From Thermoplasmatota archaeon (lineage in GTDB: Archaea > Thermoplasmatota > E2 > DHVEG-1): DNA of 64,000 nt. The stretch is from assembly GCA_016927555.1 (NCBI GenBank), contig JAFGML010000039.1, positions 9,839 to 73,838 of the forward strand, in the 5' to 3' direction. Positions 1 through 64,000 of the stretch are shown one piece after another; within the stretch, counting starts at the first letter, position 1, and every line of letters begins with the position of its first letter. Below the pieces are notes generated by a model. It did not search any database, had not been told where the DNA came from, and saw only the letters and a list, made by a program, of their open reading frames with translations. The translations under genes were made by a program, and so were the position numbers.

Positions 1-1841
1 AAGGCACAGATCACCAGCAGGGGAAATGGTATCTCCAGGTTGAGTTCAGGGAACAACCCAGACTGACCACCCTGTGATCCTTGTTGACCTATCACGACGG
101 TACAGGATGCAGTCGTTGTTGCTCCTTCATCATCCGTGACTTCTAGGGTCACGGTATAGGTTCCTGCTGTCGTGTAGACATGTGGTTGAATCAGCCCTAC
201 GCCGCTGGTGTTATCACCAAAGTGCCAGAGCGCTGAGACGATGTCCCCGTCCTCGTCAGCACTCCCTGAGGCATTAAACACGATGCTCTCGTACACGTCC
301 CCTAAGTACGGTCCACCGATGTCTGCGACAGGCGCCTGGTTTTGTCCGCCTCCCTGAGACGTATTCTTCGTAATCTCTACAGGGCAGGTGACTTGTGAGG
401 ACCATTCGATGTCGTCTTTCACCTGGAAGTAGATGGTATGTGTTCCACGCGACAACGTCGTTGTGCTGAAAGAGGCTGTTGTCCCGATCACGCCATCAAT
501 AGTGGACAACCATTTGTACGCGACGATGGCACCGTCCGCATCGACGCCATGGCCTTGGAACAACACTGCTTGGCCTTGCTGTGCTGGGTTCGGTGCAATG
601 GAGTCAATGACTGCGGTCGGTGGCTGATTCACACCAAGGTCAATGGTGATACTACTTGTTTTTTCAGAGGACCAGGCTCCTTGGTTGTCCTGGACTTTGA
701 AGGAGATCGTATGGGTGCCGACAGACAGTGTCGAGGTGGTGAATGCCTGCTGCGTGCTAAGAATACCATCGAGACTGGATTGCCACTGGTACCCGGTGAT
801 GTACCCATCAGTGTCTGTCCCCTGACCAGAAAACGACACGGTATCGCCAAGGTCTGCTGACGACGGGGAAATGGACAGCGACACTGCGGTGGGTGCTTGG
901 TTCTGACCCGGTGGTGCAGGTTGTTGTAGGAAATACCCTAAGGGGTAGGCGTCCTGGTTGGCCCCACCAGGGATCTGGTACGGTGTGTCTCCAATGCCGT
1001 CGCCGTTGGTATCATAGTCGTTATAATCGCCCCAGTAGTTCCCTTGACTACTCTGGCTCCAGGTGTTCGTTGCAGCATCGTAGGCATTCTGATTATTCTC
1101 AGTGAAGTCATTGAAGAAGAGTACGTTTGATGACGACTGCAGAATGTAGACGCCATACTGGGTGTTCTGTCGGATGGTGTTCGCTGAGATGGTATTTTCT
1201 GTTGATAGTGAGGAGAGATAGACGCCTTTCTGGTTCCCTTGAATGGTGTTCCCTTCTATGACATTCTGCTCTGAGAGCGTCAGGCTAATGCCGCTGACCT
1301 TGTTGTTCGCGATGTAGTTATCAAGGATGTGGATCCCGTGGCAGTGATCGAGCTGCACACCTTCTCCTTCCTCGCTGTAGATCATCCGGCAGTCCTGGAT
1401 TCTGCCGTTGGACACGTAGGAGAATGCTACACAGTCAAACCCACTGCCGCCTGCGTTTCGGATCGTGAACCCTGAAACCTCCACTTGAATGATACTGTTT
1501 GTTGGCTCATGGGCATACAGGACATGTCCGTTCTGTCCGCCATCCAGAAACGTGGTCTCTTTATTTTCTCCGACGAGGTACAGATTTTTTGTAATGACTA
1601 TTTTTTCGTTGTACGTCCCACTGGAGACAAGCACGGTATCACCGCTCGTTGCCGCAGCAAGTGCATCGGTAATAGTCTCATACGGATGGTTTTCGGTACC
1701 ATCCCATGGTCCTGTCGTGTTGCTATCATCAACATAGATGGTTGAGCCACTAGCGTGACACCTAGGAATCAACGCAAGACTGATTAGAAACAACATCGTC
1801 ACTAGGAGTATCCGCACTTTTGTACACCCTGGTTGCATCAT
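1..1841 (-). CDS. Secreted surface protein, N-terminal fragment (C-terminus beyond window): signal peptide, right-handed parallel beta-helix domain, two or more PKD-like domains
   Basis: Manual minus-strand translation from ATG(ATG) at 1836-1841 runs stop-free to position 1: MMQPGCTKVRILLVTMLFLISLALIPRCHASGSTIYVDDSNTTGPWDGTENHPYETITDAL... followed by beta-helix repeats (NNKVSGISLT, GNQKGVYLS) and PKD-like blocks (TDTDGYITGYQWQSSLDG, LWHFGDNTSGVG...YTVTLEVTDDEGA). Missing from the ORF track because no stop codon lies inside the window. Confidence 0.8.
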   Translation of the reverse strand, partial: MMQPGCTKVRILLVTMLFLISLALIPRCHASGSTIYVDDSNTTGPWDGTENHPYETITDALAAATSGDTVLVSSGTYNEKIVITKNLYLVGENKETTFLDGGQNGHVLYAHEPTNSIIQVEVSGFTIRNAGGSGFDCVAFSYVSNGRIQDCRMIYSEEGEGVQLDHCHGIHILDNYIANNKVSGISLTLSEQNVIEGNTIQGNQKGVYLSSLSTENTISANTIRQNTQYGVYILQSSSNVLFFNDFTENNQNAYDAATNTWSQSSQGNYWGDYNDYDTNGDGIGDTPYQIPGGANQDAYPLGYFLQQPAPPGQNQAPTAVSLSISPSSADLGDTVSFSGQGTDTDGYITGYQWQSSLDGILSTQQAFTTSTLSVGTHTISFKVQDNQGAWSSEKTSSITIDLGVNQPPTAVIDSIAPNPAQQGQAVLFQGHGVDADGAIVAYKWLSTIDGVIGTTASFSTTTLSRGTHTIYFQVKDDIEWSSQVTCPVEITKNTSQGGGQNQAPVADIGGPYLGDVYESIVFNASGSADEDGDIVSALWHFGDNTSGVGLIQPHVYTTAGTYTVTLEVTDDEGATTTASCTVVIGQQGSQGGQSGLFPELNLEIPFPLLVICA

Positions 1842-2052
1842 AGCTGAATCCCTTTCCATCTCTCAAGTACTGTATAGATGACATCAGTTCTCTTGGTGTG
1901 TCTATATAAAGATACGGTGGTAAAATGCCAGAGTGAGAGAATCCAACCCTTCCGTGAGCGGTCGTTTCTTTTCGGTGATTTTCTCCTTATTTTTGACGTA
2001 ATGTTTATATACTGTCAAATCAACCTAACAGTATAAAAAGTAAGGTTTACGT

Positions 2053-2307
2053 ATGACAAGTGAGCACATCTGGGCTTGGCTTCAATCGAAAGGAAAGTTA
2101 TTCAAGGTTATCTCAGACCCAGAGCGTGGCATCATTGAAGTCATCAACGAGCGAGGGGAGATCCTGGTTCGGAAAACCAACCTCAGTAAACGTCAAGTCG
2201 AAACCGTTGAAAGACATTTTTTACATAGGATAGCGACTCGCTTGAATGGACGGCACATCCCTGCTTCAGGGAAAAATTCTGATCCCTTTGACCCCATGAT
2301 CACCTAG
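2053..2307 (+). CDS. Hypothetical small protein (84 aa)
   Basis: Intact ORF preceded by TATA-like boxes (gtttatatac, agtataaaaag) 15-40 nt upstream. No recognisable motif. Confidence 0.35.
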   Translation: MTSEHIWAWLQSKGKLFKVISDPERGIIEVINERGEILVRKTNLSKRQVETVERHFLHRIATRLNGRHIPASGKNSDPFDPMIT

Positions 2308-2408
2308 CGTGTTGTACCACTACTGTTCTTCGAATAGACGGCTCAAAAAATATTTTCGTTACATTTTCAGCATAAAATTAATATGCTGCAACTCGATGAT
2401 GCCTTTGG

Positions 2409-2798
2409 ATGCAAAAAAAAATCATGGTTGTTGATGATGATCCTGATATTCTCATCACCATACGTGAGCTGTTTGAATCAGAGGGATTTGAGGTGTACAC
2501 CGTCCCCTGCGGCAAAGACTGCTTAGAGGAACTGGAGCACGGATTCAAAGGAGTCATCCTGATGGATGTGATGATGCCGCACATGGATGGATGGACCACG
2601 ATACGACAGATGGTCTCAAGAGGGTTTCACAAGGGAAATGTCATCTCCATGATCTCAGCGAAGGATGAATGTGACTGGCGGTTTGATGACCTGAAACAGT
2701 ACATCAAACACTACATCACGAAACCCTTTGATACCAAGCACCTCGTCAAAACCGTGAAAGGATACTTTGCTCTTTCTCAGGGTACGACATCGTCGTAG
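2409..2798 (+). CDS. Stand-alone response regulator receiver (CheY-like)
   Basis: MVVDDDPDIL...ILMDVMMPHMDGW...YITKPF: the acidic pocket, the phosphoacceptor Asp in an LMDxxMP context and the conserved Lys in xxKPF are all present. No output domain. Confidence 0.85.
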   Translation: MQKKIMVVDDDPDILITIRELFESEGFEVYTVPCGKDCLEELEHGFKGVILMDVMMPHMDGWTTIRQMVSRGFHKGNVISMISAKDECDWRFDDLKQYIKHYITKPFDTKHLVKTVKGYFALSQGTTSS

Positions 2799-2803
2799 TG
2801 TCT

Positions 2804-3238
2804 TTAGAGTGTCTGCCGTTGGTGACGTACCTTCAGAAACGTGTCGACTTCGTCGTGGATGTCACACAGCACACGGGCTTTCTGTACCGCGCCTGTCTGA
2901 GGCTCGTGTGGCGCCATCTGAGATAACTCAGAGATCTGTTGCTGGAGACGTTGCACATCTTCCGTGAGGTGCAGGTGGGTTGTCTCCACCTGATGACGAA
3001 CCGCGTTGAGCTCTTGTCTCAACGTCAGGAGAGACTCTTGGAGTTGTATGAGGTCATCACTCTTCTGAGGTTCAGGGATGTACTCTGAGGTCCACTCCTT
3101 GCTTGAGTCATGCAGCATCTTGAAGTACTCACGTAACGCACTGCGCAGCAGCTCGCTTTTGCTCATGCCTTGTCTGTTGAGTTCAGCGACAATTCTCTCC
3201 TCTTTTGCTGAGAGTTTGAGTGCAATTGTTGTACCCAT
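2804..3238 (-). CDS. Ribbon-helix-helix (CopG/Arc/MetJ-like) DNA-binding protein with C-terminal coiled-coil region
   Basis: N-terminus TIALKLSAKEERIVAELNRQGMSKSELLRSALREYF fits the beta-strand plus two-helix RHH pattern. The remainder is heptad-rich (LQESLLTLRQELNAVRHQVE...). Paralog of 3345..3959. Confidence 0.55.
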   Translation of the reverse strand: MGTTIALKLSAKEERIVAELNRQGMSKSELLRSALREYFKMLHDSSKEWTSEYIPEPQKSDDLIQLQESLLTLRQELNAVRHQVETTHLHLTEDVQRLQQQISELSQMAPHEPQTGAVQKARVLCDIHDEVDTFLKVRHQRQTL

Positions 3239-3344
3239 TGTGCAACCATCCCACGTTCTGTTAATAGTGTTTCCCCATATAAATGTTGAGGATTTTTCAG
3301 TCTCAGGGCTTCGGTGTGCTGCGCTGTCGTCCTCTGTGCGTACG

Positions 3345-3959
3345 TCACATTCGTACCAGTGAGGAGCTTCTTTTTTCTTTCTGATGGTCTACGTGACTCA
3401 CTGATGATGGTTCGATGGTGTGTGGTGGTATCCTGCGTAATTCTTCAACGTAGAACATGATGCGATCAAACTTTTCGTCGATACGCCTGGTTGTGTCTTT
3501 GACCTGCGTGTGATACTCTTGCTGAAGAGATGCGTACGTCTCCTTCCAGTACTGTAGCTCAGTCACATAGCGGAGTTTCCATTCGTCTAATTCTTGCTCT
3601 ACTCGTGCGACTTGGTGGTGCAACCTATCAAGGTAGTCATCGAAAAATGGTGCGTTGAAGGGAGCGGTCTTCTTTGATGTGAGGTATACCTCACTTTCTC
3701 CTGATGGATGTGAATCCTGGTCTACCTGGTTTACCTCTTTAAAAACTTTTCTTTCATCATTTTTTATTTCCTCCTGGGAAAAAAGGTCTACCTGGTTTAC
3801 CTCTTTAAAAACTTTTTTTCTCTTTTTTGTGCTTTTTTCCTGTATGTACATCCAGAGGGCTTCACGCAGAATTTGACTCGATGAGCGCCCTTCCCTTCGT
3901 AACGCATTAACGAGTTTTTCCTCCTGATTTTTCAGCTTTAATGATATGGTTGAACTCAT
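3345..3959 (-). CDS. Ribbon-helix-helix DNA-binding protein paralog with internal repeat and coiled-coil C-terminus
   Basis: N-terminus TISLKLKNQEEKLVNALRREGRSSSQILREALWMY (RHH pattern). Contains the duplicated decapeptide KVFKEVNQVD, encoded by a 66-bp tandem DNA duplication. Confidence 0.55.
   Translation of the reverse strand: MSSTISLKLKNQEEKLVNALRREGRSSSQILREALWMYIQEKSTKKRKKVFKEVNQVDLFSQEEIKNDERKVFKEVNQVDQDSHPSGESEVYLTSKKTAPFNAPFFDDYLDRLHHQVARVEQELDEWKLRYVTELQYWKETYASLQQEYHTQVKDTTRRIDEKFDRIMFYVEELRRIPPHTIEPSSVSHVDHQKEKRSSSLVRM
3719..3816. repeat. Direct tandem repeat: 32-bp unit ggtctacctggtttacctctttaaaaactttt at 3719-3750 and 3785-3816 (period 66 bp) inside the RHH gene
   Basis: Exact 32-nt identity read directly from the sequence. 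Encodes KVFKEVNQVD twice. Contains GGTCTACC, the half-site of the upstream palindromes. Confidence 0.9.
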
Positions 3960-3991
3960 AATTTTTTCCCCTAAAATTGTGTTCTAAAAAA

Positions 3992-4010
3992 GGTAGACCA
4001 GCGGTCTACC
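3992..4010. promoter_or_regulatory. Perfect palindrome GGTAGACC-agc-GGTCTACC (arms extend to aaGGTAGACC/GGTCTACCtt), candidate RHH operator overlapping the core promoter
   Basis: Read directly. Lies about 33 nt upstream of the minus-strand start codon at 3959. On the minus strand it is followed by TTTTTTAGAA (TATA-like) and then the ATG. Confidence 0.5.
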
Positions 4011-4063
4011 TTGTCACTCAATATCAATGTCATTTTCCTCCATATGAAACCGGAAAACACAAA

Positions 4064-4082
4064 GGTAGACCTTCGGTCTACC
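4064..4082. promoter_or_regulatory. Second copy of palindrome GGTAGACC-ttc-GGTCTACC, 72 bp from the first
   Basis: Read directly. Same 8-bp arms with a different 3-nt spacer. Located in the 3960-4220 intergenic space between the RHH gene start and the stop of the upstream peptidase gene. Confidence 0.5.
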
Positions 4083-4220
4083 ATGTTAATATTTAGCATA
4101 TAACGTGGTGATGGTTCCATCATCCCTCGTACGAAGAATCACCACTGCAGTACTTATAGTTTGTTTCCATCACCCAGAACCACACACTACTACGTCAGCA
4201 TCATTTTTTTTTAAAATAAT

Positions 4221-6473
4221 TTATGAGTGCATCATAGCGACAAAAAGTTGTGGAAAGAGATGCTGCAAAATTTGGTACAGTCGTTGAACCAATCGAAGTG
4301 TCGGTACAAATGGCATGCGTACTGGCAGAGGATCAGACCAGTCGCTTTCTTCACGATGCTGGTCACGTGCTTTGACCTTCACTTCGTACCTCCCCCACGT
4401 CGTCCAAGAATGTGTGGTGTTGACCTGCTGACCCGAAAGGTAAGGGCCAAGCCATGGACTAAACGTCCCGTCACCAAAACTCCACTTATAGTACACGAGG
4501 TCTCCCTCCGCATCACTCGTCATACTTGTAAACGTATACGTCTGGCCAACCTCACCTTTTTTTGTGCCTAGTGGTGCCTCTGGGATGTCTGGTGCGGTGT
4601 TCTGCCTAATGAAAAATTCAAGGGTAGGATCACCAAACAGGTTCATTTCATAGTAGCACCATCGCATGCATGGTCCGTTGATACGATAGACATTATCTTC
4701 TTTAGAATCCTGATTTGCTTTTCCTATCGACGTAATGTTCTCTTGAAAGACAGCATCCCAAAATTGACGATGGTAGCGTTGGTTTGGCCCATCGGTGCTC
4801 CCGGGAGTACCCCATCCGTACCGTGCACAGAGGATGCAGGCAAACGCTGCGTGGGTGGTTTTCACGGTGTAGTACTCAGCCATGCTGTCGTCAAGGTCAA
4901 AGGCTCCAGCGTAGCATCCTTGGGAGTAGATGAACGGAAGCATCGTGTTCGTCAACGACTCAATATCATCAGCTCCCATCCTCATGTTGTACGTGGTGCC
5001 TGAATGGCCGAGATGATTCACGTAGTGCACACCACTGTTGATGGTGTTCATGATTTCGCTTTTCGGCCAGCCGGTCTCCCATGGATCACTGAGGTTGAAC
5101 CCAGGCCAGCTATGATCGTACAATCGGCTGATGCTGTAGGTCTCTGCAGGAAATCCAAGGGTGGTGTACTGATGGGCAGAGGACCCGTTAACCAGTTCTT
5201 CCATGGAGTCTCCCCCGAAGGTCACTGGGTAGTTGGGTGGTCCCCACAGGTATTCCCCGACCATGACCACCGGTCCGCTGGAATACCCGCCAGTACTCAT
5301 GTACGCAAGCGTCTTGTGTACAAAATTGTCTGCCTCGAGAGCATCGCCGACAGCCGCTCGTCCCACGTACACCTCAGCAATGAGATCGACATCACCGCCA
5401 CCGTCTCCATCGTACCGCTCACCCCAGTACTCATCGTTATCATAGTTGTAGGTTCCATCGAGACACGCGTAGTACAAATCAGACGGCAGGGTATCTGTAT
5501 CTCCACCGGCTTGCACGTAGAGGAGTGGTGTCGGGAACACATCTGCATCTCCCCCAATAAGCACAGAGGTGATGCCTTTGGTGATGTACTCCTCGGTGAT
5601 TAACTCTCTGATGTCTTCTGGAGTCACAAAGCTAGGGAACCAGGACACGTCTGAGAGTGTTTTTATTTCAGTGGGAATCCCGTGCGCATCATGGGCATCT
5701 TTCAAGGGGATGAAGTGGTCTTTCAGTTCATCGGTGGTGAGAATGAGCAAGTCATAGTGCTCTGCAGACAGCGGTGCATGGGGCATGGATCCATATGTTG
5801 CCAAGGTGTCGCTGGTGTGCACTTTGTTGATGACGTCTTGTTGATCCGTGTCGCTATTCCGAAAGAGGGGATGGACTGCGGTGGTGTGAGTCGTCTGCAC
5901 CGTGACTGTCATCTCGCTGTAATAGAACAGCTCTCCCTCAAGCGGTCGATAAGAGACAGGGAAGACCACGAGGTAGAGAATACCGTAGCCTCGAAAGTGG
6001 TGCACTCCAATGGTGCGAAACAGAGACCCCGGAAATGTCTCAGCTGATGTGTAAATCGATTCGTCGCACAACGTGGTAACCACTGCGGTTGGGAGGGCTG
6101 AGAGAGGTACTGGTTGCTCAACTGGCTCTACCAGTACGTCAGATGCCAGGTGGTGTTGGACCCCTGGTTGCACAGAGATGTCTGTGACGGTTGCCCCTTG
6201 TGGCAGCAAGAAGGAAATCCCATACGCTGGAAGGTTTGGTTCTCCAGGATCGCCTACCCCTGGGGCGCCGGGGAGGGTAATCTGGGTCAACACCTGATCA
6301 TTCATGCTCCGCTGGTGTACCTGCGGTGTTGGAAAAGTGACTGTGTGTGTCAGAACGATGGTGTTCGTAGTCTGCTCACTTGCGCCAAACAATGAGCCTG
6401 TGGTTAGCAATACAATGCTGACAACGAATCCTACCTGCCAATATCTCTTGAGAGGTATACATGTGCTCTTCAT
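4221..6473 (-). CDS. Secreted clan CD cysteine peptidase (gingipain/C25-like caspase fold) with C-terminal PKD domain
   Basis: N-terminal signal/anchor (VGFVVSIVLLTTGSLFGAS). Putative catalytic dyad in order His then Cys: VNHLGHSG ... IYSQGCYAG. C-terminal PKD signature YYKWSFGDGTFSPW. Family assignment comes from motif order only. Confidence 0.55.
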   Translation of the reverse strand: MKSTCIPLKRYWQVGFVVSIVLLTTGSLFGASEQTTNTIVLTHTVTFPTPQVHQRSMNDQVLTQITLPGAPGVGDPGEPNLPAYGISFLLPQGATVTDISVQPGVQHHLASDVLVEPVEQPVPLSALPTAVVTTLCDESIYTSAETFPGSLFRTIGVHHFRGYGILYLVVFPVSYRPLEGELFYYSEMTVTVQTTHTTAVHPLFRNSDTDQQDVINKVHTSDTLATYGSMPHAPLSAEHYDLLILTTDELKDHFIPLKDAHDAHGIPTEIKTLSDVSWFPSFVTPEDIRELITEEYITKGITSVLIGGDADVFPTPLLYVQAGGDTDTLPSDLYYACLDGTYNYDNDEYWGERYDGDGGGDVDLIAEVYVGRAAVGDALEADNFVHKTLAYMSTGGYSSGPVVMVGEYLWGPPNYPVTFGGDSMEELVNGSSAHQYTTLGFPAETYSISRLYDHSWPGFNLSDPWETGWPKSEIMNTINSGVHYVNHLGHSGTTYNMRMGADDIESLTNTMLPFIYSQGCYAGAFDLDDSMAEYYTVKTTHAAFACILCARYGWGTPGSTDGPNQRYHRQFWDAVFQENITSIGKANQDSKEDNVYRINGPCMRWCYYEMNLFGDPTLEFFIRQNTAPDIPEAPLGTKKGEVGQTYTFTSMTSDAEGDLVYYKWSFGDGTFSPWLGPYLSGQQVNTTHSWTTWGRYEVKVKARDQHREESDWSDPLPVRMPFVPTLRLVQRLYQILQHLFPQLFVAMMHS

Positions 6474-6650
6474 AGAGGAATCCCCGTTAGTGCAACCTAA
6501 ACGACTATGAGTATATATTACTTATTTATGAGTGTACTATTAGCGTGATTTATATATAAACATGTTGATAAAAATTAGCTACGTCGTACCAGTGATGGAA
6601 GAACCCTGAAACAAAACCTTTTAACACCATGACAATTTCCACACTACAAC
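6474..6650. promoter_or_regulatory. AT-rich divergent promoter region between the peptidase gene and argS, with TATA-like element atttatatataaa (about 6548-6560)
   Basis: Divergent genes start at 6473 and 6651. Several TTTATA-like boxes are visible. Exact transcription start sites are unknown. Confidence 0.4.
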
Positions 6651-8375
6651 ATGTATGCGTTAGAGGAATGTCAACACCACATAAGCAGTGCACTTCGCTC
6701 ACTGCTCAAAAAACATAAGGTTGAGACTGAGGTTCGCCTAGAGATCCCGCCACAGGAGATGGGTGACTTCGCGTTCCCCTGCTTCTCCCTCGCGCCAGTC
6801 ATGAAGCAATCACCAGCACGGATCGCCGAAGAACTCGCGAGCGCATTCCCGAAGCACGACTGGATAGCTCGCATTGACGCAAAAGCCGGGTACGTCAACT
6901 TCTTCATTGATCCGACCTACCTTGCGTCGATCACCCTGCAGACTGTTCTTGAAAGAAAAGAAACGTACGGGTACTTACCAGAGGAGAAGAAAAAGGTCAT
7001 CATTGAACATACCTCTGCCAACCCGAATGGTCCCTTGCACGTAGGACGAGCACGGAACCCTATCATTGGTGATACCCTCATACGAATGTTCAAAGCCGCA
7101 GGGTACACGGTCGAGTCACAGTTTTACCTCGATGATCTCGGCAAACAAGTGGCTATTCTTGCCTGGGGACTTCACCATATCGACCCTTCAGAACTTCCTA
7201 AGCCATCAAGACAAAAAGCGGATCACCAGAAGGTGGCGTTCTATCAACTAGCGAATGAACGCATGAAGAGCGATGATGCTATCGCCAGTCAAATTAATGA
7301 CATCGTCAAACTATCAGAGCAGGGTGATCAAGCTACCATTGACATGATTCATGCTGCGTACCAGCCTGTTCTACAGGGCATCAAGGAAAGCCTGGCTCGG
7401 ATTCACATCACCCTTGACACGTTCATCCCTGAATCGATGTTTGTGCGTAATGAGAGCGTTGATGCAGTCGTCAGAGCACTGAAGCAGACACCGTACTGTC
7501 ACGAGGAAGAAGGGGCATTCTACCTCGACATGGCCTCCTTTGGCATTGCCGGCAGAAATACAAAGTTTTTCTTCGTACGAAACGATGGCACAACCCTGTA
7601 CGCCACCAGGGATATCGCCTATCATCAGTGGAAAGCACACCAAGCAGACCTCCTCGTCAACGTTCTAGGTGAAGACCATAAGCTTGAATCCCGACAAGTG
7701 AGCATCGCCCTCGAACTACTGAAGGTCACCAATCTCCCACAGGTCGTGTTCTACGCATTTGTCTCCCTGCCTGAGGGAAAAATGTCGACTCGGAAAGGAC
7801 GTGTCGTCTACCTCGACGACCTCATTGATGAGTGCATCGAACGAGCGTATCAAGAGGTTAAAAAACGAAGAGCAGGAGAGCTGTCCGAATCGAAAATGAG
7901 GGACATCGCGCAACTGGTTGGTATCGGATCACTGCGCTACAACATCATTAAAGTACAGCCTGAGAAAGATATTCAGTTCAAGTGGGAAGACGCGTTGAAT
8001 TTCGAGGGGAACGCAGTGCCCTTCATTCAGTACGCCCATGCCCGTGCCTGCAGTATTCTGGCAAAAGCAACACAGACACACCATCAGTTCGATGCTAGCC
8101 TCCTCACCCACCCATCAGAGACCATGCTGATCAAACAACTCGCACGACTTCCCTTAGTCATAGACAGCGCCTGTAGCGGATGCAGACCCCATGCGATAGC
8201 CAACTACCTCTATGAAACCGCCTCTGCGTTTAACCAGTTCTACAGGGACTGCCCTGTCCTTGCTGAGGAGCACGCGATGCGCTCCGCCTCTCGACTCACC
8301 TTGGTCTATGCGACAAAACTCGTTCTCTGGACCGCCCTTGATCTGCTTGGTGTCACTGCCCCTGAGGAAATGTAA
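6651..8375 (+). CDS. argS: Arginine--tRNA ligase
   Basis: 574 aa. HIGH-type motif PLHVGRARNPIIGD and KMSKS-type motif GKMSTRKG. Has the Arg-tRNA-synthetase N-domain and the C-terminal anticodon-binding (DALR) layout. Confidence 0.92.
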   Translation: MYALEECQHHISSALRSLLKKHKVETEVRLEIPPQEMGDFAFPCFSLAPVMKQSPARIAEELASAFPKHDWIARIDAKAGYVNFFIDPTYLASITLQTVLERKETYGYLPEEKKKVIIEHTSANPNGPLHVGRARNPIIGDTLIRMFKAAGYTVESQFYLDDLGKQVAILAWGLHHIDPSELPKPSRQKADHQKVAFYQLANERMKSDDAIASQINDIVKLSEQGDQATIDMIHAAYQPVLQGIKESLARIHITLDTFIPESMFVRNESVDAVVRALKQTPYCHEEEGAFYLDMASFGIAGRNTKFFFVRNDGTTLYATRDIAYHQWKAHQADLLVNVLGEDHKLESRQVSIALELLKVTNLPQVVFYAFVSLPEGKMSTRKGRVVYLDDLIDECIERAYQEVKKRRAGELSESKMRDIAQLVGIGSLRYNIIKVQPEKDIQFKWEDALNFEGNAVPFIQYAHARACSILAKATQTHHQFDASLLTHPSETMLIKQLARLPLVIDSACSGCRPHAIANYLYETASAFNQFYRDCPVLAEEHAMRSASRLTLVYATKLVLWTALDLLGVTAPEEM

Positions 8376-8377
8376 CC

Positions 8378-9205
8378 ATGGAGTACAGAGGAATTCGCGT
8401 TGACACTGGTCTGAAGAAGATAACGACGAAGGACTCCCTGTTCCATGGGCACTACTGCGTTGATCCGTACCAGAACTGTGAATTCCAGTGTCACTACTGC
8501 GATTCATCCCTAGAAAACAGAGTGTACGTCAAAGTAAATATCTGCGGCATCCTACACAAAGAACTACCTGGTGTGAAGCAAGGTCGCATCATCATTGGCT
8601 CGGTTCACGATCCCTATCAGAACGCAGAACGCACCTATCAGCTCACCCGCAGCATCCTTGAAGTGATTTCAGAGTATTCGTTCCCCTGTCACATCTTGAC
8701 GAAATCACCACTTGTTCTACGGGATATCGACCTCCTCTCTGCTCTCGACTGCTGTGTCACCGTCAGTCTCATAGGTCTCCACGATCGGCTTGTACACGTC
8801 TTTGAGCCCCAGGCACCAGCACCACAGCATCGTCTTCAGGTTGTAGACACCCTCCGCAGGCATGGTATCGTGGCTGGTCTTGCACTGATACCTAGTATGC
8901 CCTACCTTGTTGAACCCGAGCTCAAGCGAATTGTGAACGCGGCTCGCCACGTTGATGCGCAGTACCTCCTCCATTCACCGTTGCAGCTCAAAGGCGATCA
9001 ACGGCAGGTTGTCTTCGCACTTCTTCACACACACTACCCGGAGCTGTTGTCACAATACCATGCATTGTATGACGACGATGTCACTCCACCACCATCGTAC
9101 ACAAAACAACTCACAGATGCTCTCTCTGCACTGTGTCAACAATACAACATGCCCACTGCGCTGCCTCGCAACGTAGCACAGCAGAGCCAAAAACAAGGAC
9201 GCTAG
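8378..9205 (+). CDS. Radical SAM domain protein (SplB/DNA-repair-photolyase-like, COG1533-type)
   Basis: CxxxCxxC cluster near the N-terminus (NCEFQCHYCDSS). About 275 aa. Starts 3 nt after the argS stop, so it is probably co-transcribed. Confidence 0.55.
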   Translation: MEYRGIRVDTGLKKITTKDSLFHGHYCVDPYQNCEFQCHYCDSSLENRVYVKVNICGILHKELPGVKQGRIIIGSVHDPYQNAERTYQLTRSILEVISEYSFPCHILTKSPLVLRDIDLLSALDCCVTVSLIGLHDRLVHVFEPQAPAPQHRLQVVDTLRRHGIVAGLALIPSMPYLVEPELKRIVNAARHVDAQYLLHSPLQLKGDQRQVVFALLHTHYPELLSQYHALYDDDVTPPPSYTKQLTDALSALCQQYNMPTALPRNVAQQSQKQGR

Positions 9206-9717
9206 TCTTTCTTCTTTTTTTGCTTCAGCATTCTGTCAATGAGTGATTTATCACTTGATTCTATCCCCGGGTCCTCTCCTATGACGTTTCGTTTTTTCTT
9301 CAATATTTCATCAATCGTTTTCTCATCAGCTTGCTTAAATATTTGTTCCTCGGTCGCCTGTTTCTTCATAGGGACACGCTCATCGTCCTGAGAGTCTTCC
9401 TCTGCTGATTCCTCGGGGAGGGGAGCGATTCTCATCTCTGAAGACCGACGGTACGGCGCTGGATCAGGCGGCGTCACGGGTGCTGGAGGTTCATGGTCTT
9501 CCCTGATCGTTCTTCCAGGATTCTGGTAGCTTTGTATCAAGTGAAACGCTTCTGTGACGATGGTGATTTCATCAGGTGTCGGATACCAGCTCATCTCGGA
9601 ACCATTCGTAGAGAAATTCGGCGCCTGTCTATCAAAAATGACATTGAGTAAAAATGTATTGGATGCCTGGTCTTTCTGTATCTGCAGTCCAATGTAGATA
9701 TTGTCGTTTTTTTTCAT
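9202..9717 (-). CDS. Hypothetical protein with acidic/Pro-rich and Lys-rich C-terminal tail
   Basis: 171-aa ORF divergent from the receiver gene. No recognised motif. Confidence 0.4.
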   Translation of the reverse strand: MKKNDNIYIGLQIQKDQASNTFLLNVIFDRQAPNFSTNGSEMSWYPTPDEITIVTEAFHLIQSYQNPGRTIREDHEPPAPVTPPDPAPYRRSSEMRIAPLPEESAEEDSQDDERVPMKKQATEEQIFKQADEKTIDEILKKKRNVIGEDPGIESSDKSLIDRMLKQKKKKD

Positions 9718-9891
9718 TGATCTCCCCTCACTGCGGAGGTGGATAATATAGTCTCATGGAATTTATACTTTTCTTTTTCCTAAGGCAACAGGACATCAAC
9801 CCCTGGTGAAAAAGCATGATTTTAAAAAACAGACAACGATATCTTCTTATAGTCGCAGCAGACTTACGAACATGGATGAGGAGACCATAGC

Positions 9892-10257
9892 ATGAAGAAA
9901 ATCCTGGTTGTTGATAACGAACCAGATATCGTTGATTTGACGCGGACCGTCTTAGAGATCGGTGGCTACACCGTGGTCCCATCCTACAGTGGTGAGGAAG
10001 CCTTACGGAAGTTGGAAAAAGAGAAAGTCGATTTAGTCCTCCTCGATATCATGATGCCAGGGATGAGTGGATGGGACGTCTTCAATCGTATCAAGAAGAA
10101 AAACAAGGACATCAAAGTCGCCTTCATGAGTGTCCTAGAAATTTCTGATAAAAGAAAGCAAGTCTTACTAGATGAGGGTTTAGCAGATTACATTATGAAA
10201 CCGTTTGACAAGGAGACGTTACTTCAACGTGTCGATCATATCTTAAAGAGCACATAA
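9892..10257 (+). CDS. Stand-alone response regulator receiver (CheY-like)
   Basis: MKKILVVDNEPDIV...LVLLDIMMPGMSGW...YIMKPF: canonical receiver residues, no output domain. Confidence 0.85.
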   Translation: MKKILVVDNEPDIVDLTRTVLEIGGYTVVPSYSGEEALRKLEKEKVDLVLLDIMMPGMSGWDVFNRIKKKNKDIKVAFMSVLEISDKRKQVLLDEGLADYIMKPFDKETLLQRVDHILKST

Positions 10258-10342
10258 CACACAGTCAGAGTACTTCATCGGTGTGGGATGCACACCCTAG
10301 GGATGCAACACAACACTTCATGGTACTGCTAGGAAGAACCAT

Positions 10343-12739
10343 ATGCGGAAAGAACCCGATATTGTGAGAGAATTACGGGAAGCAGAACGGTTAGGAGTCC
10401 TCCATGCAACACCTCCAGCTAGGTGCACGCGTGATGCCACGGCTGTTGTCGATTCTGTTGAACCATCGCCTGCAGGACTGACGACCGTACCTTCACAGCA
10501 GACACCGTGCTCCTACGACAATGATCTTTCGTGTGTTCAAACCGTCTATCACACGCTCTTAACCGCGACTGACTGTGCTGTTCTTGTCGTCGATGCTCAT
10601 GGGCGAGTACAAGACTGCAACACGATTGCCGAAGAGCTGATAGGAAAGACAAAGCAGGAGCTCATCAACATCAAGGTAGCGTCCCTGTATCCCGCTGATG
10701 AATGGCTCGCCATAGAATCCGTTGTTCACCAGCGCCAGCGGCTTTCCTACCGCATCAACACCAAGATTCAAACCGCTCATCAGCGCTGTGCAGTCGTCTC
10801 CCTCTCCCTGTACACGCTAAAAAATATCCAAGGACGCCACCTTGGTTTTCTGCATGTCATCAAGGATATGACGGAAAAACAACCAGCGGCTCAACCACTT
10901 TCCTCCATCTTAGACTACACAGACGACTCGTTCTATTTATTAGACCGCCATGGTCACTACATGATGGCTAATAATGAACTGCTATCTCGTCTGGCATCGT
11001 CCCGTGAAGACGTCCTGGGTAAGACGTTTGGTGACTTTCATACACCTGCTGAGACAATTGATTTCATGCAGAAGCTCTCCTGGGTCTTTGAACATGGGCG
11101 CCCTCTGAAAGATGAGCACGGCAAAGACGGCAGTTGGTTTCTCCGCACCTTAAGCCCTGTGAAGGACTCTGTGACAGCGCGCACAACTGCGGTGTTGGTT
11201 GTGTCCAAAGACATTACTGAGACAAAAAAGGCAGTCAGAGCACTTCGGGAAAGCGAACAGAAATTCCGCATGGTCCTGGAGAATTCTCTTGATACTATCT
11301 ATCAACTGAACATCAAGAGCGAGAGCTATGATTACGTTAGTCCTTCCTCGAAAAAGGTGCTTGGGTATTCACCGGAGGAGATGGCCTCTTGGACGATCCG
11401 GAGTCTCATGGAGATGATGTACCCTGAGGATCGGACGCACTGGATGAACCACTACGCAGTGCTACAAGAGTACAAGAAGAGGAAAGATGCTGTACACACG
11501 ATCGAGTACCGGTTCAAGCACAAAACACTGGGCTATCGATGGATGAGTGACACCTGCTCAGCGATTTTTGATGAGAACCATAAACCAACCGCCATTGTTG
11601 GCACGGTTGAAGATATAACGGACCGTAGGAAAGTCTGGGACGAAATCTTAAAATCAGAGGAAAAGTATCGTGTGCTCGCAGAAACATCCGCAGATGGTGT
11701 ATTTACCACCGATGCGCTCGGTCGACTCACCTATGTGAATCCCTCCTTTGAAAAGTTATTAGGACGGCGAAAGAGCCAGATTCTCGCAACACCATTTCGC
11801 AGGTATCTGCTTGAAGATTCTATCTACTTCTTCCAGCAGATTTTTATTGATGCTCGAAAGAAGAATGAGAAAATAGAGAACGTAGAACTCGAGATTGTCA
11901 CTGGCGATGGGAGCATCATCCCCCTTGAGGCCAACATTGCACCATTGAAGAAACACACAGAGTTCACTGGCGTCGTCTGCACGGTCCGCGATATCACACA
12001 ACGCAGAGAAATCGAAGATGAGCTGAAGAAAAACGAGCGTCTCAAAACAGAGTTTATGAACATCGCTGCCCATGAGCTACGATCCCCTGTGACACCCATC
12101 AAGGGGTACCTCGACTTGATCATCCACGACAACGACAGCTCTGAGAAGATCAAGAACTGGGCGAAGATCAGTCTGCGGAATGCTGAGCGACTACTGAAGC
12201 TCGTCAACGATATCTTAGATGTCGCTCGCCTCGATAGCGACACCATGAAATTTGAAATGGAGAAACTCGACCCTGTTGAATTACTCACTGAACTTGCGGA
12301 GGATATGCAGCCAACCATCGCAAAGAAAAACCTCGAGTTCAAAGTCGAAGTACCAGCATCACTCCCGCACATCATCGGCGATAAAAATCGATTATCACAG
12401 GTGCTAAAAAACCTCATCGGCAATGCCCTGAAATTTACAGACACCGGGTTCATCGGTTTGAAGGCAGAAAAAAAAGACAAGCACATCCAAATCACTGTCG
12501 CTGATTCAGGGATAGGAATTTCACAGGATGAGGTGAAGAAAATTTTCACAAAATTCTACCAGGCGTACACCGGCGAAGATAGGAACAACGAAGGCACCGG
12601 TCTTGGCCTCTTCATCTCAAAAGAGATTGTGAAGAAACACAACGGTACCATCTGGGCTGAAAGCCAAATCGGACAAGGCAGTCAATTTATCATTCAAATC
12701 CCGTTTATTTATAAGATGGTAGTAGATTTCCATCCCTAA
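10343..12739 (+). CDS. Multi-PAS sensor histidine kinase
   Basis: 798 aa. Several PAS-like blocks (for example DITDRRKVWDEIL and VRDITQRREIE junctions). H-box AAHELRSPVTPIKGY. N-box/G-boxes NLIGNALKFT ... GTGLGLFISKEIVKKHNGTIWAES. Confidence 0.9.
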   Translation: MRKEPDIVRELREAERLGVLHATPPARCTRDATAVVDSVEPSPAGLTTVPSQQTPCSYDNDLSCVQTVYHTLLTATDCAVLVVDAHGRVQDCNTIAEELIGKTKQELINIKVASLYPADEWLAIESVVHQRQRLSYRINTKIQTAHQRCAVVSLSLYTLKNIQGRHLGFLHVIKDMTEKQPAAQPLSSILDYTDDSFYLLDRHGHYMMANNELLSRLASSREDVLGKTFGDFHTPAETIDFMQKLSWVFEHGRPLKDEHGKDGSWFLRTLSPVKDSVTARTTAVLVVSKDITETKKAVRALRESEQKFRMVLENSLDTIYQLNIKSESYDYVSPSSKKVLGYSPEEMASWTIRSLMEMMYPEDRTHWMNHYAVLQEYKKRKDAVHTIEYRFKHKTLGYRWMSDTCSAIFDENHKPTAIVGTVEDITDRRKVWDEILKSEEKYRVLAETSADGVFTTDALGRLTYVNPSFEKLLGRRKSQILATPFRRYLLEDSIYFFQQIFIDARKKNEKIENVELEIVTGDGSIIPLEANIAPLKKHTEFTGVVCTVRDITQRREIEDELKKNERLKTEFMNIAAHELRSPVTPIKGYLDLIIHDNDSSEKIKNWAKISLRNAERLLKLVNDILDVARLDSDTMKFEMEKLDPVELLTELAEDMQPTIAKKNLEFKVEVPASLPHIIGDKNRLSQVLKNLIGNALKFTDTGFIGLKAEKKDKHIQITVADSGIGISQDEVKKIFTKFYQAYTGEDRNNEGTGLGLFISKEIVKKHNGTIWAESQIGQGSQFIIQIPFIYKMVVDFHP

Positions 12740-12749
12740 GAAGGGAACT

Positions 12750-13664
12750 ATGGCTGAAATCACGAATGCACAGGTGCTTCAGAGCATCCTGACCGCACTG
12801 AATGCTGTTGCCAGCAGACGGACAACACAGAGTTTTTCGATTACTGTCATTGGCGCCATCATCAAAACCCTTCAGCAAAACTATGAGTTCTTGAAATACG
12901 TCTACATCGGTGCCCCTGAGTACATCAACACCGGGGAACTCATCACGATATCCACAGAGATAAATGCTATTGAGAAAAAACGCATTGGGTCTGCCATTGA
13001 AGCGATCATTCGCATTGTCTACATGGACCTTGTGGGAAAAACCGGTTTATTTTTCATGAAAGAATTGAAACAACAAGCTGGTGAACAGATAATCGGGGAG
13101 CTCAAAGACTATGGGGTTGATCTCGCGTTACTACAGACAGAGCAACGCTATATGCATCGCCAGCATAAGAAGAAAAAACAGAGTATTACAGATGGGAAAC
13201 CCCTCGGTCAAGGTGGCGCTCATCAGGATGACGTGAGCCTGTTGGGCTACACGTGGAAGAACGTCGGAAGCTGGAAGTACGATCCGTTGCAAAAAACCTG
13301 TGTGCTCTACAGCAAAGACGGTCGGGAGCTCGATCGGTTGAACCTCGATACGATCATCGAGAGCTACATCACGAATCTCACAGAAGAAGATGAGGATCCC
13401 TCGCGTGTCTACAAAGAAGACGTTGTCTTGACTGAGAAAGAACTCGGACTGTTGAAGATGCTGTACACCCGGGATATGGATGCTGAGACGGCAACCGTGC
13501 TGCTGCACGTCTCAAAGATCGAGTTCGAGCAGATGGTCAAACGCCTGCTGCACAATGAACTACTCCACTACGTCTCCTTCAATGAAATCGAATTAACTGA
13601 GGAAGGAATCACCATGCTGTCTGAGCAGGATACTGAGAAAAAGAAAAACACTGCTGCGGCTTAG
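12750..13664 (+). CDS. Hypothetical protein, possible regulator (C-terminal winged-HTH-like segment), co-transcribed with the histidine kinase
   Basis: Starts 10 nt after the HK stop. The C-terminal segment LTEKELGLLKMLY...VLLHVSKIEFEQMVKRLLHNELLHYVSFNEIELTEEG resembles a wHTH. No receiver domain. Confidence 0.4.
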   Translation: MAEITNAQVLQSILTALNAVASRRTTQSFSITVIGAIIKTLQQNYEFLKYVYIGAPEYINTGELITISTEINAIEKKRIGSAIEAIIRIVYMDLVGKTGLFFMKELKQQAGEQIIGELKDYGVDLALLQTEQRYMHRQHKKKKQSITDGKPLGQGGAHQDDVSLLGYTWKNVGSWKYDPLQKTCVLYSKDGRELDRLNLDTIIESYITNLTEEDEDPSRVYKEDVVLTEKELGLLKMLYTRDMDAETATVLLHVSKIEFEQMVKRLLHNELLHYVSFNEIELTEEGITMLSEQDTEKKKNTAAA

Positions 13665-16600
13665 GATTGCTTGCCTTTTCCGATATTGAAGATATAGAAC
13701 TCCAGCTGTCCACTGGAGCTGCTGTTCCCCTCCTCGTCGTAGACCTTTGTCTCCAGGGTGTGTTTGAGGAATGCTTGTTCGTTCCACTGCCAGAGTGCTG
13801 GGAATGTCGTGGTCTCCTCTTTCAATTGGCCATCGACGTAGAACTCTGCTCTGCTCAGACGCTCATCTGGTATGTGAATGCTCACGGGTCCAACGATGAC
13901 GGGTTTGAAGAAGGGGATGATCTTTCTGTTTTTGATGTAGAGAAAGCCATCGATGGTCACATGTTTGACTTTAAAGAAGAAGAGCAGTCCTCCAAGGGCA
14001 CCCAGCAGGCCGCCGAGTACAAACCACAGGAGGTTCTGTTCAGCAAAGCTTTTCTGTGGTGCTGGAACATAGCAGAAATAGAAGTAGATGACGGTTGAGG
14101 ACAGGAACTTGTTGCCTTGGAGGGATTGTGCATCTATCTCAAGAGGATAGGTTCCGTTCTCCAGGTACCCTGGGGGGGTGTAGGTGAACCGCATGTTGTC
14201 TGAGGTGGCGAGGTCAGAGACAATAGAGCTTGCGTTGAATGCTGCGTACATGATGAGAACCGGGGTGTTGTAGGTGATGGTTATCGTCGGTGTGTCTTTG
14301 TTGATGACACCACCATCAGCCGGGACAAACGTCACCGTGAGGTCTGGGTAGATGTCTGTGAAGACGAAGAAGTACTGTGTCTCAGGATCATCAAACACGT
14401 ATATTGTGTTGTCTTCTCGCCAGACGAACTCGTCTGCAATCGTCCTGTTTCCCGTGGTCACCTGCAACGTGGCATGAGGGTACAGGTCGGTGAGTTCAAT
14501 GTATATCCATCGGTCTTTCTCAACGATGACTTCAACGGTTGCTTGTTCGTCTTCAATAGTTGTTGAATTTATGATTCCTCTCAGGTGGTTAATGGGAAAG
14601 AGTTGGTCTGTTGTTGTGTTCCAGAAGAACTCTGGAATCGCATCGTCTCCAATGGACAGTAAGAAGAGGATGTTCCCGGTGAGATTCACCGGAGTGTCAT
14701 GAACGACAGTGAGCACGTTATTGGGGTCAACAAAGGTATCGACATTGCCGTCTGCATCCGCGTCATAGCAGTAGAACTGCTCTGATAAGGTGAGATTAAA
14801 CCGGGTGTTTATCCATGTCAGTTGAGACACTGGGATTTGGTGTTTGATGATGAGGATTACTGTTGCGGTCGTTGTATTTGTTCCTTGGTTTCCCTCGTTG
14901 TCAGTCACCGTGAGCGTCACGGTGTACGTCCCGTTCGAGTAGTAGACATGGGTCGGTGTACTCCCATTTGCCAACGCGCCATCGCCAAAACTCCAGGAAT
15001 AGTCCGTGATGGTTCCATCGAGGTCGAAGCATCCAGAGCCATTGAAGGTCATCTCTTGAAGCACGCAACCCTCGTATGGTCCACCGTGCTTTACGCGTGG
15101 GTTCTTGGTGTCATTTGAATTCCCTGCTACATCGGTTGCCGTGATGATACAGTACACTGTTGTTGGGTTTCCTTCAGGAACGATGACTTTTTCGTAGTAA
15201 TCATCGTCAACGACATCCATTGTTGCAGTGAGATGAGTGCCGTCTCCATACCAATATTCAATGGTGACGTTGTCTACTTCTGAGTCGTCGGTGATGGTGG
15301 CGCCAAATGTATAACTATTGGGGAGGGTGTCAAAGGATGGTCCGTACGTATCGACGAAAATTACCGGCGGTTGTGTGTCGGTGATGGTGACGGTTTTTGT
15401 TGCTGTTGTCGCATCGTTTCCCCATTGATCAGTGGCGTACACATGGTACGTCATGTCAGTGATGCTATGGGCGAGGGTCACAGTCCCCGTGAAATAGCTC
15501 CCTGCGCTATTGGTGAGTGAATAGTTCCCTCCGCTGTTCCCATGGCTCCAGACTGCGTAGACGCGAAGGTTGTCAGCACTGGCTTGGGTTGAAGTCACCG
15601 TCGTATTGAAGAGGTAGTCTGCTGATGGTGCAGCTGTCGTCGGTGAGTTGTCGGTGATGCTTGGTGGGTTTCCTGGTCGTATGGAAAAGGAATAGTTGGC
15701 GGAATGAGCCCAATTCCGTGGGTCCGTAGCAGTGATGTAGTAGGTGTAGTTGCCTGTTGGTGTAAAGATTCGTGTGTACTTGTAGGTGCTCCCTGTTTTG
15801 TTGGCTGTAATACTCACGTTACTGAGGACGCCACTGGGGGTGATGACATTCAGGTACACACCAGTGATAAAAGTATTATCAGTAATGGTGACAGATAGAT
15901 TCGTGTATTTCCCAAGGGTCTGTGAGCTTGGGGTCATCTGCGGTGTTCCTATGGAAGGGTCGATGGTATCGAGCAGTGCTCCTTTATCGGTGTTGACTGT
16001 GTAGATGGTGTACGGGCTGTCTGCGATGCCATCAGCGTTGCTGTCAAGTGCTCCTTCGCTGATTTCATCGTAGTCATCCCAGTAGTTCCCAGAGAGGTTT
16101 CCCCCACCGATGATATTTGTTCCAAGGGTCTTTGTGATATTCCATCTGTTGCGATTCAGGCTTTTATCAATCGCGTTGTCGCCATTATAATGCAGAAAGT
16201 TGTTGTAGATCACATTGCTAATCGCGAAGAAATCAAGGTAGATACCATACTGAGTGTTGTTGTTAATTTCATTGGTGTAGATGTAGTCGTTGGTGGAGTT
16301 ATACAAGCGTATTCCTGCAAGTCTGTTAAAGGACAGCGTGTTACTGGAGATGGTGTTGTTATCATCTGCGCTGAGGTACATCCCGTCTTTCCTGTTCGAT
16401 GTGATGGTGTTGCTCTGTATGGTGTTACTTGAGCCGACAACCATGATACCGTAGTTCGTGTTGCTCTGCACGATGTTTTCGTTGGAGATAACAGTCCAGC
16501 TGCAGTTTTCCAACACGATTCCTGAGTGGATGTTTCCATGCACTTGGTTTGTCGAAATCGTCGAGTAGTTGCTATAGTCATTGAGATAGATCCCGCAGCG

Positions 16601-17338
16601 TGAATTATAGGAACAGTTATTGTCCACAATGTAATTTGAATCACAGCTGCTGTTCAGGAAGATGCCATTGTCTGAATTCGAGCAAATGATATTATCATAG
16701 ATTTTATTGCTATCTGAGAAGTACAGGTACACCCCGTTTCCATTACCCGTCACTGTGTTATAGCTGATGTTGGTGTTACTCTGTGAGGTATTTAAATGAA
16801 TACCGTCTCCGATGTTGTCAGAGATGACGTTATCATAGATGAGGTGGTGATCAGAGTGGTTGAGGTAGATACCATGGTATCCGTCGGAGAACACATTATC
16901 TGTGATGATAGAGGAGTCACCGTTCATCCTGATGAGGCTGTCGTTCTGTGTAGTTCCTCCGTTGGTGATGGTGAAATGACTGATATTGACGTTATTTGCC
17001 AAGACCGTAATCACCGTATCTGCTCCGTCCCCGTTAATGACGGTGATACTGCGGTCTTCACCAAATAAATCGATACGGTGGGTAATCGTCAGATTCTCAT
17101 AGTAGGTACCATTGTACACAAATATTCGGTACCCATCTGATGCGTTGTCCAGTGCATCTTGAATGGTGGTGTACGTCTCTCCGGGTCCAACGTAGAACGT
17201 CGGTGGTGTGTCTGCTCGACAGCTATCTAAGTGTAGGAAATAGCCGATGCTTTGAACACAAAGTAGTATGACAACTACCACTAGTATGAATTGTCTGAGT
17301 TTCATCCCATCCTGATGCATATGTACTTGCATATGCAT
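13661..17338 (-). CDS. Large surface protein: signal peptide, NosD/pectate-lyase-like right-handed beta-helix, multiple Ig/PKD-like domains, TM helix, about 130-aa cytoplasmic tail
   Basis: 1225 aa. Likely true start at MKLRQF (coordinate about 17305). Beta-helix repeat signatures (NNIS.N.V.GN.NGIYL). PKD-like SWSFGDGALANGSTPTHVY. TM segment LLWFVLGGLLGALGGLLFFF. Confidence 0.8.
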   Translation of the reverse strand: MHMQVHMHQDGMKLRQFILVVVVILLCVQSIGYFLHLDSCRADTPPTFYVGPGETYTTIQDALDNASDGYRIFVYNGTYYENLTITHRIDLFGEDRSITVINGDGADTVITVLANNVNISHFTITNGGTTQNDSLIRMNGDSSIITDNVFSDGYHGIYLNHSDHHLIYDNVISDNIGDGIHLNTSQSNTNISYNTVTGNGNGVYLYFSDSNKIYDNIICSNSDNGIFLNSSCDSNYIVDNNCSYNSRCGIYLNDYSNYSTISTNQVHGNIHSGIVLENCSWTVISNENIVQSNTNYGIMVVGSSNTIQSNTITSNRKDGMYLSADDNNTISSNTLSFNRLAGIRLYNSTNDYIYTNEINNNTQYGIYLDFFAISNVIYNNFLHYNGDNAIDKSLNRNRWNITKTLGTNIIGGGNLSGNYWDDYDEISEGALDSNADGIADSPYTIYTVNTDKGALLDTIDPSIGTPQMTPSSQTLGKYTNLSVTITDNTFITGVYLNVITPSGVLSNVSITANKTGSTYKYTRIFTPTGNYTYYITATDPRNWAHSANYSFSIRPGNPPSITDNSPTTAAPSADYLFNTTVTSTQASADNLRVYAVWSHGNSGGNYSLTNSAGSYFTGTVTLAHSITDMTYHVYATDQWGNDATTATKTVTITDTQPPVIFVDTYGPSFDTLPNSYTFGATITDDSEVDNVTIEYWYGDGTHLTATMDVVDDDYYEKVIVPEGNPTTVYCIITATDVAGNSNDTKNPRVKHGGPYEGCVLQEMTFNGSGCFDLDGTITDYSWSFGDGALANGSTPTHVYYSNGTYTVTLTVTDNEGNQGTNTTTATVILIIKHQIPVSQLTWINTRFNLTLSEQFYCYDADADGNVDTFVDPNNVLTVVHDTPVNLTGNILFLLSIGDDAIPEFFWNTTTDQLFPINHLRGIINSTTIEDEQATVEVIVEKDRWIYIELTDLYPHATLQVTTGNRTIADEFVWREDNTIYVFDDPETQYFFVFTDIYPDLTVTFVPADGGVINKDTPTITITYNTPVLIMYAAFNASSIVSDLATSDNMRFTYTPPGYLENGTYPLEIDAQSLQGNKFLSSTVIYFYFCYVPAPQKSFAEQNLLWFVLGGLLGALGGLLFFFKVKHVTIDGFLYIKNRKIIPFFKPVIVGPVSIHIPDERLSRAEFYVDGQLKEETTTFPALWQWNEQAFLKHTLETKVYDEEGNSSSSGQLEFYIFNIGKGKQS

Positions 17339-17395
17339 ATCTGTTTATATCATAAAAATATTCCTATATGGAAGACGGCTGAGTGAGGGGTCTTT

Positions 17396-18754
17396 TCAGC
17401 GTTCCCAGGGCATTTTGTTGTCCAGATATGTTGTCCAGAACAATCGTAAGTCGTCTCTGAGGAGGTCCTTCTGATCTAAGATGGTACAACCATCTCGGAG
17501 GGCAAGGTCGATGTGTTTACCAAGGCTGAGGTGGTTCACCTGTTCGTTGAGGAGGGTTCTGATGTCTGTGTACTCGCGTTCGATTTGAACGTACAGTCGT
17601 TTGTCTTTTTCGAATGGTTGCTGAAGTGTGCGAGGGTGGTGTTTCCACTTCTGGATAAACTCCTGTGCATTGTGTTTCAGCGAAATGGGAGGTCCTGCAT
17701 GGAGAATGGTTTTTGAGAGAAGGAGTGTCTTTGGATGGAATAGGAGGTAGACTTGGTTTTTGTGTATAGTGAAGCTTGCATCAAGGATGCTGAACCCGTG
17801 TTGCTCGCAGAGGTCTCGTATCGACCGTATCGCCTTACGAAGCTGGGGGTAGAGGTTCTCAGCGATGATGTCTGGTTTGTGGAATGCCACGCCGATGAAG
17901 CTTTTGGTGGTGAGGTGTTTTTGTATCTGTTTCAGTGACCACGGTACGGGTTGACGGGGGAAAAAGAAGGTCAGGCGTGGGTTCTCGTAGTAGGATGTAC
18001 ATGCTTCGATAAACAGGTGGAATTTCTCTGGTGAGAGGGCAGAAGCAACATTTCTTTTAGAGTCAACAGGATCGATGAATGTGAGTGGTGTCGAGAAGTT
18101 TGGGATGGGTCCAGAGGTGAGGGTGAGTGTTACTCCTGGCTGCCATGTGCGTGCTTGTTCGATGAGGTGTTGGAACGTTCCGAATCTCAGGACAACGATT
18201 TCGCAGAGGTACCCTGAGAACCCCTCGATTTCTGCTTCAGCGCCATAACAACCGATTCCCTTCAGGAATTGCTTCAGCAGCCTGACTTCCTTTTTCTGGG
18301 TTGCTTTCAGATGGTTTTTAACATAGGTGGTATGTAAGGGTGTGCGGTCCACGGCAGAGAGTTTTTGTGTCGCGGAGGTTATCTTATAGCAGGGTACTAA
18401 CTCAGTTTTTACCCCTTGGAACAGTCCACGTACATACGGGTGTTCTGCGTAGCACTCTTCTTGCTCAGTGAGCAGTGCTCGTCCGATGGCAAGCCCTTTT
18501 TCCTGGAGGATTTTTCGAGGGGTTGTCGGAGGAAACACCAAGAAGAGGTCAATATCAATTGAGGTGCGGATGTAGGTGTCTTTTGCTGTTGAGCCGACCA
18601 GTTGTATCGTGATGGGTATCTGTGTTTTTTTGATTTCTTTTTTCACTTGTTTTTTCAGTGCTTCTATCACCTGTTGTATGTGTTTTTTTTCTACAGCACT
18701 AGGCGTGATTTTTTGTAACACTTTTTTTTCGATAGGTGCAGAACCAGGAATCAT
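17396..18754 (-). CDS. cca: CCA-adding tRNA nucleotidyltransferase, archaeal class I
   Basis: 452 aa. Pol-beta-type NTase motif LVGSTAKDTYIRTSIDIDLFLVF. Length and layout match the archaeal CCA enzyme. Confidence 0.88.
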   Translation of the reverse strand: MIPGSAPIEKKVLQKITPSAVEKKHIQQVIEALKKQVKKEIKKTQIPITIQLVGSTAKDTYIRTSIDIDLFLVFPPTTPRKILQEKGLAIGRALLTEQEECYAEHPYVRGLFQGVKTELVPCYKITSATQKLSAVDRTPLHTTYVKNHLKATQKKEVRLLKQFLKGIGCYGAEAEIEGFSGYLCEIVVLRFGTFQHLIEQARTWQPGVTLTLTSGPIPNFSTPLTFIDPVDSKRNVASALSPEKFHLFIEACTSYYENPRLTFFFPRQPVPWSLKQIQKHLTTKSFIGVAFHKPDIIAENLYPQLRKAIRSIRDLCEQHGFSILDASFTIHKNQVYLLFHPKTLLLSKTILHAGPPISLKHNAQEFIQKWKHHPRTLQQPFEKDKRLYVQIEREYTDIRTLLNEQVNHLSLGKHIDLALRDGCTILDQKDLLRDDLRLFWTTYLDNKMPWER

Positions 18755-19525
18755 TTAGATCTCCTTTGTGTATCGTTTGAGAAGGTAGTATACTGCTCCG
18801 AAGAGGAGTACTCCTCCGATGACATCGGCTATCCAATGGATTGCTAAATAGATAACTGAGCCGATGACACAACAGGCAGAGAAGTACGCTAGATACAAAA
18901 ATTTTTTGTTGGTTGTCTGGGAAACAGCATAAACAACAAGTAACGCCATCGCGACATGGAGCGACGGGAAGCAATTATTAGTGGTTGTGGTGGCATAGAA
19001 GAAAGATTCTACACCAGGAAGTGCGGTGTTCAGCGCTGAGGTCACACCGTAGTAGGTGTACACGTTGGTAATGGGGAGAAACAGGTAGAACGGCAGTGCG
19101 GCGGCGTAAACCAGCAACAAGCCAAACGCATATGTTTTCATAGCGTTTTTTTCATTGGTGATAAGGAAATACAGCAAGGAGAACCAGAGGATGAAGGGGT
19201 ACAAGATGAGGTAGATGAAGACAAAGAAGTACACTAGGACGGGCGTCCAGTGCTGTGAGAACCAGTACACCACACCGTTTTCAAGGGTGTGTATCGTGGC
19301 TGCGAAGTCGGTTCCAATAAGCTGTGTCGTGTAGGGGTCGATGGTGTTGACTTCAAGCAGGTGTAGGAGGACGACACCTGCGATGAGTGCAAGGTACCAT
19401 CGGAATGAGAGTACTCTGGTTTGGTACTCAGACCATGAGGTGTGCCAGATTTTTTTTGGCACAACGACAGCGAGAGCAAGAAGAAACAGCAGAAGGTTCA
19501 ACAGTGCAATGATACTTACTCCCAC
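18755..19525 (-). CDS. PAP2-superfamily-like polytopic membrane protein
   Basis: About 6 TM helices. PSGH-like FPSLH and HxxxD (LAIHWIADV) motifs. Its stop abuts the cca start, giving a single-nt junction. Confidence 0.45.
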   Translation of the reverse strand: MGVSIIALLNLLLFLLALAVVVPKKIWHTSWSEYQTRVLSFRWYLALIAGVVLLHLLEVNTIDPYTTQLIGTDFAATIHTLENGVVYWFSQHWTPVLVYFFVFIYLILYPFILWFSLLYFLITNEKNAMKTYAFGLLLVYAAALPFYLFLPITNVYTYYGVTSALNTALPGVESFFYATTTTNNCFPSLHVAMALLVVYAVSQTTNKKFLYLAYFSACCVIGSVIYLAIHWIADVIGGVLLFGAVYYLLKRYTKEI

Positions 19526-19546
19526 GTCGATGGTTTCACCGCCACG

Positions 19547-20113
19547 TCACAGAGGAACCTCTCGTAGGATGGTATAGATAGGTCCTTGTCCGGTCAGCTC
19601 ACTTTTCTTCAGTGCGATGCTGTGTACCTCTTGTGTGGTGAATTCCATGGTGCTATAGCGTTCGAGTACTTTGAGGAGCTGGTCTTTCTTCTGTGCTGTT
19701 TTCATGCGACCGATGGTGAGATGTGGTGAGAATCCTTTTTTCTCCTTTGGAAAGCCAAGGGGTTCCAGATGGTGGTCTATAGCCTGAGCAAGAGTAGAGC
19801 TGTGACCGTCATCTACGATGCCTATCCAGAGGACTTTGATGTAGTTCTGATTCGGGAAGACGCCCGTGCCTTTCAGGGTGAGGGTAAATGGTTTGATTCC
19901 TTGGACTGCAGAAGTCATGGCTTGTTCGATGACGGGAATTTGGTCTTCCTCTGTATCTCCAAGGAATTTCATGGTGATGTGAATGTTGTGTGGCTCAACA
20001 AGTTTCACGTCAGCACCAATGCGTGCTATCTCTTCTTCAAAGGCGAGAATCTGAGGGGTAGCCTTGATGTCAAAAGCAATGAATCCTCGAAAGATGGCCA
20101 TAGTGTCCTCCAA
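19547..20113 (-). CDS. thpR: RNA 2',3'-cyclic phosphodiesterase / 2'-5' RNA ligase (2H phosphoesterase)
   Basis: Two H-x-T/S-x motifs: NIHITMKFLG and SPHLTIGRMK. 188 aa. Confidence 0.85.
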   Translation of the reverse strand: MEDTMAIFRGFIAFDIKATPQILAFEEEIARIGADVKLVEPHNIHITMKFLGDTEEDQIPVIEQAMTSAVQGIKPFTLTLKGTGVFPNQNYIKVLWIGIVDDGHSSTLAQAIDHHLEPLGFPKEKKGFSPHLTIGRMKTAQKKDQLLKVLERYSTMEFTTQEVHSIALKKSELTGQGPIYTILREVPL

Positions 20114-20185
20114 CGAACAGCGATTACATCAGCTTCCTCTTTATTATAGTCTTTCATGTGAGAATAAAAAAGGGGATAAATGTTT

Positions 20186-21019
20186 TCACTCGGTTAGGTC
20201 AATGCCGTACACCGTCTGAGGGTTCTCCACGTGAATGATGTGTGCCTGGTGATCAGTCATGAGATGGTGTGCAAGCAGGGTGCTGGTGAGTTTTGGAACT
20301 GTTTTGGGTCCAAGCACCGCCCCTGGGCGTTTGGGGTCGTCAATGTAATCAGTTTCCATCAGGAACCGTGTCCCCTTCTGTAACGCTGCGATAATGTTGT
20401 TTTTACTCGCAAGCACCGATGGCATCAACCCAGAGTTTTCCTCCCGTGTAATCAGTGGTGGTGAAAAATGTTTGACGATTTGCTCTGGGCGTAACCCCAC
20501 AGCGGCCCCCATGTCCACGAGTTCTTTGCAGAGCTCTGGTGTGGTGCTCTCTGTGTGCAACACCACTGGGACTCCAACATCCTTTGCTTGTGCCATCCCA
20601 TACTTGAGGATCTCATTGGAGTCTGCTATGACCTGGTCATCGACAGGGAAATGCGGCCGTCCGATTTCTCCCATGGCGATGCAGTGGCCTTGTGAACACA
20701 ACTCTGCTGCTTCATCCATTCCTTTTTTCATCATCGCAATAGTTTTCTCTCTACCAAAGGTCTCTTGAAGGGTGAGCAGGTCGACGGGGTACGGGCCTAC
20801 CACGACGAACACTACGACGTTTACAGCGGTTCGAATGTCTTCTGCGAGGCGGAGGGTCTGTGTGTAACACGCCTGGTAGCTCTGCTCTTGTGCCACCAAC
20901 GTAGGCATCGGGTACTGGCAGAGGACCAGATGAGTCCCACCTGCCTTCTGAAATTCTCGTACCGCGTCCAGACAACGTCCGTCTCTGCGGAGATGCAGAT
21001 GGTTTTCAAAGATGATCAC
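20186..21019 (-). CDS. TatD-family metal-dependent hydrolase (TIM-barrel DNase-like)
   Basis: N-terminal ENHLHL (HxH), later His/Glu/Asp-bearing strands (VVLHTEST, LMETDY). 277 aa. Confidence 0.6.
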   Translation of the reverse strand: MIIFENHLHLRRDGRCLDAVREFQKAGGTHLVLCQYPMPTLVAQEQSYQACYTQTLRLAEDIRTAVNVVVFVVVGPYPVDLLTLQETFGREKTIAMMKKGMDEAAELCSQGHCIAMGEIGRPHFPVDDQVIADSNEILKYGMAQAKDVGVPVVLHTESTTPELCKELVDMGAAVGLRPEQIVKHFSPPLITREENSGLMPSVLASKNNIIAALQKGTRFLMETDYIDDPKRPGAVLGPKTVPKLTSTLLAHHLMTDHQAHIIHVENPQTVYGIDLTE

Positions 21020-21084
21020 TGGTATAACCTCTGTGCAGAGTGAAAGGAGACGATACTATAAAAAGATAGAGAGTCGCACAGATG

Positions 21085-21381
21085 TTATAGTTCTACATTG
21101 ACCTCATTGCGACATTTCTTTTTCCCAGCAACCACATTCAGAACATCTTTTGCCAGGATCCAACCCATGTACCCCATGAAGAAGGTAAAGAACCCTACGA
21201 TGCTGTAAATGACAATATTTTTCAGTGACTCAGTTCCATCCTGGATCATTACAATCAGTGTTCCGGCTGCCAGGTAGCAGACGATGAGGACGACGATATA
21301 GTGAACACCGCTGAACTGAAATGAAATGGGAGGGAGGCTGAATCGTGTTTTCCTCTTCACCATCTTGTGTCCTTGACTCAT
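21085..21381 (-). CDS. Small two-TM membrane protein. The track ORF extends to 21642, but the N-terminal 87 codons look non-coding (Arg/Ser-rich).
   Basis: C-terminal 98 aa carry two hydrophobic helices (VHYIVVLIVCYLAAGTLIVMI, IVIYSIVGFFTFFMGYMGWIL). Start chosen at internal Met. Confidence 0.3.
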   Translation of the reverse strand: MSQGHKMVKRKTRFSLPPISFQFSGVHYIVVLIVCYLAAGTLIVMIQDGTESLKNIVIYSIVGFFTFFMGYMGWILAKDVLNVVAGKKKCRNEVNVEL

Positions 21382-21771
21382 TGTTGGTTGGATATCTTCT
21401 TGCCTCTCGCAGTAAACAGTCTGTTGTGGAAGCGACACACCCAGCGTGTAAAGAGTCTCTCGTCGTCTTCGATAGTCGTTCCTCATGTGGATGCAGTGGT
21501 GTCGTGAAAACGACGGTGATGTGGGGAGCATCCGGAGCACTGTGTTTTTTGTCTGCAGGTTGCGCGAGAGTATTTTATTGCTGATTTTTCTCCTTAGCAC
21601 CGGTCTTCCTCCTACTGAAACGATATTACTGAGTGATCCCAAAAAAGCAATAGGTGGATGCTATAAAAGCTTGTTTTGTAGCTAGCTATGCAACTGTGGT
21701 GCAGCTCATTATCCTGTCAACGTGCAGCTCTGTATGCACCTACATGCTCGACCATGTATCCCCGGCTGGTG

Positions 21772-22965
21772 TTAGGTATCAGAAATGATACTAATGATAT
21801 CGCCATCTTGGAGTTGATGGTCAGCGCCAATGACGCGGTGCGTCCGTGCATCAATGGCTCGAATGAAGTGATCACCAAGGTCGGTGTGAACCTTGTAGGC
21901 CAGGTCTTTGGCGGTCGTCCCCCGGGGAACCAAGTGTGCATCTGGTAGCACACGTCCTTCTTTATCGGTGAGATGGTGTTCGTCTTCGACAGGGTACACG
22001 ACGATGAGGTCAAGCAGACGGACTGCTTCGTCGATACACCGCTGCACGCCAGTCGAGCCGTACTTGGCTAGCACATGGGTCTTGATGTACTCCAGTGCGT
22101 TTAGTTGTTGCGCGGAGAGGTGCTCCTTTTTCATGACGTTGAAATCATTTCCCCCGGGTGTGTAATCTACAATTCCTTTTTCAGCAGCATTGGTGAGCGC
22201 AAGTTCACTTTCTGCACTCGTGGGAATGACGATGTAGCCTTTGAGTTCGTTCATCTTCTGCATCAGGTTCTCTGGTGCTTTGTCACACTTGTTGAACGCT
22301 ATGATGATTGGTTTGCTGATGGAGCGAACGTAGTTGGTCAGACTGAACAGTTCGTCATCAGTCCACTGTGCTGGTTTCTCTATATCAATGGCACCTTTCC
22401 GTATCGCCGCGGTGACGTGCTCCTCACGGATCCCAAGACCTGTAAGCTGCTCAGCAAGCATTTTCTCTATTTTTTTTCCCTCCAGCTCGCATCGCCGTGC
22501 GATAATCTCCCAGCTTTTTTTGATGATGCCAAAGAGCCAGTAGTTGATTTCTTTTTCAAGAAACGTCACATCGAGGAGTGGATCATGGCTGCCAGTGTCG
22601 CAGGGATTTCCTTCAGCGTCAGTGCTCCCTGAGGCATCGACAATATGAATCAATGCGTGGGCTTGCCGAAGATCATCGAGAAACTTATTCCCCAGCCCTT
22701 TGCCTTTGTGGGCATCAGGGACTAGGCCGGCGACGTCAATGGCTTCTATGGGGACAAAGCGTATGCCGTTCACACAGCGTGAGTTGCGCGGGGTACAGGT
22801 GACCTTTGCATCTTGGCAAGGACAGCGTTTACGGATGTACATCACCCCCCGGTTTGCCTCAATGGTGGTAAACGGGTAGTTTGCGATCTCAGCATGAGCT
22901 TTGGTCGCAGCGTTGAAAAACGTGGATTTCCCCACATTTGGTTTTCCAACAATACCAAGTTGCAT
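21772..22965 (-). CDS. Obg-family GTPase, YchF/Ygr210-like, with C-terminal TGS-like domain
   Basis: P-loop GIVGKPNVGKSTFFNA, G2 YPFTT, G3 DVAGL. Has a Cys-containing insertion. C-terminus QLQDGDIISIIS is TGS-like. Confidence 0.8.
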   Translation of the reverse strand: MQLGIVGKPNVGKSTFFNAATKAHAEIANYPFTTIEANRGVMYIRKRCPCQDAKVTCTPRNSRCVNGIRFVPIEAIDVAGLVPDAHKGKGLGNKFLDDLRQAHALIHIVDASGSTDAEGNPCDTGSHDPLLDVTFLEKEINYWLFGIIKKSWEIIARRCELEGKKIEKMLAEQLTGLGIREEHVTAAIRKGAIDIEKPAQWTDDELFSLTNYVRSISKPIIIAFNKCDKAPENLMQKMNELKGYIVIPTSAESELALTNAAEKGIVDYTPGGNDFNVMKKEHLSAQQLNALEYIKTHVLAKYGSTGVQRCIDEAVRLLDLIVVYPVEDEHHLTDKEGRVLPDAHLVPRGTTAKDLAYKVHTDLGDHFIRAIDARTHRVIGADHQLQDGDIISIISDT

Positions 22966-22970
22966 GTCTC

Positions 22971-24023
22971 TTACTCCAAGAGTCCTTTTACCTCGTCGAC
23001 AACATCGACATCGCTCTCAAAGCGTTTCACCTTTTCACGGGCCGCTTCCCTCTGTTTATCCTGAAAGGCGACTCCTTTTCTCCCCAGCAGCGTTCCGCGG
23101 ACCTGAGCGGTTTTTGAGAGCAGGATTTCTTCACCGGAGATGTTGCCACTAATTTGAACATCATCAGTGATATTAATGTTCCCAGTAGCGGTAATACCTC
23201 CATGGATTTTTACTTTGTGTTGGCACAAGACGTTCCCTGTTGCCCGTACAGCACCTATGAGTTCTGAGTGCTTTCCAATGATGACATTTCCCTTGACATC
23301 GTAGTTACCAACTACGGTGCATTGTGAGCCAACGTGGAGGTTTCCCTCTACCTTTGAGGTAATGTTACTGATGATGGAGTTATTGGGTATGAACAGGAAC
23401 GTTTCAGAAATAGGAATGGTTTCCCCCTGGCTGTCTTCGAGTTCTTCAAGGATACGCTCGATTTCTTCACTTCTGCCAAGCTTCAACAACTGCATGAGAT
23501 ATATAAAAATATATATAATGGTGGGGATGGAACTGCGAATATTGATCCAGCCTTTCGCTTCAAACCCTTGGTCGATTTCAACGCTATCACCCACATCCAA
23601 ATCACCTGTGAGAGACAGCTTTCCTTTTATCCGGGCTTTTTCCCCAAGGAAGACATTCCCGCCGCTTTGTATGTTGCCACCAATAGCGGAAAAGACGTCA
23701 ACACGAACGTCATGTGCCGCCTCAAGGGTCCCATCGATAATCACATGTTCTCCAACAAAAATTCGCCCATCCGTCCGTACCCCATAACGTACGATACATC
23801 GGTCGCTGATAATCACATCTCCTGTGGTGATAATCATTTTTTCTTGAAAAGATGTATGATCCGGTACAACCAGCGTTCTTCTATCAAAAGTCATTACTCC
23901 AGCGGAATCCACTGGTGTGTTATAAAACCAACGGCGACACACTACTGAAGAAGAAAAACATTGATATATCCACGATGTATACCTCGATAAACATTCCTTA
24001 AGGACGCTTGACTGCGCGCTCAT
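22971..24023 (-). CDS. Bactofilin-like (polymer-forming beta-helical) protein with two bactofilin-type repeat regions separated by a hydrophobic segment
   Basis: Repetitive short beta-strand pattern ([61 protein letters not shown], then [38 protein letters not shown]...). Central hydrophobic stretch [16 protein letters not shown]. Confidence 0.5.
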
Positions 24024-24041
24024 CTACAGGGAGCTTTATTT

Positions 24042-26111
24042 ATGGAGTCAAATCACACAGAAACACCCGGTGAACATAACACACAAGAAAAAGAGATACT
24101 GCCTCCTATTGATAAGTGGATTGAGACAATTTCGTTTACCACCACAGAGGAAATAAAAGTCCCTGAGCTCCTTCTAGATCAAGTCATTGGACAGGAACAA
24201 GCAGTCGCGATCGTACGCAAGGCCGCAGAGCAGAAACGACACGTGATGCTCATTGGAGACCCTGGAACAGGGAAATCCATGATTGCTCGTGCGATGACTG
24301 AGTTTCTCCCAAAAGGTGAGCTTGAGGATATTATTGTCTATCCGAATAACGAGGATAACAACACACCAACCATCCGGGTTGTCCCCGCGGGGAAAGCCCA
24401 TGGGATCATCAAGGCGCAACGGGAAGAAGCAAAGCGAAAAGTCGAACAACAAAACAGTATGATCCTTGGTATTGTCTTGCTCATCGTGACGTTATCGCTC
24501 ATCGGGGCGATGATCTCTGGTCACATCGAGTACGCTGTCTTTGGTGTCATTGCTGCAGTCATGGTGTATTTAATTGTCGCACGAGGCGGGTTTTCTCAGC
24601 GACGTGAACTCCAGATGATTCCCAAACTCCTCGTCTCCCATGAGAAGAACGAATCCCCGCCATTCATTGATGCTACCGCTGCGCACTCTGGAGCCTTGCT
24701 TGGTGATGTACGGCACGATCCGTTTCAATCAGCCGGGTTGGAAACACCACCGCATCAACTCGTTGAAGCAGGAGCGATCCACCGTGCCCATAAGGGCGTC
24801 CTGTACATCGATGAGATCAATACATTGAGTCTTCCGTCTCAACAGCATCTGCTCACCGCGATTCAAGAGAAGAAATTCCAGATTACCGGACAATCGGAGC
24901 GGAGTTTTGGTGCCATGGTGAAAACCGAGCCTGCCCCCTGTGATTTCATCTTGGTATCCGCAGGCAACCTGGACGCGTTGAATGGCATGCACCCTGCGTT
25001 GCGATCCCGTATCCGTGGGTATGGGTATGAAACCTATCTGCACAGTGTCATGGATGATACCCAGCAGAATCGAGAGAAACTGATACGTTTTGTTGCTCAA
25101 GAAGTCAAGAAAGATGGCAAAATCCATCATTTTGATAAGATGGCGGTTGCTGAGGTGATCCATGAGGCGCAACGACGGGCAGGCCGGAAAGGAAAACTGT
25201 CGTTACGACTCCGTGAGCTTGGCGGTCTCATTCGAGTTGCTGGTGACATCGCGTATGAACGAGGCGATAAACTGATTACCCCGCAGCACGTCATTGAGGC
25301 AAAACGCGTTGCCCGGTCCTTAGAACAACAAGTCGCTGATCGAGCGTTGGAGTCACAGAAGAGCTACCGCTCCTTTAGGACAACCGGTGTGGAGGTTGGT
25401 GTCGTCAACGGTCTTGCTGTCCACTCCGCTGATCCCTCCATGAGCGAATTCTCTGGTTTGGTCCTGCCTATCGTCGCTGAAGTGACTCCCGCAGGGTCTC
25501 AGTCGGAAGGAAAAGTGATTGCAACAGGAAAACTGGGAGATATTGCCAAAGAATCAGTACAAAATATCTCTGCGATTATCAAAAAATATATGGGGCGGGA
25601 CATCTCCAAGCACGACATTCACATCCAGTTCATCGGCACCTATGAAGGCGTGGAGGGTGACTCCGCGAGCATCTCGCTGATTACCGCGGTGATTTCAGCC
25701 ATGGAGAGTGTACCAGTGCGACAGGATGTCGCCATGACCGGGTCTATCAGTATCCGTGGTACGGTGCTTCCCATCGGCGGGGTGACCGCGAAGATAGAGG
25801 CGGCTGCTGAGGCAGGGATTAAAACCGTCCTGATTCCCAAAGCAAATTTAAATGATGTCCTCATCGAAGATAAATACAAGACACTGGTGGAAATCATCCC
25901 TGTTGAAACCTTAACAGATGTGTTACGCTCAGCATTAGTCGGGGAGGGAAAAGAGGACCTGTTACGGAAGTTAAAAGAGATGCGTCCTCCCAGGATTATC
26001 GGAAAAGTAGAACTGGAATCAGAACGCAAGGCACGCCCACCGCTCCCATCTGAGGACGATAAGAAAAAACGATACATCTCCGCTCCTGAGCAGAACGAGA
26101 CCAAGAGGTAA
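24042..26111 (+). CDS. lonB: Archaeal membrane-bound Lon protease (LonB)
   Basis: Walker [12 protein letters not shown]. Two TM helices inserted into the AAA+ domain ([33 protein letters not shown]). Protease domain with catalytic Ser in GDSASISL and a downstream Lys. Confidence 0.9.
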
Positions 26112-26133
26112 AGTACCGTTGTGGTGCTGTGAG

Positions 26134-26634
26134 ATGAAGGCGTTGTTCATCGGTCGTTTTCAACCCTTTCATAATGGACATTTACTTGTCTTACAACACA
26201 TGAGTACAGAGTATGCTCAGATCATCATCGGCATCGGCTCATCCCAGTATCACCATACCATGGATAATCCTTTTTCAGATGAGGAACGACGACAGATGAT
26301 TGTAAAATCACTTGAGGCTGCAGGCATTCACTCCTATCGCCTGGTGTCGATTCCTGACATCCATGATCCACCTCGATGGGTGGACCACGTCTGTTCCCTG
26401 GTGTCTGACTTTGATGTTGTCATCGCGAATAATCCACTCACTCGGCAGTTATTTTCGGAGAAAGGGTACACAGTCAGAGGTACTCCATCTTTTCATCGTA
26501 CCCACTATTCGGGGAAAGAAATCCGGAGACGAATGGTGCATGGTGAATCGTGGCATGAGCTGGTTCCTGAGCCAGTGAGTCGTCTGATTCACTCCCTTGA
26601 TGGTGTCAAACGAGTGAAGAACCTCCAGCCGTAG
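26134..26634 (+). CDS. nadM: Nicotinamide-nucleotide adenylyltransferase, archaeal NadM type
   Basis: MKALFIGRFQPFHNGH is the (H/T)xGH nucleotidyltransferase motif. The track start at 26119 adds MWCCE. The start at 26134 is preferred. Confidence 0.85.
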   Translation: MKALFIGRFQPFHNGHLLVLQHMSTEYAQIIIGIGSSQYHHTMDNPFSDEERRQMIVKSLEAAGIHSYRLVSIPDIHDPPRWVDHVCSLVSDFDVVIANNPLTRQLFSEKGYTVRGTPSFHRTHYSGKEIRRRMVHGESWHELVPEPVSRLIHSLDGVKRVKNLQP

Positions 26635-26640
26635 TCTCGT

Positions 26641-26667
26641 TTTTTTGTTTGGGTTTTTTTTTTTTTT
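26641..26667 (+). terminator. Oligo-T terminator downstream of nadM (ttttttgtttgggtttttttttttttt)
   Basis: T-run beginning 7 nt after the TAG stop at 26632-26634. Archaeal termination occurs at oligo-T tracts. Confidence 0.55.
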
Positions 26668-26688
26668 GATAAGAGTTGTACAGATATA

Positions 26689-26700
26689 TTTATATAAAAA
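26689..26700 (+). promoter_or_regulatory. TATA box (tttatataaaaa) about 20-30 nt upstream of the ATG at 26719. Likely a leaderless transcript.
   Basis: Read directly. Spacing to the start codon is typical for archaeal promoters. Confidence 0.5.
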
Positions 26701-26718
26701 TAAGAGAACCACAGGATT

Positions 26719-27639
26719 ATGACACTGGTGAGACGAGAACAGGGTACGAAAATACATGTGTATCTAGAGCTCCTTCGGCCGTTTACCTTGCTTGCTCCTT
26801 TCATCGTCTCAAGTTGTGTGATAATAGCCGGCTTAGTGTCATCTGGGCGATCTGATCTGTCGTATCTCTCCCTTCTCAGTACCGTTCTCTCCGCTAGCCT
26901 CTGTTTCGTCTTGCTCAACGGAGCATCAAACGCGTTGAATCAAGCCACTGATTGGAGAGAAGATGCGCTGTCAAAACCCTACCGTCCAGTCCCACGCGGG
27001 CGTCTCTCAGTTCAGGAGGCGTACACGGTCTCGGTCATCTTGTATGGGACTGCCCTGCTCCTCTCCTTCACTGTGCATCTGCTCTTTAGTCTCTTTGTGG
27101 TATGTATCGCATGTTTTTCAATTACCTATTCGGTGCCGCCACGTATGAAAAGAATACTGCTGGTGAATCAGCTCTGGGTTGCTCTCCCCCGAGGCTTCCT
27201 TGGTATCGTAGGATCCTGGAGTGTGTTTGGAAATCCGTTTGATGCTCTTCCGCTAGCTATTGGTGGCATCGCTGCGCTCTTCCTCTTTGGTGGTACTGCC
27301 ACAAAGGATATCGTTGATGCAGAGGCTGACAGAGCAGCTGGGACAAGAACACTGGTCAATGTCTTTGGAGTAAAACCAACAGCCTGTGTCTCTGTCCTCT
27401 GCATGGTGAGTGCGTTTGGTCTGATTATCCCTCTCGTGTCTCTCCATATCCTGGCTGACTTCCTGTTACCACTGACCTTCCTCTGCTTCTTCAGTGTGCT
27501 CATCGGATGGTTAATGGTGAGAAATCACAGAAACACAACATGTGAGAACACCTCAGCGTGGACGTTGATGTATGCGACGTACTTTATTTTTGCTTTGAGT
27601 TTTGCTGTGTTTTCCATTTCTTTTTCTGTCGTAGCGTAG
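26719..27639 (+). CDS. UbiA-family prenyltransferase (paralog type A)
   Basis: 8-9 TM. Asp-rich motifs NALNQATDWREDALSKPYRPVPRG and KDIVDAEADRAAG. Confidence 0.8.
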   Translation: MTLVRREQGTKIHVYLELLRPFTLLAPFIVSSCVIIAGLVSSGRSDLSYLSLLSTVLSASLCFVLLNGASNALNQATDWREDALSKPYRPVPRGRLSVQEAYTVSVILYGTALLLSFTVHLLFSLFVVCIACFSITYSVPPRMKRILLVNQLWVALPRGFLGIVGSWSVFGNPFDALPLAIGGIAALFLFGGTATKDIVDAEADRAAGTRTLVNVFGVKPTACVSVLCMVSAFGLIIPLVSLHILADFLLPLTFLCFFSVLIGWLMVRNHRNTTCENTSAWTLMYATYFIFALSFAVFSISFSVVA

Positions 27640-30600
27640 TCCTAACATCCGCTGCGAGGACACAGGTGACGATGATTGTTCCGATGAGGACTAGATAAAA
27701 CCCTGTGCTGAACCCCCAACTCGACTGTAGGGGGATGTCCTCATCACCGATGGAGACCGTGATGGTACCGTCACCGAAAACAGTGCCAAGGCTTGTCTCC
27801 GCAAGCTTCGTTGTGCCAAGATAGAATGAGAAGAGGATAACCAACAAGAGACACACAGCGACAAAACTCAACAGGAGCGCGTACGTTTTTTTCTGTGCTC
27901 TCTTAATGATAATGCCGATGCTTAAACTCACACAGACAAGTGTTGCGAGAGGAAACATAGCGCTGAGGAATGAGAGGAAGATGTCTGGTAGTTCTTCTGT
28001 GTCTAAAAACACACGGTCCTGGTATGTCGTCTGTTGAATCATGACCCCAGGGTTGATGTACATAGCGGTGTGTCGTTCTGCTGGTGGTGTCAGGCTGTCT
28101 CCATGGAACTGCCACCAGGGCTGGACGAAGGAGAAAGCGATCAGCAGAATCACAAGGCATTTTAACAGTGAGGAGACTGAAAATTTCTTTAAGAGTGTTA
28201 ACCCAAGAAAGAAGCAAAATAACCCGAAGAGAAACAGTGAAACCAGAAGGGATACCAAGGATTCGAGGGTCGTGACAAACGTCAGATGCCGATCGTTGGT
28301 TAACTCCAGGTCTTTTTCTCCGATGAGTTCTTCAGCACAGTAGGCTTGAATAGTGTATCGAGCCGGTGGCAGAGAAATAATTCTATCCTGCGTACGTGTA
28401 ACAGACAGTCCATCGCGAAGGACGACGAAGGTGATGCCCTCCTGGGTGACGACGTTTCCCTTCGAATCAAGCAAATCGATCGTCAGTTGAAAAGAGGCGG
28501 TAAACTCCATGCGGATATGGTCACTACTATTAGGAATCGTGACACGTTGAGTATCAATGAAATCACCATAGGTGAGTTGGAGGATGTACTCCCCGGCAGG
28601 GATGCGTTCAAACACGAATTGTCCCTCCCCACTGTCCGCGGGGGTGAGTTGAATGGCTCTCTGCTCTGAGGTAGTCAACAACATCGGTGTAACACTGACG
28701 CCTGGTGGAAGCCCAAGGGTGTCTGTTACAGTGATGGTAATGGTGTACAATTCCAAGGTGACATCTTCAGTGTATCTCTTCAAGGTTTGCTGGAGTTCTT
28801 TGTCATAGACGACGAAATCTTTGTACTCTGCGTGAACTGTGTAAGGATCTTGAGGGTTGTAGGGAACCTTTAGAAGAAGCTCTCCTGTACTCGGTGTTGT
28901 GTTGTCATCAAACAACACACCGTCTCTGTTGGTGACTGATCCGTGGATTCCTGGGATGCCGTTCCCCTGTTGGTCAAGGAAGAGTATAGTGATGGTGCGC
29001 TGCCACGTACACCTGACTATCACGGTTTTGTCCTTGTCCAGAACAACAACAGTTGCACCAGTGAACATTTTTGTGCTGTTCCCTCGTTTCCAGAAGACCT
29101 TGACGAGGTACTCCCCCTCGAGGGTTTCATAGAATGTTTTTGAAGCCCTCGTGAACACGCTCCGATTTGCAGCACCTGCGGCGATGAGCTGTCCTTCGCG
29201 GTGCAGCTCAATCCACATCACTGGAAAGAGGCGTGCAGTCAGGTTTGCTAACCGTGGAAATGACAGGTGTGTCCCGCCAAACCGTGTGATGACTGTTAGG
29301 TTATACTGGTGGAGTTGCCGTTCAAAGGGTGTGTCGCCAAACTGTGAGCGCGATTGAACCAGCGTCTGGTAGACTCGTGATTCATGTTGGACTGCTTCGT
29401 ACCCCCCATGCTCAGAGTAGTACACTTCTGCATTGAAGTTAACTACTAGGTCTGAAGGAATCATGATATCGTGACTTTGTCCAGGTTCGTAAGAGTTTCT
29501 GCCAAAGTTGATCGACGCGTAGTCTACTTCTGTTCCTAGGAAGTTGAAATACTCTTTTTCTGTCACTTTAATCTGGATGCCATCGTGTTCATCTGTCCCT
29601 GATGTGACGATTCCTTTGTTAGATGAGAAGATCACAGCAGACGCTTTCCCTGCTTTGCCGTCACCAGCGCATAGCCATGCTTCTGCGCCAAGGTCCTCAT
29701 CGTTTCTGAAGGGGATGATCCACTCACGGTCCTTTGTGGCAGGATCCTGGTTCATTTGATATTCCTTGATGATATCATTTTTATCGTAGAAATTCAGATA
29801 GGGGGGTATCTGACCGAAGTTGAGAGCATCGATGCTTGCGCTCTTCGATTTCAGTTGGATGATTGAGCCAAAACGTCCATCGATGTTCTCGATGCCTTCC
29901 ACGGTGGCCTCTTGGAGCATCTCATGCTTTACAGACACATCGATTTTCTTGTCGTCAACAGGGTAGTAGTAGTATTTATACAGCGCTGTTGTCCTGATAT
30001 CTTTCTTTTTTGATTCGCTGATGATGCCGAATTGCACCATCAGGTTTCCATCAACGAAGATTTTTTTATCAATGAACGTTTGATCTGAGGAGCTCTCATC
30101 TTTCTCTTTACTGCCGTAGTAATACGAGAAAGCAAAGGAGACAATCTGATCTGCTCCGAGGAGATCATAGGTGTGCGCTCCTTTCTTTTGTTTGACGACC
30201 ACCTGAGAAATAGATCGATCTAATAGATTTCCTTCTTGTCCTACCGCGTAGAGACAACAGCCGTCTTCTGTGACGCCGTAGTAGGTTGCTTGTGCTGAGA
30301 CATCAGGGAGCGGCGATGAGCTGTAGTACGCGTCTTTGACGCTGACATGGTCTGTGTACTGTACGCATGTGGTCTCGTGGTCATGGTAGTAGAGGAAGTA
30401 TCGTTCCGTTCCATCTGCGTAGGTCGGGATGAGGAAGACAACGTTGCATGCTGTTATGTGTGTCGGGTCGCTTGAGTCTGTTTTCAGGTTGTAGATCTGT
30501 GATTCTAGCTCATGCCATGCAGCGTGGTGCCAGCAGCAGATGCGGATCGATGTTCTGTTCTCATCTTCTGACCAGCATGGGTTTTCGAAGGTGATGCGAA

Positions 30601-30784
30601 GGTCAATTGGTTGGTAGCGCGCAGTCGAATCACTCGTGGTAATTGGCAGACGTAGTTCCTGCTGGTACGACCATGCGGTATTCCATCGAGGCAGTACATC
30701 GTCCTGAGCGGTTCCCGAGAGGCTTACCGCTGGAAGGGCGAGGAGGAGAAGGATGGTTGCTAGCGCTACTGGTGATCTGTGCAT
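27584..30784 (-). CDS. Large secreted protein with carboxypeptidase-regulatory-like beta-sandwich domains and a C-terminal polytopic (6 or more TM) region
   Basis: Signal peptide MHRSPVALATILLLLALPAVSLSG. Motifs FERIPAGEYILQLTY and ISLPPARYTIQAY. C-terminal TM helices (LVSLFLFGLFCFFLGL, VILLIAFSFV, LATLVCVSLSIGIII, LLLSFVAVCLLLVILF, FYLVLIGTIIVTCVL). The 3' end overlaps the convergent UbiA gene by about 56 nt. Confidence 0.6.
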   Translation of the reverse strand: MHRSPVALATILLLLALPAVSLSGTAQDDVLPRWNTAWSYQQELRLPITTSDSTARYQPIDLRITFENPCWSEDENRTSIRICCWHHAAWHELESQIYNLKTDSSDPTHITACNVVFLIPTYADGTERYFLYYHDHETTCVQYTDHVSVKDAYYSSSPLPDVSAQATYYGVTEDGCCLYAVGQEGNLLDRSISQVVVKQKKGAHTYDLLGADQIVSFAFSYYYGSKEKDESSSDQTFIDKKIFVDGNLMVQFGIISESKKKDIRTTALYKYYYYPVDDKKIDVSVKHEMLQEATVEGIENIDGRFGSIIQLKSKSASIDALNFGQIPPYLNFYDKNDIIKEYQMNQDPATKDREWIIPFRNDEDLGAEAWLCAGDGKAGKASAVIFSSNKGIVTSGTDEHDGIQIKVTEKEYFNFLGTEVDYASINFGRNSYEPGQSHDIMIPSDLVVNFNAEVYYSEHGGYEAVQHESRVYQTLVQSRSQFGDTPFERQLHQYNLTVITRFGGTHLSFPRLANLTARLFPVMWIELHREGQLIAAGAANRSVFTRASKTFYETLEGEYLVKVFWKRGNSTKMFTGATVVVLDKDKTVIVRCTWQRTITILFLDQQGNGIPGIHGSVTNRDGVLFDDNTTPSTGELLLKVPYNPQDPYTVHAEYKDFVVYDKELQQTLKRYTEDVTLELYTITITVTDTLGLPPGVSVTPMLLTTSEQRAIQLTPADSGEGQFVFERIPAGEYILQLTYGDFIDTQRVTIPNSSDHIRMEFTASFQLTIDLLDSKGNVVTQEGITFVVLRDGLSVTRTQDRIISLPPARYTIQAYCAEELIGEKDLELTNDRHLTFVTTLESLVSLLVSLFLFGLFCFFLGLTLLKKFSVSSLLKCLVILLIAFSFVQPWWQFHGDSLTPPAERHTAMYINPGVMIQQTTYQDRVFLDTEELPDIFLSFLSAMFPLATLVCVSLSIGIIIKRAQKKTYALLLSFVAVCLLLVILFSFYLGTTKLAETSLGTVFGDGTITVSIGDEDIPLQSSWGFSTGFYLVLIGTIIVTCVLAADVRTTLRQKKKWKTQQNSKQK

Positions 30785-30914
30785 ACAGCCTCTTGTGCAA
30801 TATTTATACTGTGTTTCTATATAAAAAGAGTTGTTTTATGAATTTAAGTACTTTTGTACTGAGGCACACTGGTTGTTCTCCTGTTGTTTTAAAAAGGTAC
30901 GTAGGGTCCTAAAG

Positions 30915-31880
30915 TTAAATCGCAGGGATGAAATCGAGCTGTCCTAGTTCACCAAAAATAATTAACGTGGTGAATCCGATGGCGTAGAACAGGTAGGTTA
31001 CGTACATCAGTGACCAAGCCTGGGTATTCTCAAGGGTTTGACTCTTATACTGTTTTAACATTAAATAGAAAATGAGGAAGCTTGGGATGATGAAGATGGT
31101 GAGTGGGAGGAAGTATGCATCGATGAGGTGGTAGTGAATGCAGAAGGGGATGGCGGCGAACGGGATGACAAGGAAGGGTAGGGAGATGTACGCTGCTTTT
31201 TTCAGTCCAAAGGTGTTTATGAGGGTTCGTGTCCCTGTCTTGCGGTCTGCTTCACAGTCGACAATGTCTTTTGTCGTCATGGCTCCCATGAAAAATACGA
31301 GCGCAATCACACCGAAGGTCAAGGGTACAGGGTCGAAGGGGTTGCCGAAGACGCTCCAGGAGGCAAGAATCGCAAACAGTCCTCGGGGGATGGCAATCCA
31401 CGTTTGGTTCACAAAGAGGAAGCGCTTCATGCGTGGGGGGAGAGAGTAGACCACGGTGAACACCATGATGAGGAAGACAAACACTCCGAAATAATTGTTT
31501 ATGGTCACGGCTCGAAGCAAGGCGAACAGGTAGAGGATGTAGGCGATGCTCTGTGCCTCATCCCGTTCCACGACTTTTCTGGGAATAGGACGGTATGGTT
31601 TGGAGATGAGATCGGATTCCAGGTCTGTTGCTTGGTTCAGCGCGTTCGATGCCCCATTGAGAATGGCAAGGGTGAGGCTTGCTTGGCCGATGATAATCCA
31701 CCAGTCGGGGAAGTCCTCGAAGTTGTCGTTGTACACCAAGCTGGCGAACATGATGAACATGGAGACAAAAATAGGTGCCAGGAGGGTGAATGGTCGCAGT
31801 AAATCGATGTACCCCCTTAGTCTTTTTGAAAGGAACCGACTTTTTTTATAGGGTTCCTTCATGGTTAATTTCACGGTCAT
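30915..31880 (-). CDS. UbiA-family prenyltransferase (paralog type A, related to 26719..27639)
   Basis: NALNQATDLESDLISKPYRPIPRK and TTKDIVDCEADRKTGTRT motifs. Polytopic. Confidence 0.8.
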   Translation of the reverse strand: MTVKLTMKEPYKKSRFLSKRLRGYIDLLRPFTLLAPIFVSMFIMFASLVYNDNFEDFPDWWIIIGQASLTLAILNGASNALNQATDLESDLISKPYRPIPRKVVERDEAQSIAYILYLFALLRAVTINNYFGVFVFLIMVFTVVYSLPPRMKRFLFVNQTWIAIPRGLFAILASWSVFGNPFDPVPLTFGVIALVFFMGAMTTKDIVDCEADRKTGTRTLINTFGLKKAAYISLPFLVIPFAAIPFCIHYHLIDAYFLPLTIFIIPSFLIFYLMLKQYKSQTLENTQAWSLMYVTYLFYAIGFTTLIIFGELGQLDFIPAI

Positions 31881-32031
31881 TTCAGCTCCATGAGTCCATT
31901 TTTTAGGTGTGGTAATGAGAGACGTACATTATATTAATTATCCTCAAGACGTATCCAAGAAGAACGATTCATTATTTTTTATATAAATATTACTATTATT
32001 ATTAAAAAAGGTGTACGAACAAGCCGTAGTG

Positions 32032-33408
32032 CTACGGCAACAAATCCTGAAGGGCTAGTGCAGAGTTGATCGCGCAATTGATACCGATGCCTGATGCTTT
32101 GACGCAGTCACCAATGAGGTAGAGGTTATCCACAGGGGTTTGTATGTCGGGTTTGGTGTTTCGAATTGTCTTTTCTACTCCGTCTAAATGCCAGACCGCT
32201 GGGTAGACAGCCCACTGCAGATGAGCGTGATAGTCAGGGATGATGCGTGCGAGGTTTCTATCAAGGGCATGTTTAAGCTTCTTCAATGTTTCTTTCTCCA
32301 CAGCCTCCCGTGGTGTGCAGATGATGTAGGCTTGGACCAGGTAGTGTTCTGGTGGTGAGAGCCCTGTTTCTGGTTTCGCGGAAATAAAATCGATCATGCC
32401 TGCAGCGTCGTTGCCATCGACGCCTATGTCTCGTTCAATGAAAATGAATGTTTTGCCAAGCAATCGAGGATCAATGGTGGTGAGCGCATAGTACGCGCAG
32501 AGACTCCCAGTGCCCTGCAGTGCTTTCATCATCGTGACGTACTCTGGTGGAAAGTGTTCTGTATCAGCTAATGTAAACAGCTGCTGAACGAGAGTATTTG
32601 AGATGACGTAGTCAAACAAGTGCGTGGTCTTGGCGACGATCACACCCTCTGCTCTCTTGTTGCGAATGAGGATTTTCTCCACCGGACTCTTCACGTGGAT
32701 TCTTCCACCGTGTTTCTTGATGTACTCTGCAAGGGTGTCCGAGAGCATCTGAAGACCGTGCTGTGGGTAGAACACACCGCGTAACCGCATGTCTCTTTGT
32801 GTGCGGAACACTTCACCAGTGGAGATGTACTCTAGGTTGTTAATCGTGCTGATCAATCGAGGGTTGAGCTCTAAGACTTCCTTCATTTTTCCTTTGCCGT
32901 ATTTCTGAATAGTCTCTGTCATTGGAATGGCATCCAGACCTTTCATGGTTTTTTCTCCCGCAAGTAACAAACGGACAATATTTGGGATCATGGAGAGTTT
33001 GTCAGCAGTGGTGACAAAATAACCAAAGTGGCTGTTCTTTTGCTCATGCAACCGGGAGTGATAAATGGTGATGTCAGTGAAGTCGTCCTGAAGAGTACTT
33101 CTCAGTTTTTCAATGATGCCTCCCCCAATCATGTGGAATCCAACGTCCAGGGTGTAGCCTTCAAACATCTTTTGACGTACGATTTCCTCCAGGGCCGGTT
33201 CTGAAAACGCGATGTGGGTAAAACTGTTCGAAAGGATTGCCTTGTACGAGTCATGTGTGTGAGATGACATCTGTATGGAGCGGGCTCGTCCACCGACGGT
33301 GTCTTCTCTTTCGAAGATATCGACGGAGTAGCCTTTTTGTATGAGTAGTGCGCCTGCGGTCAACCCACCGATACCTGCACCAATGATACATACTCTTTTT
33401 GTCGTCAT
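32032..33408 (-). CDS. CrtI-family FAD-dependent oxidoreductase (phytoene-desaturase-like)
   Basis: N-terminal Rossmann VCIIGAGIGGLTAGALL...DIFEREDTVGGRARS. 458 aa. C-terminal FAD-binding GDCVKASGIGIN. Confidence 0.75.
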   Translation of the reverse strand: MTTKRVCIIGAGIGGLTAGALLIQKGYSVDIFEREDTVGGRARSIQMSSHTHDSYKAILSNSFTHIAFSEPALEEIVRQKMFEGYTLDVGFHMIGGGIIEKLRSTLQDDFTDITIYHSRLHEQKNSHFGYFVTTADKLSMIPNIVRLLLAGEKTMKGLDAIPMTETIQKYGKGKMKEVLELNPRLISTINNLEYISTGEVFRTQRDMRLRGVFYPQHGLQMLSDTLAEYIKKHGGRIHVKSPVEKILIRNKRAEGVIVAKTTHLFDYVISNTLVQQLFTLADTEHFPPEYVTMMKALQGTGSLCAYYALTTIDPRLLGKTFIFIERDIGVDGNDAAGMIDFISAKPETGLSPPEHYLVQAYIICTPREAVEKETLKKLKHALDRNLARIIPDYHAHLQWAVYPAVWHLDGVEKTIRNTKPDIQTPVDNLYLIGDCVKASGIGINCAINSALALQDLLP

Positions 33409-33421
33409 ATGTCAAGACACC

Positions 33422-34729
33422 CTATGGGACGTCCTTCGTCCTATGAAAGCGGTATTTCAGAGAGCTAATAAAGTACCTTCTGATGATTTTCCACTTGTAC
33501 TCCTGTACACTTAATTCTCCGGTGATGACACGAATGATGAGGTTTGTGAGAATCGGATCTGTGCTTGCTATTTTGAGGACTTGTTCCGCTCGTTGGGTCG
33601 TGTTACGTTTCACAACCGCTGAGATCAAATCAATATCCCTTCCAAATTCTTTCTGCCACCGTGTCTGATATCTCGATAAAAACTCACGTCCGAATTGTCT
33701 TTTCTGAAATGCTTCAGCGATGACACCCGCAGCGATTTCTCCTGAGACCATGGCATAGTAGATACCTTCCCCGGAGAGTGGATTGATAAACCCGGCTGCG
33801 TCACCGACAAGCAGGAGCCGATCAGCATACGTGTGCTCTAAGGGATGCGTCGGTAATGCTCCGCCTTTGAGTGGCGCATCTTGTAGATTTTTCGGTACCA
33901 AATTTGTTTCTTGTAGAAATGCGATATACTCCTTATACGCTTCACGCAGATTCACTTTATGGTTTTGGTCTTGTTTGAATGCTTGAATGACACCAAATCC
34001 AATGTTGAGATGTTCTTTTTTTGGAAACACCCATCCATAGCCTGTGAGAGTCTTGAAGCGTGAATGCACATAGCAGTGTCGAGATGATTTGAAATACTCA
34101 TCCATGGTGGGTTCAGGGACGTGAAATTCCTGCATGAGGCAGACACCTTTTTCTATCCCTGTTTTTTGCAACCCTGATTTTTTTGCAACGATGCTTGAGA
34201 CACCATCAGCACCGATGATGACGTCTGATTCTACGGTTTCACCCTGCTTCGTCATCACCTGTGCTATCTCATCGGTGATGTGGATCGCTGAGACTGGTGT
34301 GTGTGCTTGGAAGACGGCTCCTGCATCTGTCGCACATTTCACAAGTGCAGCATCAAAAGTCCTTCTCAGTACTGTGGCTATCAATGGTGTGGTAGTTTGT
34401 GCTTCAACTCTATACCGAAGTGAAGGAGAAAAAGTGGTTCCACTTGATGAATACGACTCAATGATATTTTCATTCACAACATAGGGGAATCGTTGCAGGA
34501 CTCGTATGGGGAGCCCGCCACCACATGGTTTATCCCGAGGGAATGTTTCCTTATCGAGTAGTAGCGTCTTCAACCCGCGTTCTGCTAGATACTTTGCTGC
34601 GGTTGAACCGGCAGGACCTGCGCCAACGATGGTTACGTCGTATTTCATTCGTCCCCCATCTTTTTTTTCACATCCGTGGTTTAAACAATTTTTCTCCAAG
34701 TAAGGGTGTGAAGATAATGTACCAGACAA
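33422..34729 (-). CDS. Geranylgeranyl reductase family flavoprotein (digeranylgeranylglycerophospholipid reductase-like)
   Basis: YDVTIVGAGPAGSTAAKYLAERG ... PRDKPCGGGL (the PxCGGG motif of the GGR family). True start is probably the internal Met MKYDV (about 34648). Confidence 0.82.
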   Translation of the reverse strand: MSGTLSSHPYLEKNCLNHGCEKKDGGRMKYDVTIVGAGPAGSTAAKYLAERGLKTLLLDKETFPRDKPCGGGLPIRVLQRFPYVVNENIIESYSSSGTTFSPSLRYRVEAQTTTPLIATVLRRTFDAALVKCATDAGAVFQAHTPVSAIHITDEIAQVMTKQGETVESDVIIGADGVSSIVAKKSGLQKTGIEKGVCLMQEFHVPEPTMDEYFKSSRHCYVHSRFKTLTGYGWVFPKKEHLNIGFGVIQAFKQDQNHKVNLREAYKEYIAFLQETNLVPKNLQDAPLKGGALPTHPLEHTYADRLLLVGDAAGFINPLSGEGIYYAMVSGEIAAGVIAEAFQKRQFGREFLSRYQTRWQKEFGRDIDLISAVVKRNTTQRAEQVLKIASTDPILTNLIIRVITGELSVQEYKWKIIRRYFISSLKYRFHRTKDVP

Positions 34730-35672
34730 TTGGCACTAGTATCAGGAGGAATGTTGTGACTTCATCGACGATGCACAGCATCATTATGGGGACAATGGCG
34801 TAGCGGACAAACGACTGTACGCCAATGATTTTTCTGATTTTATTTCGATCAAACACCTTGAGGGACAGCAGGGTGACATCAAAGTAGAGTGACAGAATGA
34901 TGAACAAGAACAGCAGGATGAGTTCCCAGAGTTCATAGGAGTAGTGAAACAGAACTGCTGGGAGAAAGAACAAGACTGCTGCGCCCAGGCGAAGTCCCAG
35001 ACCAAAGGCTTGAAACCCCCGCGGGATAACTATCTTTGTTTCTTGGACTTTGACTCCAGAGGTTAGCGCGATGTTGCTTACGTTCATTTTGTAATCATGG
35101 TCTGCGTCCTTAATCCCGTTTTGTACTGCATTCATGTACAAGATGTTTTCAAAGGTGAGTAGGAAGATGATCCAGGTGATGACGTTGGGTTGCCCAAAGG
35201 ACAGGGCGCCAAAGAGAAAGATCAAAGCCACTGATATCGCAACGAGAAAATCAGAGCCAGCGATTTTTTTCCCATAGACGTCATAGGTCGTCCCAAGGAT
35301 GCCTGCGAGGATGATGCAGGTCATGCCTATGAATTTGTAGTAGTCGACAGGTTGGTTGTACCAGAGTAAGGCGATGAAGAAGAAAGCGCAAAACGCGAGC
35401 AGAAACGTAATCATCAACCCGTTTTTTTTTGAGACTTCACCACTCACCAATGGTTTTTTTTTCAACTCATCAACGTGTCGATCGAGTTCGACATCAACGA
35501 TGTCATTGACGAGGAACCCAAAGACACTTGCACACGCCCCAATGATGAACACGAGCGTAAGAGAGTACAGATCAGAGATCCCAATGGTCAGCGCTGCGAT
35601 GACTGGTACAATTCCTAGAGCGCCAATGCCTGGTAAGCGAAGCAGTCGGGCGTACGCAGAGACCTTTAACAT
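34668..35672 (-). CDS. UbiA-family prenyltransferase (paralog type B, DGGGP-synthase-like)
   Basis: FLVNDIVDVELDRHVDELKKKPLVSG (NDxxDxxxD...KP motif). Multiple TM helices. Confidence 0.75.
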   Translation of the reverse strand: MLKVSAYARLLRLPGIGALGIVPVIAALTIGISDLYSLTLVFIIGACASVFGFLVNDIVDVELDRHVDELKKKPLVSGEVSKKNGLMITFLLAFCAFFFIALLWYNQPVDYYKFIGMTCIILAGILGTTYDVYGKKIAGSDFLVAISVALIFLFGALSFGQPNVITWIIFLLTFENILYMNAVQNGIKDADHDYKMNVSNIALTSGVKVQETKIVIPRGFQAFGLGLRLGAAVLFFLPAVLFHYSYELWELILLFLFIILSLYFDVTLLSLKVFDRNKIRKIIGVQSFVRYAIVPIMMLCIVDEVTTFLLILVPIVWYIIFTPLLGEKLFKPRM

Positions 35673-35728
35673 AGAGGTGTGTTAGAAGATTACGATATTT
35701 GAGCTTTTCTCCGTCCTATGGCGTCTTC

Positions 35729-36664
35729 TTAGTGGAAGACTTCGAGGAGGATGAACAGTTGGAACACGATGATCATGACGCGTGTTCCTGTGCGTTCGTA
35801 CCGTTCAAATGCTTTCCATATGCGTTTCTCATCGTTGGTGGATATCACCACTCGATACGTCAGCAGCCAGGTGAGCATCAGTGCTGCAGCGAGTAGCCCT
35901 CCTCCAATGAGGTAGACGGTGCCAAATACTTGAGGCATGTGGACACCTGCCCAGTCGTACGCTGACAACGGGAAGAGAGGGATGAACAGCAGGTAGAACA
36001 GTAAGGCCAGCTGCATTGATCGTTTCCGTCCAAGACGCACAGGTGTTGTTTTGAACCCTGCTTTCAGATCGCCGATGTAGTCCCCGGCACACACCATGAT
36101 TTCTCTGCCTGTTTCTTGGAAGAAGATAGCCAAGGCGAGTGGCAGCATGAGCAGTGGTTGCTCGGGAAACACAGCCAGACCGCCCCAGTAGGGTATCGCG
36201 CCGACGCCGAAGGCAACGGCCATATGGCCGATGAGTCCATGGTGCTTTCCATAGTAGTTGTAGTACAACCCGATGATCACCAGCGCCACGGTGAGCAGGG
36301 CCACCTGCCAGTTGATCTGCCCTGTGTCCGCGTAGTTGACGAAGGCTGCGGCAAAAATCGAGAAGACCATCAAGATAATGCCTGTGTAGTACACTGTTGT
36401 TTCTTTGAGGATTCCTGAGGGGACGGGTTTATGTGGTCGGTTTACTTTATCAGAGTCTAAATCGGTGATGTCGTTGTGAAACATCGTACCTGTCGAGAGG
36501 AGTGCTGGTGCGACTATGAGGAGGAGAAGTTGGACTATAGAGAGGCTGATGTCGTTATAGACGGCACAGTTCAGAGCGCTGACCACAGCTCCAAAGGCAC
36601 ATAGAAAGAGTATCGGTGGGCGAATCATGCGTACCCATGCAACTGCTAAGGTCCCTATGCCCAT
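35729..36664 (-). CDS. UbiA-family prenyltransferase (paralog type B)
   Basis: MFHNDITDLDSDKVNRPHKPVPSG motif. 8 or more TM helices. Confidence 0.75.
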   Translation of the reverse strand: MGIGTLAVAWVRMIRPPILFLCAFGAVVSALNCAVYNDISLSIVQLLLLIVAPALLSTGTMFHNDITDLDSDKVNRPHKPVPSGILKETTVYYTGIILMVFSIFAAAFVNYADTGQINWQVALLTVALVIIGLYYNYYGKHHGLIGHMAVAFGVGAIPYWGGLAVFPEQPLLMLPLALAIFFQETGREIMVCAGDYIGDLKAGFKTTPVRLGRKRSMQLALLFYLLFIPLFPLSAYDWAGVHMPQVFGTVYLIGGGLLAAALMLTWLLTYRVVISTNDEKRIWKAFERYERTGTRVMIIVFQLFILLEVFH

Positions 36665-36739
36665 AGTGCCGTATAATAGAAAACAGCCTTTATTACTTTA
36701 CTGGTTTTGCGTTGCGACCTTCTCGGAGGAGAAATTGTG

Positions 36740-37417
36740 TTACGAGAAACCAGTGTACTCAAACAGTCGGACGAGGGCGCCATGGATGACAAACACGATA
36801 GTCCCTGTAATGGAAATAGAGGTAATGGCAAGGAGCACCTTTCTGTTCTCTGTGAACCGTGATCGTTCGATGAGTAAGGTTGCGACAGACATAAAGAAAA
36901 TCAACACGAACCATCCGATGAAATTCAGAATGGGAACCTCATAGAATCGAATGCCTGTGAGAGATTCTTTCCAGATCCACCAGTTGTTGTAATGGGCGAT
37001 GGGGTCCTCCAGGAGATCGAGACAGACGCCAAAGAGCCCTGCGGTTGCTGAGATCAACAGAATCTGCATGAGATTTCGTTTGTGATAGAGACGGGCAATC
37101 ACATGTCGTCCCATGTTCATGAACAGGAAGAGATTCACACTCCACGCTAGCAAGATAATGAGTGGGACACCGCCATTAACAACCGAGAGATATATGATGT
37201 ACCCTGGGTAGTAGTACCGCTCACTGGCTACTCCCGCTGATTCAATGAATAAGGTGGCGATGATGATAGGCAGGAAGTACATGATAGTCTTTTTCCACCC
37301 GTAGGTTTTGTAGGAGTGAACGACAAGGACGATCCACGCGATAGCGATGATACCAATGAACAGCGCAAGGAGGTTTGTGCCTTCTCCAAACTGTTGGTTG
37401 ATCTCTAGGAATATCAT
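36740..37417 (-). CDS. Polytopic membrane protein in the isoprenoid island (possibly a carotenoid/lipid-modifying integral membrane protein)
   Basis: 225 aa, about 6 TM. Conserved-looking loop ERYYYPGY and HYNNWWIWKE. Functional guess from context only. Confidence 0.35.
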   Translation of the reverse strand: MIFLEINQQFGEGTNLLALFIGIIAIAWIVLVVHSYKTYGWKKTIMYFLPIIIATLFIESAGVASERYYYPGYIIYLSVVNGGVPLIILLAWSVNLFLFMNMGRHVIARLYHKRNLMQILLISATAGLFGVCLDLLEDPIAHYNNWWIWKESLTGIRFYEVPILNFIGWFVLIFFMSVATLLIERSRFTENRKVLLAITSISITGTIVFVIHGALVRLFEYTGFS

Positions 37418-37421
37418 GGTA

Positions 37422-37754
37422 TTATGACACCTTAGCTCTGGTTGTCTTGTATTTTAACAACAGCATCACGATGAGAGGAATGCTGGCGAGTATCGCTCCC
37501 AGAATCGTTGGGACAAACTGTGAGAGTGCCCCGATGATGATGATCGTAATCCAGATGAACAGGTACAGGACGAAGTAGAGATTGACCTTTCTCTTGAGCA
37601 TGGTTGTATAGTCAGTTGATAAGTTCTCAGGCAGTGGTTCCTCCTGTTTTTTACCAGTAAAAAAGAGGATGAGCGTCACAATGATGCCAGTGATCCCTAA
37701 GGGGAGGAACAGGAGAATGTTATCCAGGATGTATTGGACGACAGTGTTCTGCAT
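37422..37754 (-). CDS. Small membrane protein (3 TM)
   Basis: 110-aa ORF whose stop lies 5 nt before the start of 36740..37417. Confidence 0.35.
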   Translation of the reverse strand: MQNTVVQYILDNILLFLPLGITGIIVTLILFFTGKKQEEPLPENLSTDYTTMLKRKVNLYFVLYLFIWITIIIIGALSQFVPTILGAILASIPLIVMLLLKYKTTRAKVS

Positions 37755-37892
37755 GGGTCTCTACAGGTGCTGTAACCTCTGTAATGTTTAATAGTTTTCT
37801 TGTCAAATGTTTTTTTTTGTATCACTCGATAATCCCTCTTCGCTCCGTCCAAAACATATTCTTATAAATAGTGACGCTTATCCACGCTCTAT

Positions 37893-38531
37893 ATGATTAT
37901 TACAAAACAAAAAGATGTTGAGACACTAGTAAAAAATCTGTCTGGTAGAACAGTGTTTCTCGTTGGGTGCAGTGAATGCGCAACGCTCTGTCACACAGGT
38001 GGTGAGGGGGAAGTGGTGTCGTTAAAGACAGTACTTGAGAGCCATGACATTGTGGTCTCTGGCTGGGTTGTGTTGGATCCTGCTTGTCATCTGATGAACG
38101 ATAAGCGGATGCTGAAGACGTATGACCAGCAGGTGCGTTCAGCTGAGGTGATTCTGGTTCTTGCGTGTGGCAACGGAGTGCAAACGGTCGCTGAACTGTT
38201 TCCCACAAAAGAGGTGCGAGCAGGTACAGATACGATGTTTTTAGGGGAGATTTCTCGGACTACCGAGTTTGATAAACGATGTATAATATGTGGGGAGTGC
38301 CTCTTGGATTCTTTTGGTGGCCTTTGTCCACTTTCCCGTTGTCCGAAGTTGATGCTGAATGGCCCCTGTGGTGGATCTGTTGGTGGGAAGTGTGAGGTGG
38401 ATTCGACGATGGAGTGTGTCTGGGACACCATCTATCAGAAAGCAAAACAACAAGGAAATCTTGACCAGCTTGCTGTTCTTCAACCACCGAAGGATTGGTC
38501 GAAGTCCTTGGAGATGAAACGGAGACTCTGA
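37893..38531 (+). CDS. metV: MetV-like zinc-ribbon protein (MTHFR C-terminal-like domain)
   Basis: Cys-rich. VGCSECATLCH, CIICGECLL, and the signature CPKLMLNGPCGGSVGGKCEV (NGPCGG motif). Confidence 0.65.
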   Translation: MIITKQKDVETLVKNLSGRTVFLVGCSECATLCHTGGEGEVVSLKTVLESHDIVVSGWVVLDPACHLMNDKRMLKTYDQQVRSAEVILVLACGNGVQTVAELFPTKEVRAGTDTMFLGEISRTTEFDKRCIICGECLLDSFGGLCPLSRCPKLMLNGPCGGSVGGKCEVDSTMECVWDTIYQKAKQQGNLDQLAVLQPPKDWSKSLEMKRRL

Positions 38532-38532
38532 C

Positions 38533-39447
38533 ATGGGGTTTCGTAGTACTCTTGAACAGGTGCTTGCAGAAGGCCGGTTTGTCGTGACTGCTGAGATTGG
38601 TCCTCCAAAAGGAGCAGATGCAGAGAAGATTCGGCAGAAAGCAACGCTTCTGAGAGGGTTTGCCCATGCGTTTAATGTCACGGATAATCAGACGGCGGTT
38701 GTCCGGCTGTCCAGCCTTGCAGCAAGTGTTATTCTTCTCCAGATGAAGCTGGAGCCGGTGATGCAGATGACGTGTCGTGACCGGAATCGTATTGCGCTGC
38801 AAAGTGATGTGCTAGGTGCGGCTGCCCTGGGGGTTCGGAACATGCTGTGTTTGACGGGTGATCATCAGTCGTTTGGGAATCATCCTTCCGCACGAGGGGT
38901 GTTTGATGTGGATTCTATTCAGCTGCTGCACATGATTGGCGACATGCGGGATCGTGGTGTATTTCAGAGTGGTGATAAATTGCGTGCGACGCGTCCTGAG
39001 GTGTTTCTTGGTGCCGCGGCGAATCCCTATGCTGATCCACTTGAGTTGCAGCTGATGCGACTGCAGAAAAAAATTGCTGCAGGCGCTCAGTTTATTCAGA
39101 CGCAAAGCGTGTATAATGTGGAGAAATTTTTATGCTGGATGGATGCGGTGCGTTCCTTGGGTCTTGATAAGGAAGTCCACATCCTTGCTGGTGTCACACC
39201 GTTGAAATCCGTGAAGATGGCTGAGCGGATGAAATTTCATGTACCGGGAGCTGATGTACCGGATGCGGTGTATCAGAGAATGAAGAGTGCGTTGAATCCC
39301 AAGGAAGAAGGTTATGCGATTGCTTTGGAAACTCTGCGGTCTTTAAAAAAGGTGTCTGGTGTGAAAGGAGTCCATCTGACTGCCTTGTTTTGGGAGGAGA
39401 TTATCCCTTCGTTGGTAAAAGACGTAGGGCTACACCCTAGTCTCTAG
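38533..39447 (+). CDS. metF: Methylenetetrahydrofolate reductase, MetF family
   Basis: 304 aa. TIM-barrel MetF-like blocks (FVVTAEIGPPKG, NVTDNQTAVVRLS, MLCLTGDHQS). Starts 2 nt after the metV stop. Confidence 0.78.
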   Translation: MGFRSTLEQVLAEGRFVVTAEIGPPKGADAEKIRQKATLLRGFAHAFNVTDNQTAVVRLSSLAASVILLQMKLEPVMQMTCRDRNRIALQSDVLGAAALGVRNMLCLTGDHQSFGNHPSARGVFDVDSIQLLHMIGDMRDRGVFQSGDKLRATRPEVFLGAAANPYADPLELQLMRLQKKIAAGAQFIQTQSVYNVEKFLCWMDAVRSLGLDKEVHILAGVTPLKSVKMAERMKFHVPGADVPDAVYQRMKSALNPKEEGYAIALETLRSLKKVSGVKGVHLTALFWEEIIPSLVKDVGLHPSL

Positions 39448-39456
39448 AGAGGCAAG

Positions 39457-39489
39457 TTTTTTTTTGGTATTTTCCTTCTGATTTTTTTT
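39457..39489 (+). terminator. Oligo-T tracts (T9 and T8) downstream of metF
   Basis: gttttttttt ... attttttttg directly after the TAG stop at 39445-39447. Confidence 0.45.
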
Positions 39490-39602
39490 GTAGTTACTTT
39501 TGACGTCATTTTGTCATTGTGCTATTTTCGCGGCTAAGCTTTAAATAACATTTTGCCAGAAAGTAACATGTCAACACGAGACACGGAAGGAAGAGGTAGC
39601 AC

Positions 39603-40316
39603 ATGACCATCCGTAGACGGTTATTCATCATCGGGATGCTTGTCCTGGTTACTGCAATGGTAATGGCCACACAGTACGCCGTCACCCGACTTGGCTACGA
39701 CTACAACATCGTTCACCCCTCAGATGGGAACCTCCGTTTCATTGGATCAGACAATGCGTCTGATAACATCCGACTGCTACGCATCTCAGGAACGAACGGC
39801 ACCACAGCAGCACTCCGACTTGCTTTTGGAAACTTCAGCACCAATCAATCGTTCACCTACAGCGCAGCCTTTGGCATAGTCAATGAGGAACAATTCCCTG
39901 TGAACATCACGCACATCAATGTCATGTCTTCGAATTGGACGTACATGAAGATCTGGCTCCATGGTGATCGTGATGCTGATGCACACCTGAACACCACCGA
40001 TCCCAGTACTGTGTATATGTTCAATAATGGAACCGTTGTCAATGTCAGTAATACCACCGCCTGGATACTGGCCCCAGGGAATAACAACGCCAGCGACATG
40101 TGTAGCAATGTCTCTGATCGTGCCAACAACAGCTGTAACACCACCTGGGATGAGACCGCTCATGTGCGGTTCTCTAGGAACAACACCAACGCGGTCAGTA
40201 ATCTGTCTGACTACGTCTGGGTGCAAATCGAAATAGAAATTGAACAGGTGATTGACTACAGCGGTCAGCACACGGGGATCATCTACCTGTACTTCGAAGC
40301 TGAAACCCTGCCATAG
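39603..40316 (+). CDS. Secreted or membrane-anchored protein extremely rich in N-glycosylation sequons
   Basis: N-terminal hydrophobic segment LFIIGMLVLVTAMVMA. 16 N-x-S/T sequons in 237 aa (NAS, NGT, NFS, NQS, NIT, NWT, NTT, NGT, NVS, NTT, NAS, NVS, NNS, NTT, NNT, NLS). Confidence 0.55.
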   Translation: MTIRRRLFIIGMLVLVTAMVMATQYAVTRLGYDYNIVHPSDGNLRFIGSDNASDNIRLLRISGTNGTTAALRLAFGNFSTNQSFTYSAAFGIVNEEQFPVNITHINVMSSNWTYMKIWLHGDRDADAHLNTTDPSTVYMFNNGTVVNVSNTTAWILAPGNNNASDMCSNVSDRANNSCNTTWDETAHVRFSRNNTNAVSNLSDYVWVQIEIEIEQVIDYSGQHTGIIYLYFEAETLP

Positions 40317-40519
40317 GCCTCTCCGCCCCCCAAGTGTGTTTCTTTTTGTAGGAAGAGCTACCTGGTTGTAGTCGTGTCTATCTAGAGGCACTCTCCTTTT
40401 TTCATATAACAATATTAATATATTGAGCAAAAGAATATAATAACACAACAGATACGGGGCACCACCCTTCTCCTAATAAACACATAGGGAAAAGAAACCT
40501 TACACAACGAGAGACGACT

Positions 40520-43500
40520 ATGTTAGAACAACTCGGCAGAATCATTGAAAAACGACCGTGGGCGGTTGTCATCCTCATTCTCCTGATTACCATAGGGTTC
40601 TCTCTCAATCTTCCTTCCTTGAAATTTCAAACCAACTTTGAGGATTTCGCTCCAGAGAACGCTCAAGTGCAGGCAAACGACCGCGTTTTAGACTACTTTG
40701 GGATGAGCTACCAAACCGTCATCGTTTATCTCAAAAAGGAGCAGGCAACAAGCACGATAACCCCCCAAGTCGTACGAGACCAATATCAGTTGATTAAAAA
40801 CTTCATGGACATCCCAGAAGTCAACGCAAGCATCTCCCTGACCACGTTTGTCGACATCATCTGCCAAATGGAATTTAACAAAACCATAGATACGTGCACA
40901 GATGAGCAACTTCAGAGTGCAATTCATGATTTACTCACTGAACAGTCCTCAGAACGTGTTGCTCTGTTTCCTACGGATGATCCCAATGAACCCGTTGATT
41001 ATGCTCGTGGTCTCAGGACACAGTCAGTTGAGAGTGCGGACCTTAAGAACTGCTACCTTCAAAAAGACGCGACAACCTTTCACTTTTCCTTTGAAGTCTA
41101 TTCGCTGGAGGATATCACCACCCCGCTTACTCCCCCTTTCTCTCGCGTGAACGCGATGGAATGGTTCTTGGGGTTTGAAAACATCTTACTTCCTCCTGAA
41201 TACGCCATGAAGTATCAACTCGCTGTACGGATTCAACCAACGTCGCCTTCATGGGAACTTGGCCAAGGCCTCCTTGAGAATCTGCGGCACCTCCTGAAAG
41301 AACGACGAACCATTCGGAATTCCTATGCAGCTTCTGCGTACCTCTGGGTTCAGCCGCCTGGACAAGACCTCTCGTTTCCCCTGCCGCTGACCTCAGCGAA
41401 CGTTACGTTTGATTCCTCTCACAACACCATCACCGTTGCAGTGTCACGACACGAGCTTGCTACGTACGGGATAGCTCCTCGATATGGGTCCTTTGAACTC
41501 CCCGCGAAATTAAATAATTTTTCAGCAGGGGTCAGGTACTATTCAACTCCCCTGCTCCATCGTCCCGGCAGCCGTGTGGTGGTCAACACCAGCTTTCTCT
41601 TTGATCGCTTGGAACGATTGCTCAGTCGCCCTGTTCTTGGTGGCCTTGCGGCACGTCTGTTCGAGCGGTACGGGATTGCTGTGGATGATCTCTCCTCGTT
41701 TTCCGAGATGATGCACGGCACAGAAATGGAAGCGCCAACCTTCTCTCTTACCTCACTTGAACCGTTCTGGACGTTGACTGATGGTGTACCAGACTCAGGA
41801 GTCTCACCGACCATCTATGCTGTGTTGCCTCAGTTGTTCTCGGATTTACGAATCAATGCCCTCTCATTTATCTCATCAGACTATCCACAGACACACCAAC
41901 CGCAGTCCAGCATCATCATCGTGCAACTGCAGGTTGATACTTCTAATACGGAACTTCTCTCCAGAGTCAATGGGAACATCCAACGCACGATTGAGACCTT
42001 TGATACACAACACTCCAGCATCACCCTTGAAGCCACGGGTGAAGGGATTGTCACAACGCAAATCAACGATGTGACCATGGAGGCAAATACGATCATCGGT
42101 CCAATGATATTCATTCTCATCCTCGGCATCCTGTTTGTAGCGTTCAGAAAACCCTCCTACGTGTTCCTCCCTATCCTCGTGTTTGCGTTCTCCTGCATCT
42201 GGCTGTTTGGAACCATGGCCTTGCTTGGGATTTCATTTAGTGTGATTGCTGTTGCGTTGCTTCCCTTGAACATCGGGCTGGGTGTTGAGTACTCCGTGAA
42301 CATTTTGTACAACTACCGGTTGGAGATACGCAAAGGACGAACACCGGCAGACGCCATTCGCCTTTCTATAAAAGAAGTTGGGATTGCTATCTTCTTAGCC
42401 TGGTTCACCACGTTTGTGGCGTTCCTGTCGTTCCTCAGCGCGACCCTGCCGCCCGTACGAGACTTCGGGATTTTCCTAGCCCTGGGTATTACGTACACCT
42501 TTGTCATCACCATGACGTTTCTGGTGGCACTCCGCTACATTGTTGATCGTCGACAGCAGCACCTCAACACTACTCAGAAGAATCGCTCGTTTTCTATGGC
42601 AGCAACCATGGGGCGTGTCGCCCAGGTGTTGATGCGTCATGAGAAGAAAGTCTTCCTGGTGACCATCATCCTCTGCTTGGTCATGGGGACTGCAGTATCA
42701 CAGCTCAAATCAGGGTTCAGCATGACGCAGTTCATCCCTCAGGATAACCCTGCCGTCCGTCTGTTTTCAACCATAGAAGAGGAGTTCCCGTTCTCGAGTC
42801 AAGAGCAGGAGTACATCCTCATTGAGGGCAATGTTGCCACCGTGCAGGCGTTACAGGGCATCAAACAGACGCATGAGCAGTTGACTGATGATGTGTACGT
42901 TGCTCGAAAGACTGATCAGAGTCCAAAAGCTGAGAGCATCTTTACGATTATCCGTCAAGCAGTCGAGAATAATAACTCTCTTGTCTCCCGGTTTCAGATT
43001 GATGAGTCCACGGGTCTGCCAGCTACTGATGATGATGTCTATCGTCTCTACTCCTATCTCTACGAGAATGATGCCTATGCGATGCAGGTTCAAGGTGTGT
43101 TATCCAGGGACGGGACACTGTTTACTGCCACCATGATTCGCGTGTATATTGATTTACCCCTAGGTGTGGATGATGTCACAAAGGAGTTTGAAACGTTGAG
43201 TGCGGAGCTCAACGACGATCTGACAGACTACGGTGAGGCTGAGGCGATCGTCACTGGGACGACACTGATCACCTTGACGATACTGCAGAATATGACCGAA
43301 AGTCAGATTCTCTCCACCGCCATTTGTTTTATTCTGGCGGCCATCATGCTGTCGTTGATTTACCGCAATCCAGTACTAGGATTAATTGGTATGATTCCTG
43401 TGAGTATTTCTATTATCTGGGTGCTGGGTAGCATGTATTTCATCGGCTATTCCCTCAATATCTTGACGATCACGGTGACCAGTATTACGATTGGTGTGGG

Positions 43501-43864
43501 TATTGATTACTCCTGCTACATCACCTCGCGGTTCCGCCTGGTTGCTGACAAAACCGGGGATGTGAAGAAGGCAGTGACTGAGACGATCTCATGGACCGGG
43601 AGTGCGATTTCTATTGCTGCGCTTGCCTCCATGTGTGGGTTTGGGATTCTGGCGTTTGCTCCTATCCCGCCGCAGCAGCAGTTCGGCATCATTACCGCTA
43701 TCACCCTTATTTATGCTTTTATTAGTTCGATTCTCATCCTCCCCTTGGTATTAGCGCGGTGGGCGCTCTGGAGGAAGAAGAAAAGAGGCTACATCATCAG
43801 CCCTGGTGCCCCCAAAGCATTGGATGGGATTGCTGAGGATGCTGAATACTTTGAGGAACAGTAA
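40520..43864 (+). CDS. RND-superfamily exporter (MMPL/COG1033-like), 12 TM with two large extracytoplasmic loops
   Basis: 1114 aa. TM1 AVVILILLITIGFSL, a large loop, then a TM bundle at about residues 520-700 (GPMIFILILGILFVAF...), a second loop, and a second bundle at about 930-1090 (LAAIMLSLIY..., VTSITIGVGIDYSCY). Confidence 0.72.
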   Translation: MLEQLGRIIEKRPWAVVILILLITIGFSLNLPSLKFQTNFEDFAPENAQVQANDRVLDYFGMSYQTVIVYLKKEQATSTITPQVVRDQYQLIKNFMDIPEVNASISLTTFVDIICQMEFNKTIDTCTDEQLQSAIHDLLTEQSSERVALFPTDDPNEPVDYARGLRTQSVESADLKNCYLQKDATTFHFSFEVYSLEDITTPLTPPFSRVNAMEWFLGFENILLPPEYAMKYQLAVRIQPTSPSWELGQGLLENLRHLLKERRTIRNSYAASAYLWVQPPGQDLSFPLPLTSANVTFDSSHNTITVAVSRHELATYGIAPRYGSFELPAKLNNFSAGVRYYSTPLLHRPGSRVVVNTSFLFDRLERLLSRPVLGGLAARLFERYGIAVDDLSSFSEMMHGTEMEAPTFSLTSLEPFWTLTDGVPDSGVSPTIYAVLPQLFSDLRINALSFISSDYPQTHQPQSSIIIVQLQVDTSNTELLSRVNGNIQRTIETFDTQHSSITLEATGEGIVTTQINDVTMEANTIIGPMIFILILGILFVAFRKPSYVFLPILVFAFSCIWLFGTMALLGISFSVIAVALLPLNIGLGVEYSVNILYNYRLEIRKGRTPADAIRLSIKEVGIAIFLAWFTTFVAFLSFLSATLPPVRDFGIFLALGITYTFVITMTFLVALRYIVDRRQQHLNTTQKNRSFSMAATMGRVAQVLMRHEKKVFLVTIILCLVMGTAVSQLKSGFSMTQFIPQDNPAVRLFSTIEEEFPFSSQEQEYILIEGNVATVQALQGIKQTHEQLTDDVYVARKTDQSPKAESIFTIIRQAVENNNSLVSRFQIDESTGLPATDDDVYRLYSYLYENDAYAMQVQGVLSRDGTLFTATMIRVYIDLPLGVDDVTKEFETLSAELNDDLTDYGEAEAIVTGTTLITLTILQNMTESQILSTAICFILAAIMLSLIYRNPVLGLIGMIPVSISIIWVLGSMYFIGYSLNILTITVTSITIGVGIDYSCYITSRFRLVADKTGDVKKAVTETISWTGSAISIAALASMCGFGILAFAPIPPQQQFGIITAITLIYAFISSILILPLVLARWALWRKKKRGYIISPGAPKALDGIAEDAEYFEEQ

Positions 43865-43921
43865 AGTTTCTATAGGCTAGCAGGATACCTGTGGAATAAG
43901 ACAATTTCAGGGTGTAGTGGT

Positions 43922-44908
43922 ATGCCACAGACGCGGATGAAAAAAATCCTGGTGACAGGTGCTGTTGGGCAGATTGGATCAGAGCTCACCATGCTGTTAC
44001 GAAAGAAGTACGGCAATGAGAATGTGCTTGCGACAGGAAGAAAAACCAAGCCGAGTGAGGAGCTGTTGAACTCTGGTCCTTTTGAGTACATTGATATTTC
44101 AAAACGTGAGACGATTGAAAAAGTCGTCACTGACTATGACATTGATACCATGTATAACATGGCTGCGATTCTGTCTGCGGTAGGAGAAGAAAAACCGTTG
44201 TTGTGTTGGGATGTGAACATCAACGGGTTGTACAACTGCTTAGAGGTGGCTCGTGAGCATAGCATGGTGCGTGTGTTTGTCCCCAGTTCTATAGCTGTGT
44301 TTGGCCCTGAAACCCCGAGGGATAACACGCCGCAGGAGACGATTCTGCGTCCGAAAACTATGTACGGGGTGACCAAGGTTGCTGGAGAGCTGCTTGGTGA
44401 TTACTACGTGAAGCGCTTCAACCTGGATGTGCGAGGGTTGCGCTACCCAGGCATCATCAGCAGTGAGACGCTGCCTGGTGGGGGGACGACTGACTATGCG
44501 GTTGAGATCTTCTACAAGGCGATCACCGAGAAGAAGTACACATGTTTTGTCCGTGGGGATACGGTGTTGCCGATGATGTACATGCCTGATTGTTTGAAAG
44601 GAACATTGGATTTGATGGACGCTGATGTGCTCAACTTGAAGCATCACTGTGATTTTAACATTGGGTCCATGAGTTTTTCTGCTGAGGAGCTGGCGACAGA
44701 GATTCAGAAGCACATCCCGGAGTTCACCTGTGAGTACAGACCTGATTTCCGTCAGGCGATCGCTGATTCCTGGCCTCGGTCCCTTGATGATCGTGCTGCG
44801 CGTAAGGAGTGGGGGTGGAAACCGCGGTATGGTCTTGCGGAAATGACGAAAGATATGCTGCAGAAGCTGCAGAAGCGACATGAAGAAGGCAGTCTGCTAG
44901 TGTCCTAG
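43922..44908 (+). CDS. Extended-SDR NAD-dependent epimerase/dehydratase-fold enzyme, L-threonine 3-dehydrogenase-like
   Basis: ILVTGAVGQIGSEL (GxxGxxG), catalytic YGVTK (YxxxK). Length of 328 aa and overall layout match the short-chain-type TDH family. Confidence 0.65.
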   Translation: MPQTRMKKILVTGAVGQIGSELTMLLRKKYGNENVLATGRKTKPSEELLNSGPFEYIDISKRETIEKVVTDYDIDTMYNMAAILSAVGEEKPLLCWDVNINGLYNCLEVAREHSMVRVFVPSSIAVFGPETPRDNTPQETILRPKTMYGVTKVAGELLGDYYVKRFNLDVRGLRYPGIISSETLPGGGTTDYAVEIFYKAITEKKYTCFVRGDTVLPMMYMPDCLKGTLDLMDADVLNLKHHCDFNIGSMSFSAEELATEIQKHIPEFTCEYRPDFRQAIADSWPRSLDDRAARKEWGWKPRYGLAEMTKDMLQKLQKRHEEGSLLVS

Positions 44909-44983
44909 GTTCCTCCTTTTTTCTTGGTAGAAAGTTTTATGTGCTACAGAGTATTCAGGAGTGTGTTCTGAGGTGAAGGTACC

Positions 44984-46090
44984 GTGTCACAGCTTGAGGA
45001 AGCAGGAGTGGTTATGAAAGGAAATCTTGAGACCATTAAAGGGTATTTGGGTGCTGAGTCTGACTTGCTGTTGAAGCATACGTGTACGAAAATACCTAAG
45101 GAATCCTTGCATACGCCAGGACCAGAGTTCGTTGATGAGGTGTTTGTCCATTCCGATAGGAATAGTCAGGTGCTGCGGAACCTGAAGGCGTTGTACACCC
45201 ATGGGCGGTTAGCTGGCACCGGGTACTTATCTGTGTTACCCGTGGATCAGGGGATTGAGCATTCCGCGGTCGCGTCGTTTGCTCCTAATCCAATGTACTT
45301 TGATCCTGAGAACATTGTGAAGCTGGCGGTCAGCGGCGGGTGTAACGCTGTTGCTTCGACGTTGGGTGTGCTTGGTGCGGTGTCACGGAAGTACGCGCAT
45401 AAGATCCCGTTCATTGTGAAGCTTAACCATAATGAGTTGCTCACGTATCCGAATAGTTTTGATCAGATCATGTTTGCTGGTGTGGACCAGGCGTGGGAGA
45501 TGGGTGCTGCTGCGGTTGGGTGTACGATTTACTTTGGTTCGAAGGAGTCGACACGGCAGATCCAGGAGGTCAGCCAGGCGTTCCGCTATGCCCATGAGCT
45601 GGGGATGGCGACGATTCTGTGGTGTTACCTGCGCAACTCAGCGTTCAAAGCGGATGGCAAGGATTACCACACTGCTGCTGATCTCACGGGTCAGGCCAAC
45701 CACCTCGGGGTGACCATTGAAGCAGATATTGTGAAGCAGAAGCTTCCTGAGCTGACTGGTGGGTATCTTGCGTTGAACAAGGGTGGTGTGAAGTACGGGA
45801 AGTACAGTGAGAAAGCGTACACGGAGCTGTCGTCTGATCATCCGATTGATCTGACGCGGTATCAGGTCGCGAACTGTTATATGGGGCGTGTCGGGTTGAT
45901 TAACTCTGGTGGTGCGTCTGGGAAGGATGATCTCGCGCAAGCGGTGCGGACGGCAGTGATCAATAAACGGGCTGGTGGCTGTGGCCTGATCTCTGGGAGA
46001 AAAGCGTTTCAGAAGCCGTTTGAGGAGGGTGTGAAGCTGTTGCATGCGATCCAGGATGTGTACTTGTGTAAGGAGGTTACGATCGCGTAA
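44984..46090 (+). CDS. fbaB: Class I fructose-bisphosphate aldolase, long DhnA/FbaB type
   Basis: 368 aa. Blocks [30 protein letters not shown] (Schiff-base Lys region), [25 protein letters not shown] and VINKRAGG closely recall enterobacterial FbaB. Confidence 0.85.
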
Positions 46091-46107
46091 TTTTTTTTTT
46101 TTTTTTT
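46091..46107 (+). terminator. 17-nt uninterrupted T-run immediately after the fbaB stop codon
   Basis: gcgtaa then T17. It overlaps the stop codon region of the convergent gene 46106..46642, where it reads as an A-run for that gene. Confidence 0.6.
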
Positions 46108-46642
46108 AATAGATGAGTACTGCTTTGACTCCTTTTGCAGCTTTTATTCTTGGGAGAAGAGTACCGGGAAGTTGCGTTTCAGTGATGATGAACAGCCGTG
46201 GTTCTTCGGTGAATTCAAAGTCATCGACAATGGCTTGTCTGATGCTGATGTGATGCTTGGCGATGATCGTGGCCACATCAGCAAGGATGCCTGGTGTGCT
46301 AGGGTCTGTCGGGATGATTTCAATGACCCCCCAGTGCAGGTGAGAGGCAACTTCTTTGAGGTGGCAGGTGGGGGTGAGGTGAGAGAAGATGTTAAAAAGT
46401 TCAGGTTCATTTCTGATGATATCTCGAGTAGCGGTCACCGCGCGTCTGTCCACATCGAACGCTCGTGCGATCTTGGAGTCTGAGAGTTCTATGGTGCCGC
46501 AGGCGAAGCTGTTGTGTGCGATGCGTACGCCGTATTCGAGGAGTTTTTGTGCGATTTTTTTCCGCTGGGGATACACCGTGAAGTAGTGTTCTATTTGTTT
46601 CCACATGGTACAGAAGAGTACATTGATGGTATATAAATGCAC
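46106..46642 (-). CDS. ACT-domain regulatory protein (COG2150-like predicted regulator of amino-acid metabolism)
   Basis: 178 aa. N-terminal HTH-like KIAQKLLEYGVRIAHNSFAC. C-terminal ACT-like IIPTDPSTPGILADVATIIAKHHISIRQAIV. Confidence 0.55.
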   Translation of the reverse strand: MHLYTINVLFCTMWKQIEHYFTVYPQRKKIAQKLLEYGVRIAHNSFACGTIELSDSKIARAFDVDRRAVTATRDIIRNEPELFNIFSHLTPTCHLKEVASHLHWGVIEIIPTDPSTPGILADVATIIAKHHISIRQAIVDDFEFTEEPRLFIITETQLPGTLLPRIKAAKGVKAVLIY

Positions 46643-46691
46643 TGTGTTTTTCTTAGTTTTTCCTCCAAATAATGTATAAAATTATACATCA

Positions 46692-48083
46692 ATGTACAAT
46701 TTTAGAAAATTTTATATAGGTACAACACCCATATACAAGAGTATGAAGCACACAAAAATCATCCTTGACGAAAACGACATCCCGAAACACTGGTACAACA
46801 TCCAAGCAGATCTCAAAACACCCCTCGACCCACCACTCCATCCACAAACAAAACAACCTATCACACCTGATGACCTCAAAGCCATCTTCCCCCTCGAACT
46901 CATCAAACAAGAAGTCAGCAGACAACGCTACATCCCCATCCCACCAGCAGTACGAGACATCTATCGCCTCTGGAGACCAACCCCGTTGTACCGAGCACGA
47001 CGACTCGAAGCTACACTCAAGACACCAGCAGAAATCTACTACAAATGGGAAGGCACCAGCCCACCAGGCAGCCACAAACCCAACTCCGCAGTCGCTCAAG
47101 CCTACTACAACAGACAAGCAGGCAAAGAGCGCCTCGTCACAGAAACAGGTGCAGGACAATGGGGCTCAGCACTTGCGTTCAGCACCCATCTGTTTGGTCT
47201 CCAATGCCGCGTCTACATGGTCAAATGCAGCTACGAGCAAAAACCCTATCGACGTGTACTCATGGAAACTTGGGGAGCAGAAGTCTACCCTAGTCCAACC
47301 ACACTCACCAACGCAGGACGAGAGATCCTCAAAAAAGACCCCCAGACCACAGGAAGCCTAGGCATAGCTATCAGCGAAGCAGTCGAAGACGCAGCCACCC
47401 ATGACAACACCAACTACGCACTAGGCTCAGTCCTCAACCACGTGGTGCTCCATCAGACCGTGATAGGTCTTGAAATGAAACAACAGTTCAAACTCCTAGG
47501 AAAATACCCTGATATTCTCTGCGGCTGTGTCGGCGGCGGCAGCAACTTCTCAGGCTCCTGCTTCCCCTTCATTCAAGACAAAATCAACAAAAAACACCCT
47601 GACCTCAAGGTTATTTCCGTTGAACCCCTCGCCTGCCCAACACTCACCCAAGGTGACTACCGCTACGACTACGGGGACAGTGTTGGGCTGACCCCCCTCC
47701 TCAAAATGTACACCCTCGGTCACGACTTTGTTCCCCCGGCAATCCACGCAGGAGGATTACGCTACCACGGAGACTCACCACTGCTCTCCAAACTCACCAA
47801 AGAAGGCTACATGGAAGCACTCGCGTATACCCAGCAAGAAGTCTTTGAAGCAGCAGTGCTGTTCGCCCGCACAGAAGGATTCCTGGTTGCCCCTGAGTCA
47901 GCACACGCTATCCGGGCAGTCATCGATTACGCACGCATCTGTAAACAGAAAAAAGAGAAGAAGATCATTGTGTTCACAAACAGCGGCCATGGGCATTTCG
48001 ACCTCGCGGCCTACGACGCCTACCTGAATAAGAAGATCCCCAACGGAGAGTATAAAAAACAGATCAACACCATTGCAGTATAA
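46692..48083 (+). CDS. trpB2: Tryptophan synthase beta-like protein, TrpB2 subfamily
   Basis: 463 aa, long TrpB2 form. PLP-lysine context [20 protein letters not shown] glycine loop [12 protein letters not shown]. Confidence 0.88.
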
Positions 48084-48212
48084 ACAACTGTGTTCCCTCT
48101 TCTTTTTCTTTCTTCCCTAGTACTGTACGATATCTTTTTATATCACCGGAGTTCTTAAGAGAGGGGAGTTGATATCCCCCTGAGGATTCAACCATTTCTT
48201 GGGGTAGGAACC

Positions 48213-49214
48213 ATGAAAACACTAGATATCACAAAACTCAGACACGGCACTGACCTCGTGAAACGAGGATTTGCGAAAATGCAGAAAGGTGGTGTCATCA
48301 TGGATGTCACCACTGCAGACCAAGCGAAAATCGCAGAGAAGAGCGGGGCAGTCGCAGTCATGGCCCTCGAACGTGTCCCTGCAGATATCCGTGCCCATGG
48401 CGGCGTCGCACGCATGGCTGATCCTACCATCATCAAAGAGATTATTGACACGGTGAGCATCCCGGTGATGGCAAAAGCACGCATCGGGCATTTCGTCGAG
48501 GCTCAAGCACTCGAAGCCCTCGGGGTGGACATGATCGATGAGTCAGAGGTACTTACCCCAGCAGACCCTTTCTACCATATCGACAAGCGCACATTCACCA
48601 TCCCGTTTGTCTGCGGATGCCGCAACCTTAGCGAGGCAACACGACGTATCTTCGAGGGAGCAGCCATGATTCGGACAAAAGGAGAAGCAGGCACCGGCAA
48701 TATCATCGAAGCGGTCCGCCATCAACACATGGTCACGACCATGATTGCATCTTTACAACCGATGCAGAATGTACAATTACAGAAAGTAGCGGCAGAGTAT
48801 GCTCAAAGCTATGTGACGTCATACAAAACCCTCACGAATCAAAATGTACAACAAAAAACACAGGTATTTGCCGATTCAACATACGCCATGGTGAAAAAAG
48901 AGGTGTATGAAATTTTAAAGGAAATAAAAAAGTTGCAACGTCTCCCTGTGGTCAATTTTGCTGCAGGTGGGATTGCGACACCAGCGGATGCAGCTCTTAT
49001 GATGCAGATGGGCAGCGACGGGGTGTTCGTCGGCTCTGGTATCTTTAAATCAAAGAACCCGCAGCAGCGCGCCAAAGCAATCGTTGAGGCCGTCGCCCAT
49101 TACGACGATGCAAAGATAATCGCTGAGGTGAGTAAAAACCTGGGTGAGGCGATGCTTGGTCTTGACATTGGCACGATTCCCAAAGAGCAACTGCTCGCTG
49201 AACGAGGCTGGTAA
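48213..49214 (+). CDS. pdxS: Pyridoxal 5'-phosphate synthase, lyase subunit
   Basis: [16 protein letters not shown]...[20 protein letters not shown] is the canonical PdxS N-terminus. 333 aa with an archaeal-type insertion. Confidence 0.93.
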
Positions 49215-49234
49215 CAATACTCACCATTGGAGTC

Positions 49235-49807
49235 GTGTCCCTGCAGGGGGCTGTCTCAGAACACCTGATGTGCATGACCCAGGCGTTACGACGGGACCAT
49301 CGGTCCGGGAAGGTTGTTTCTGTTCGACAGCCACAGGATATGAAGGCGTGTGATGCCTTGATTATCCCTGGTGGGGAGAGCACAACGATTTCTCGGATTT
49401 TAGTCAATGCAGGACTCCATCAGGCTATTAAGAAGCGAATGGAGCAGAACGATATCGCTCTGATGGGGACTTGTGCGGGATGCGCGTTGCTTGCAACAGA
49501 GCTATCGGACACCAAAGGAGATGTCCAGCTCCTGAGAGCAATGGAGATGCAGGTGCAGCGCAATGCCTTCGGACGACAAAAAGAATCCTTTGAACGATTT
49601 ATTGACATCACTGGGTTTGACGCGCCGTTTCACGCGGTGTTCATCCGCGCACCTGTTATTACAAAAGTCTGGGGCTCCTGTAAAATATTAGCACAGGTTG
49701 ATAAAAAAATTGTGATGGCCAGGCAGGGCAGCTACCTAGCCTTGTCGTTCCACCCTGAGCTCACCAACGACCTCAGAGTTCATGAACTGTTTTTGCAGAT
49801 GGTGTAA
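49235..49807 (+). CDS. pdxT: Pyridoxal 5'-phosphate synthase, glutaminase subunit
   Basis: Class I glutamine amidotransferase. Catalytic Cys in GTCAGCALL, His/Glu in LSFHPEL. Confidence 0.9.
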   Translation: MSLQGAVSEHLMCMTQALRRDHRSGKVVSVRQPQDMKACDALIIPGGESTTISRILVNAGLHQAIKKRMEQNDIALMGTCAGCALLATELSDTKGDVQLLRAMEMQVQRNAFGRQKESFERFIDITGFDAPFHAVFIRAPVITKVWGSCKILAQVDKKIVMARQGSYLALSFHPELTNDLRVHELFLQMV

Positions 49808-49809
49808 CT

Positions 49810-50130
49810 CTACGCCTTCATGATTGCAAGCAGGAAGATCCCTAGTGCGATCAATGCTCCAACAACCGCACCAACGACGGCGACAACACCGTTAATCACC
49901 GTGCCGGTGAACTGGAGGATCTCCAGTGGAGGCATGCCCATGAAGCTGCTAAGCACATTGGCGCCCCAGAGGAAAATGACGCCGACGAGTAACCCAATGA
50001 TAATCAGGATTGCTCCGACTGCTCTGCTTTTCCCAGACCCAAAGTAGGCGGTAAAGATTCCTGCGATGATACTTGCGATGGCAAACACCAGCGTCATCAT
50101 GCTTAGAAAATATTGTGCTAATCCTTCCAT
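49810..50130 (-). CDS. Small Gly/Ala-rich membrane protein (3 TM)
   Basis: 106-aa hydrophobic ORF with glycine-zipper-like repeats (GVVAVVGAVVGALIALG). Confidence 0.35.
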   Translation of the reverse strand: MEGLAQYFLSMMTLVFAIASIIAGIFTAYFGSGKSRAVGAILIIIGLLVGVIFLWGANVLSSFMGMPPLEILQFTGTVINGVVAVVGAVVGALIALGIFLLAIMKA

Positions 50131-50144
50131 TTTTTTTCAACTCC

Positions 50145-50399
50145 TTAAAATTTTGTTCCCGTGAGTGTTTTTGTATCAATCACTCCTTCAATAGACCGTA
50201 TCTTATTGACCACGATGTCCCCAAGGCTTTCGAAGTCATCTGCTTCGATTTTAGCGATGAGATCATATTCTCCAAAGAGTGGATGGAGTTCGATGATCTG
50301 AGGTACCTTGGAGAGCTTGTTGTAGACTTCATGTTCATGTGCGGGTGCAGCACTTATCAGGACAAAGCCTATTGCCATAAAGGTTACCTTCCTCGCCAC
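50145..50399 (-). CDS. Stand-alone Lrp/AsnC-type RAM (ligand-binding) domain protein
   Basis: 84 aa. VYNKLSKVPQIIELHPLFGEYDLIAKIEADDFESLGDIV matches the AsnC C-terminal fold pattern. No HTH. Confidence 0.6.
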   Translation of the reverse strand: MARKVTFMAIGFVLISAAPAHEHEVYNKLSKVPQIIELHPLFGEYDLIAKIEADDFESLGDIVVNKIRSIEGVIDTKTLTGTKF

Positions 50400-50680
50400 C
50401 CCTTATATTCTCATACGATATAAGTTTTACGTTATTTGATTCTCGTCTGTTATCTTAAGAAAGCACTTTTTTTCTCTGCAGGTGGCCCCCACCATTTTAC
50501 TTTTCTATTGAAACGATTTTTCGGTGTTTCTTAATAACAATAGAACGTTGGGAAGAGAAAAAATCAACCAATACTCCCCTTCTCTATAGCGGTCTTTTGA
50601 GCACAAAGAGAGGGTCCCTTAGAGAGGTGTTTCTCTGAGGGTTCAGGGCTGATGAGAGGATTGCTGATGACTTTTTTTTC

Positions 50681-53600
50681 TTAGGAAGCGTGTTTTTTCC
50701 GACGGACAATAATCAGGATGGCAAGCAGGATGCTGATGGTGATCACTGCGAGGATGGTCAGCAGGACGGGGAGGAGAGCGAGGGTGGCTTGGGGTTCTGC
50801 TGTGCTGTAGGCTTGGAGTTGTCCGGTTTCTGCGTTGAAACGGTAGTCCCAGGTGGCGTCCCCATCTACATCGAGGAGGTACCACCCCTCTTCGAGGTTG
50901 ACGGCTGTGGAGAGGTTGTCGGTGGTGTGGTGGAAGGTGTCGTACACGGTGTCATCGTCGTCATCGGTGAGGTAGCCGAGTGCTCCGACGAGGAGAACAT
51001 CGATGAGCATGGTGCGTCCGATGGCTGTGGAGTTGCTGTGGTTGTCAGAGGCGGTGATGGTGATACTGTAGATCCCTGGGGCAGTCCAGCTGTGGGTGAC
51101 CGGTGCTGAGGTGTTGTTCTCATGGAAGTCGGTGATGGTGGTGGGGCTGCCGTCTCCCCAGTGGATGGTGTACTGAAGGTCATCGTCGTCCATGTCACTA
51201 GCGGTCACAAAGAAGGTGTAGAGGGTGTTGGTTGTGCCGTTGTAGGGTCCTTGGATGCGTGGTGCCTGTGGCGGTTGGTTTGCGGTTGTGGTGATGGTTG
51301 CGGTGGTAGTGTCCGTGTCGGTGGCACCATTGTTGTCTTTGACGGTGAGGGTGACGGTGAAGACTCCTGCGGTGAGGTAGCTGTGGGTGATGGTCTTTCC
51401 TGTACCTGTTGTCCCGTCACCGAAGTCCCAGGTGTACAGGACGATGGTCCCGTCATCTGAGCTGTATGAGCCGTTGAAGAGGATGGGTTGTCCGATGATG
51501 CCTTGGTAGGGTTCGCCTGCTGAGGCGTTGGCAGTGGGTGGATCGTTTGCCGGTGGTGGGTTGTTGCCTGGTGGGGCGCCTGAGTCTTGAATGAAGGTGA
51601 CGGTGACGGTTTTATCCTCTGTCATGTTGATGGTGGTTGGGTTGATGTTGTTATTATTTGTACCAATCCATGAGGCAAAGCTCCAGCCAGAATTTGGGAT
51701 GGCGGTGAGGGTGACTAGTGTACCATTTGTGTATGTTATTCGCTCTGGGTTCTTTGTCACTGTACCTGAGCCGGTTTGGGAGATGCTGAGGGTGAATTCA
51801 TTTTCTGTGAAGTTTGCGATAATGGTCATGTCATCGGTGATGGTGATGGTATCGGGGTTTGTGTTGCCGGTGTGGTCTCCTTCCCAGTGGTCGAAGCTCC
51901 ATCCGTTGACTGGTGTTGCAGTGAGTTCGACGACATCGCCGTAGTAGTAGGCGGGTTGGTTTGGGTTTTTGGTGACGATGCCGGTTCCAATAACTGTGAT
52001 ACTGAGTGTGTATTCGTTTTGTGTGAAGTGTGCGGTAACTACTTTGTTGCTGGTCATGGTTATTGTCGTTGGGTTCGTACTGCCAGATACATCTCCGCTC
52101 CAGTGATCAAAGCTCCAGCCTTGGTCAGGGCTGGCCGTGAGTTGTACCGTATCACCATACACATAGGTGGACTGGTCTGGGTTTTTGGCGACGGTCCCGC
52201 TGCCTTGAGCAAGGATGGTAAGTGTGTATTGGTTAATGGTGAATTCTGCGTCAACTACAGAGTTTCCTGTGATAGTGAGTGTTTGTGGGGTGACGGTGCC
52301 ACTGAGGGCTCCACTCCATCCAGTAAAGGTCGATCCAACTGAGGCGTTCGCCCAGAATTTGACTTTCGCGCCGTAGTAGTACGGCCCTGAGTTGTTCTTG
52401 TCAACAGTTCCCAAACCTGTTCCGCTGGTTGTGATGGCTAGTGTGTATGGGCCATTTAATGAGAAGTGTGCCGTGACTGCTTTGTTGCCATTCATGGTAA
52501 TGGTCGTGGGGTTGGCACTGCCAGATAAATCTCCACTCCAGTGATCAAAATGCCAACCGGTCATGGAGGTGGCAGTGAGTTGTACATCTTGTCCATACGT
52601 ATAGGTTGGTTGATTTGGATATTTGGTGATAGTTCCTGCTCCCGCTGGGTCGACGGTGATTCTAATGGTGTATTGGTTTTGGGTGAAGTGTGCGGTGAGT
52701 GCCATGTTTCCGGTGATCGTCAGAGACGACGGGTTGGCAGATCCGCTGAGGTCTCCGCTCCAGTGGTTGAAGCTCCAGCCAGGGTTTTCGTTTGCGGTGA
52801 TTTGTACAATCTGCCCATATGTGTAGGTAGCCTGATTTGGATTCTTTGTAATGGTCCCTGCTCCTGCGGGGTCGACGGGGGTCGTCAGGGTGTACTGGTT
52901 CTGAATGAAGTGTGCGTTGACGATTTTATTGCAATCCATAATGATGGTGGTAGGATTGTTCGTACCAGTGATGTTTCCGCTCCAGTGATCGAAGTGCCAG
53001 CCGGTGGCTCCGTTCGCAGTGAGCGTAACCTCTTGTCCATATAGGTAAGTTGCTTGGTCTGGATCTTTGGTGACAGTGCCTTGTCCATTGGTGTTGATGG
53101 TGAGGGTGTATTGGATAGCTGTGTAGGTTGCGCTGACAGTGATATCATCTGCTGGCATAGTGACAAAGGTGGATGCTAAGCTGGGGTCGTCGAGGTGCTG
53201 GATATCTCCTGTCCAGGTGTAGAAGATGTAGCCTGCAGGCGGGGTGTTCGCGGTAATGTTGATGGTTGTTCCTTGCGTGTACGAGCCACTGCCTGTCCCG
53301 TTGATGACGGTGAGGTGGTAGGTGGGTATTTGAGTGAAGTTTGCAGTGACCGTTATATTGTGGACGATGGTGATTGTGTCGGGGTTGGTGCTGCCGGTGA
53401 GGTCTCCGCTCCAGTGATCAAAGCTCCAGCCGGTTGCAGGAACTGCTGTTAGGGTCACTTCTTGTCCATAGGTGTAGGTTGTATAGTCTGGGTCTTTCAG
53501 GACTGATCCTGATCCTTGTATAGTAATGTCTAGGGTGTATCCCGTGTCTTGTGTGAAATTCGCAGTTACAACCTTGCTTCCGTTCATGCGAATGATTATT

Positions 53601-56600
53601 GGGTTTTGGCTACTGACAACATCTCCTGACCAGTGGTGGAAATGCCATCCGGTTGCTGGTGTTGCTGTGAGTCTGACGAGTTGCCCATAGGTGTAGGTGG
53701 GTTGGTCTGGTGTTTTTGTTACCGTTCCGAATCCAAGGATGTTGATGGTGAGGGTATACTGGTCTTGGGTGAAATGTGCGGTGACCTGCATATTACCATT
53801 AATAATGATAGTATTAGGATTGGTGGTGCCAGTGAGGTCGCCGCTCCAGTGATCAAACGTCCATCCGGCATTTGCGACTGCGGTGAGTTCGACAGTTTGT
53901 CCATAGATGTAGGTAGTTTGATTTGGGTCTTTAGTGATAATTCCTCCTCCAGATGGTTGTATAGAAGTGGAGAGAGTGTAGTGATTTTCTGTGAAGTTCG
54001 CGATAACAACTTTATCACAGGTCATCGTGATGCTGGTGGGGTTGGTGCTGCCTGTGAGGTTGCCACCCCAGTGATTAAATTGCCAGTGGAGAGCAGGGGT
54101 TGCCGTGAGTTGTACTACCTGTCCGTAGGTGTAGGTTGTGTAGTTGGGGTTCTTGGACACTGTTCCTTGTCCTTGTATGGTGATGTTAAGGTAGTACTGT
54201 GTCAGGGTGAATTCTGCGTTGACGTTGGTGTTGCCTGTAATGGTGAGAGTTTGTGGGGTGACTGTGCCGGTGAGTGCGCCGTTCCAGCCAGTGAAGGTCG
54301 ATCCAACTGAGGCGTTTGCCCAGAGTGTGACTTTCGCGCCGTAGTAGTAGGGTCCTGAGTTGTTCTTGTCAACAGTGCCTGAACCAGTACCACTTGTCGT
54401 GATGGTGAGAGTGTAGGGTCCGTTGAGGGTGAAGTGTGCGGTGACTGCTTTGTTGCCGTTGATGGTGATAGTGTTGGGGTTGGTGGTGCCGGTGATGTCT
54501 CCGCTCCAGTGGTCGAAATGCCAGCCGGTGGCCGCATTCGCAGTGAGGGTGACGACTTGCCCGTAGGTATACGTAGCTTGGTTTGGATTTTTTGTAATCG
54601 TCCCTGCTCCTGCGGGATTGACAGTTGTGGTGAGGGTGTATTGGTTTTGTGTGAAGTGTGCGGTGACTGCCATGTTCCCGGTTATCATCAGAGAGGTGGG
54701 ATTGGCTGATCCGCTGAGGTCGCCACTCCAGTGATCAAATTCCCATCCGGGGTCGACGTTCGCGGTGAGTTGAACAATCTGCCCGTACGTGTAGGTAGCC
54801 TGATTTGGATTTTTCGTTATGGTTCCTGCTCCTACCGGGTTGACAGTGGTAGTCAGGGTGTACTGGTTCTGGGTAAAGTGTGCAGTGACTGTTTCATTCC
54901 CATCCATGGTAATTGTCGTGCTCGCTGCAGTTGGATGTGTCACGTCACCTGTCCAGTGGTCAAAACTGTAGCCCGCGAAAGGTGTGGCGCTCAGTGAGAC
55001 TATGGTTCCTTGTAGGTAGGTATGGCTACCGACAGCAGGGGTTGTTGTTCCTCCTTGTACGGGGTCAGCAGCAATGCTCAGGATGTAGTAAGTTGGTGTG
55101 GATCCTACGACTTCATCGACGCCGATGTCTGGTCCTGCTCCTTGTGGCACTGCGTCACCGTCGATATCTTCGGTGATTATCTGGATGATGGTGCCGTTGT
55201 CAATGGCTGGTGAGCCAGCAATCAGATGGTAGTCATGGGTTGAAGGATCAACAAAGAGCGGGTCACCGACGATGTACTCTGTTCCGATGTATCCTTGTCC
55301 GGAGTAGAGGTAGTTGAAAAGATTATGGTCAACTTCCAGGTCAACAGCGTAATTATTGTAGATAGATGGTTCTGTTTTCCCAGGACCATAATAGAAGATG
55401 TTGTTTTTCACCCGTGCAATCTGTGGACCATTGAGGAAGATGTCGTCTTCATTGATGTTGGCAAAGACGTTGTTGTAGATGTATCCGTTTTTATTCATGG
55501 CAACAGAAATTCCACCTGGTAAATCGTAGAGGATGTTGCCGTAGACATAGTTGGTGTCCTTGTAGGCGCATATCCCGGGGAGTCCTAGGTCTCCAGTGCT
55601 GGTATTGGCGGTGAGGATGTTGTACCGTACGGTGATTTCCGAGCCGTGTTGGAGATAGAGGACAGCACCTCCCTCTCCATCGGAGCGCGGGGAGACGCAG
55701 TAGTTGTGCTCAAAGATTCCGGTGGTGAAGTAGGGGACGCCACCGGTGTTTGAGATGAAGCAGAACTTACAGCCGGTGAAGGATCGGTCAAGGATGTTGT
55801 GGTGGATGAGAAAGTCGCTGTGACGTCCCGCAAGCTGGATGCTGTCACCAGGTGCGATTGCGTTGGTTGGTGAGACGAAGAAATCAAGGTTCACTCGATA
55901 GATGTTACAGTAGCCGACTTCAACGTTGTTCGTATGTTGTATGTAGATGCCGTCTTCAGCGATGTCATGGATAGTACAGTTCAATACTTTTATGTCGACG
56001 GAGATGAGATTGGCAAAGGCGTGTATGATGCGAACACCGTTGTAGAAGCCGTCTATTTCACAGTTCTCAAAGAGCAGGTGTTCACAGCGGATGTTGGAGT
56101 ACCAGTGACGAGTGAAGAATAATCCGCCGGTTCCCTTGTTGGTGGAGTTGAGGTGCAGGTCTCGGACCGTGATGTATCGGGAGGCAGATCCACTGATAAT
56201 GCCCTCAGAGTGAGACGAGGTGATGAGTGGTCGGTCCCCGGTTCCGTACGCACCAAAGGTGATGTACTTCTTGTAGTTGAGGACGATGCGGTGTGAGATT
56301 GAGCAGGTGGTGCCTCGTTTTTGCAGGTAGGTGTACCCATCTTGGTATGAGGTGATGTCTGCCCAGGTGTCAAAGGGGTGGGCAAATGACCCATCTTCCT
56401 CTGGGTCGTTGCCATTCTCTGGGTCGATGTAGATGGTTTGTCCTTGGGGTTGCGTGGGGTCGAAGTAGTAGACACCGATGATAATCTGATCATCGTCATT
56501 GGCGTGCAGTGGGTTGATGGTAATCGTGGTCTGTGGGAGGTTGGGTTCTATGATGTCTTCCATGGCGTAGAGTGCTGTCCACTGGTCAAACACAGTGCCT

Positions 56601-59600
56601 GCTGGTGCCGGGTTAGCGGTGATGGTGACGAGGTCACCGTCATAGTAGAACCCACTGCCGGTTCCATCGTTGACGATGAGTTCATATTGATCACCGGTTC
56701 CTTGTGTGTAGGTCGCGGTGACGCTGACATCGTCTGCTGGCATGGTCGCAAAGGTGGATGCTGAGGTGGGGTCGTCGAGGTGTTGGATGTCTCCTGTCCA
56801 GGTGTCGAAAGTATAACCCGCAGGAGGTGTGTTTGCGACAATGGTAACAATGGTTCCTTGAACGTAATTTCCGCTTCCTGAACCACTGTTGACTGTAAGA
56901 AGGTAGGTTGTTGCAGTCTGGTAGGTTGCTGTCACTTGGATGTTTTGAGCAGGCATGGTGACCGTGGTTTCTGCCGCGCTGGGGTCATCCAGGTACTGTA
57001 TGTCTCCGCTCCAGAGAGAAAAGATTTGTCCAGCGGGTGCGGAATCTGCAGCGATGGATACGATTGCTCCTTGTGAGTAGGTCCCGCTGCCTGTCCCGTT
57101 GATAACGGTGAGTTGATACGTGGGTGTGTTCATGAAATGAGCAGTGATGGTTGTATTGCTGGTGATGGTGATTTGCTCTGGGTTTGTAGTTCCACCAAGG
57201 TCACCTGACCAGTGACTGAACGCCCAGCTGGAATCAGGGATGGCCGTGAGCTCAACTACATCACCAGAGTGATAGGTTGGTTGATCAGGGCTAACAATGA
57301 CTGATCCTGCGCCATCAATAGAGATGGAAAGTGTGTATTGTTCTTGAGTGTTCTGCGACAGATTAAGTATCTGGGCATCTGTCAACGAAACATCATATAA
57401 GGAGAATTCATCAAGTACGCCATCTAGGTAATAATTTGCAATTTTTCCTAAGAAGAGGTCGGAGACCTGCTCGATGAAGAGAGCACCGCCTGATCCAGCG
57501 TTGAACATGGGTTGGAGTTGTCCATCAACAAAGATCTGATAGTTGCCTGTTCCCTCGTTGAACCGTGCGGCGATGTGATGCCAACCAGCGTCAAAGGTAC
57601 TTCGGGTAAACGTCCGGTAGTAGGGTGCAGGATCACCGCTTAAGACAGAAATGGTTTCATCACCGATGTAGTTGGAGCAGTCTCCTATCATCATGTTTCC
57701 ATCACGAGCATCTGTGAGGAACCGTACAATGGGTTGGTGATCATTGCTGTTGACAATTGGACCAACATTGGCCCAGAACGCTATGGATTTTACCTCAAAT
57801 TGATTCAGACCACTTGCTTCAATGTAATCGTCGATACCGTCAAATGAAATCGCACCACCACTTACTCCTTCTACCCTGAGTGCATTTCCGTTGATGATGC
57901 CATTGAATCCATTGCCTGATTGATCAATGACTGTGTTACCACTTGCTTCGTTGAAATTATAATACAGAACAACACCACTCGGTGGTGGTGGTAAATCAGT
58001 GTAGGTCGCTGTGACTGCAATGTTAGTCGCAGGCATGGTCACCGTGGTGCTTGCTGCGTTGACATTTGCGACATAGGGTGCACCAGTGCCGGTCCATTGG
58101 TCGAAGATCTGTCCGGCGGGAGGTGCATTGGCGACGATGGAGACAACCGTTCCTTGGGCGTAGCTTCCCGATCCTGTGCCACTGTTGACTGTGAGTACAT
58201 ATGTGATTTGTGTGAAGTTTGCGATAACAACTTTGTTACAGGTCATCGTAATGCTGGTGGGGTTTGCAGTCCCTGAGGTGTTGCCGCCCCAGTGGTTGAA
58301 AATCCAACCCGGGTCTGCTGTTGCGGTGAGTTGGACGACATCGCCGTAGACATACGTTGAATAATCTGGGTTCTTCGTCACCGTCCCACTGCCATGGATG
58401 ACAACGATGAGTGTGTACTGTTGTAGTGTGAAGTGTGCGGTAATGGTCTTGTTGCTGTCCATGATAATTGTGTCTGGGTTGGTGCTACCTGAGAGATCTC
58501 CACTCCAGTGATTAAACTGCCATCCTGGAGCTGCTACTGCTGTGAGTTCCACACTCGTACCACTTGGGTACTGTGGGAGGTCAGGATTAATGAGGACAGA
58601 GCCTTGTCCGTCCGTTGCAATAGATATTGTATAAATGGATGGGGTGCTGACGTCAACTTCATCGACTCCGATTTCAATGGGTCCATTTGAGCCGACGATG
58701 TCCCCGTCGAAATCCATGATGACGCCATCGATTTCGATTTCTGGTATGTAGAGTCCATTGCCGATTGCCGCAGATGTAGTGCTTATATGGAAGTCATTAT
58801 CGATGAACTCTGGGTCCCCTATGAAATCATTGGCGTCGAGGGGGTAGTGAGGTGTTCCTCCTTGTTCGATGCGGTTGGGGAAATCATAGGCGAAGAGGTT
58901 GTGTCCAACGTCACAGGATTCTGGTGTCCGTAGGATAACCGGGAAGGTTCTGCCTGGTGGGTAGTTGAAGATGTTGTTACTGATTACACTGCGTTCGCCT
59001 GGTTGCAGTGGTTGACTGCCGAAGCAGAACAGGCCGTACCACTGTCGGTCGCAGAGCCGCATGTTGAACACGTTGTTTGTACAGATGACTCGCGTGGGGT
59101 ACATGAAGGCGATGCCATCGGGGAAGTTGTCAAAGGTGTTGTAGTACACCTCAAGACCGCCGAACATCTGTCCGACGCCGCCAACAAGGTCATCTGGTTG
59201 GTCATTGTAGAATCTGTTGTAGCGTATGATGATGTTGGAGCCAGGGCTGATGTAGATGACGGCGCAGCCATCGCTGGGTTCTCCTGGTGGGTCGATGTCA
59301 TCGAAGGGTGGGTACATAGTGTTGCGCTCGACGATTCCTGTTGCTCCTTGGTTGACGTTTCCAGCGGTACCGTAGATGAAGCAGAATTTGTTTGCGGTAT
59401 CTCGTCTGTCGAAGGTGTTGTTATGGACGTGGAACCCGTCGCATAGTCCGATCATGTGGACACAGTCACCAGAGGAGTAGTCCTGGTAGGTCCAGGGTGC
59501 CTCCCATTCTTGGTTCACATGGTGGATGTAACAGCCGCCGATTTCGACGTTTTGTACGTCAATCATGAAAATACCGTCGTCATCAGTGTTGTAGATGTCA

Positions 59601-62600
59601 CAATTGAGCACTGATAAATCAGAGTAGCCAGCCGGGTTTTGATCGGATGGAAGCATTCGAATGCCGTTGAATGCTGTGGCTCGCACGTTTCCGTTGTCAT
59701 CAGAGGGGAGGAGCAGTCCATGGATTTCACAGTTTTCGATGTGGATGTGACCTGAGGGTAAGAGTGGATCAGCCATCCAGGTGATTTTGATAATGCCGGT
59801 CATAGTGTCATCTAGTGTGCTGGTGGCAATGAGATGGAGGTTTTTCACCGAGAGGTACTGGATGTGTCCACCGCCGATGAGCTTGTCACCACTGGATGAT
59901 TGGAGAATAGGTCGATCTCCTGTGCCGTACGCATCTAAGGTGACACCATAGCGGTCACTGAGATGCAGGTTCGATGAACCAAGGTCACACGTAGTGCCTC
60001 GTTTTTGGAGGTAGGTGGTGTTGTCTTGGAAGGACACATCGGTCCATGAGTCATAGGGGTGAGCAAGCGACCCGTCTTCTAAGGGATCGTTTTGGTTGGT
60101 CGGGTCGATGTAGACGATGTTTTCATTACCCGTACCACCACTGTATTCATAGGGTCCGATATCCCGTGCATCTCCCTGAGGAACAGGAACTCCATCTAAA
60201 TCGTTGTCTAATGCCTCTGGGTACTCGATTCCTTGGTCGATAGCGTTCAGTGAATCTGCAGTTAAGTGATAATCAGGCACATCGGGATGAAATAGATTTG
60301 CAAAACGACAGTAATCCTCGAAAACCTGTGGATCATCTGAATAGAGTTCAATGTTATTCTGCATCTGTACGCCAGCGCTATTCATCACGAGAAATGTGCC
60401 TTGCGGCATGAGAAAGATATTGTTTCTCAGATACGTTGGTAAATTCCCTGCGCTCATTAAGTAATATCTATCGCCAAACTGCTTGTAGCGGAAGAGGTTG
60501 TTGTTGACTTCTTTCAGGGACGGGCCATTCATAGCCACATAACCAAAGTTGTCAAAGATGTTGTATGAGATAATGGTATGGTCGTTCTCAGAGTTTATCT
60601 GTCCTATCGCTACCTCATCTGTGACTGGGACTTGCTGGCCGTTTGTCAGGGTGACTGTCTGCGGATGTCCTCTGTTAATAGCGGTGTTTCCATAGAATTC
60701 GAATCTCTCGATGTCGCCGTTGACGTAGATGAGATTCGATGAAGCTTCAGGGCATACCGTTGGGAAATACGACGGAGGATACATCGTGTTGTATCTTACG
60801 ATTCCTAGGGTGGCTTTCAATGTCGATGATGCTGTCCCGCCAGATATAAACGTAAATTTATTTCCGGTTCCTCTCTTGTCAAGAGTGTTGTTCTCAACAA
60901 GAAAGTGGTCTGTCCTGAGAATATGAATACAATTTGCCCCAGTTGCAATAACTGGATTGTTCAACCATTCCTGGTTGACATCATGAATGTAGCATCCTCG
61001 AATCTCTACTACGTCCCATAAGACTTCATAATTGGATTTACAGAAGATACCACTATCACTCTGATGATGGATGTCACAATCCTCAATGTATAAATGACTT
61101 GCAGCAGCGTTGGGTTGCGTTGGGTAGACTTCAGCATCAATACCCATCCAACCTCCTATGATCTCACAGTCTCTCACATAAATGTACGACGTCGTACCAG
61201 TACCCGTTGCTGTAATATAGAGGGGGCCATAGCCTGCTCCTGTAGGCATTTCAAGTTTATACCCACTGATTTCTATATGCTGTGAATTCTCAAACCGGAA
61301 CACACAAGAATTATCCACATTCTGAGTCAGATGTGGTCTATCGCCAGTACCGTACGTTGCGATGGTAACATTTACTTTATTGACCACTGAGATGAAGTAT
61401 GAAAGAGCTTCAAAGGTGCCTCGTTTCATGAGGTAGATGGTATTGCTTTGTATCGTTACATCAGTCCACGAGTCATAGGGATGTTGGGGAGATCCGTTTT
61501 CATCAGGATCGTTGACGTTCGTCGGGTCAATATAAATAATACCTGCTGTTCCTAGTTGTTCATACGTAGCTGTGACGATGAGATTTTGTGCAGGCATGGT
61601 CACAAAGGTGTCTGCTGAGCTGGGGTCATCAATGTATTGGGTATCACCGGTCCATTGATTAAACAGATAACCAGATGGTGCTGGGTCTGCAGAAATAAAA
61701 ACAATGGTTCCTGGGAGATACGAGCCATCTCCATTTCCATTTTCTACGGTGAGGTTATAGCTGATTGGTGCTGAGCCGTTGTACTCATCAGGTCCAATAT
61801 CGTAGCCGTATCCTTGAGGAATGGTATCTCCATCGATGTCAAAGAGAATTCCAACGTCAGTTCCGTTATCGATCGCCGGACTTGGCGACTGAATATGAAA
61901 ATCTCCACTAGTTATATCGACAAAATTTGGATTTCCAATTTGACTATTTGTCTCGCCACTCAGGGTTGTATCACTGTGGGTGTTCAGATAGAGGTTATGA
62001 CTTGCGGTAAGTGTCGTGCCACCATTGATATCAATGATGTTATCGCCAGGTTGATTCATGAAGATATTATTTTTTAGTTCCATATTGCTATTTGCAGAGG
62101 TTATGAACCGTTTCCCTGGGGCCGCATTATAGAAAACATTGTTGTAGTAGAATCCGTTACCCCATCCTGAAAACTCAGTGTTATCGTCAACACCACCTTC
62201 AATGGTGTTGCCATAGACATAGTAATACTGGTCATGGTTGTATTGGGGGTGATTCGCATCAGCGGTTTGAATGCAAATGCTTTTGTTGTTCGGCGCAAAA
62301 AATTGGTTGTAGCGGATGATCATATCACCATAGTAATGGCACACTGCAAATAATCCTGCGTTGCCACCTCCCTCAGTCGATGGCCCACTCACTGAATTAT
62401 ATTCAAACACTAACCCTTGAGCAGGGTCAGGGCCTGTGGCTTGTACAATGACGACGAACTTATTGCTGGTATCTGTTTTATCTAAAATATTGTGATGAAT
62501 GTGAAGCCCCTCATAATTATTCACCTGAAGATTATCTCCAGTACAGGAGTACGGATCTCCGCCAGGTAACTGGGGGCAGATGCCGCACCCTCCATCGAGA

Positions 62601-64000
62601 GTATAGGTATGCCATCGTTGATTGACTGCATAGACATGGTTGTAGGCAAACTCAACGTCATCAACAGCGTTGATAAACACTCCATCTTCTCTGATGTTGG
62701 AGATTTCATTGCCAATGATTTTGATATTCACGATATCTCCGTACTCTGACCCTAGTATGCGTATGCCATTGAACGGGCCTTTTGCTGGATTATTTACCTC
62801 GGAGCCATGGATCTGAGAATGGTAAATGGTAATATTACTTGCTATGTGACTTCCACTCCAATAGTTATGGACATATAGATTCCCTGTGCGTGAATCTCCT
62901 TGAATGATCAAATCAGCAATGACAACGTTTGTTGAACCATCGATATTAATAGGGGTGTGGGTGTTAGGATCTCCTGGTTCTTCGAAATAGAGTAATTTTG
63001 GGCGGGGTAGCGATTCATTCCCATACGCCCCAATTAAAACGTGATCTATCCGCCGAGGCGAGATTTGATAGGTTACTGTAGTTTCAGTTCCTCTTCGTTG
63101 CAAATACGCAGTATTACTATCAAGCAGATACGCATCGCTATACTGGTCATACGTGCCAACGTCGTCCCAGGAATTGTAGGGGTTCTCTTGGCTACCGTCA
63201 CCACCATCAGGCTCATCTGGGTCTATGTAGAAAATAGCTCCATTCTGTGCATAGTAATCCAAGTTGTAATCTAATGGAGGCATACCGTTTGGCCCTGGAG
63301 GAGCAGAGCTGTTCTCAAATGTTGCTTCGACGGAAATTGGAAATGCAGGCATCGTTACATTGGTTGATGAGGAATATACATTGGAGACATACTCAATATC
63401 CCCTGCCCATTGTTCAAAGACGTATCCTGCTGGCGAGGCATCTGCGCTAATGGAAATAACAGTCCCTTCTTCATACGTACCGCTTCCTGAGCCGTTGATG
63501 ACTGTTAATTGGTAGGTTGGGGCTGGTGTGCCAACCGGCGTGTTCATATCTGTGAGAATCTCGCTTTGTGGTAATGCATAGTTGTAGACTCTCACCTCAT
63601 CGATGGCACCGTTGTAGTACTCACCCCAGCTCAGTGAGGCTCCGATGTAGAGGGGATCATTACTAGTGGTAATCGTACCGGTGAGTGCTGCACTGTTTTT
63701 GAGCACACCGTTGACGTAGACTTTTAGTGTTTGTCCATCGTAGGTGGTTGCAATATGCGACCATTGGTTCAAAGGTAAACCGGTTGAGTCGAAGATTTGA
63801 GTACCAGGGTTCAAACCACCACCCGGTGCATAGCTATATGATGAAGTGCTAGCGGCATACAAATAATATTTACCGGTAGGGTCTTTCAATACTGCTGGTT
63901 TCCAGCCTTGGATGTTGGTGGGTCGTACCCATGCTTCGAGGGTCATGCCTGTTGTGAGATCTAAGCTGACTGAGTCAGCAATAGAGACGTAGGAATTTGA
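50681..64000 (-). CDS. Giant surface protein (at least 4,439 aa, 5' end outside window): LamG-like, 4 beta-helix modules, about 25 InlB-B-like Ig repeats, PKD domains, C-terminal TM anchor
   Basis: Track ORF is 4421 aa from the Met at 63946. The frame stays open through 63947-64000 (…SNSYVSIADSVSLDLTTG-MTLEAWVRPT), so the true start is upstream. LamG-like TLEAWVRPT...IDEVRVYN. Four modules begin IYIDP(T/E)N.NDP.EDGS.HPYDSW. Repeats show Y.LT....G.G.V.K.P....Y.YG..V.LTA....GW.F.HWSGD..G..NP..I.M. PKD signature YTWDFGDGTTGTG. C-terminus LLPVLLTILAVITISILLAILIIVRRKKHAS. Confidence 0.9.
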   Translation of the reverse strand, partial: SNSYVSIADSVSLDLTTGMTLEAWVRPTNIQGWKPAVLKDPTGKYYLYAASTSSYSYAPGGGLNPGTQIFDSTGLPLNQWSHIATTYDGQTLKVYVNGVLKNSAALTGTITTSNDPLYIGASLSWGEYYNGAIDEVRVYNYALPQSEILTDMNTPVGTPAPTYQLTVINGSGSGTYEEGTVISISADASPAGYVFEQWAGDIEYVSNVYSSSTNVTMPAFPISVEATFENSSAPPGPNGMPPLDYNLDYYAQNGAIFYIDPDEPDGGDGSQENPYNSWDDVGTYDQYSDAYLLDSNTAYLQRRGTETTVTYQISPRRIDHVLIGAYGNESLPRPKLLYFEEPGDPNTHTPINIDGSTNVVIADLIIQGDSRTGNLYVHNYWSGSHIASNITIYHSQIHGSEVNNPAKGPFNGIRILGSEYGDIVNIKIIGNEISNIREDGVFINAVDDVEFAYNHVYAVNQRWHTYTLDGGCGICPQLPGGDPYSCTGDNLQVNNYEGLHIHHNILDKTDTSNKFVVIVQATGPDPAQGLVFEYNSVSGPSTEGGGNAGLFAVCHYYGDMIIRYNQFFAPNNKSICIQTADANHPQYNHDQYYYVYGNTIEGGVDDNTEFSGWGNGFYYNNVFYNAAPGKRFITSANSNMELKNNIFMNQPGDNIIDINGGTTLTASHNLYLNTHSDTTLSGETNSQIGNPNFVDITSGDFHIQSPSPAIDNGTDVGILFDIDGDTIPQGYGYDIGPDEYNGSAPISYNLTVENGNGDGSYLPGTIVFISADPAPSGYLFNQWTGDTQYIDDPSSADTFVTMPAQNLIVTATYEQLGTAGIIYIDPTNVNDPDENGSPQHPYDSWTDVTIQSNTIYLMKRGTFEALSYFISVVNKVNVTIATYGTGDRPHLTQNVDNSCVFRFENSQHIEISGYKLEMPTGAGYGPLYITATGTGTTSYIYVRDCEIIGGWMGIDAEVYPTQPNAAASHLYIEDCDIHHQSDSGIFCKSNYEVLWDVVEIRGCYIHDVNQEWLNNPVIATGANCIHILRTDHFLVENNTLDKRGTGNKFTFISGGTASSTLKATLGIVRYNTMYPPSYFPTVCPEASSNLIYVNGDIERFEFYGNTAINRGHPQTVTLTNGQQVPVTDEVAIGQINSENDHTIISYNIFDNFGYVAMNGPSLKEVNNNLFRYKQFGDRYYLMSAGNLPTYLRNNIFLMPQGTFLVMNSAGVQMQNNIELYSDDPQVFEDYCRFANLFHPDVPDYHLTADSLNAIDQGIEYPEALDNDLDGVPVPQGDARDIGPYEYSGGTGNENIVYIDPTNQNDPLEDGSLAHPYDSWTDVSFQDNTTYLQKRGTTCDLGSSNLHLSDRYGVTLDAYGTGDRPILQSSSGDKLIGGGHIQYLSVKNLHLIATSTLDDTMTGIIKITWMADPLLPSGHIHIENCEIHGLLLPSDDNGNVRATAFNGIRMLPSDQNPAGYSDLSVLNCDIYNTDDDGIFMIDVQNVEIGGCYIHHVNQEWEAPWTYQDYSSGDCVHMIGLCDGFHVHNNTFDRRDTANKFCFIYGTAGNVNQGATGIVERNTMYPPFDDIDPPGEPSDGCAVIYISPGSNIIIRYNRFYNDQPDDLVGGVGQMFGGLEVYYNTFDNFPDGIAFMYPTRVICTNNVFNMRLCDRQWYGLFCFGSQPLQPGERSVISNNIFNYPPGRTFPVILRTPESCDVGHNLFAYDFPNRIEQGGTPHYPLDANDFIGDPEFIDNDFHISTTSAAIGNGLYIPEIEIDGVIMDFDGDIVGSNGPIEIGVDEVDVSTPSIYTISIATDGQGSVLINPDLPQYPSGTSVELTAVAAPGWQFNHWSGDLSGSTNPDTIIMDSNKTITAHFTLQQYTLIVVIHGSGTVTKNPDYSTYVYGDVVQLTATADPGWIFNHWGGNTSGTANPTSITMTCNKVVIANFTQITYVLTVNSGTGSGSYAQGTVVSIVANAPPAGQIFDQWTGTGAPYVANVNAASTTVTMPATNIAVTATYTDLPPPPSGVVLYYNFNEASGNTVIDQSGNGFNGIINGNALRVEGVSGGAISFDGIDDYIEASGLNQFEVKSIAFWANVGPIVNSNDHQPIVRFLTDARDGNMMIGDCSNYIGDETISVLSGDPAPYYRTFTRSTFDAGWHHIAARFNEGTGNYQIFVDGQLQPMFNAGSGGALFIEQVSDLFLGKIANYYLDGVLDEFSLYDVSLTDAQILNLSQNTQEQYTLSISIDGAGSVIVSPDQPTYHSGDVVELTAIPDSSWAFSHWSGDLGGTTNPEQITITSNTTITAHFMNTPTYQLTVINGTGSGTYSQGAIVSIAADSAPAGQIFSLWSGDIQYLDDPSAAETTVTMPAQNIQVTATYQTATTYLLTVNSGSGSGNYVQGTIVTIVANTPPAGYTFDTWTGDIQHLDDPTSASTFATMPADDVSVTATYTQGTGDQYELIVNDGTGSGFYYDGDLVTITANPAPAGTVFDQWTALYAMEDIIEPNLPQTTITINPLHANDDDQIIIGVYYFDPTQPQGQTIYIDPENGNDPEEDGSFAHPFDTWADITSYQDGYTYLQKRGTTCSISHRIVLNYKKYITFGAYGTGDRPLITSSHSEGIISGSASRYITVRDLHLNSTNKGTGGLFFTRHWYSNIRCEHLLFENCEIDGFYNGVRIIHAFANLISVDIKVLNCTIHDIAEDGIYIQHTNNVEVGYCNIYRVNLDFFVSPTNAIAPGDSIQLAGRHSDFLIHHNILDRSFTGCKFCFISNTGGVPYFTTGIFEHNYCVSPRSDGEGGAVLYLQHGSEITVRYNILTANTSTGDLGLPGICAYKDTNYVYGNILYDLPGGISVAMNKNGYIYNNVFANINEDDIFLNGPQIARVKNNIFYYGPGKTEPSIYNNYAVDLEVDHNLFNYLYSGQGYIGTEYIVGDPLFVDPSTHDYHLIAGSPAIDNGTIIQIITEDIDGDAVPQGAGPDIGVDEVVGSTPTYYILSIAADPVQGGTTTPAVGSHTYLQGTIVSLSATPFAGYSFDHWTGDVTHPTAASTTITMDGNETVTAHFTQNQYTLTTTVNPVGAGTITKNPNQATYTYGQIVQLTANVDPGWEFDHWSGDLSGSANPTSLMITGNMAVTAHFTQNQYTLTTTVNPAGAGTITKNPNQATYTYGQVVTLTANAATGWHFDHWSGDITGTTNPNTITINGNKAVTAHFTLNGPYTLTITTSGTGSGTVDKNNSGPYYYGAKVTLWANASVGSTFTGWNGALTGTVTPQTLTITGNTNVNAEFTLTQYYLNITIQGQGTVSKNPNYTTYTYGQVVQLTATPALHWQFNHWGGNLTGSTNPTSITMTCDKVVIANFTENHYTLSTSIQPSGGGIITKDPNQTTYIYGQTVELTAVANAGWTFDHWSGDLTGTTNPNTIIINGNMQVTAHFTQDQYTLTINILGFGTVTKTPDQPTYTYGQLVRLTATPATGWHFHHWSGDVVSSQNPIIIRMNGSKVVTANFTQDTGYTLDITIQGSGSVLKDPDYTTYTYGQEVTLTAVPATGWSFDHWSGDLTGSTNPDTITIVHNITVTANFTQIPTYHLTVINGTGSGSYTQGTTINITANTPPAGYIFYTWTGDIQHLDDPSLASTFVTMPADDITVSATYTAIQYTLTINTNGQGTVTKDPDQATYLYGQEVTLTANGATGWHFDHWSGNITGTNNPTTIIMDCNKIVNAHFIQNQYTLTTPVDPAGAGTITKNPNQATYTYGQIVQITANENPGWSFNHWSGDLSGSANPSSLTITGNMALTAHFTQNQYTIRITVDPAGAGTITKYPNQPTYTYGQDVQLTATSMTGWHFDHWSGDLSGSANPTTITMNGNKAVTAHFSLNGPYTLAITTSGTGLGTVDKNNSGPYYYGAKVKFWANASVGSTFTGWSGALSGTVTPQTLTITGNSVVDAEFTINQYTLTILAQGSGTVAKNPDQSTYVYGDTVQLTASPDQGWSFDHWSGDVSGSTNPTTITMTSNKVVTAHFTQNEYTLSITVIGTGIVTKNPNQPAYYYGDVVELTATPVNGWSFDHWEGDHTGNTNPDTITITDDMTIIANFTENEFTLSISQTGSGTVTKNPERITYTNGTLVTLTAIPNSGWSFASWIGTNNNNINPTTINMTEDKTVTVTFIQDSGAPPGNNPPPANDPPTANASAGEPYQGIIGQPILFNGSYSSDDGTIVLYTWDFGDGTTGTGKTITHSYLTAGVFTVTLTVKDNNGATDTDTTTATITTTANQPPQAPRIQGPYNGTTNTLYTFFVTASDMDDDDLQYTIHWGDGSPTTITDFHENNTSAPVTHSWTAPGIYSITITASDNHSNSTAIGRTMLIDVLLVGALGYLTDDDDDTVYDTFHHTTDNLSTAVNLEEGWYLLDVDGDATWDYRFNAETGQLQAYSTAEPQATLALLPVLLTILAVITISILLAILIIVRRKKHAS
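52250..58850 (-). repeat. Tandem array of about 270-bp (about 90-aa) InlB-B-like Ig-domain repeats within the giant gene (approximate bounds)
   Basis: Recurring peptide pattern HFTQNQYTLTTTVNP.GAGTITKNPNQATYTYGQ with a 91-aa spacing. DNA-level similarity between copies is visible (for example cagggtgtactggttctg, gcggtgactgctttgttgcc recur). Confidence 0.8.

Follow-up and report, generated by a model that had tools for sequence, protein, structure and literature searches.

We describe a small family from uncultured Thermoplasmata archaea in which the gene for a DNA-binding protein carries arrays of the 8-bp box GGTARACC, both upstream of its start codon and inside the part that codes for a linker, so that the protein most likely docks at its own gene. 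This stretch of coding DNA clearly does two jobs, on strong statistics, with the linker code also selected as a box array whose reader is very likely the encoded protein. The boxes are real, confined to the locus, conserved across the family and constrained at the level of DNA. From these properties we infer that the encoded 204-residue protein, with its ribbon-helix-helix (RHH)-like N-terminus, is the box binder and consequently regulates itself, and we predict, at somewhat better than even chances, that it binds the arrays on its own gene cooperatively and is autoregulatory.

Locus and gene organization

The locus lies in a 64-kb stretch of archaeal DNA, analysed here as a whole and referred to as the window. 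The initial annotation had recognized two minus-strand paralogues of 144 and 204 residues, and we confirmed both, with 50% identity between the window open reading frames (ORFs) over the first 38 residues (Table 1). The family of the gene 1 protein comprises only 65 clusters among 1.84 billion representatives, and its basic C-terminal tail ends in RM. The gene 2 protein is 100% identical to the NCBI MAG protein JXA00_05585; in the window lineage its gene is free of boxes, and in the relatives it always adjoins gene 1. Gene 2 has a conserved promoter of its own, CAACATTTATATG or a near-identical variant being kept before it in all loci in which gene 2 was identified. Both module proteins evolve fast, at 46% and 39% identity compared with 70–87% for their neighbours.

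The C25 peptidase gene upstream is absent from loci L022 and L045, and is outside the module; nothing speaks for the addiction-like or surface-remodelling role that had been proposed. Neither protein matched a toxin family, and the adjacent toxin gene that a type II toxin–antitoxin system would have was not found. Rfam and tRNA scans of the window were empty, PHROGs and PADLOC gave no phage or defence family matches for either protein, and a search of a viral collection returned no viral relatives.

Table 1. Coordinates (window positions) of the genes, boxes and candidate control elements of the locus.
Feature	Position	Strand	Remarks
Gene 1	3345..3959	minus	204-aa ORF
Gene 1 protein layout			Residues 1-46, RHH-like N-terminus; about 47-100, disordered linker whose code holds the box array; 103-176, long helix (AF2 models, family alignment)
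Gene 2	2804..3238	minus	144-aa paralogue; RHH-like N-terminus and helical C-terminus
Conserved promoter of gene 2, CATTTATATG	3276..3285	minus	TATA at about -45..-38
Promoter-like element CTATAAGTAC	4150..4159	minus	Core TATAAGTA at -199..-192; before gene 1 in 24 of 32 loci with upstream sequence shown
Conserved leader segment GATTCTT-N5-GAGGGATGATGG	4117..4140	minus	Downstream of the promoter-like element
Distal upstream box pair GGTAGACC-ttc-GGTCTACC	4064..4082	.	Boxes at -123 and -112
Proximal upstream box pair GGTAGACC-agc-GGTCTACC	3992..4010	.	Boxes at -51 and -40 from the gene 1 ATG
SD-like GGGG	3968..3971	minus	8 nt before the gene 1 ATG
66-bp tandem repeat, linker-coding region	3719..3842	minus	Two copies
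Intragenic box pair 1, GGTAAACC-a-GGTAGACC	3785..3801	minus	nt +159..+175; encodes E-V-N-Q-V-D
Intragenic box pair 2, GGTAAACC-a-GGTAGACC	3719..3735	minus	nt +225..+241; encodes E-V-N-Q-V-D
Near-consensus intragenic box GGTATACC	3683..3690	minus	nt +270; encodes V-Y

A locus-confined box array in the window

The two upstream palindromes that first drew attention to the locus are present as described, 72 bp apart, and the arms of the proximal one extend to 10 bp (3990–4012). Six copies of the 8-mer GGTAGACC had been counted, a number that we reproduced: all six occurrences in the 64-kb window fall within 3719–4082, whereas 1.2 are expected and none of 100 shuffles reached six or more. When the box is widened to GGTARACC on either strand, eight of the nine boxes of the window lie inside these 364 bp. 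The earlier count had overlooked two GGTAAACC boxes, which in minus-strand reading directly adjoin the intragenic GGTAGACC copies (3728–3735 and 3794–3801), and one GGTATACC. Gene 1 has nine boxes in the window: two 5′ pairs with 11-bp spacing, two intragenic pairs and one variant. AT-rich stretches lie between the box pairs.

The 66-bp-period repeat with its exact 32-nt unit was equally borne out, the copies at 3719–3776 and 3785–3842 being 81% identical over 58 nt and identical over the first 32. The proposal that a recent duplication had embedded the half-site in the gene does not hold for the boxes, as in-frame arrays occur family-wide and box positions are conserved across the clade; the repeat structure is ancestral, and only the 32-bp exact identity is recent and specific to the window lineage.

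Conservation across related loci

We compared about 45 related Thermoplasmata loci, which are kin to one another, so that the counts given here are not independent events. All 38 distinct gene 1 homologues have in-frame boxes, 3–16 each and typically 5–13, roughly between +47 and +353, and the very distant members L046 and L047 have them too. Box positions +158/+167 and +224/+233 are kept throughout clade A. Because every family member has an in-frame linker array and positions are conserved across that clade, the intragenic boxes are ancestral and not a by-product of recent duplication. The box itself is unchanged across genomes whose GC content ranges from 49% to 29% and across proteins with only 30–40% identity, and in the flanks of about 40 related loci box numbers are at background only.

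In clade A, where 4–6 upstream boxes accompany the intragenic ones in an array next to the gene (spacing 9–12 bp), the relatives have direct GGTTTACC repeats at the homologous upstream positions, about -125/-114 and -53/-42/-32. Since these copies are direct repeats, the conserved unit is one 8-bp GGTARACC box in either orientation and not a hairpin. The inverted-repeat operator envisaged at the outset survives in part: the 8-mer truly acts in cis with this gene and behaves as an array of protein-binding boxes would, but its inverted form is specific to the window lineage. Non-coding upstream boxes are spaced 10–11 bp and coding boxes 9 or 12 bp, and the two upstream clusters are 72, 71, 70 or 61 bp apart, on roughly the same helical face.

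Other clades vary this arrangement. Clade B has essentially no upstream boxes, and its gene 2 has a distinct box of its own, rGTTAACC, with Val-Asn coded GTT-AAC and not GTA-AAC; in clade C, both genes have GGTAAACC arrays. The array is a tandem higher-order repeat whose length varies even between the close relatives L003 (9 boxes) and L004 (13 boxes). Arrays go with the type of DNA-binding domain: members with a KTISLKL strand and an RM-ending tail have 5–13 V[NDY][QPHRL] motifs, and no such motif occurs in eight relatives that share the C-terminal domain but differ at the N-terminus. For P0015, a linker made entirely of VYQ predicts an array of reversed boxes (GGTTTACC). A simple rule by which Ser or Ala at position 6 of the β-strand sets the box type is contradicted by L043, a point against the self-binding reading. 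Viral matches to GGTAAACC-N(1-4)-GGTAAACC occur in about chance-level counts and the multi-box cases are unrelated: L109 and L165, the latter a phage with a tRNA array, are coding repeats in another frame (GKPG.. motifs), and L081 and L097 are intergenic phage repeats.

Selection on the DNA of the linker code

Codon usage in the linker follows the box and not the habits of the genes. The central dinucleotide of the box is AA, AG, TT or CT in 416 of 422 cases; Val-Asn/Asp is coded GTA-RAC in 322 of 324 and Val-Tyr GTY-TAC in 26 of 28. The codon that precedes V-[NDY] has G as its third base in 363 of 402 instances (AAG 82 versus AAA 13, CAG 81 versus CAA 0, GAG 70 versus GAA 1), although AAA, GAA and CAA are the preferred codons in the rest of these genes. 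The residue that follows V-[NDY] is Q, H, R, L or P, all CNN-encoded, in 387 of 402. Among close relatives, AG-to-CT flips are seen at several array positions with almost no single-step intermediates. These codon statistics show selection on the boxes at the DNA level.

The box-encoded residues 47–100 coincide exactly with the low-confidence, disordered stretch of the AF2 model. A disordered linker would tolerate almost any peptide, and for this reason its DNA would be free to be shaped as binding sites, with the array growing or shrinking in multiples of 3 bp.

An RHH-like N-terminus and a long C-terminal helix

Several lines of evidence converge on an RHH-like fold for the N-termini, while each by itself is sub-threshold or not significant. 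With the Pfam family RHH_1, the two proteins of the window reach 16.8 and 14.7 bits, short of the cut-off of 20.5. Among 22 N-termini of the family, 20 matched DUF6290, nine RHH_1 and five NikA-like, all of them RHH-type families and all below threshold. An alignment to CopG with hhalign gave 75% probability and an E value of 2.6e-5 end-to-end over 40 columns. A sequence profile search of the PDB returned noise only, with no RHH protein at E < 1.

The AF2 models, which are single-chain predictions, give the N-terminus (pLDDT 86) the strand-helix-GxS-helix topology of an RHH protein: residues 1–10 are extended (TISLKL), a helix spans 11–22, an invariant G24-x-S26-x-S28 turn follows and the next helix starts at 27. 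In Foldseek searches with this N-terminal model, the best matches were the RHH antitoxins ParD (TM 0.63), AtaR and DinJ, with E values above 1; whole-protein searches were uninformative, with MatP among the non-significant matches. The C-terminal part is modelled with high confidence as a 74-residue helix, followed by a strongly conserved basic-aromatic tail, KxKKxWxxxMxRM (tail peptide KPKKGWVFQMYRM), of which the window protein has the least hydrophobic version in the family, KEKRSSSLVRM. Of the original description of both proteins as RHH N-termini joined to long coiled coils, an RHH-like N-terminus and a long helix are found in both, but every profile score is sub-threshold.

Candidate promoter and leader elements

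A TATA-like box TTTTTTAGAA had been assigned to gene 1 next to the proximal palindrome. It is not conserved: relatives have SD-like motifs near the start (GGGG, GAGG or GGGAGG, 7–14 nt before the ATG) and, about 200 nt upstream, a conserved TATAAGTAC element (4151–4158 in the window), which is present whatever the upstream gene. Should TATAAGTAC at -199 prove to be the promoter, every box would be on its downstream side. Each upstream cluster in clade A directly follows an AT-rich, TATA-like stretch. In clade B, repression would need to act from inside the gene, given the near absence of upstream boxes there, which would be unusual. A 50-codon upstream ORF (3971–4123) spans both palindromes and is open in several relatives; we treat it as non-coding because the peptide sequence differs greatly even among near-identical loci and the frame is cut to three codons in L020.

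Proposed self-binding and its alternatives

In the reading that we favour, GGTARACC on either strand would be a double-stranded-DNA recognition box for RHH dimers of the 204-residue protein. Neighbouring dimers would bind cooperatively, and the long C-terminal helix would tie them into a higher-order complex on the promoter or leader and the gene body, resulting in negative autoregulation by promoter occlusion, by a block to elongation or by both. Against this reading, simple autoregulation would need less than 8–20 sites, a helix of 74 residues and a conserved C-terminal tail. We regard as unlikely, yet worth weighing, an alternative in which the arrays nucleate an RHH/coiled-coil complex at one locus as a structural, centromere-like or anchoring module, the tail reaches a membrane or partner and autoregulation is secondary, as in ParR/parC, omega and SegB. 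It would account for 8–20 sites restricted to their own locus, for two upstream clusters on one helical face in a parC-type arrangement, for the long, confidently modelled helix with its strongly conserved basic-aromatic tail and for the fast evolution of the module proteins, and the archaeal RHH protein SegB likewise has a pair of sites ahead of its operon besides mostly intragenic ones. However, no gene of ParA, ParM or TubZ type, and hence no partner NTPase, was found near the module (1–26 kb of the window, and L036), whose neighbours are housekeeping genes, and a membrane role is guessed from the composition of the tail, whose version in the window protein is the least hydrophobic of the family. 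A further reading, which seems to us rather improbable, is that of a self-contained ‘centromere inside its own adaptor gene’ on the chromosome, where the protein would assemble on the array in its own ORF and tether this single locus to the membrane or to a protein of division or segregation. If true, wall-less Thermoplasmata would have a means of segregation or anchoring that needs no ParA-type motor, in which site number and tether length would co-evolve, as the array also encodes the linker.

That the boxes are read by another protein, either the 144-residue paralogue or an unlinked factor, with gene 1 a target and not a self-binder, has in our view a slim chance. Gene 2 always adjoins gene 1 and its RHH strand (TIALKL) is closely related, both genes carry arrays in clade C, and a 7/8 box, GGTTTACg, placed in clade B after the TATA box and ahead of the gene 2 start, suggests cross-talk; yet arrays go with the KTISLKL-type N-terminus of the same protein, and rGTTAACC in gene 2 of clade B argues that each paralogue matches its own array. 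L047 has an array-bearing gene on a contig of only 844 bp, a length that limits what this locus says about gene 2. It is very unlikely that the repeats matter as peptide (VNQ/VDQ), with slippage and gene conversion making the codons uniform and the upstream boxes being unrelated or copied from coding DNA. The variable copy number of the tandem higher-order array in L003 and L004 and the exact 32-bp duplicate in the window, a sign of recent homogenization, would fit, but the flanks of V-[NDY] vary widely while the G and C of the box are always kept, and Val-Tyr has GTY, as an exact reverse complement of the box centre demands, although GTA-TAC would be only one step away. The constancy of the box across GC contents and diverged proteins also speaks against a peptide role, as do the non-coding upstream copies, which hold the 8-mer at helical-turn spacing. 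We think it just as improbable that the boxes are an RNA-level element, be it a leader hairpin or attenuator (hairpin plus T6, 3982–4012), a terminator of the upstream peptidase gene or pairing between leader and coding boxes. The window leader does fold strongly (-50.2 kcal/mol, z = -3.85), TTTTTT follows the proximal palindrome on the coding strand, and clade A leader boxes GGUUUACC are complementary to coding boxes GGUAAACC. Against this, the direct repeats of the relatives cannot form hairpins and show no conserved pairing, which rules out the terminator or hairpin reading, including the earlier suggestion of transcript-end hairpins for the peptidase gene; L022 has boxes without that gene, many clade B genes have forward boxes only and hence no pairing partner, and a flipped box still presents the motif on the other strand, which is how duplex DNA behaves. 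Least probable of all, with hardly any chance, are replication-origin iterons inside an initiator gene, as in the O gene of lambdoid phages. The architecture is the same and AT-rich stretches separate the box pairs, but the locus lies on the chromosome, in synteny with housekeeping genes that is kept in divergent genomes, and is not part of a phage or plasmid replicon; the lack of viral relatives and of PHROG or PADLOC matches points the same way, no helicase-loader or Orc1/Cdc6 gene lies nearby and we know of no RHH protein with an initiator role.

Relation to known systems

The nearest precedents are RHH proteins that read repeats and, for iterons inside a gene, lambda O. Among RHH repressors and centromere binders that read repeats are omega of pSM19035 (7-bp heptads), MetJ (8-bp metboxes), ParR/parC, ParG, Arc and CopG. 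In such systems a dimer reads a box of about 7–9 bp, boxes abut or lie one helical turn apart as direct or inverted repeats, and cooperative binding at the protein's own promoter leads to autoregulation. The family described here resembles them in its small RHH-like protein, predicted to bind, and in short adjacent boxes about one turn apart in either orientation. It differs in that most boxes lie in its own coding sequence and encode the linker, in its disordered linker of about 55 residues, 74-residue helix and conserved tail, and in its chromosomal locus in an archaeal host with no partner NTPase nearby. In the Mnt repressor and MatP, too, an RHH domain is fused to a C-terminal coiled coil, which multimerizes DNA-bound dimers; unlike the present proteins, with which they share no detectable sequence similarity, they have short linkers that are not encoded by their own sites, and MatP sites are spread across a macrodomain.

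The lambdoid O gene has sites for its own protein in mid-gene, translated into a tolerant inter-domain segment, so that the number of sites alters protein length (PMC7466680). Internal boxes in a tolerant linker code and a length that varies with their number are shared features, although binding is a prediction here; in O, however, which does not belong to the RHH proteins, the sites make up the replication origin of a mobile replicon, whereas the present locus is chromosomal with no sign of replication. SegB, the site-specific RHH protein of the archaeal SegAB segregation system, reads many intragenic sites and, in front of its own operon, one site at the start codon and another at about -59 (bioRxiv 10.1101/2025.02.07.637068). 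Its half-sites contain TAGA/TCTA, as does GGTAGACC of the window, but SegB has a ParA-like partner, SegA, and its 13-bp palindromes are scattered over the chromosome and not arrayed in its own gene; it has neither a sequence relationship nor a common domain order with the gene 1 family. The haloarchaeal RHH cell-division regulators CdrL and CdrS, of which CdrL binds essentially one genomic locus, are ruled out from the literature as members of the same family (PMC7439475): CdrL has a C-terminal double zinc ribbon, is restricted to Halobacteria and lies in another genomic context, cdrS-ftsZ2, without an intragenic array.

The dual use of the linker DNA explains odd codon usage and ‘low-complexity’ repeats such as VNQVD that would otherwise be taken as protein features. 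With self-binding, what is known from lambda O and its iterons would also apply to a regulator on an archaeal chromosome. To our knowledge, no transcription factor or chromosome-organizing protein has been characterized in this lineage. The family offers a directly testable, predicted protein–DNA pair with natural specificity variants (GGTAAACC, GGTAGACC and GTTAAC).

A locus-restricted box within and ahead of gene 1

The minus-strand ORFs of 204 aa (gene 1) and 144 aa (gene 2) are 50% identical across their 38 N-terminal residues and are flanked in the window by a receiver-only response regulator and by a C25 peptidase that carries both a propeptide and a PKD domain. Both perfect palindromes that the initial annotation had described upstream of gene 1 are confirmed in the window sequence, as are the 66-bp direct repeat and the clustering of six copies of one 8-mer: the 64-kb window contains six GGTAGACC, all between 3719 and 4082, against an expectation of 1.2, a count not reached in any of 100 shuffles. 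That inventory had overlooked two copies of GGTAAACC and one of GGTATACC; with the box taken as GGTARACC on either strand, eight of the nine copies in the window fall within 364 bp. The sole box outside the locus is at 63774, inside a giant minus-strand ORF of 4421 aa (50681-63946). A 50-codon upstream ORF covers both palindromes, with boxes again in the V-D frame, and is probably no gene: it is open in several relatives, encodes a highly variable peptide and has 3 codons in the related locus L020.

Coordinates of genes and sequence features at the gene pair
Feature	Position in window	Strand	Location
Gene 2 (144 aa)	2804-3238	minus	
Gene 1 (204 aa)	3345-3959	minus	
GGTATACC	3683-3690		inside gene 1
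66-bp direct repeat	3719-3776 and 3785-3842		inside gene 1
GGTAAACC, one base ahead of each intragenic GGTAGACC	3728-3735, 3794-3801	read on minus	inside gene 1
50-codon upstream ORF	3971-4123	minus	upstream of gene 1
TATA-like TTTTTTAGAA	3982-3991		upstream of gene 1
Proximal palindrome GGTAGACC-AGC-GGTCTACC	3992-4010 (arms reach 10 bp at 3990-4012)		upstream of gene 1
Distal palindrome GGTAGACC-TTC-GGTCTACC	4064-4082		upstream of gene 1
CTATAAGTAC then GATTCTT-N5-GAGGGATGATGG	4117-4159	minus	about 160-200 nt upstream of gene 1
Promoter-like AAAAAnTATAAGTAC	4150-4159	minus	upstream of gene 1, about -199
C25/PKD peptidase gene	4221-6473		upstream of gene 1

The conserved unit is a two-gene pair

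The family of the 204-aa protein is very small: a 5.8-billion-protein index yields 5 matches, and a search of 1.84 billion representatives yields 65 clusters at E<=1e-3. A hypothetical protein from a Candidatus Thermoplasmatota MAG has exactly the sequence of the 144-aa protein. Genome and metagenome scans and exact-protein-sequence look-ups gave 47 related loci, including redundant and partial ones, with Thermoplasmata MAGs and freshwater and peat sediments as their sources. The gene order in the window's own clade (clade A) is rSAM, ArgRS, C25, gene 1, gene 2, response regulator and p84, and identity to the window proteins is 70-87% for the neighbours, 46% for gene 1 and 39% for gene 2. The C25/PKD peptidase gene is an insertion outside the module and is missing from loci L022 and L045 (the latter also without gene 1), where ArgRS directly adjoins the ribbon-helix-helix (RHH) gene or genes. 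In the other clades the pair is located among unrelated housekeeping genes; the conserved unit is therefore the pair alone.

An 84-aa protein with no assigned function and the response regulator (window 2053-2798), 76-87% identical across clade A, adjoin the pair in that clade and not in clade B. Elsewhere in the window (22971-24023, minus strand), a 350-aa archaeal protein carries a bactofilin domain (E 2.7e-10), with an Obg-like GTPase and LonB as neighbours.

Box arrays in related loci

Every gene 1 homologue carries an intragenic array of 3-16 boxes (typically 5-13), at roughly +47 to +353 relative to its ATG. The array is present in clade B, where upstream boxes are all but absent, in the AT-rich clade C and, in the same place, in very distant members (10 boxes in L046; 6 in L047, of 143-aa architecture). 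The window's box positions +158/+167 and +224/+233 are kept throughout clade A, and the 66-bp periodicity is therefore ancestral; of the recent duplication proposed initially, only the 32-bp exact identity is recent, through homogenisation. Copy number differs even in near-identical relatives (9 boxes in 198 aa in L003 versus 13 in 221 aa in L004), and the 16 boxes of L043 (1000-1320) include an in-frame stop within the array, which may reflect a pseudogene or an assembly error.

With GGTNNACC positions in all loci counted from the ATG of gene 1, clade A shows two upstream box clusters, at about -125/-114 and -53/-42/-32. The window's boxes (-123/-112 and -51/-40) occupy the same positions, at which clade A relatives have direct repeats of GGTTTACC, so the conserved unit is the box and not the palindrome. 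Because such direct repeats cannot fold into a hairpin, a terminator or hairpin is ruled out as the conserved function, and the alternative that the palindromes are transcript-end hairpins is not borne out. Boxes are spaced by 10 or 11 bp and clusters by 72, 71, 70 or 61 bp, roughly on one helical face, a layout that fits side-by-side protein binding on one face of the duplex. Each clade A cluster comes directly after an AT-rich, TATA-like stretch.

Constraint acts at the DNA level

A single phase, xxG GTn nAC Cxx, is shared by all 336 intragenic boxes, and the central dinucleotide is AA, AG, TT or CT (AR or its complement) in 416 of 422 boxes, although these counts, like the codon counts, come from related sequences and overstate the number of independent events. 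Valine is encoded by GTA before Asn or Asp (AAC/GAC) in 322 of 324 cases and by GTT or GTC before Tyr (TAC) in 26 of 28; reverse complementing the box centres GTA-AAC and GTA-GAC gives exactly GTT-TAC and GTC-TAC, and the one-step product GTA-TAC is rare. The residue preceding V-[NDY] varies (K, Q, E, V, A, L, P, T, R or S) while its codon has a final G in 363 of 402 cases (AAG 82 versus AAA 13, CAG 81 versus CAA 0, GAG 70 versus GAA 1), whereas the same genes favour AAA, GAA and CAA outside the linker. The residue that follows is Q, H, R, L or P, all CNN-encoded, in 387 of 402. Invariant linker residues in the protein alignment are only E53 V54 N55 and V76 Q78 V79, all box-encoded.

At three array positions, different subsets of closely related clade B sequences have AG flipped to CT, and the 1-4-nt spacers drift. 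The box pattern holds in genomes from 49% to 29% GC and across 30-50% protein identity. Since the motif survives reverse complementation and is identical in the non-coding upstream copies, it belongs to the DNA duplex and not to RNA or protein, and selection appears to act on the duplex rather than on the peptide.

The gene 1 protein is probably RHH-like

AF2 models the 204-aa protein with an N-terminal unit in which residues 1-10 are extended, 11-22 form a helix and a further helix starts at residue 27; this unit is followed by a disordered segment, residues 47-100 (pLDDT below 50), which is exactly the box-encoded part, and by a single helix, 103-176 (pLDDT above 95), with a hydrophobic periodicity of 3.5-3.6 residues. 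The C-terminus is a basic tail with the family consensus KxKKxWxxxMxRM. This strongly conserved tail (window 3345-3385) reads KPKKGWVFQMYRM in clades B and C and KEKRSSSLVRM in the window, always ends in RM, and looks like a partner-binding or membrane-binding peptide.

The RHH assignment of the N-termini falls below threshold in profile searches (Pfam RHH_1, 16.8 and 14.7 bits for the two window proteins against a cut-off of 20.5), and by threshold the module belongs to no curated family, but several individually weak lines converge on a likely RHH-like fold. Among 22 family N-termini, 20 match DUF6290, 9 match RHH_1 and 5 match NikA-like, each an RHH-type family and each match sub-threshold, and the N-terminal profile aligns with CopG at 75% probability (hhalign, E 2.6e-5, 40 columns). 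The best PDB matches of the N-terminal model (pLDDT 86) are the RHH antitoxins ParD (TM 0.63, rmsd 2.6 Å), AtaR and DinJ, all with E above 1, and the invariant G24-x-S26-x-S28 turn and alternating TISLKL strand match the RHH signature. Mnt and MatP fuse an RHH domain to a coiled coil, a fusion in which the module resembles both. The arrays are associated with the N-terminal domain: 5-13 V[NDY][QPHRL] motifs are present in family members that have both the KTISLKL strand and the RM tail, and none in eight relatives whose C-terminal domain is the same and whose N-terminus differs.

A candidate autorepressor and its alternatives

The boxes themselves, their confinement to the locus, their conservation throughout the family and the constraint on their DNA are observed. 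On balance we lean towards autorepression, with both the binder and the regulatory outcome being what we infer: RHH dimers of the 204-aa protein would occupy the GGTARACC boxes on their own gene cooperatively, the coiled coil would join DNA-bound dimers, and the complex would repress gene 1 by occluding its promoter or leader, by blocking elongation, or both. The predicted module would work like the repeat-reading RHH proteins omega, MetJ, ParR, ParG, Arc and CopG. For the placement of the sites, the clearest precedent is the lambdoid O gene with ori, where sites lie within the binder's own gene and are translated into a tolerant inter-domain segment (PMC7466680); that the boxes are lambda-O-like origin iterons is a minor alternative.

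The main alternative, though a less likely one, is a structural, centromere-like or anchoring module. In its favour are the many sites, an elaborate architecture of helix plus tail, and the resemblance to SegB of archaea, whose RHH protein has two sites upstream of its own operon and most sites intragenic; against it, no partner NTPase gene is found near the module, which also rules out a partition operon. An RNA structure would agree with the strong fold of the window leader (z = -3.85), yet that fold is owed only to the lineage-specific palindromes, and we give this possibility little weight. Similarly minor are recognition of the boxes by another protein and selection of the repeats at the protein level with homogenisation by concerted evolution.

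The module is neither a toxin-antitoxin pair nor CdrL/CdrS (PMC7439475), and it is not viral. The phage contigs L081 (about 500-900) and L097 (about 2840-3100) have intergenic GGTAAACC/GGTTTACC arrays with ~10-bp spacing between two ORFs, probably unrelated phage repeats that share the 8-mer by chance. A literature search found no description of the gene 1 family or its arrangement, whose main interest is a dual-use coding sequence and a testable protein-box pair.

Gene 2 and promoter-like elements

A separate conserved promoter, CAACATTTATATG, serves gene 2, which is box-free in clade A. In clade B (147 aa; L003 1285-1731, also L007, L029, L031 and L036) it carries about five palindromic rGTTAACC boxes, with Val-Asn encoded as GTT-AAC versus GTA-AAC in the adjacent gene 1, and a 7/8 GGTTTAC box lies between its TATA box and start codon; in clade C, both genes have GGTAAACC arrays. 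Linker-embedded boxes are thus a family trait, with specificity that can differ between paralogues.

Upstream of gene 1, AAAAAnTATAAGTAC occurs in 24 of 32 loci with readable upstream sequence, whatever the upstream gene. TATAAGTAC is kept in most such loci and the GATTCTT...GAGGGATGATGG segment mainly in clade A; together, CTATAAGTAC and GATTCTT-N5-GAGGGATGATGG may represent the true promoter and an old context for ribosome binding. In the window, the TATA-like box noted initially beside the proximal palindrome is suitably spaced for a leaderless transcript, but it is unconserved in relatives. The boxes may either flank a promoter or all lie on its downstream side. Relatives have an SD-like GGGG/GAGG 7-14 nt ahead of the ATG of gene 1. 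In most clade B loci the gene 1 leader (L003 508-535) has a conserved inverted repeat, GGGGAA-N(15-18)-TTCCC. Since upstream GGTARACC boxes are missing from this clade, the repeat may be another kind of operator or a hairpin in the leader.

Follow-up and report, generated by a model that had tools for sequence, protein, structure and literature searches.

A modular gene island with four UbiA-family prenyltransferases in uncultured Thermoplasmatota, probably for making and hydroxylating an unusual isoprenoid lipid

The window, a stretch of 64,000 nucleotides from a MAG of a non-halophilic Thermoplasmatota archaeon belonging to an uncultured lineage, carries an island between positions 26719 and 37754, in which all nine open reading frames are present at the coordinates given by an earlier sequence-only reading. 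The flanks encode NMN adenylyltransferase (NMNAT), LonB and MTHFR; these are housekeeping genes, and the island boundaries drawn in that reading are therefore right. Seven genes, running from 37754 to 30915, share one strand with intergenic gaps of 4–151 bp. An HAE3/MMPL transporter is encoded close to the island. Named relatives of the host lineage include SM1-50, M9B2D and UBA33, and sample names (SMTZ, WSSed) suggest sediments. GenBank product names of the island genes are generic and no gene reached a curated equivalog cut-off (NCBIfam), so each activity considered below is an extrapolation from the superfamily.

As had been claimed, four of the genes encode UbiA-family proteins. UbiA-A1 (26719..27639, plus strand), UbiA-A2 (30915..31880, minus), UbiA-B1 (34668..35672, minus) and UbiA-B2 (35729..36664, minus) score 120, 114, 67 and 100 bits, respectively, on PF01040, for which the gathering score is 34.2 bits. 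Upon alignment with E. coli UbiA and MenA, Roseobacter BchG and haloarchaeal DGGGPS, both Asp-rich motifs (NDxxDxxxD and DxxxD) were found to be kept in all four proteins. They are canonical in B1 and B2 (NDxxDxxxD...KPVPSG in the latter); in A1 and A2 the second motif is intact and the first reads NQxxDxxxD, with NQ for ND (NQxxDxxxD...KPYRPIP in A2), a form which we take to be typical of homogentisate prenyltransferases. The motifs quoted earlier are present, except that B1 reads KKPLVSG and not KP..PSG. Of the two pairs of UbiA genes that had been proposed, one stands: A1 and A2, at 46% identity, are genuine paralogs, whereas identity between B1 and B2 is just 21% and B1 falls into a separate, divergent and lineage-specific clade together with B3, a type encoded in related loci (98% bootstrap support, NJ tree). 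Together with its orthologs from other loci, every subfamily makes up a clade supported by 100% of bootstraps. By sequence comparison, the four UbiAs of the window are hence three subfamilies, namely one pair (A1/A2) and two singletons (B1, B2).

The description of type B as DGGGPS-like applies to B2 but not to B1. Of the four, B2 comes closest to DGGGP synthase (NF009523, 119 bits vs 269; E 3e-13 with M. jannaschii DGGGPS, 6m31; 48.9 bits against haloarchaeal DGGGPS), and IMG labels its homologs DGGGPS. B1, for which no PDB match was obtained, leans to 4-hydroxybenzoate prenyltransferases, with weak similarity confined to the N-terminal part. A1, A2 and B2 obtained their best scores with models of DGGGPS and chlorophyll-synthase-type O-prenyltransferases, and (bacterio)chlorophyll synthase and DGGGPS are the best annotated matches of A2. 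None of the window UbiAs reached the cut-offs of the DGGGP synthase equivalogs NF009521 (at most 81 bits vs 296) and NF009522 or of the related NF009523. Scores on DGGGPS-type models range from 55 to 119 bits, those on the generic ‘prenyltransferase’ models NF009516 and NF010119, which may cover elongases, are at most 26 bits, and no elongase-named NCBIfam model was matched. The A-type proteins score 57–63 bits on NF009525.

No gene of the locus is better conserved than A2 (84–85% identity in the related loci L001 and L005), which keeps its place even in lineages that have none of the other island genes. Upstream of A2, which probably has its own promoter, there is an oligo-T run and then an AT-rich stretch. 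In many loci A1 keeps its position next to NMNAT and LonB; in the window it is convergent with the gene of a 1066-aa surface protein (27584..30784, minus), overlapping the 3′ end of the latter by 56 bp. This protein begins with a signal-like helix, continues with a large external region and ends with five predicted TM helices, and its matches in Pfam were all sub-threshold (CarboxypepD_reg, Big_1). Its gene sits between the A-type genes A2 and A1 in many loci at just 57–59% identity. It is syntenic, but there is no sign of a role in the pathway.

The CrtI-superfamily FAD enzyme (458 aa; 32032..33408, minus) contains Amino_oxidase (PF01593, 72 bits) and NAD_binding_8 (PF13450, 48 bits) domains, and the N-terminal FAD-binding sequence GAGIGGLTAG (GxGxxG) is invariant in the alignment of its family. 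Its assignment to the CrtI/phytoene desaturase family is correct at the level of the superfamily, given these domains and an hhalign match to Roseobacter CrtI (97% probability, E 5.5e-11), but is not supported at that of CrtI or CrtD proper: models of the CrtD/CrtI family are its best curated matches, yet the scores stay far below the cut-offs (TIGR02734, 66 bits vs 238; TIGR02733 for CrtD, 74 vs 550). The best PDB match is the M. mazei oxidoreductase 3ka7, followed by 4rep. In a search of representatives, full-length matches at 687, 589 and 432 bits were followed by a drop to 225 bits (Asgard). Judged from these sequence scores, the protein is a member of an uncharacterised subfamily with sharp boundaries. 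Its gene anchors the cluster, and its PGAP name is simply ‘NAD(P)/FAD-dependent oxidoreductase’.

Thirteen bp away lies the gene of a geranylgeranyl-reductase (GGR)-family flavoenzyme of 408 aa (33422..34648, minus). The call of this family is confirmed by TIGR02032 (225.6 bits vs a cut-off of 158.8) and by the catalytic motif PxCGG, present as DKPCGGG. The reading frame is the one proposed, but its start is most likely the MKYD at 34648 and not the TTG at 34729; the GenBank call MBN1281124.1 is the identical 408-aa protein. With this start there is no overlap between the GGR and B1 genes. The equivalogs for DGGGPL reductase were not reached (NF041080, 116 bits vs 580; NF041160, 106 vs 780; NF041385, 80 vs 700). 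On BchP/ChlP the protein scores 185 bits, below the cut-off, against Roseobacter BchP 110 bits and on MenJ 112 bits.

Two small polytopic membrane proteins are encoded on the same strand, as had been noticed, with six and three predicted TM helices. The larger (36740..37417, minus) had been singled out for an HMM search against CruF/DUF422 and does match PF04240 Caroten_synth (67.5 bits vs a gathering score of 25; E 2e-18; profile positions 6–186 of 209); it is thus a CruF-like protein and putative isoprenoid C=C hydratase, not a transporter, the other prospect that had been named. No NCBIfam model matched at E ≤ 0.01. Among 120 listed relatives with at least 64% identity, the sources, where named, are Thermoplasmatota/Euryarchaeota MAGs, and one close homolog bears the automatic IMG name ‘bisanhydrobacterioruberin hydratase’. 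To our knowledge, all characterised members of PF04240 act on carotenoids. The smaller protein (TM110; 110 aa; 37422..37754, minus), which matched no Pfam or NCBIfam family, is encoded by the gene that opens the co-directional run; 4 bp separate its stop from the CruF-like start, and an AT-rich, TATA-like stretch precedes it.

Linkage was counted in 57 related metagenome loci, and gene-content patterns were taken from 21 long loci. The CrtI-like gene is immediately upstream of an A-type UbiA gene in 46 of the 57. This conserved linkage in related genomes supports the earlier proposal of a functionally linked isoprenoid-processing cluster, as opposed to a chance neighbourhood. Orthologs of the window genes show 46–85% identity in other loci, which argues for purifying selection. 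B1 is present in 16/21 long loci and usually neighbours the CrtI-like gene on its upstream side. Around the CrtI-like/A-type core two cassettes alternate. The one seen in the window consists of TM110, the CruF-like protein, UbiA-B2 and GGR; the other combines a CrtC/AttH-like protein, assigned on weak scores, with UbiA-B3 and takes the position of the CruF-like cassette. A hydratase-like gene occurs in 16 of the 21 long loci (CruF-like in 8, CrtC/AttH-like in 10, both in 2). TM110 accompanies the CruF-like gene in 8/8 long loci, B2 is found in 7/8 loci with that gene and in 0/13 without it, and B3 in 9/10 loci with a CrtC-like gene. GGR is confined to CruF-type cassettes (5/8); since it is missing from the other (type II) loci, it is not the sole GGR of the lineage. 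Some relatives carry a fifth UbiA type beside a GT2 glycosyltransferase, with NF009516 and NF010119 as its best matches, and some loci (L174) a UbiA trio and the CruF-like gene without any flavoenzyme.

The CrtC-like family is very divergent: 8 of 14 members match PF07143 at E ≤ 0.01, two proteins barely exceed its gathering score of 22.5 bits (with 24.1 and 25.0), the only PDB profile matches are AttH 2ich (E 0.008) and the CrtC-domain protein 7a0q (E 0.024), and hhalign with Roseobacter CrtC gave a probability of 6% only. If these weak calls hold, two unrelated hydratase folds swap at one position, which would point to hydration as a step of the pathway.

An unusual isoprenoid lipid, which the island would both assemble and hydroxylate, is its probable product, in parallel with the archaeal hydroxy-lipid enzymes Has and Hgs. 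Has of M. acetivorans (MA0127) is a hydroxyarchaeol synthase of the phytoene desaturase superfamily, which hydrates a double bond of unsaturated archaeal ether-lipid intermediates before their saturation by GGR (Mori et al. 2015, pmid 26361140). The CrtI-like protein is of the same superfamily, its best solved relative is a Methanosarcina protein (3ka7), and its gene is directly adjacent to that of GGR. Unlike Has, it belongs to a sharply bounded subfamily (432–687 bits within, 225 for the Asgard outgroup) and is tied to UbiA genes, a link unreported for Has. Close orthology to Has is improbable, because its PGAP name differs from the description of Has (phytoene desaturase family protein). 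The second precedent is the Ted-Hgs system for OH-GDGT, in which a hydratase of the AttH/CrtC fold generates tertiary alcohols on membrane-lipid chains (bioRxiv 10.1101/2025.10.20.683597); both Has and Hgs act on archaeal ether lipids (bioRxiv 10.1101/2025.10.20.683597; PMC12777485). The CrtC/AttH-like genes at the CruF-like cassette position in relatives are reminiscent of it, but these proteins are very divergent, the window holds a CruF-like gene instead and no radical-SAM desaturase, and Hgs homologs are described almost exclusively from Methanobacteriota and Bathyarchaeota, the Thermoplasmatota being without Hgs (bioRxiv 10.1101/2025.10.20.683597). A UbiA O-prenyltransferase is paired with a reductase saturating the geranylgeranyl chain in the systems DGGGPS or (bacterio)chlorophyll synthase plus GGR or BchP/ChlP, which provide the best annotated matches of B2, A1, A2 and the window GGR; in contrast to these systems, the window proteins score far below equivalog cut-offs, the A type reads NQ for ND, and no tetrapyrrole genes accompany the island UbiA and GGR genes.

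Beyond the observed family memberships, compact co-directional order, conserved linkage and exchange of cassettes, we infer substrate, order of steps and chemistry as follows. Our leading interpretation, put forward with reserve, is a modular locus with which an uncultured lineage of Thermoplasmatota modifies prenyl chains of its membrane lipids, through prenyl transfer, then hydration or redox changes at double bonds, and last a partial saturation. The UbiAs would transfer polyprenyl groups from GGPP-type donors onto lipid acceptors, B2 and possibly A2 acting like DGGGP synthase to yield an unsaturated ether lipid, with B1 and A1 using modified donors or acceptors. The CrtI-like flavoenzyme and the CruF-like protein, with TM110 as partner, would then edit specific double bonds before chain saturation, the likeliest chemistry being the addition of water to give tertiary alcohols, as modelled by Methanosarcina Has at C2–C3 of DGGGP-type lipids and by CruF and CrtC at isoprene ends. 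Finally, the GGR paralog would saturate the leftover double bonds. A hydroxylated ether lipid would result, perhaps bearing additional prenyl groups. Besides the observations just named, the Has/Hgs precedents, the UbiA scores to DGGGPS and chlorophyll synthase, the 3ka7 relationship and the lack of crtB and crtE homologs in the window and 88 related loci speak for this tailoring; the flavoenzyme-free L174-type loci, the unreached equivalogs, the carotenoid precedents of PF04240, the improbable close orthology to Has and the weak CrtC-like scores speak against it, and the need for three to six UbiA subfamilies is left unexplained.

The family trio led the sequence-only reading to an analogy with C50 carotenoid pathways. 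Such a bacterioruberin-like C45/C50 pathway, with one or more UbiAs as LyeJ/CrtEb-like elongase/hydratases, the CrtI-like protein as CrtI/CrtD-like desaturase, the CruF-like protein hydrating the added C5 units, and GGR or other UbiAs decorating the product, is the main rival but appears unlikely. In Haloarcula japonica c0507-c0505, crtD (crtI/D), lyeJ and cruF are contiguous in a bacterioruberin cluster, whose enzymes all work on acyclic isoprenoid ends (PMC11946383). The window likewise joins a CrtI-superfamily flavoenzyme, UbiA and the PF04240 hydratase family, and this part of the analogy (PMC11946383; PMC9258230) stands, together with the PF04240 score, the IMG name of the CruF-like homolog, the fifth UbiA type beside GT2 and the finding that each hydratase type travels with its own UbiA, which fits a ‘prenylate, then hydrate’ module. 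The window differs from the haloarchaeal cluster in its non-halophilic Thermoplasmatota host and in TM110. Against the carotenoid reading stand its four UbiAs, which split into three subfamilies and score best on DGGGPS/chlorophyll-synthase-type rather than generic models, a flavoenzyme far below the CrtI/CrtD cut-offs, and a GGR-family reductase, for which bacterioruberin synthesis has no place. No CrtB or CrtE homolog (phytoene synthase, polyprenyl synthase) was detected in the window, nor in 88 related loci (∼1 Mb), although the absence of a nearby crtB weighs little, as the haloarchaeal cluster is likewise without it (PMC11946383). Pigments are also unexpected in sediment samples, a weak point. 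Ether-lipid modification, the second option of the earlier reading, is at least as likely as the carotenoid one and has direct precedents in Has and Hgs.

A different prenylated product, either a quinone-like or aromatic compound with a GGR-saturated side chain (MenJ-like) or a modified polyprenyl-phosphate glycan carrier for the cell surface, is more doubtful still. The similarity of B1/B3 to 4-hydroxybenzoate prenyltransferases, the homogentisate-type motif and NF009525 scores of the A type, the MenJ score of GGR, the GT2 of some clusters, and the nearby surface protein and HAE3/MMPL transporter would agree with it; yet the island and its variants contain no genes for aromatic-ring biosynthesis, methyltransferases or decarboxylases, hydratase-type genes are not predicted by a quinone pathway, and A1, A2 and B2 score higher on DGGGPS/chlorophyll synthase than on aromatic-prenyltransferase models. 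An ordinary core ether-lipid locus, in which B2 or A2 is the housekeeping DGGGPS, GGR the housekeeping reductase and the remainder redundant or decaying paralogs without a product of their own, is improbable: every archaeon requires the DGGGP synthase and GGR steps, B2 resembles DGGGPS most (as IMG names its homologs) and the well-conserved A2 is retained where all other island genes are missing, but all four UbiAs keep both Asp-rich motifs in fully supported clades under purifying selection, the recurrence of the CrtI-like, CruF-like and CrtC-like genes follows a pattern, and GGR is absent from type II loci.

Prenyl-chain tailoring of membrane lipids may extend further. Chains bearing extra prenyl substituents (C5 or longer), introduced by LyeJ-like C-prenylation or by O-prenylation of tertiary alcohols made by the hydratase, and otherwise saturated, would represent a hitherto undescribed class of archaeal lipids; we regard this as unlikely. 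If true, Thermoplasmatota of anaerobic sediments would apply a ‘bacterioruberin logic’ to membrane ether lipids or to a polyprenyl scaffold that is not a pigment, the decoration would differ with each cassette of UbiA and hydratase, and such compounds could be overlooked sedimentary biomarkers.

All open reading frames named in the sequence-only reading are present in the window. Four encode UbiA-family prenyltransferases, all scoring above the Pfam threshold: A1 (26719–27639, forward strand) and, on the reverse strand, A2 (30915–31880), B1 (34668–35672) and B2 (35729–36664). Between A2 and B1 lie a flavoprotein of the CrtI/amine-oxidase superfamily (32032–33408; 'CrtI-like') and, 13 bp from it, a true member of the geranylgeranyl reductase (GGR) family (33422–34648; TIGR02032, 225.6 bits versus 158.8; PCGGG motif), whose start had been placed at 34729 and is corrected here to 34648, identical to the GenBank call. 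Profile comparison placed 36740–37417 in the CruF/DUF422 family, not among unrelated transporters: it scored 67.5 bits on PF04240 (Caroten_synth; gathering score 25) and is termed CruF-like below. The adjoining 110-residue protein (37422–37754) has three predicted transmembrane helices and matched no family. Apart from A1, these genes, seven in all, follow one another on the same strand from 37754 down to 30915, spaced by 4–151 bp. Within the 151 bp ahead of A2, an oligo-T run is followed by an AT-rich, TATA-like stretch, so that A2 may be transcribed separately. No tRNA or Rfam elements were found within the window.

Two further genes were considered. The large 1066-residue protein encoded at 27584–30784 (reverse strand) has a signal peptide, five transmembrane helices at its C-terminal end and Ig-like matches below threshold only; it was rejected as a demonstrable pathway member, as it is tied to the island by synteny alone, which is equally seen for the housekeeping flanks. 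The 171-residue cytidylyltransferase-like protein at 26119–26634 was rejected as an island gene, being the archaeal NMN adenylyltransferase.

The UbiA proteins had been described as two pairs. A1 and A2 are indeed genuine paralogs (46% identity), whereas B1 and B2 share merely 21% identity. Neighbour joining, with UbiA and MenA of E. coli, BchG of Roseobacter and one haloarchaeal DGGGP synthase (DGGGPS) as references, gave 100% bootstrap support to each of clades A, B1 and B2 and grouped B1 with B3, a subfamily of related loci, at 98%; the deep branching order among the clades was poorly supported. Both Asp-rich motifs are kept in all four window proteins, the first reading NQxxDxxxD in the A type, and none of the four reached an NCBIfam equivalog cut-off. 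The best matches of B2, A1 and A2 are DGGGPS and chlorophyll-synthase-type enzymes, B2 being the most DGGGPS-like by score. B1 had no PDB match and shows weak, N-terminal similarity to 4-hydroxybenzoate prenyltransferases. A search of a plasmid collection for CruF and the lycopene elongases LyeJ and CrtEb as references found none, and the CruF-like query matched only distant bacterial 'carotenoid biosynthesis protein' genes there.

The CrtI-like protein (MBN1281123.1) is homologous to CrtI (hhalign probability 97%) and misses the CrtI/CrtD family cut-off (66 bits versus 238). The best matches among solved structures are 3ka7, an oxidoreductase of M. mazei, and 4rep, a carotenoid desaturase. 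The AlphaFold model of the protein was of low confidence (pLDDT 61), and a PDB fold search confirmed the superfamily and nothing beyond. Searched against 1.84 billion representatives, the family profile delimited a sharply bounded subfamily, with full-length matches at 687, 589 and 432 bits, followed at 225 bits by a 'phytoene desaturase family' protein from an Asgard archaeon. To our knowledge, Has and Hgs are the only hydroxylating enzymes known so far for archaeal ether lipids; no Has-type protein of Methanosarcina or Methanococcus was among the named outgroups of this search. The nearest outgroup lies in a Lokiarchaeia MAG (JBGVSQ010000147.1, 10001–11497), flanked by thiolase, OB-fold (ChsH2-like) and FAD-oxidase/CCG genes, and Actinomycetota homologs likewise have unrelated neighbours. 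Because neither this Asgard locus nor the bacterial-like locus of the 432-bit member has UbiA neighbours, the CrtI-like/UbiA linkage is lineage-specific and offers no clue to function.

Within the lineage, gene order at the locus is conserved in relatives with CrtI-like proteins 48–72% identical to that of the window, and comparison of related loci bore out a conserved linkage of the UbiA genes to the island's flavoenzyme genes, with GGR confined to part of the loci. One locus scan, with a generic FAD-motif pattern, returned mostly irrelevant cyanobacterial CrtI-like loci, the useful ones being L005, L006, L007 and L010. A metagenome scan with an A-type alignment yielded 80 loci, whose genes were identified by means of HMMs derived from the window and the first relatives. 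The CrtI-like gene lies immediately upstream of the A-type gene in 46 of the 57 loci with at least 1.5 kb of upstream sequence. Gene content was counted in the 21 loci in which a CrtI-like gene is present and the upstream sequence extends for 6.5 kb or more. B1 is present in 16, B3 in 14 and B2 in seven; the CruF-like gene occurs in eight, each time with the 110-residue gene, and a CrtC/AttH-like gene, encoding a putative hydratase, in ten, with both hydratase types in two loci and neither in five. A strong GGR match was found in 5/21. B2 (7/8) and GGR (5/8) are restricted to loci with the CruF-like gene, and B3 accompanies the CrtC-like gene in nine of ten. From these co-occurrences we infer a modular locus with a core B1 – CrtI-like – A2 and two exchangeable cassettes, type I as in the window (CruF-like) and type II with CrtC-like and B3. 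The 1066-residue gene and A1 lie downstream of the core.

The CrtC-like assignment, made by profile comparison, is weak. Two of the proteins narrowly exceed the Pfam threshold of 22.5 bits (24.1 and 25.0), 8 of 14 members match PF07143 at E ≤ 0.01, profile matches in the PDB are limited to AttH (2ich) and one CrtC-domain protein, and the hhalign probability against Roseobacter CrtC is 6%.

Locus L010 carries six UbiA genes, one GT2 and two CrtC-like genes. An extra GT2 (Glyco_transf_21-like) gene and a fifth UbiA type are found in some type II clusters, namely this one (2077–5446) and those of L159, L163 and L108. The best NCBIfam matches of the fifth type include the generic 'prenyltransferase' models NF009516, NF010119, NF009608 and NF009609 (39–55 bits), which we suspect to cover lycopene-elongase-like enzymes. 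Two more distant relatives show the arrangements CruF-like – B2 – B1 – A, with neither CrtI-like gene nor GGR (L174, 7281–11073), and B3 – B3 – B2 with a GGR-like gene of divergent sequence close by (L175, 3566–8924). UbiA-paralog arrays are a trait of the whole lineage, independent of the flavoenzymes. In L001, a Y1-type (IS200-like) transposase gene (8059–8358) sits exactly at the position of B1 in the window, direct evidence that the locus is undergoing remodelling.

A2 is the best conserved gene (84–85% identity, versus 72% for the CrtI-like gene) and persists at the locus even where all other island genes are gone. In L137, L141, L142, L151, L153, L160, L161 and L164, relatives at 61–64% identity to A2, a solitary A-type UbiA gene stands beside MTHFR. 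This arrangement is compatible with A2 being ancestral to the locus and perhaps having a housekeeping role.

Divergent from the first island gene is a two-gene MTHFR module (37893–39447, forward strand; a DUF5981 C-terminal-domain protein and MTHFR), kept at the same position in many relatives. Beyond it, an HAE3/MMPL-type RND transporter with a sterol-sensing-like domain (40520–43864, forward strand) adjoins the island, with only the MTHFR genes between, in the window and in L005, L089, L090, L093, L095, L099, L106, L116 and L118. It scored 144 bits with the HpnN hopanoid-transporter model, far below cut-off, and could be a candidate lipid exporter; the housekeeping flanks show the same synteny. 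Elsewhere on the reverse strand are a secreted C25 (gingipain-like) peptidase with a PKD domain (4221–6473), a 1225-residue NosD/beta-helix/PKD surface protein (13661–17338) and a PAP2-family phosphatase that could act on polyprenyl diphosphates (18755–19525), for none of which was synteny evidence tying it to the island found. A single 4421-residue ORF (50681–63946, reverse strand) fills the last 13 kb.

The window is of archaeal origin, encoding an archaeal CCA-adding enzyme, LonB and the archaeal NMN adenylyltransferase. Its proteins are identical to GenBank MBN1281120–MBN1281128 ('Candidatus Thermoplasmatota archaeon' MAG, 96-kb contig), all generically named. The lineage label rests on the source-given names of relatives, namely Thermoplasmatales archaeon SM1-50, Thermoplasmata archaeon M9B2D and Euryarchaeota archaeon UBA33, which we take to be members of the sediment group MBG-D. 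For each gene queried, close homologs from many metagenomes fell into more than 120 clusters. We know of no description of the lipids of these sediment Thermoplasmatota.

In haloarchaea, lycopene is turned into bacterioruberin, a C50 carotenoid, by a contiguous crtI/D-lyeJ-cruF trio, whose products are a desaturase of the CrtI family, an elongase/hydratase of the UbiA family and a hydratase of family PF04240 (PMC11946383; PMC9258230). Elsewhere among the archaea, 'carotenoid' enzymes of these kinds work on membrane ether lipids: Has (MA0127), a phytoene-desaturase-family enzyme, acts on such lipids, and OH-GDGTs are made by Hgs, an AttH/CrtC-like hydratase (bioRxiv 10.1101/2025.10.20.683597; PMC12777485), reported to be nearly absent from Thermoplasmatota (bioRxiv 10.1101/2025.10.20.683597). 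The sequence-only reading had offered both C50-carotenoid and ether-lipid chemistry. The window cluster fits the ether-lipid side somewhat better, because its UbiA proteins are DGGGPS/ChlG-like and not demonstrably elongase-like, because GGR adjoins the CrtI-like gene, and because no phytoene synthase or polyprenyl synthase homologs were found in the window and 88 related loci (~1 Mb; phmmer E ≤ 0.01). We therefore tentatively favour, at somewhat less than even probability, a tailoring pathway leading to hydroxylated, possibly further prenylated ether lipids. Prenyl chains would be attached by the UbiA enzymes; the CrtI-like and CruF-like proteins would edit specific double bonds of the still unsaturated chains, most likely by hydration; and the GGR paralog would saturate the double bonds that remain. 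A C50-carotenoid-like pathway, for which the haloarchaeal trio is the precedent, is unlikely, and a different prenylated product (for example a polyprenyl-phosphate carrier or a compound resembling a quinone) is quite unlikely. A mostly housekeeping role is very unlikely for the island. Why three to six UbiA subfamilies occur together, with a separate UbiA for each hydratase type, is explained by none of these readings. The pattern points to modules that first prenylate and then hydrate, or to transferases reserved for modified donors.

Each of the enzyme families has been described before, and so has the general scheme in which isoprenoid chains are tailored by prenylation, flavoenzymes, hydratases and reductases. 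What is new is how these families are combined, together with their lineage-specific subfamilies, the arrangement in cassettes and the host. No account of the cluster was found in searches of the literature, and one on DUF422/PF04240 matched only unrelated DUF4228 papers. The locus is a well-supported, experimentally tractable lead to an archaeal lipid and holds no new principle. Modified, for example hydroxylated, isoprenoid ether lipids serve as environmental and palaeoclimate proxies, and their sources in anoxic sediments are unresolved. Public data are rich in sediment Thermoplasmatota of this kind, which are uncultured. Their locus provides a clonable candidate set of three UbiA subfamilies, a new CrtI subfamily, CruF-like and CrtC-like putative hydratases and a GGR paralog, which could make a lipid not yet known, and its cassette variation is a natural experiment tying gene content to lipid structure. 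If the product is a C50-type carotenoid, that chemistry would reach beyond halophiles and actinobacteria; if it is an ether lipid, PF04240 and the CrtI superfamily would reach beyond carotenoids.

Follow-up and report, generated by a model that had tools for sequence, protein, structure and literature searches.

Archaeal proteins carrying Flg_new (Listeria-Bacteroides) repeats have been interpreted as adhesin-like (PMC9723798), and a beta-helix combined with repeats and a membrane anchor is the typical architecture of methanogen adhesin-like proteins, or ALPs (PMC11532034). The ALPs described from Methanomassiliicoccales, Methanimicrococcus, Methanobrevibacter and Methanosphaera (PMC9723798, PMC11532034) join a beta-helix and many small all-beta repeats to a terminal anchor with basic residues, adhesion being a presumed function there as well. 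The protein analyzed here, MBN1281141.1, is alike in these traits and differs in its far larger size (5,253 aa, with four helices and 27 repeats), its C-terminal anchor (methanogen ALPs being mostly anchored N-terminally), its host, an unclassified Thermoplasmatota genome, and the addition of LamG domains and an unannotated head domain. [quoted passage not shown] These cargo proteins measure 500–2,100 aa and have a signal peptide, a Por_Secre_tail and one or two helices, whereas in the giant archaeal protein the anchor is a plain transmembrane helix, the beta-helices number four and the codon usage is archaeal. Bacterial RTX adhesins, e.g. a 5,047-aa Aeromonas adhesin (PMC12077191), are alike in size class and in having a run of small beta-domains that extends ligand-binding modules. 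They differ in their Big/BIg repeats, where the giant has B-repeats, and in secretion and anchoring, and their polarity is reversed as judged by anchor position. Another giant protein with a repeat stalk is halomucin (9,159 aa) from Haloquadratum.

Reading frame, domain content and genomic context

The window, i.e. the whole 64,000-nt stretch of DNA analyzed, holds one minus-strand frame that runs uninterrupted from 64000 down to 50681 with 4,439 sense codons and one stop; the chance of such an open frame, at ~3 stops per 64 codons, is ~1e-93. Its residues are identical to the last 4,439 of GenBank MBN1281141.1. The full gene length was taken solely from that protein record, by which the start codon lies ~2,442 nt past the window end and the window covers the 3′ 85% of the gene. 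An earlier note on this DNA had described a single frame of >13.3 kb open past the window edge and a Met at 63946 preceded by in-frame sense codons. Both observations hold, the Met being internal and the residues before it matching MBN1281141.1 residues 815–832. The frame is real; the protein it belongs to counts 5,253 residues, is tail-anchored and comes from an uncultured Thermoplasmatota archaeon. It is unusually large yet recognizable as adhesin-like, and is already in GenBank under an automatic name. MBN1281141.1 is the only member of its cluster and comes from a single metagenome-assembled genome, so that conservation across relatives could not be used, and the whole architecture has no relative above 50% identity.

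Two LamG domains, four paralogous beta-helix modules, 25 repeats, two PKD domains, one transmembrane helix and the tail RRKKHAS make up the window frame (Table 1); the full protein has four helices, 27 repeats and three LamG domains, two of them in the window. The Pfam scan returned Laminin_G_3 (2 stretches), Beta_helix, PKD (2 stretches) and Flg_new_2 (24 stretches at E = 0). This content bears out the earlier note's proposal of a single giant gene, modular in build, whose domains are of extracellular type and whose product is anchored in the membrane at its C-terminus; the note's Ig label for the repeats and its view that the helix cap is shared with other proteins of the window did not survive (see below). 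A homologue search with the N-terminal 760 aa gave hundreds of LamG homologues at 45–54% identity and no match to the protein itself, and the acidic linker showed weak similarity to the post-PKD part of a 1,225-aa protein. No RNA families were found by Rfam in 49–64 kb.

Table 1. Features of the giant gene and of the peptidase gene in the window (aa numbering of the window frame).
Feature	Position	Strand	Basis
C-terminal 4,439 codons + stop of 5,253-codon gene	50681..64000	(-)	open frame; 100% identity to MBN1281141.1 C-terminus
LamG / concanavalin-A-like lectin domain, aa 1-150, N-terminal side cut by window edge	63551..64000	(-)	Laminin_G_3 best stretch aa 2-148, E 1.6e-41
B-repeat, short "type B" variant (TYQLTVINGSGSGTY…)	63308..63523	(-)	local repeat HMM 56.8 bits; alignment
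Beta-helix module 1, aa 250-737, diverged cap FYIDPDEPDGGDGSQENPYNSWDDV	61790..63253	(-)	family profile 427 bits; alignment; signature table
B-repeat type B, spacer between modules 1 and 2	61553..61780	(-)	repeat HMM 57.8 bits
Beta-helix module 2, aa 815-1292, intact cap	60125..61558	(-)	family profile 495 bits; alignment; signature table
Beta-helix module 3, aa 1289-1786 (module modelled)	58643..60136	(-)	AF2, Foldseek
Three B-repeats, aa 1787-2003	57992..58642	(-)	repeat HMM
Second in-window LamG, aa 2009-2216	57353..57976	(-)	Laminin_G_3 2 stretches; boundaries from sequence
Four B-repeats, aa 2219-2500, last truncated	56501..57346	(-)	repeat HMM
Beta-helix module 4, aa 2516-2968, choice-of-anchor-Q-type end motif	55097..56455	(-)	profile 509 bits; Pfam Beta_helix E 1.7e-12
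Membrane-proximal stalk, 16 tandem B-repeats, aa 2969-4139	51584..55096	(-)	repeat HMM, alignment
Two PKD domains, aa 4152-4325	51026..51547	(-)	Pfam PKD_4 E 1.7e-30, 2 stretches
Acidic post-PKD linker, aa 4326-4404	50789..51025	(-)	no Pfam/NCBIfam match
C-terminal transmembrane helix ATLALLPVLLTILAVITISILLAILIIV, aa 4405-4432	50705-50788	(-)	hydrophobic peak
Basic tail RRKKHAS	50684-50704	(-)	
Stop codon	50681-50683	(-)	
Peptidase_C25 (clan CD), propeptide + PKD domain	4221..6473		Pfam

Several features would fit an assembly artefact, either collapsed or concatenated paralogs or a Bacteroidota-type gene joined to an archaeal contig: the gene is rich in repeats, its source is a metagenome-assembled genome, T9SS-tail proteins are the nearest relatives of its helix, type-B repeat and head modules, and G+C falls to 0.44–0.45 at 60–64 kb. 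Such an origin is nevertheless most improbable: the repeat DNA copies, 60–83% identical and with a single short tandem array detectable, have diverged too far for a collapse, no junction interrupts the single open frame, and the anchor is a plain transmembrane helix with no T9SS domain. Codon usage is like that of the archaeal neighbors and unlike that of the Bacteroidales homologues. In correlation with the window housekeeping genes, the giant gene reaches r = 0.74, the other surface genes 0.82 and Bacteroidales genes with the same helix domain −0.03. Archaeal genes in the window include those for CCA enzyme, LonB, NMN adenylyltransferase and geranylgeranyl reductase, with PdxS/T, ThrC and FBA adjacent; the giant gene is a native chromosomal archaeal gene. 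As to the two faults that the earlier note had itself named as fatal, no frameshift was seen and the independently deposited GenBank protein is identical, and a collapse of paralogs is unlikely given the divergence of the repeat copies.

Membrane anchor and other surface proteins in the window

The sole hydrophobic peak in the 5,253 aa is the helix described earlier as preceding RRKKHAS. The basic tail would lie in the cytoplasm and the remainder outside the cell. An archaeosortase-type anchor was rejected, the C-terminus (…TAEPQATLALLPVLL…IIVRRKKHAS) having no PGF, PEF or VPXXXP and no NCBIfam CTERM match; the reported lack of a PGF-CTERM-type motif was thus correct, and no C-terminal sorting-domain model matches. 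An LPXTG anchor (no sorting model match in the giant) and a T9SS anchor (Por_Secre_tail absent from the giant, present in relatives) were likewise discarded. Of the two marks of a Sec-exported type I membrane protein, the C-terminal helix with its RRKK tail is present. In the annotated N-terminus of MBN1281141.1 (MIGSGQTTSTETQQESIVMSDLRT…, acidic), neither a signal peptide nor any further hydrophobic stretch was found, so that the available sequence gives no account of how the 5,200-aa ectodomain would be exported. A surface location is suggested by relatives with signal peptides and secretion or anchor tails, in which helix, type-B repeats and helix (P0148) or head and helices (P0150) occur together.

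The two other surface proteins of the window, at 1..1841 and 13661..17338, have obvious signal peptides. They had been thought to open with the same segment as the helix modules of the giant, which would have made this segment a cassette common to all three. They start STIYVDD…HPYETITDAL and TFYVGPGETYTTIQDAL, the cap motif regex matches neither, and the beta-helix family profile gave no match to them even at E ≤ 10. Both are of the NosD/DUF1565 type with PKD, and a common cassette is ruled out by these results. The wider proposal was that the giant is a dominant, S-layer-like envelope component, built with an exchangeable cassette and processed by a clan CD peptidase. It draws on the Peptidase_C25 gene in the window and on the presence of a beta-helix and PKD in all three large proteins, and is judged very improbable. 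The helix-family profile sets the other two proteins apart, the peptidase lies 44 kb from the giant behind ~30 unrelated housekeeping genes, and neither PGF-CTERM nor LPXTG nor a T9SS C-terminal domain was found in the giant, which shows no motif for sorting or cleavage. Nothing indicates dominance, and an architecture without a relative above 50% identity is unlike a core envelope protein. The link between peptidase and giant has their occurrence in the same 64-kb window as its sole supporting fact and was dropped.

Beta-helix modules and their relation to GH136 enzymes

The beta-helix family profile detected exactly 4 domains in the window frame, 26–40% identical over the whole ~470 aa, and the YIDP…HPYDSW segment caps this entire domain at its N-terminal end. 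The cap had been called almost identical in all four modules, which is right for modules 2–4; module 1 differs (FYIDPDEPDGGDGSQENPYNSWDDV). The same domain and cap are present in many other multi-domain secreted proteins, and the family, with 2,175 cluster representatives at E ≤ 1e-30, most members carrying T9SS sorting tails, has a sharp sequence signature and no characterized member. As a module, the beta-helix unit is both recurrent and shuffled, and to this extent the earlier idea of a recurrent, exchangeable cassette stands, without its extension to the other surface proteins of the window. Five residues (D187, N208, D223, D241 and K248) were conserved at 93–98% in 133 non-self domains; modules 1, 3 and 4 keep this set, and module 2 departs from the family at two otherwise invariant positions (S187, A222-N223). 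A functional groove of which a single copy has degenerated would be expected to show such a pattern, and the giant offers four copies that can be compared, the naturally degenerate one included. The C-terminal ends of helix modules matched choice-of-anchor Q (NF041518) in 3 stretches (60.8 bits against a cut-off of 25; best NCBIfam stretch aa 2920–2961).

The AF2 model of module 3 (pLDDT 82.5, pTM 0.89) showed an all-beta coil pattern with ~35 short strands and an Asn ladder, and Pfam Beta_helix scored 73.7 bits in the giant; by sequence and model, the modules are assigned to the right-handed parallel beta-helices (PF13229 clan). Foldseek returned 76 PDB matches to module 3 at E ≤ 1e-3, and all 50 listed were carbohydrate-active beta-helix enzymes or tailspikes. 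The top four were GH136 (E 1.5e-9 to 1.2e-8), with the lacto-N-biosidases 7v6i (TMq 0.67, E 1.5e-9), 7v6m and 5gqc as best matches, followed by PL9, PL6, rhamnogalacturonan lyase and the HK620 tailspike; identity to solved enzymes was 10–16%. This was further supported by a comparison of the family profile with PDB sequences, which found 6kqs (E 1.9e-8) and 7v6i (E 8.4e-8) with the N-terminal cap included, and a distant relationship of the beta-helix family to GH136 lacto-N-biosidases is thus indicated by both sequence and model. The likeness to these enzymes (LnbX, BsaX, TnX and ErLnb136; 5gqc, 7v6i, 7v6m and 6kqs) extends to a cap match Y-V/I-x…DG…P…YL/LL..G…I.AYG.G.KPLI; the differences lie in the 12–16% identity and in the conserved residues of the giant's family, which sit earlier in the helix.

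GH136 enzymes have a catalytic Asp pair (D568/D575 in ErLnb136) and need a helical partner, LnbY or the GH136-I domain (PMC7335108). The HMMER alignments to 6kqs, which cover 245–453 and short pieces at 489–522 and 604–641 with ambiguous coil register, did not locate the Asp pair in the modules. No LnbY / GH136-I helper domain was seen in the giant, the module 3 model having no helices of ≥4 residues and each module being flanked directly by B-repeats or the next helix. These data bear on a reading in which the protein is a purely structural or adhesive fiber, its modules binding partners or building a sheath, with no cleavage and with the polar residues as a binding site. The catalytic residues that were not identified, the identity of only 10–16% to solved enzymes, the loss of two signature residues tolerated by module 2 and the usual naming of archaeal beta-helix/Flg_new proteins as adhesin-like (PMC9723798, PMC11532034) would agree with such a fiber. 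However, all significant structural neighbors are glycoside hydrolases, polysaccharide lyases, epimerases or tailspike depolymerases, and an Asp/Asn/Lys set retained to the observed degree in domains of very different architectures fits chemistry better than variable adhesion, so that a fiber without cleavage is regarded as possible but rather doubtful.

B-repeats, head domain and a proposed tethered stalk

A repeat-built profile found exactly 25 units in the window frame, in keeping with the ~25 counted earlier. The Ig-like label then given to them is replaced, on sequence, by the InlB B-repeat / Flg_new_2 families, which match above family cut-offs (PF18998, 990 bits in 24 stretches; PF09479, 60 bits; TIGR02543, 67.7 bits in 4 stretches). 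The solved InlB B-repeat structure is beta-grasp-like (PMC8900821). A confident AF2 model of the repeat gave no significant PDB match in Foldseek, nor did the B-repeat profile against PDB sequences. An Ig/FN3 fold is not supported, as Ig/FN3 chains reached just TM 0.25–0.41 with a probability of 0.04–0.28 and no Ig Pfam model matches.

Upstream of the window part lies a conserved head domain of ~260 aa with >500 homologues and the invariant motifs HTSHG, WSWC, MTGH, DFAD.E and CAHS. No Pfam, NCBIfam or PDB relative was found with the single sequence or a 31-sequence profile, and the family is entirely without annotation.

The protein is probably a membrane-tethered stalk that presents glycan-binding, possibly glycan-cleaving, modules. 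The single C-terminal transmembrane helix would tether the 5,253-aa chain, the two PKD domains and 16 tandem InlB-type B-repeats would form a passive stalk next to the membrane, and the four GH136-related beta-helices, three LamG lectin-like domains and the head would make up a distal working end, with short B-repeats as spacers between working modules. These modules most likely recognize extracellular polysaccharide or glycan on particles or other cells, and three of the four beta-helices may also cleave glycan. A stronger version, in which three active GH136-related depolymerase modules and a head of an unannotated enzyme family are strung on the long stalk as a membrane-tethered enzyme array, appears unlikely; it would combine modules otherwise typical of Bacteroidota T9SS cargo with export lacking a recognizable signal peptide.

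Metagenome-assembled genomes commonly encode giant adhesin-like proteins, and the helix and head families are unsurprising in kind. If the stalk reading is right, an uncultured Thermoplasmatota archaeon spends ~16 kb of coding sequence on one surface protein with carbohydrate-directed modules common to secreted bacterial proteins, which would suggest that attachment to particles or cells, or foraging on polysaccharides, makes up a large part of its way of life and that bacteria and archaea have exchanged modules. Within the stalk, units 2–4 and 11–13 represent an old duplication of a three-unit block, with 86, 76 and 84% aa identity compared with 22–76% otherwise.

Reading frame and domain organization of the giant protein

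The minus-strand translation of the giant gene from 64000 to 50681 gave 4,439 sense codons without an internal stop and one terminal stop, confirming an earlier note that described a single open frame running past the window edge. By our own arithmetic, taking ~3 stops in every 64 codons, a frame of this length would stay open with a probability of ~1e-93, and plus-strand ORFs within the region were short shadows of ≤225 aa. When 1.84 billion cluster representatives were searched exhaustively by HMMER with a profile built on the beta-helix modules, the top match was a 5,253-aa protein (P0146, a cluster of one encoded on a 96,427-nt contig) whose C-terminal 4,439 residues match the window frame exactly. 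The giant gene thus starts 814 codons (2,442 nt) past the window end and the Met at 63946 is internal, as had been proposed. An exact look-up identified P0146 as NCBI MBN1281141.1, [quoted passage not shown] (taxon: unclassified Thermoplasmatota). The giant is a very large new archaeal adhesin-like surface protein of a kind already known, and GenBank already lists it with an automatically assigned name; what the earlier note had observed was mostly right and its interpretation partly so.

Features of the giant protein and of its surroundings. Residue numbers (aa) refer to the window frame unless marked P0146; add 814 for the full protein.
Feature	Position	Strand	Remarks
Acidic N-terminus, third LamG, Cys-rich stretch, head domain, two more B-repeats	N-terminal 814 residues		outside window
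Head domain, ~260 aa	P0146 aa ~360-615		outside window, ~600-1,360 nt past position 64000
LamG	aa 1-150
B-repeat	aa 160-231
Helix 1	aa 250-737
B-repeat	aa 741-816
Helix 2	aa 815-1292
Helix 3	aa 1289-1786
Three B-repeats	aa 1787-2003
LamG	aa 2009-2216
Four B-repeats	aa 2219-2500
Helix 4	aa 2516-2968
Sixteen tandem B-repeats	aa 2969-4139
Two PKD domains	aa 4152-4325
Acidic linker	aa 4326-4404
Transmembrane helix	aa 4405-4432
RRKKHAS	aa 4433-4439
Lrp/AsnC ligand-binding-domain protein, stand-alone, 77 aa	50145-50378	-	E 4e-16; directly downstream of giant, same strand
Small hydrophobic membrane protein, 106 aa	49810-50130	-	no Pfam match; directly downstream of giant, same strand
Four UbiA-family prenyltransferase paralogues, geranylgeranyl reductase, phytoene-desaturase-family oxidoreductase, carotenoid-biosynthesis-family protein	26719-37417		dense isoprenoid/lipid cluster
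1,066-aa protein	27584-30784	-	signal peptide, multi-helix hydrophobic C-terminal region
350-aa protein with bactofilin domain	22971-24023	-	E 2.7e-10; archaeal context
Two surface proteins	1-1841, 13661-17338	-	signal peptides, NosD/DUF1565 beta-helices, PKD domains
Peptidase_C25 (clan CD, gingipain-family)	4221-6473	-	propeptide, PKD domain

The LamG domains of the giant have hundreds of homologues (45–54% identity) in secreted multi-domain proteins. The head domain, with the invariant motifs HTSHG, WSWC, MTGH, DFAD.E, CAHS and LKG.AAW.LWARLAGW, showed no relative in Pfam, NCBIfam or PDB but has >500 homologues (38–47% identity), often ~290-aa stand-alone proteins or fused to type IX secretion (T9SS) tails, dockerins or SLH domains; it resembles a family of extracellular enzymes that lacks annotation.

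The beta-helix modules and their relatives

The beta-helix fold assigned to the modules was borne out by structure prediction for module 3 (pLDDT 82.5, pTM 0.89), whose best PDB neighbours were the GH136 lacto-N-biosidases 7v6i (TMq 0.67, E 1.5e-9), 7v6m, 5gqc and 6kqs, followed by pectate lyase PL9, rhamnogalacturonan lyase, PL6 chondroitinase and alginate lyases, HK620 tailspike, AlgE4 epimerase and RbmB. At the sequence level the helix-family profile matched GH136 6kqs (E 1.9e-8) and 7v6i (E 8.4e-8), in an alignment that included the N-terminal cap, and also 9rx2, an unnamed “parallel beta-helix repeat protein” (E 3.8e-12). GH136 enzymes carry a catalytic Asp pair (PMC7335108), and no LnbY-like helical partner is present beside the helix modules. 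In addition to an Asn ladder, five positions (D187, N208, D223, D241 and K248) were 93–98% conserved in 133 non-self helix domains and are all retained in modules 1, 3 and 4; module 2 (60125-61558 (-)) alone is changed (D187→S, G222-D223→A-N). These positions may line a conserved groove that binds a ligand or serves as an active site; module 2 would then be the one degenerate copy, a putative natural “dead” or re-specialised version.

The four modules are full-length paralogues sharing 26–40% identity, and the segment reported earlier as almost identical in all four is their best-conserved part, the cap. It is common to modules 2–4 as IYIDP(T/E)N.NDP.E(D/N)GS..HP(Y/F)D(S/T)W(T/A)D, module 1 being more diverged. 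The same segment had been said to open the proteins at 1..1841 and 13661..17338; this does not hold, as their caps differ, Pfam places them in NosD/DUF1565, and the helix-family profile found four domains among 128 window ORFs, all in the giant, and none elsewhere even at E≤10. The proposed recurrent, exchangeable cassette, absent from these two proteins, is nevertheless seen on a wider scale, with the same domain and cap in many other proteins (2,175 cluster representatives at E≤1e-30). In Bacteroidales and Lentimicrobiaceae the helix domain lies right behind a signal peptide or behind cadherin-like repeats, usually ahead of a type IX secretion tail. Relative P0148 comprises a signal peptide, helix, four type-B repeats, a second helix, cadherin repeats and a secretion tail, and relative P0150 a signal peptide, the head domain as in the giant, FN3 and two helices, indicating that the archaeal giant re-uses module combinations also present in bacterial secreted proteins.

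Stalk repeats, anchoring and proposed function

Although termed Ig-like in the earlier note, the repeats match PF18998, PF09479 and TIGR02543. These families were founded on the InlB B repeat, which has a beta-grasp-like fold (PMC8900821). An AF2 model (pLDDT 97.5, six strands) gave no significant Foldseek match in PDB, with Ig/FN3 chains scoring poorly. The Ig-like label thus lacks support, but the B-repeats are likely rigid spacers, the same role as that label would give. They occur in two flavours: type A (~74 aa, YTLTI..G.GTV.K.P…GW.F.HWSGD), which makes up the stalk, and the shorter type B (TYQLTVINGTGSG.Y…PAGY.F..W.GD), mostly beside helix and LamG modules. Stalk units 2–4 and 11–13 are 76–86% identical (other pairs 22–76%), pointing to an old three-unit duplication. 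At the DNA level the copies share 60–83% identity and just one 2-copy tandem array was detectable, so that repeat collapse in the assembly was judged unlikely.

The transmembrane helix is the only hydrophobic window in 5,253 residues, and the positive tail after it implies an N-out, C-in orientation. As described earlier, a PGF-CTERM-type motif is lacking, and no known sorting or cleavage signal was found in the giant. No observation supports the suggestion that the giant is a substrate of the nearby clan CD peptidase, whose gene lies 44 kb away, or speaks to the giant's proposed rank as dominant cell-surface component. The peptidase, here encoded by an archaeon, belongs to a family (Peptidase_C25) that, like the helix module, is best known from Bacteroidota.

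The giant's domain families and their relatives are extracellular, as shown by signal peptides, type IX tails, dockerins or SLH domains. A stalk tens of nanometres long is predicted from the two PKD domains and sixteen B-repeats, and it would hold out the LamG, helix and head modules from the cell. Every structural relative of the helix acts on polysaccharides, so that glycan recognition is favoured and cleavage possible: that the giant is a surface protein directed at glycans is somewhat probable, and catalysis by the helix modules is a tentative and rather doubtful proposal. The proposed arrangement matches the adhesin-like proteins known from gut methanogens (PMC9723798, PMC11532034) as well as giant bacterial adhesins, in which a stalk likewise bears ligand-binding parts (PMC12077191). 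No signal peptide was found at the annotated N-terminus (P0146 aa 1-90), which is acidic and without a hydrophobic segment, unlike the two NosD-type proteins with their classic leaders; a mis-called start, a start split by an upstream error, or an unusual export route would account for this. This missing signal peptide, the uncharacterised GH136-related helix family and the unannotated head domain are the more interesting leftovers. In the 1,225-aa NosD/DUF1565 protein the transmembrane helix is followed by ~110 more residues, an anchoring unlike that of the giant.

Genomic setting

Outside the giant, the window is an ordinary archaeal chromosome, encoding an archaeal CCA-adding enzyme, LonB, archaeal NMN adenylyltransferase, ArgRS, geranylgeranyl reductase, four UbiA prenyltransferases, an MMPL transporter, a threonine synthase-like PLP enzyme, PdxS/PdxT and class I FBA. 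No tRNA turned up, nor any Rfam family in 49-64 kb. In its synonymous codon usage the giant tracks the window housekeeping genes (r=0.74; other surface genes r=0.82), whereas Bacteroidales genes with the same helix domain do not (r=-0.03). A chimeric join was rejected on this basis and the giant gene is resident. G+C was 0.44–0.45 in 60001-64000 vs ~0.50 elsewhere in the window, and GC3 was 0.48 in the LamG/helix 1–3 part of the giant vs 0.57 in the stalk repeats; parts of the gene may differ in age or origin. Family searches with the 1,066-aa protein gave nothing significant, with weak transthyretin-like/CarboxypepD_reg hints. The bactofilin domain encoded at 22971-24023 belongs to a polymer-forming cytoskeletal family.
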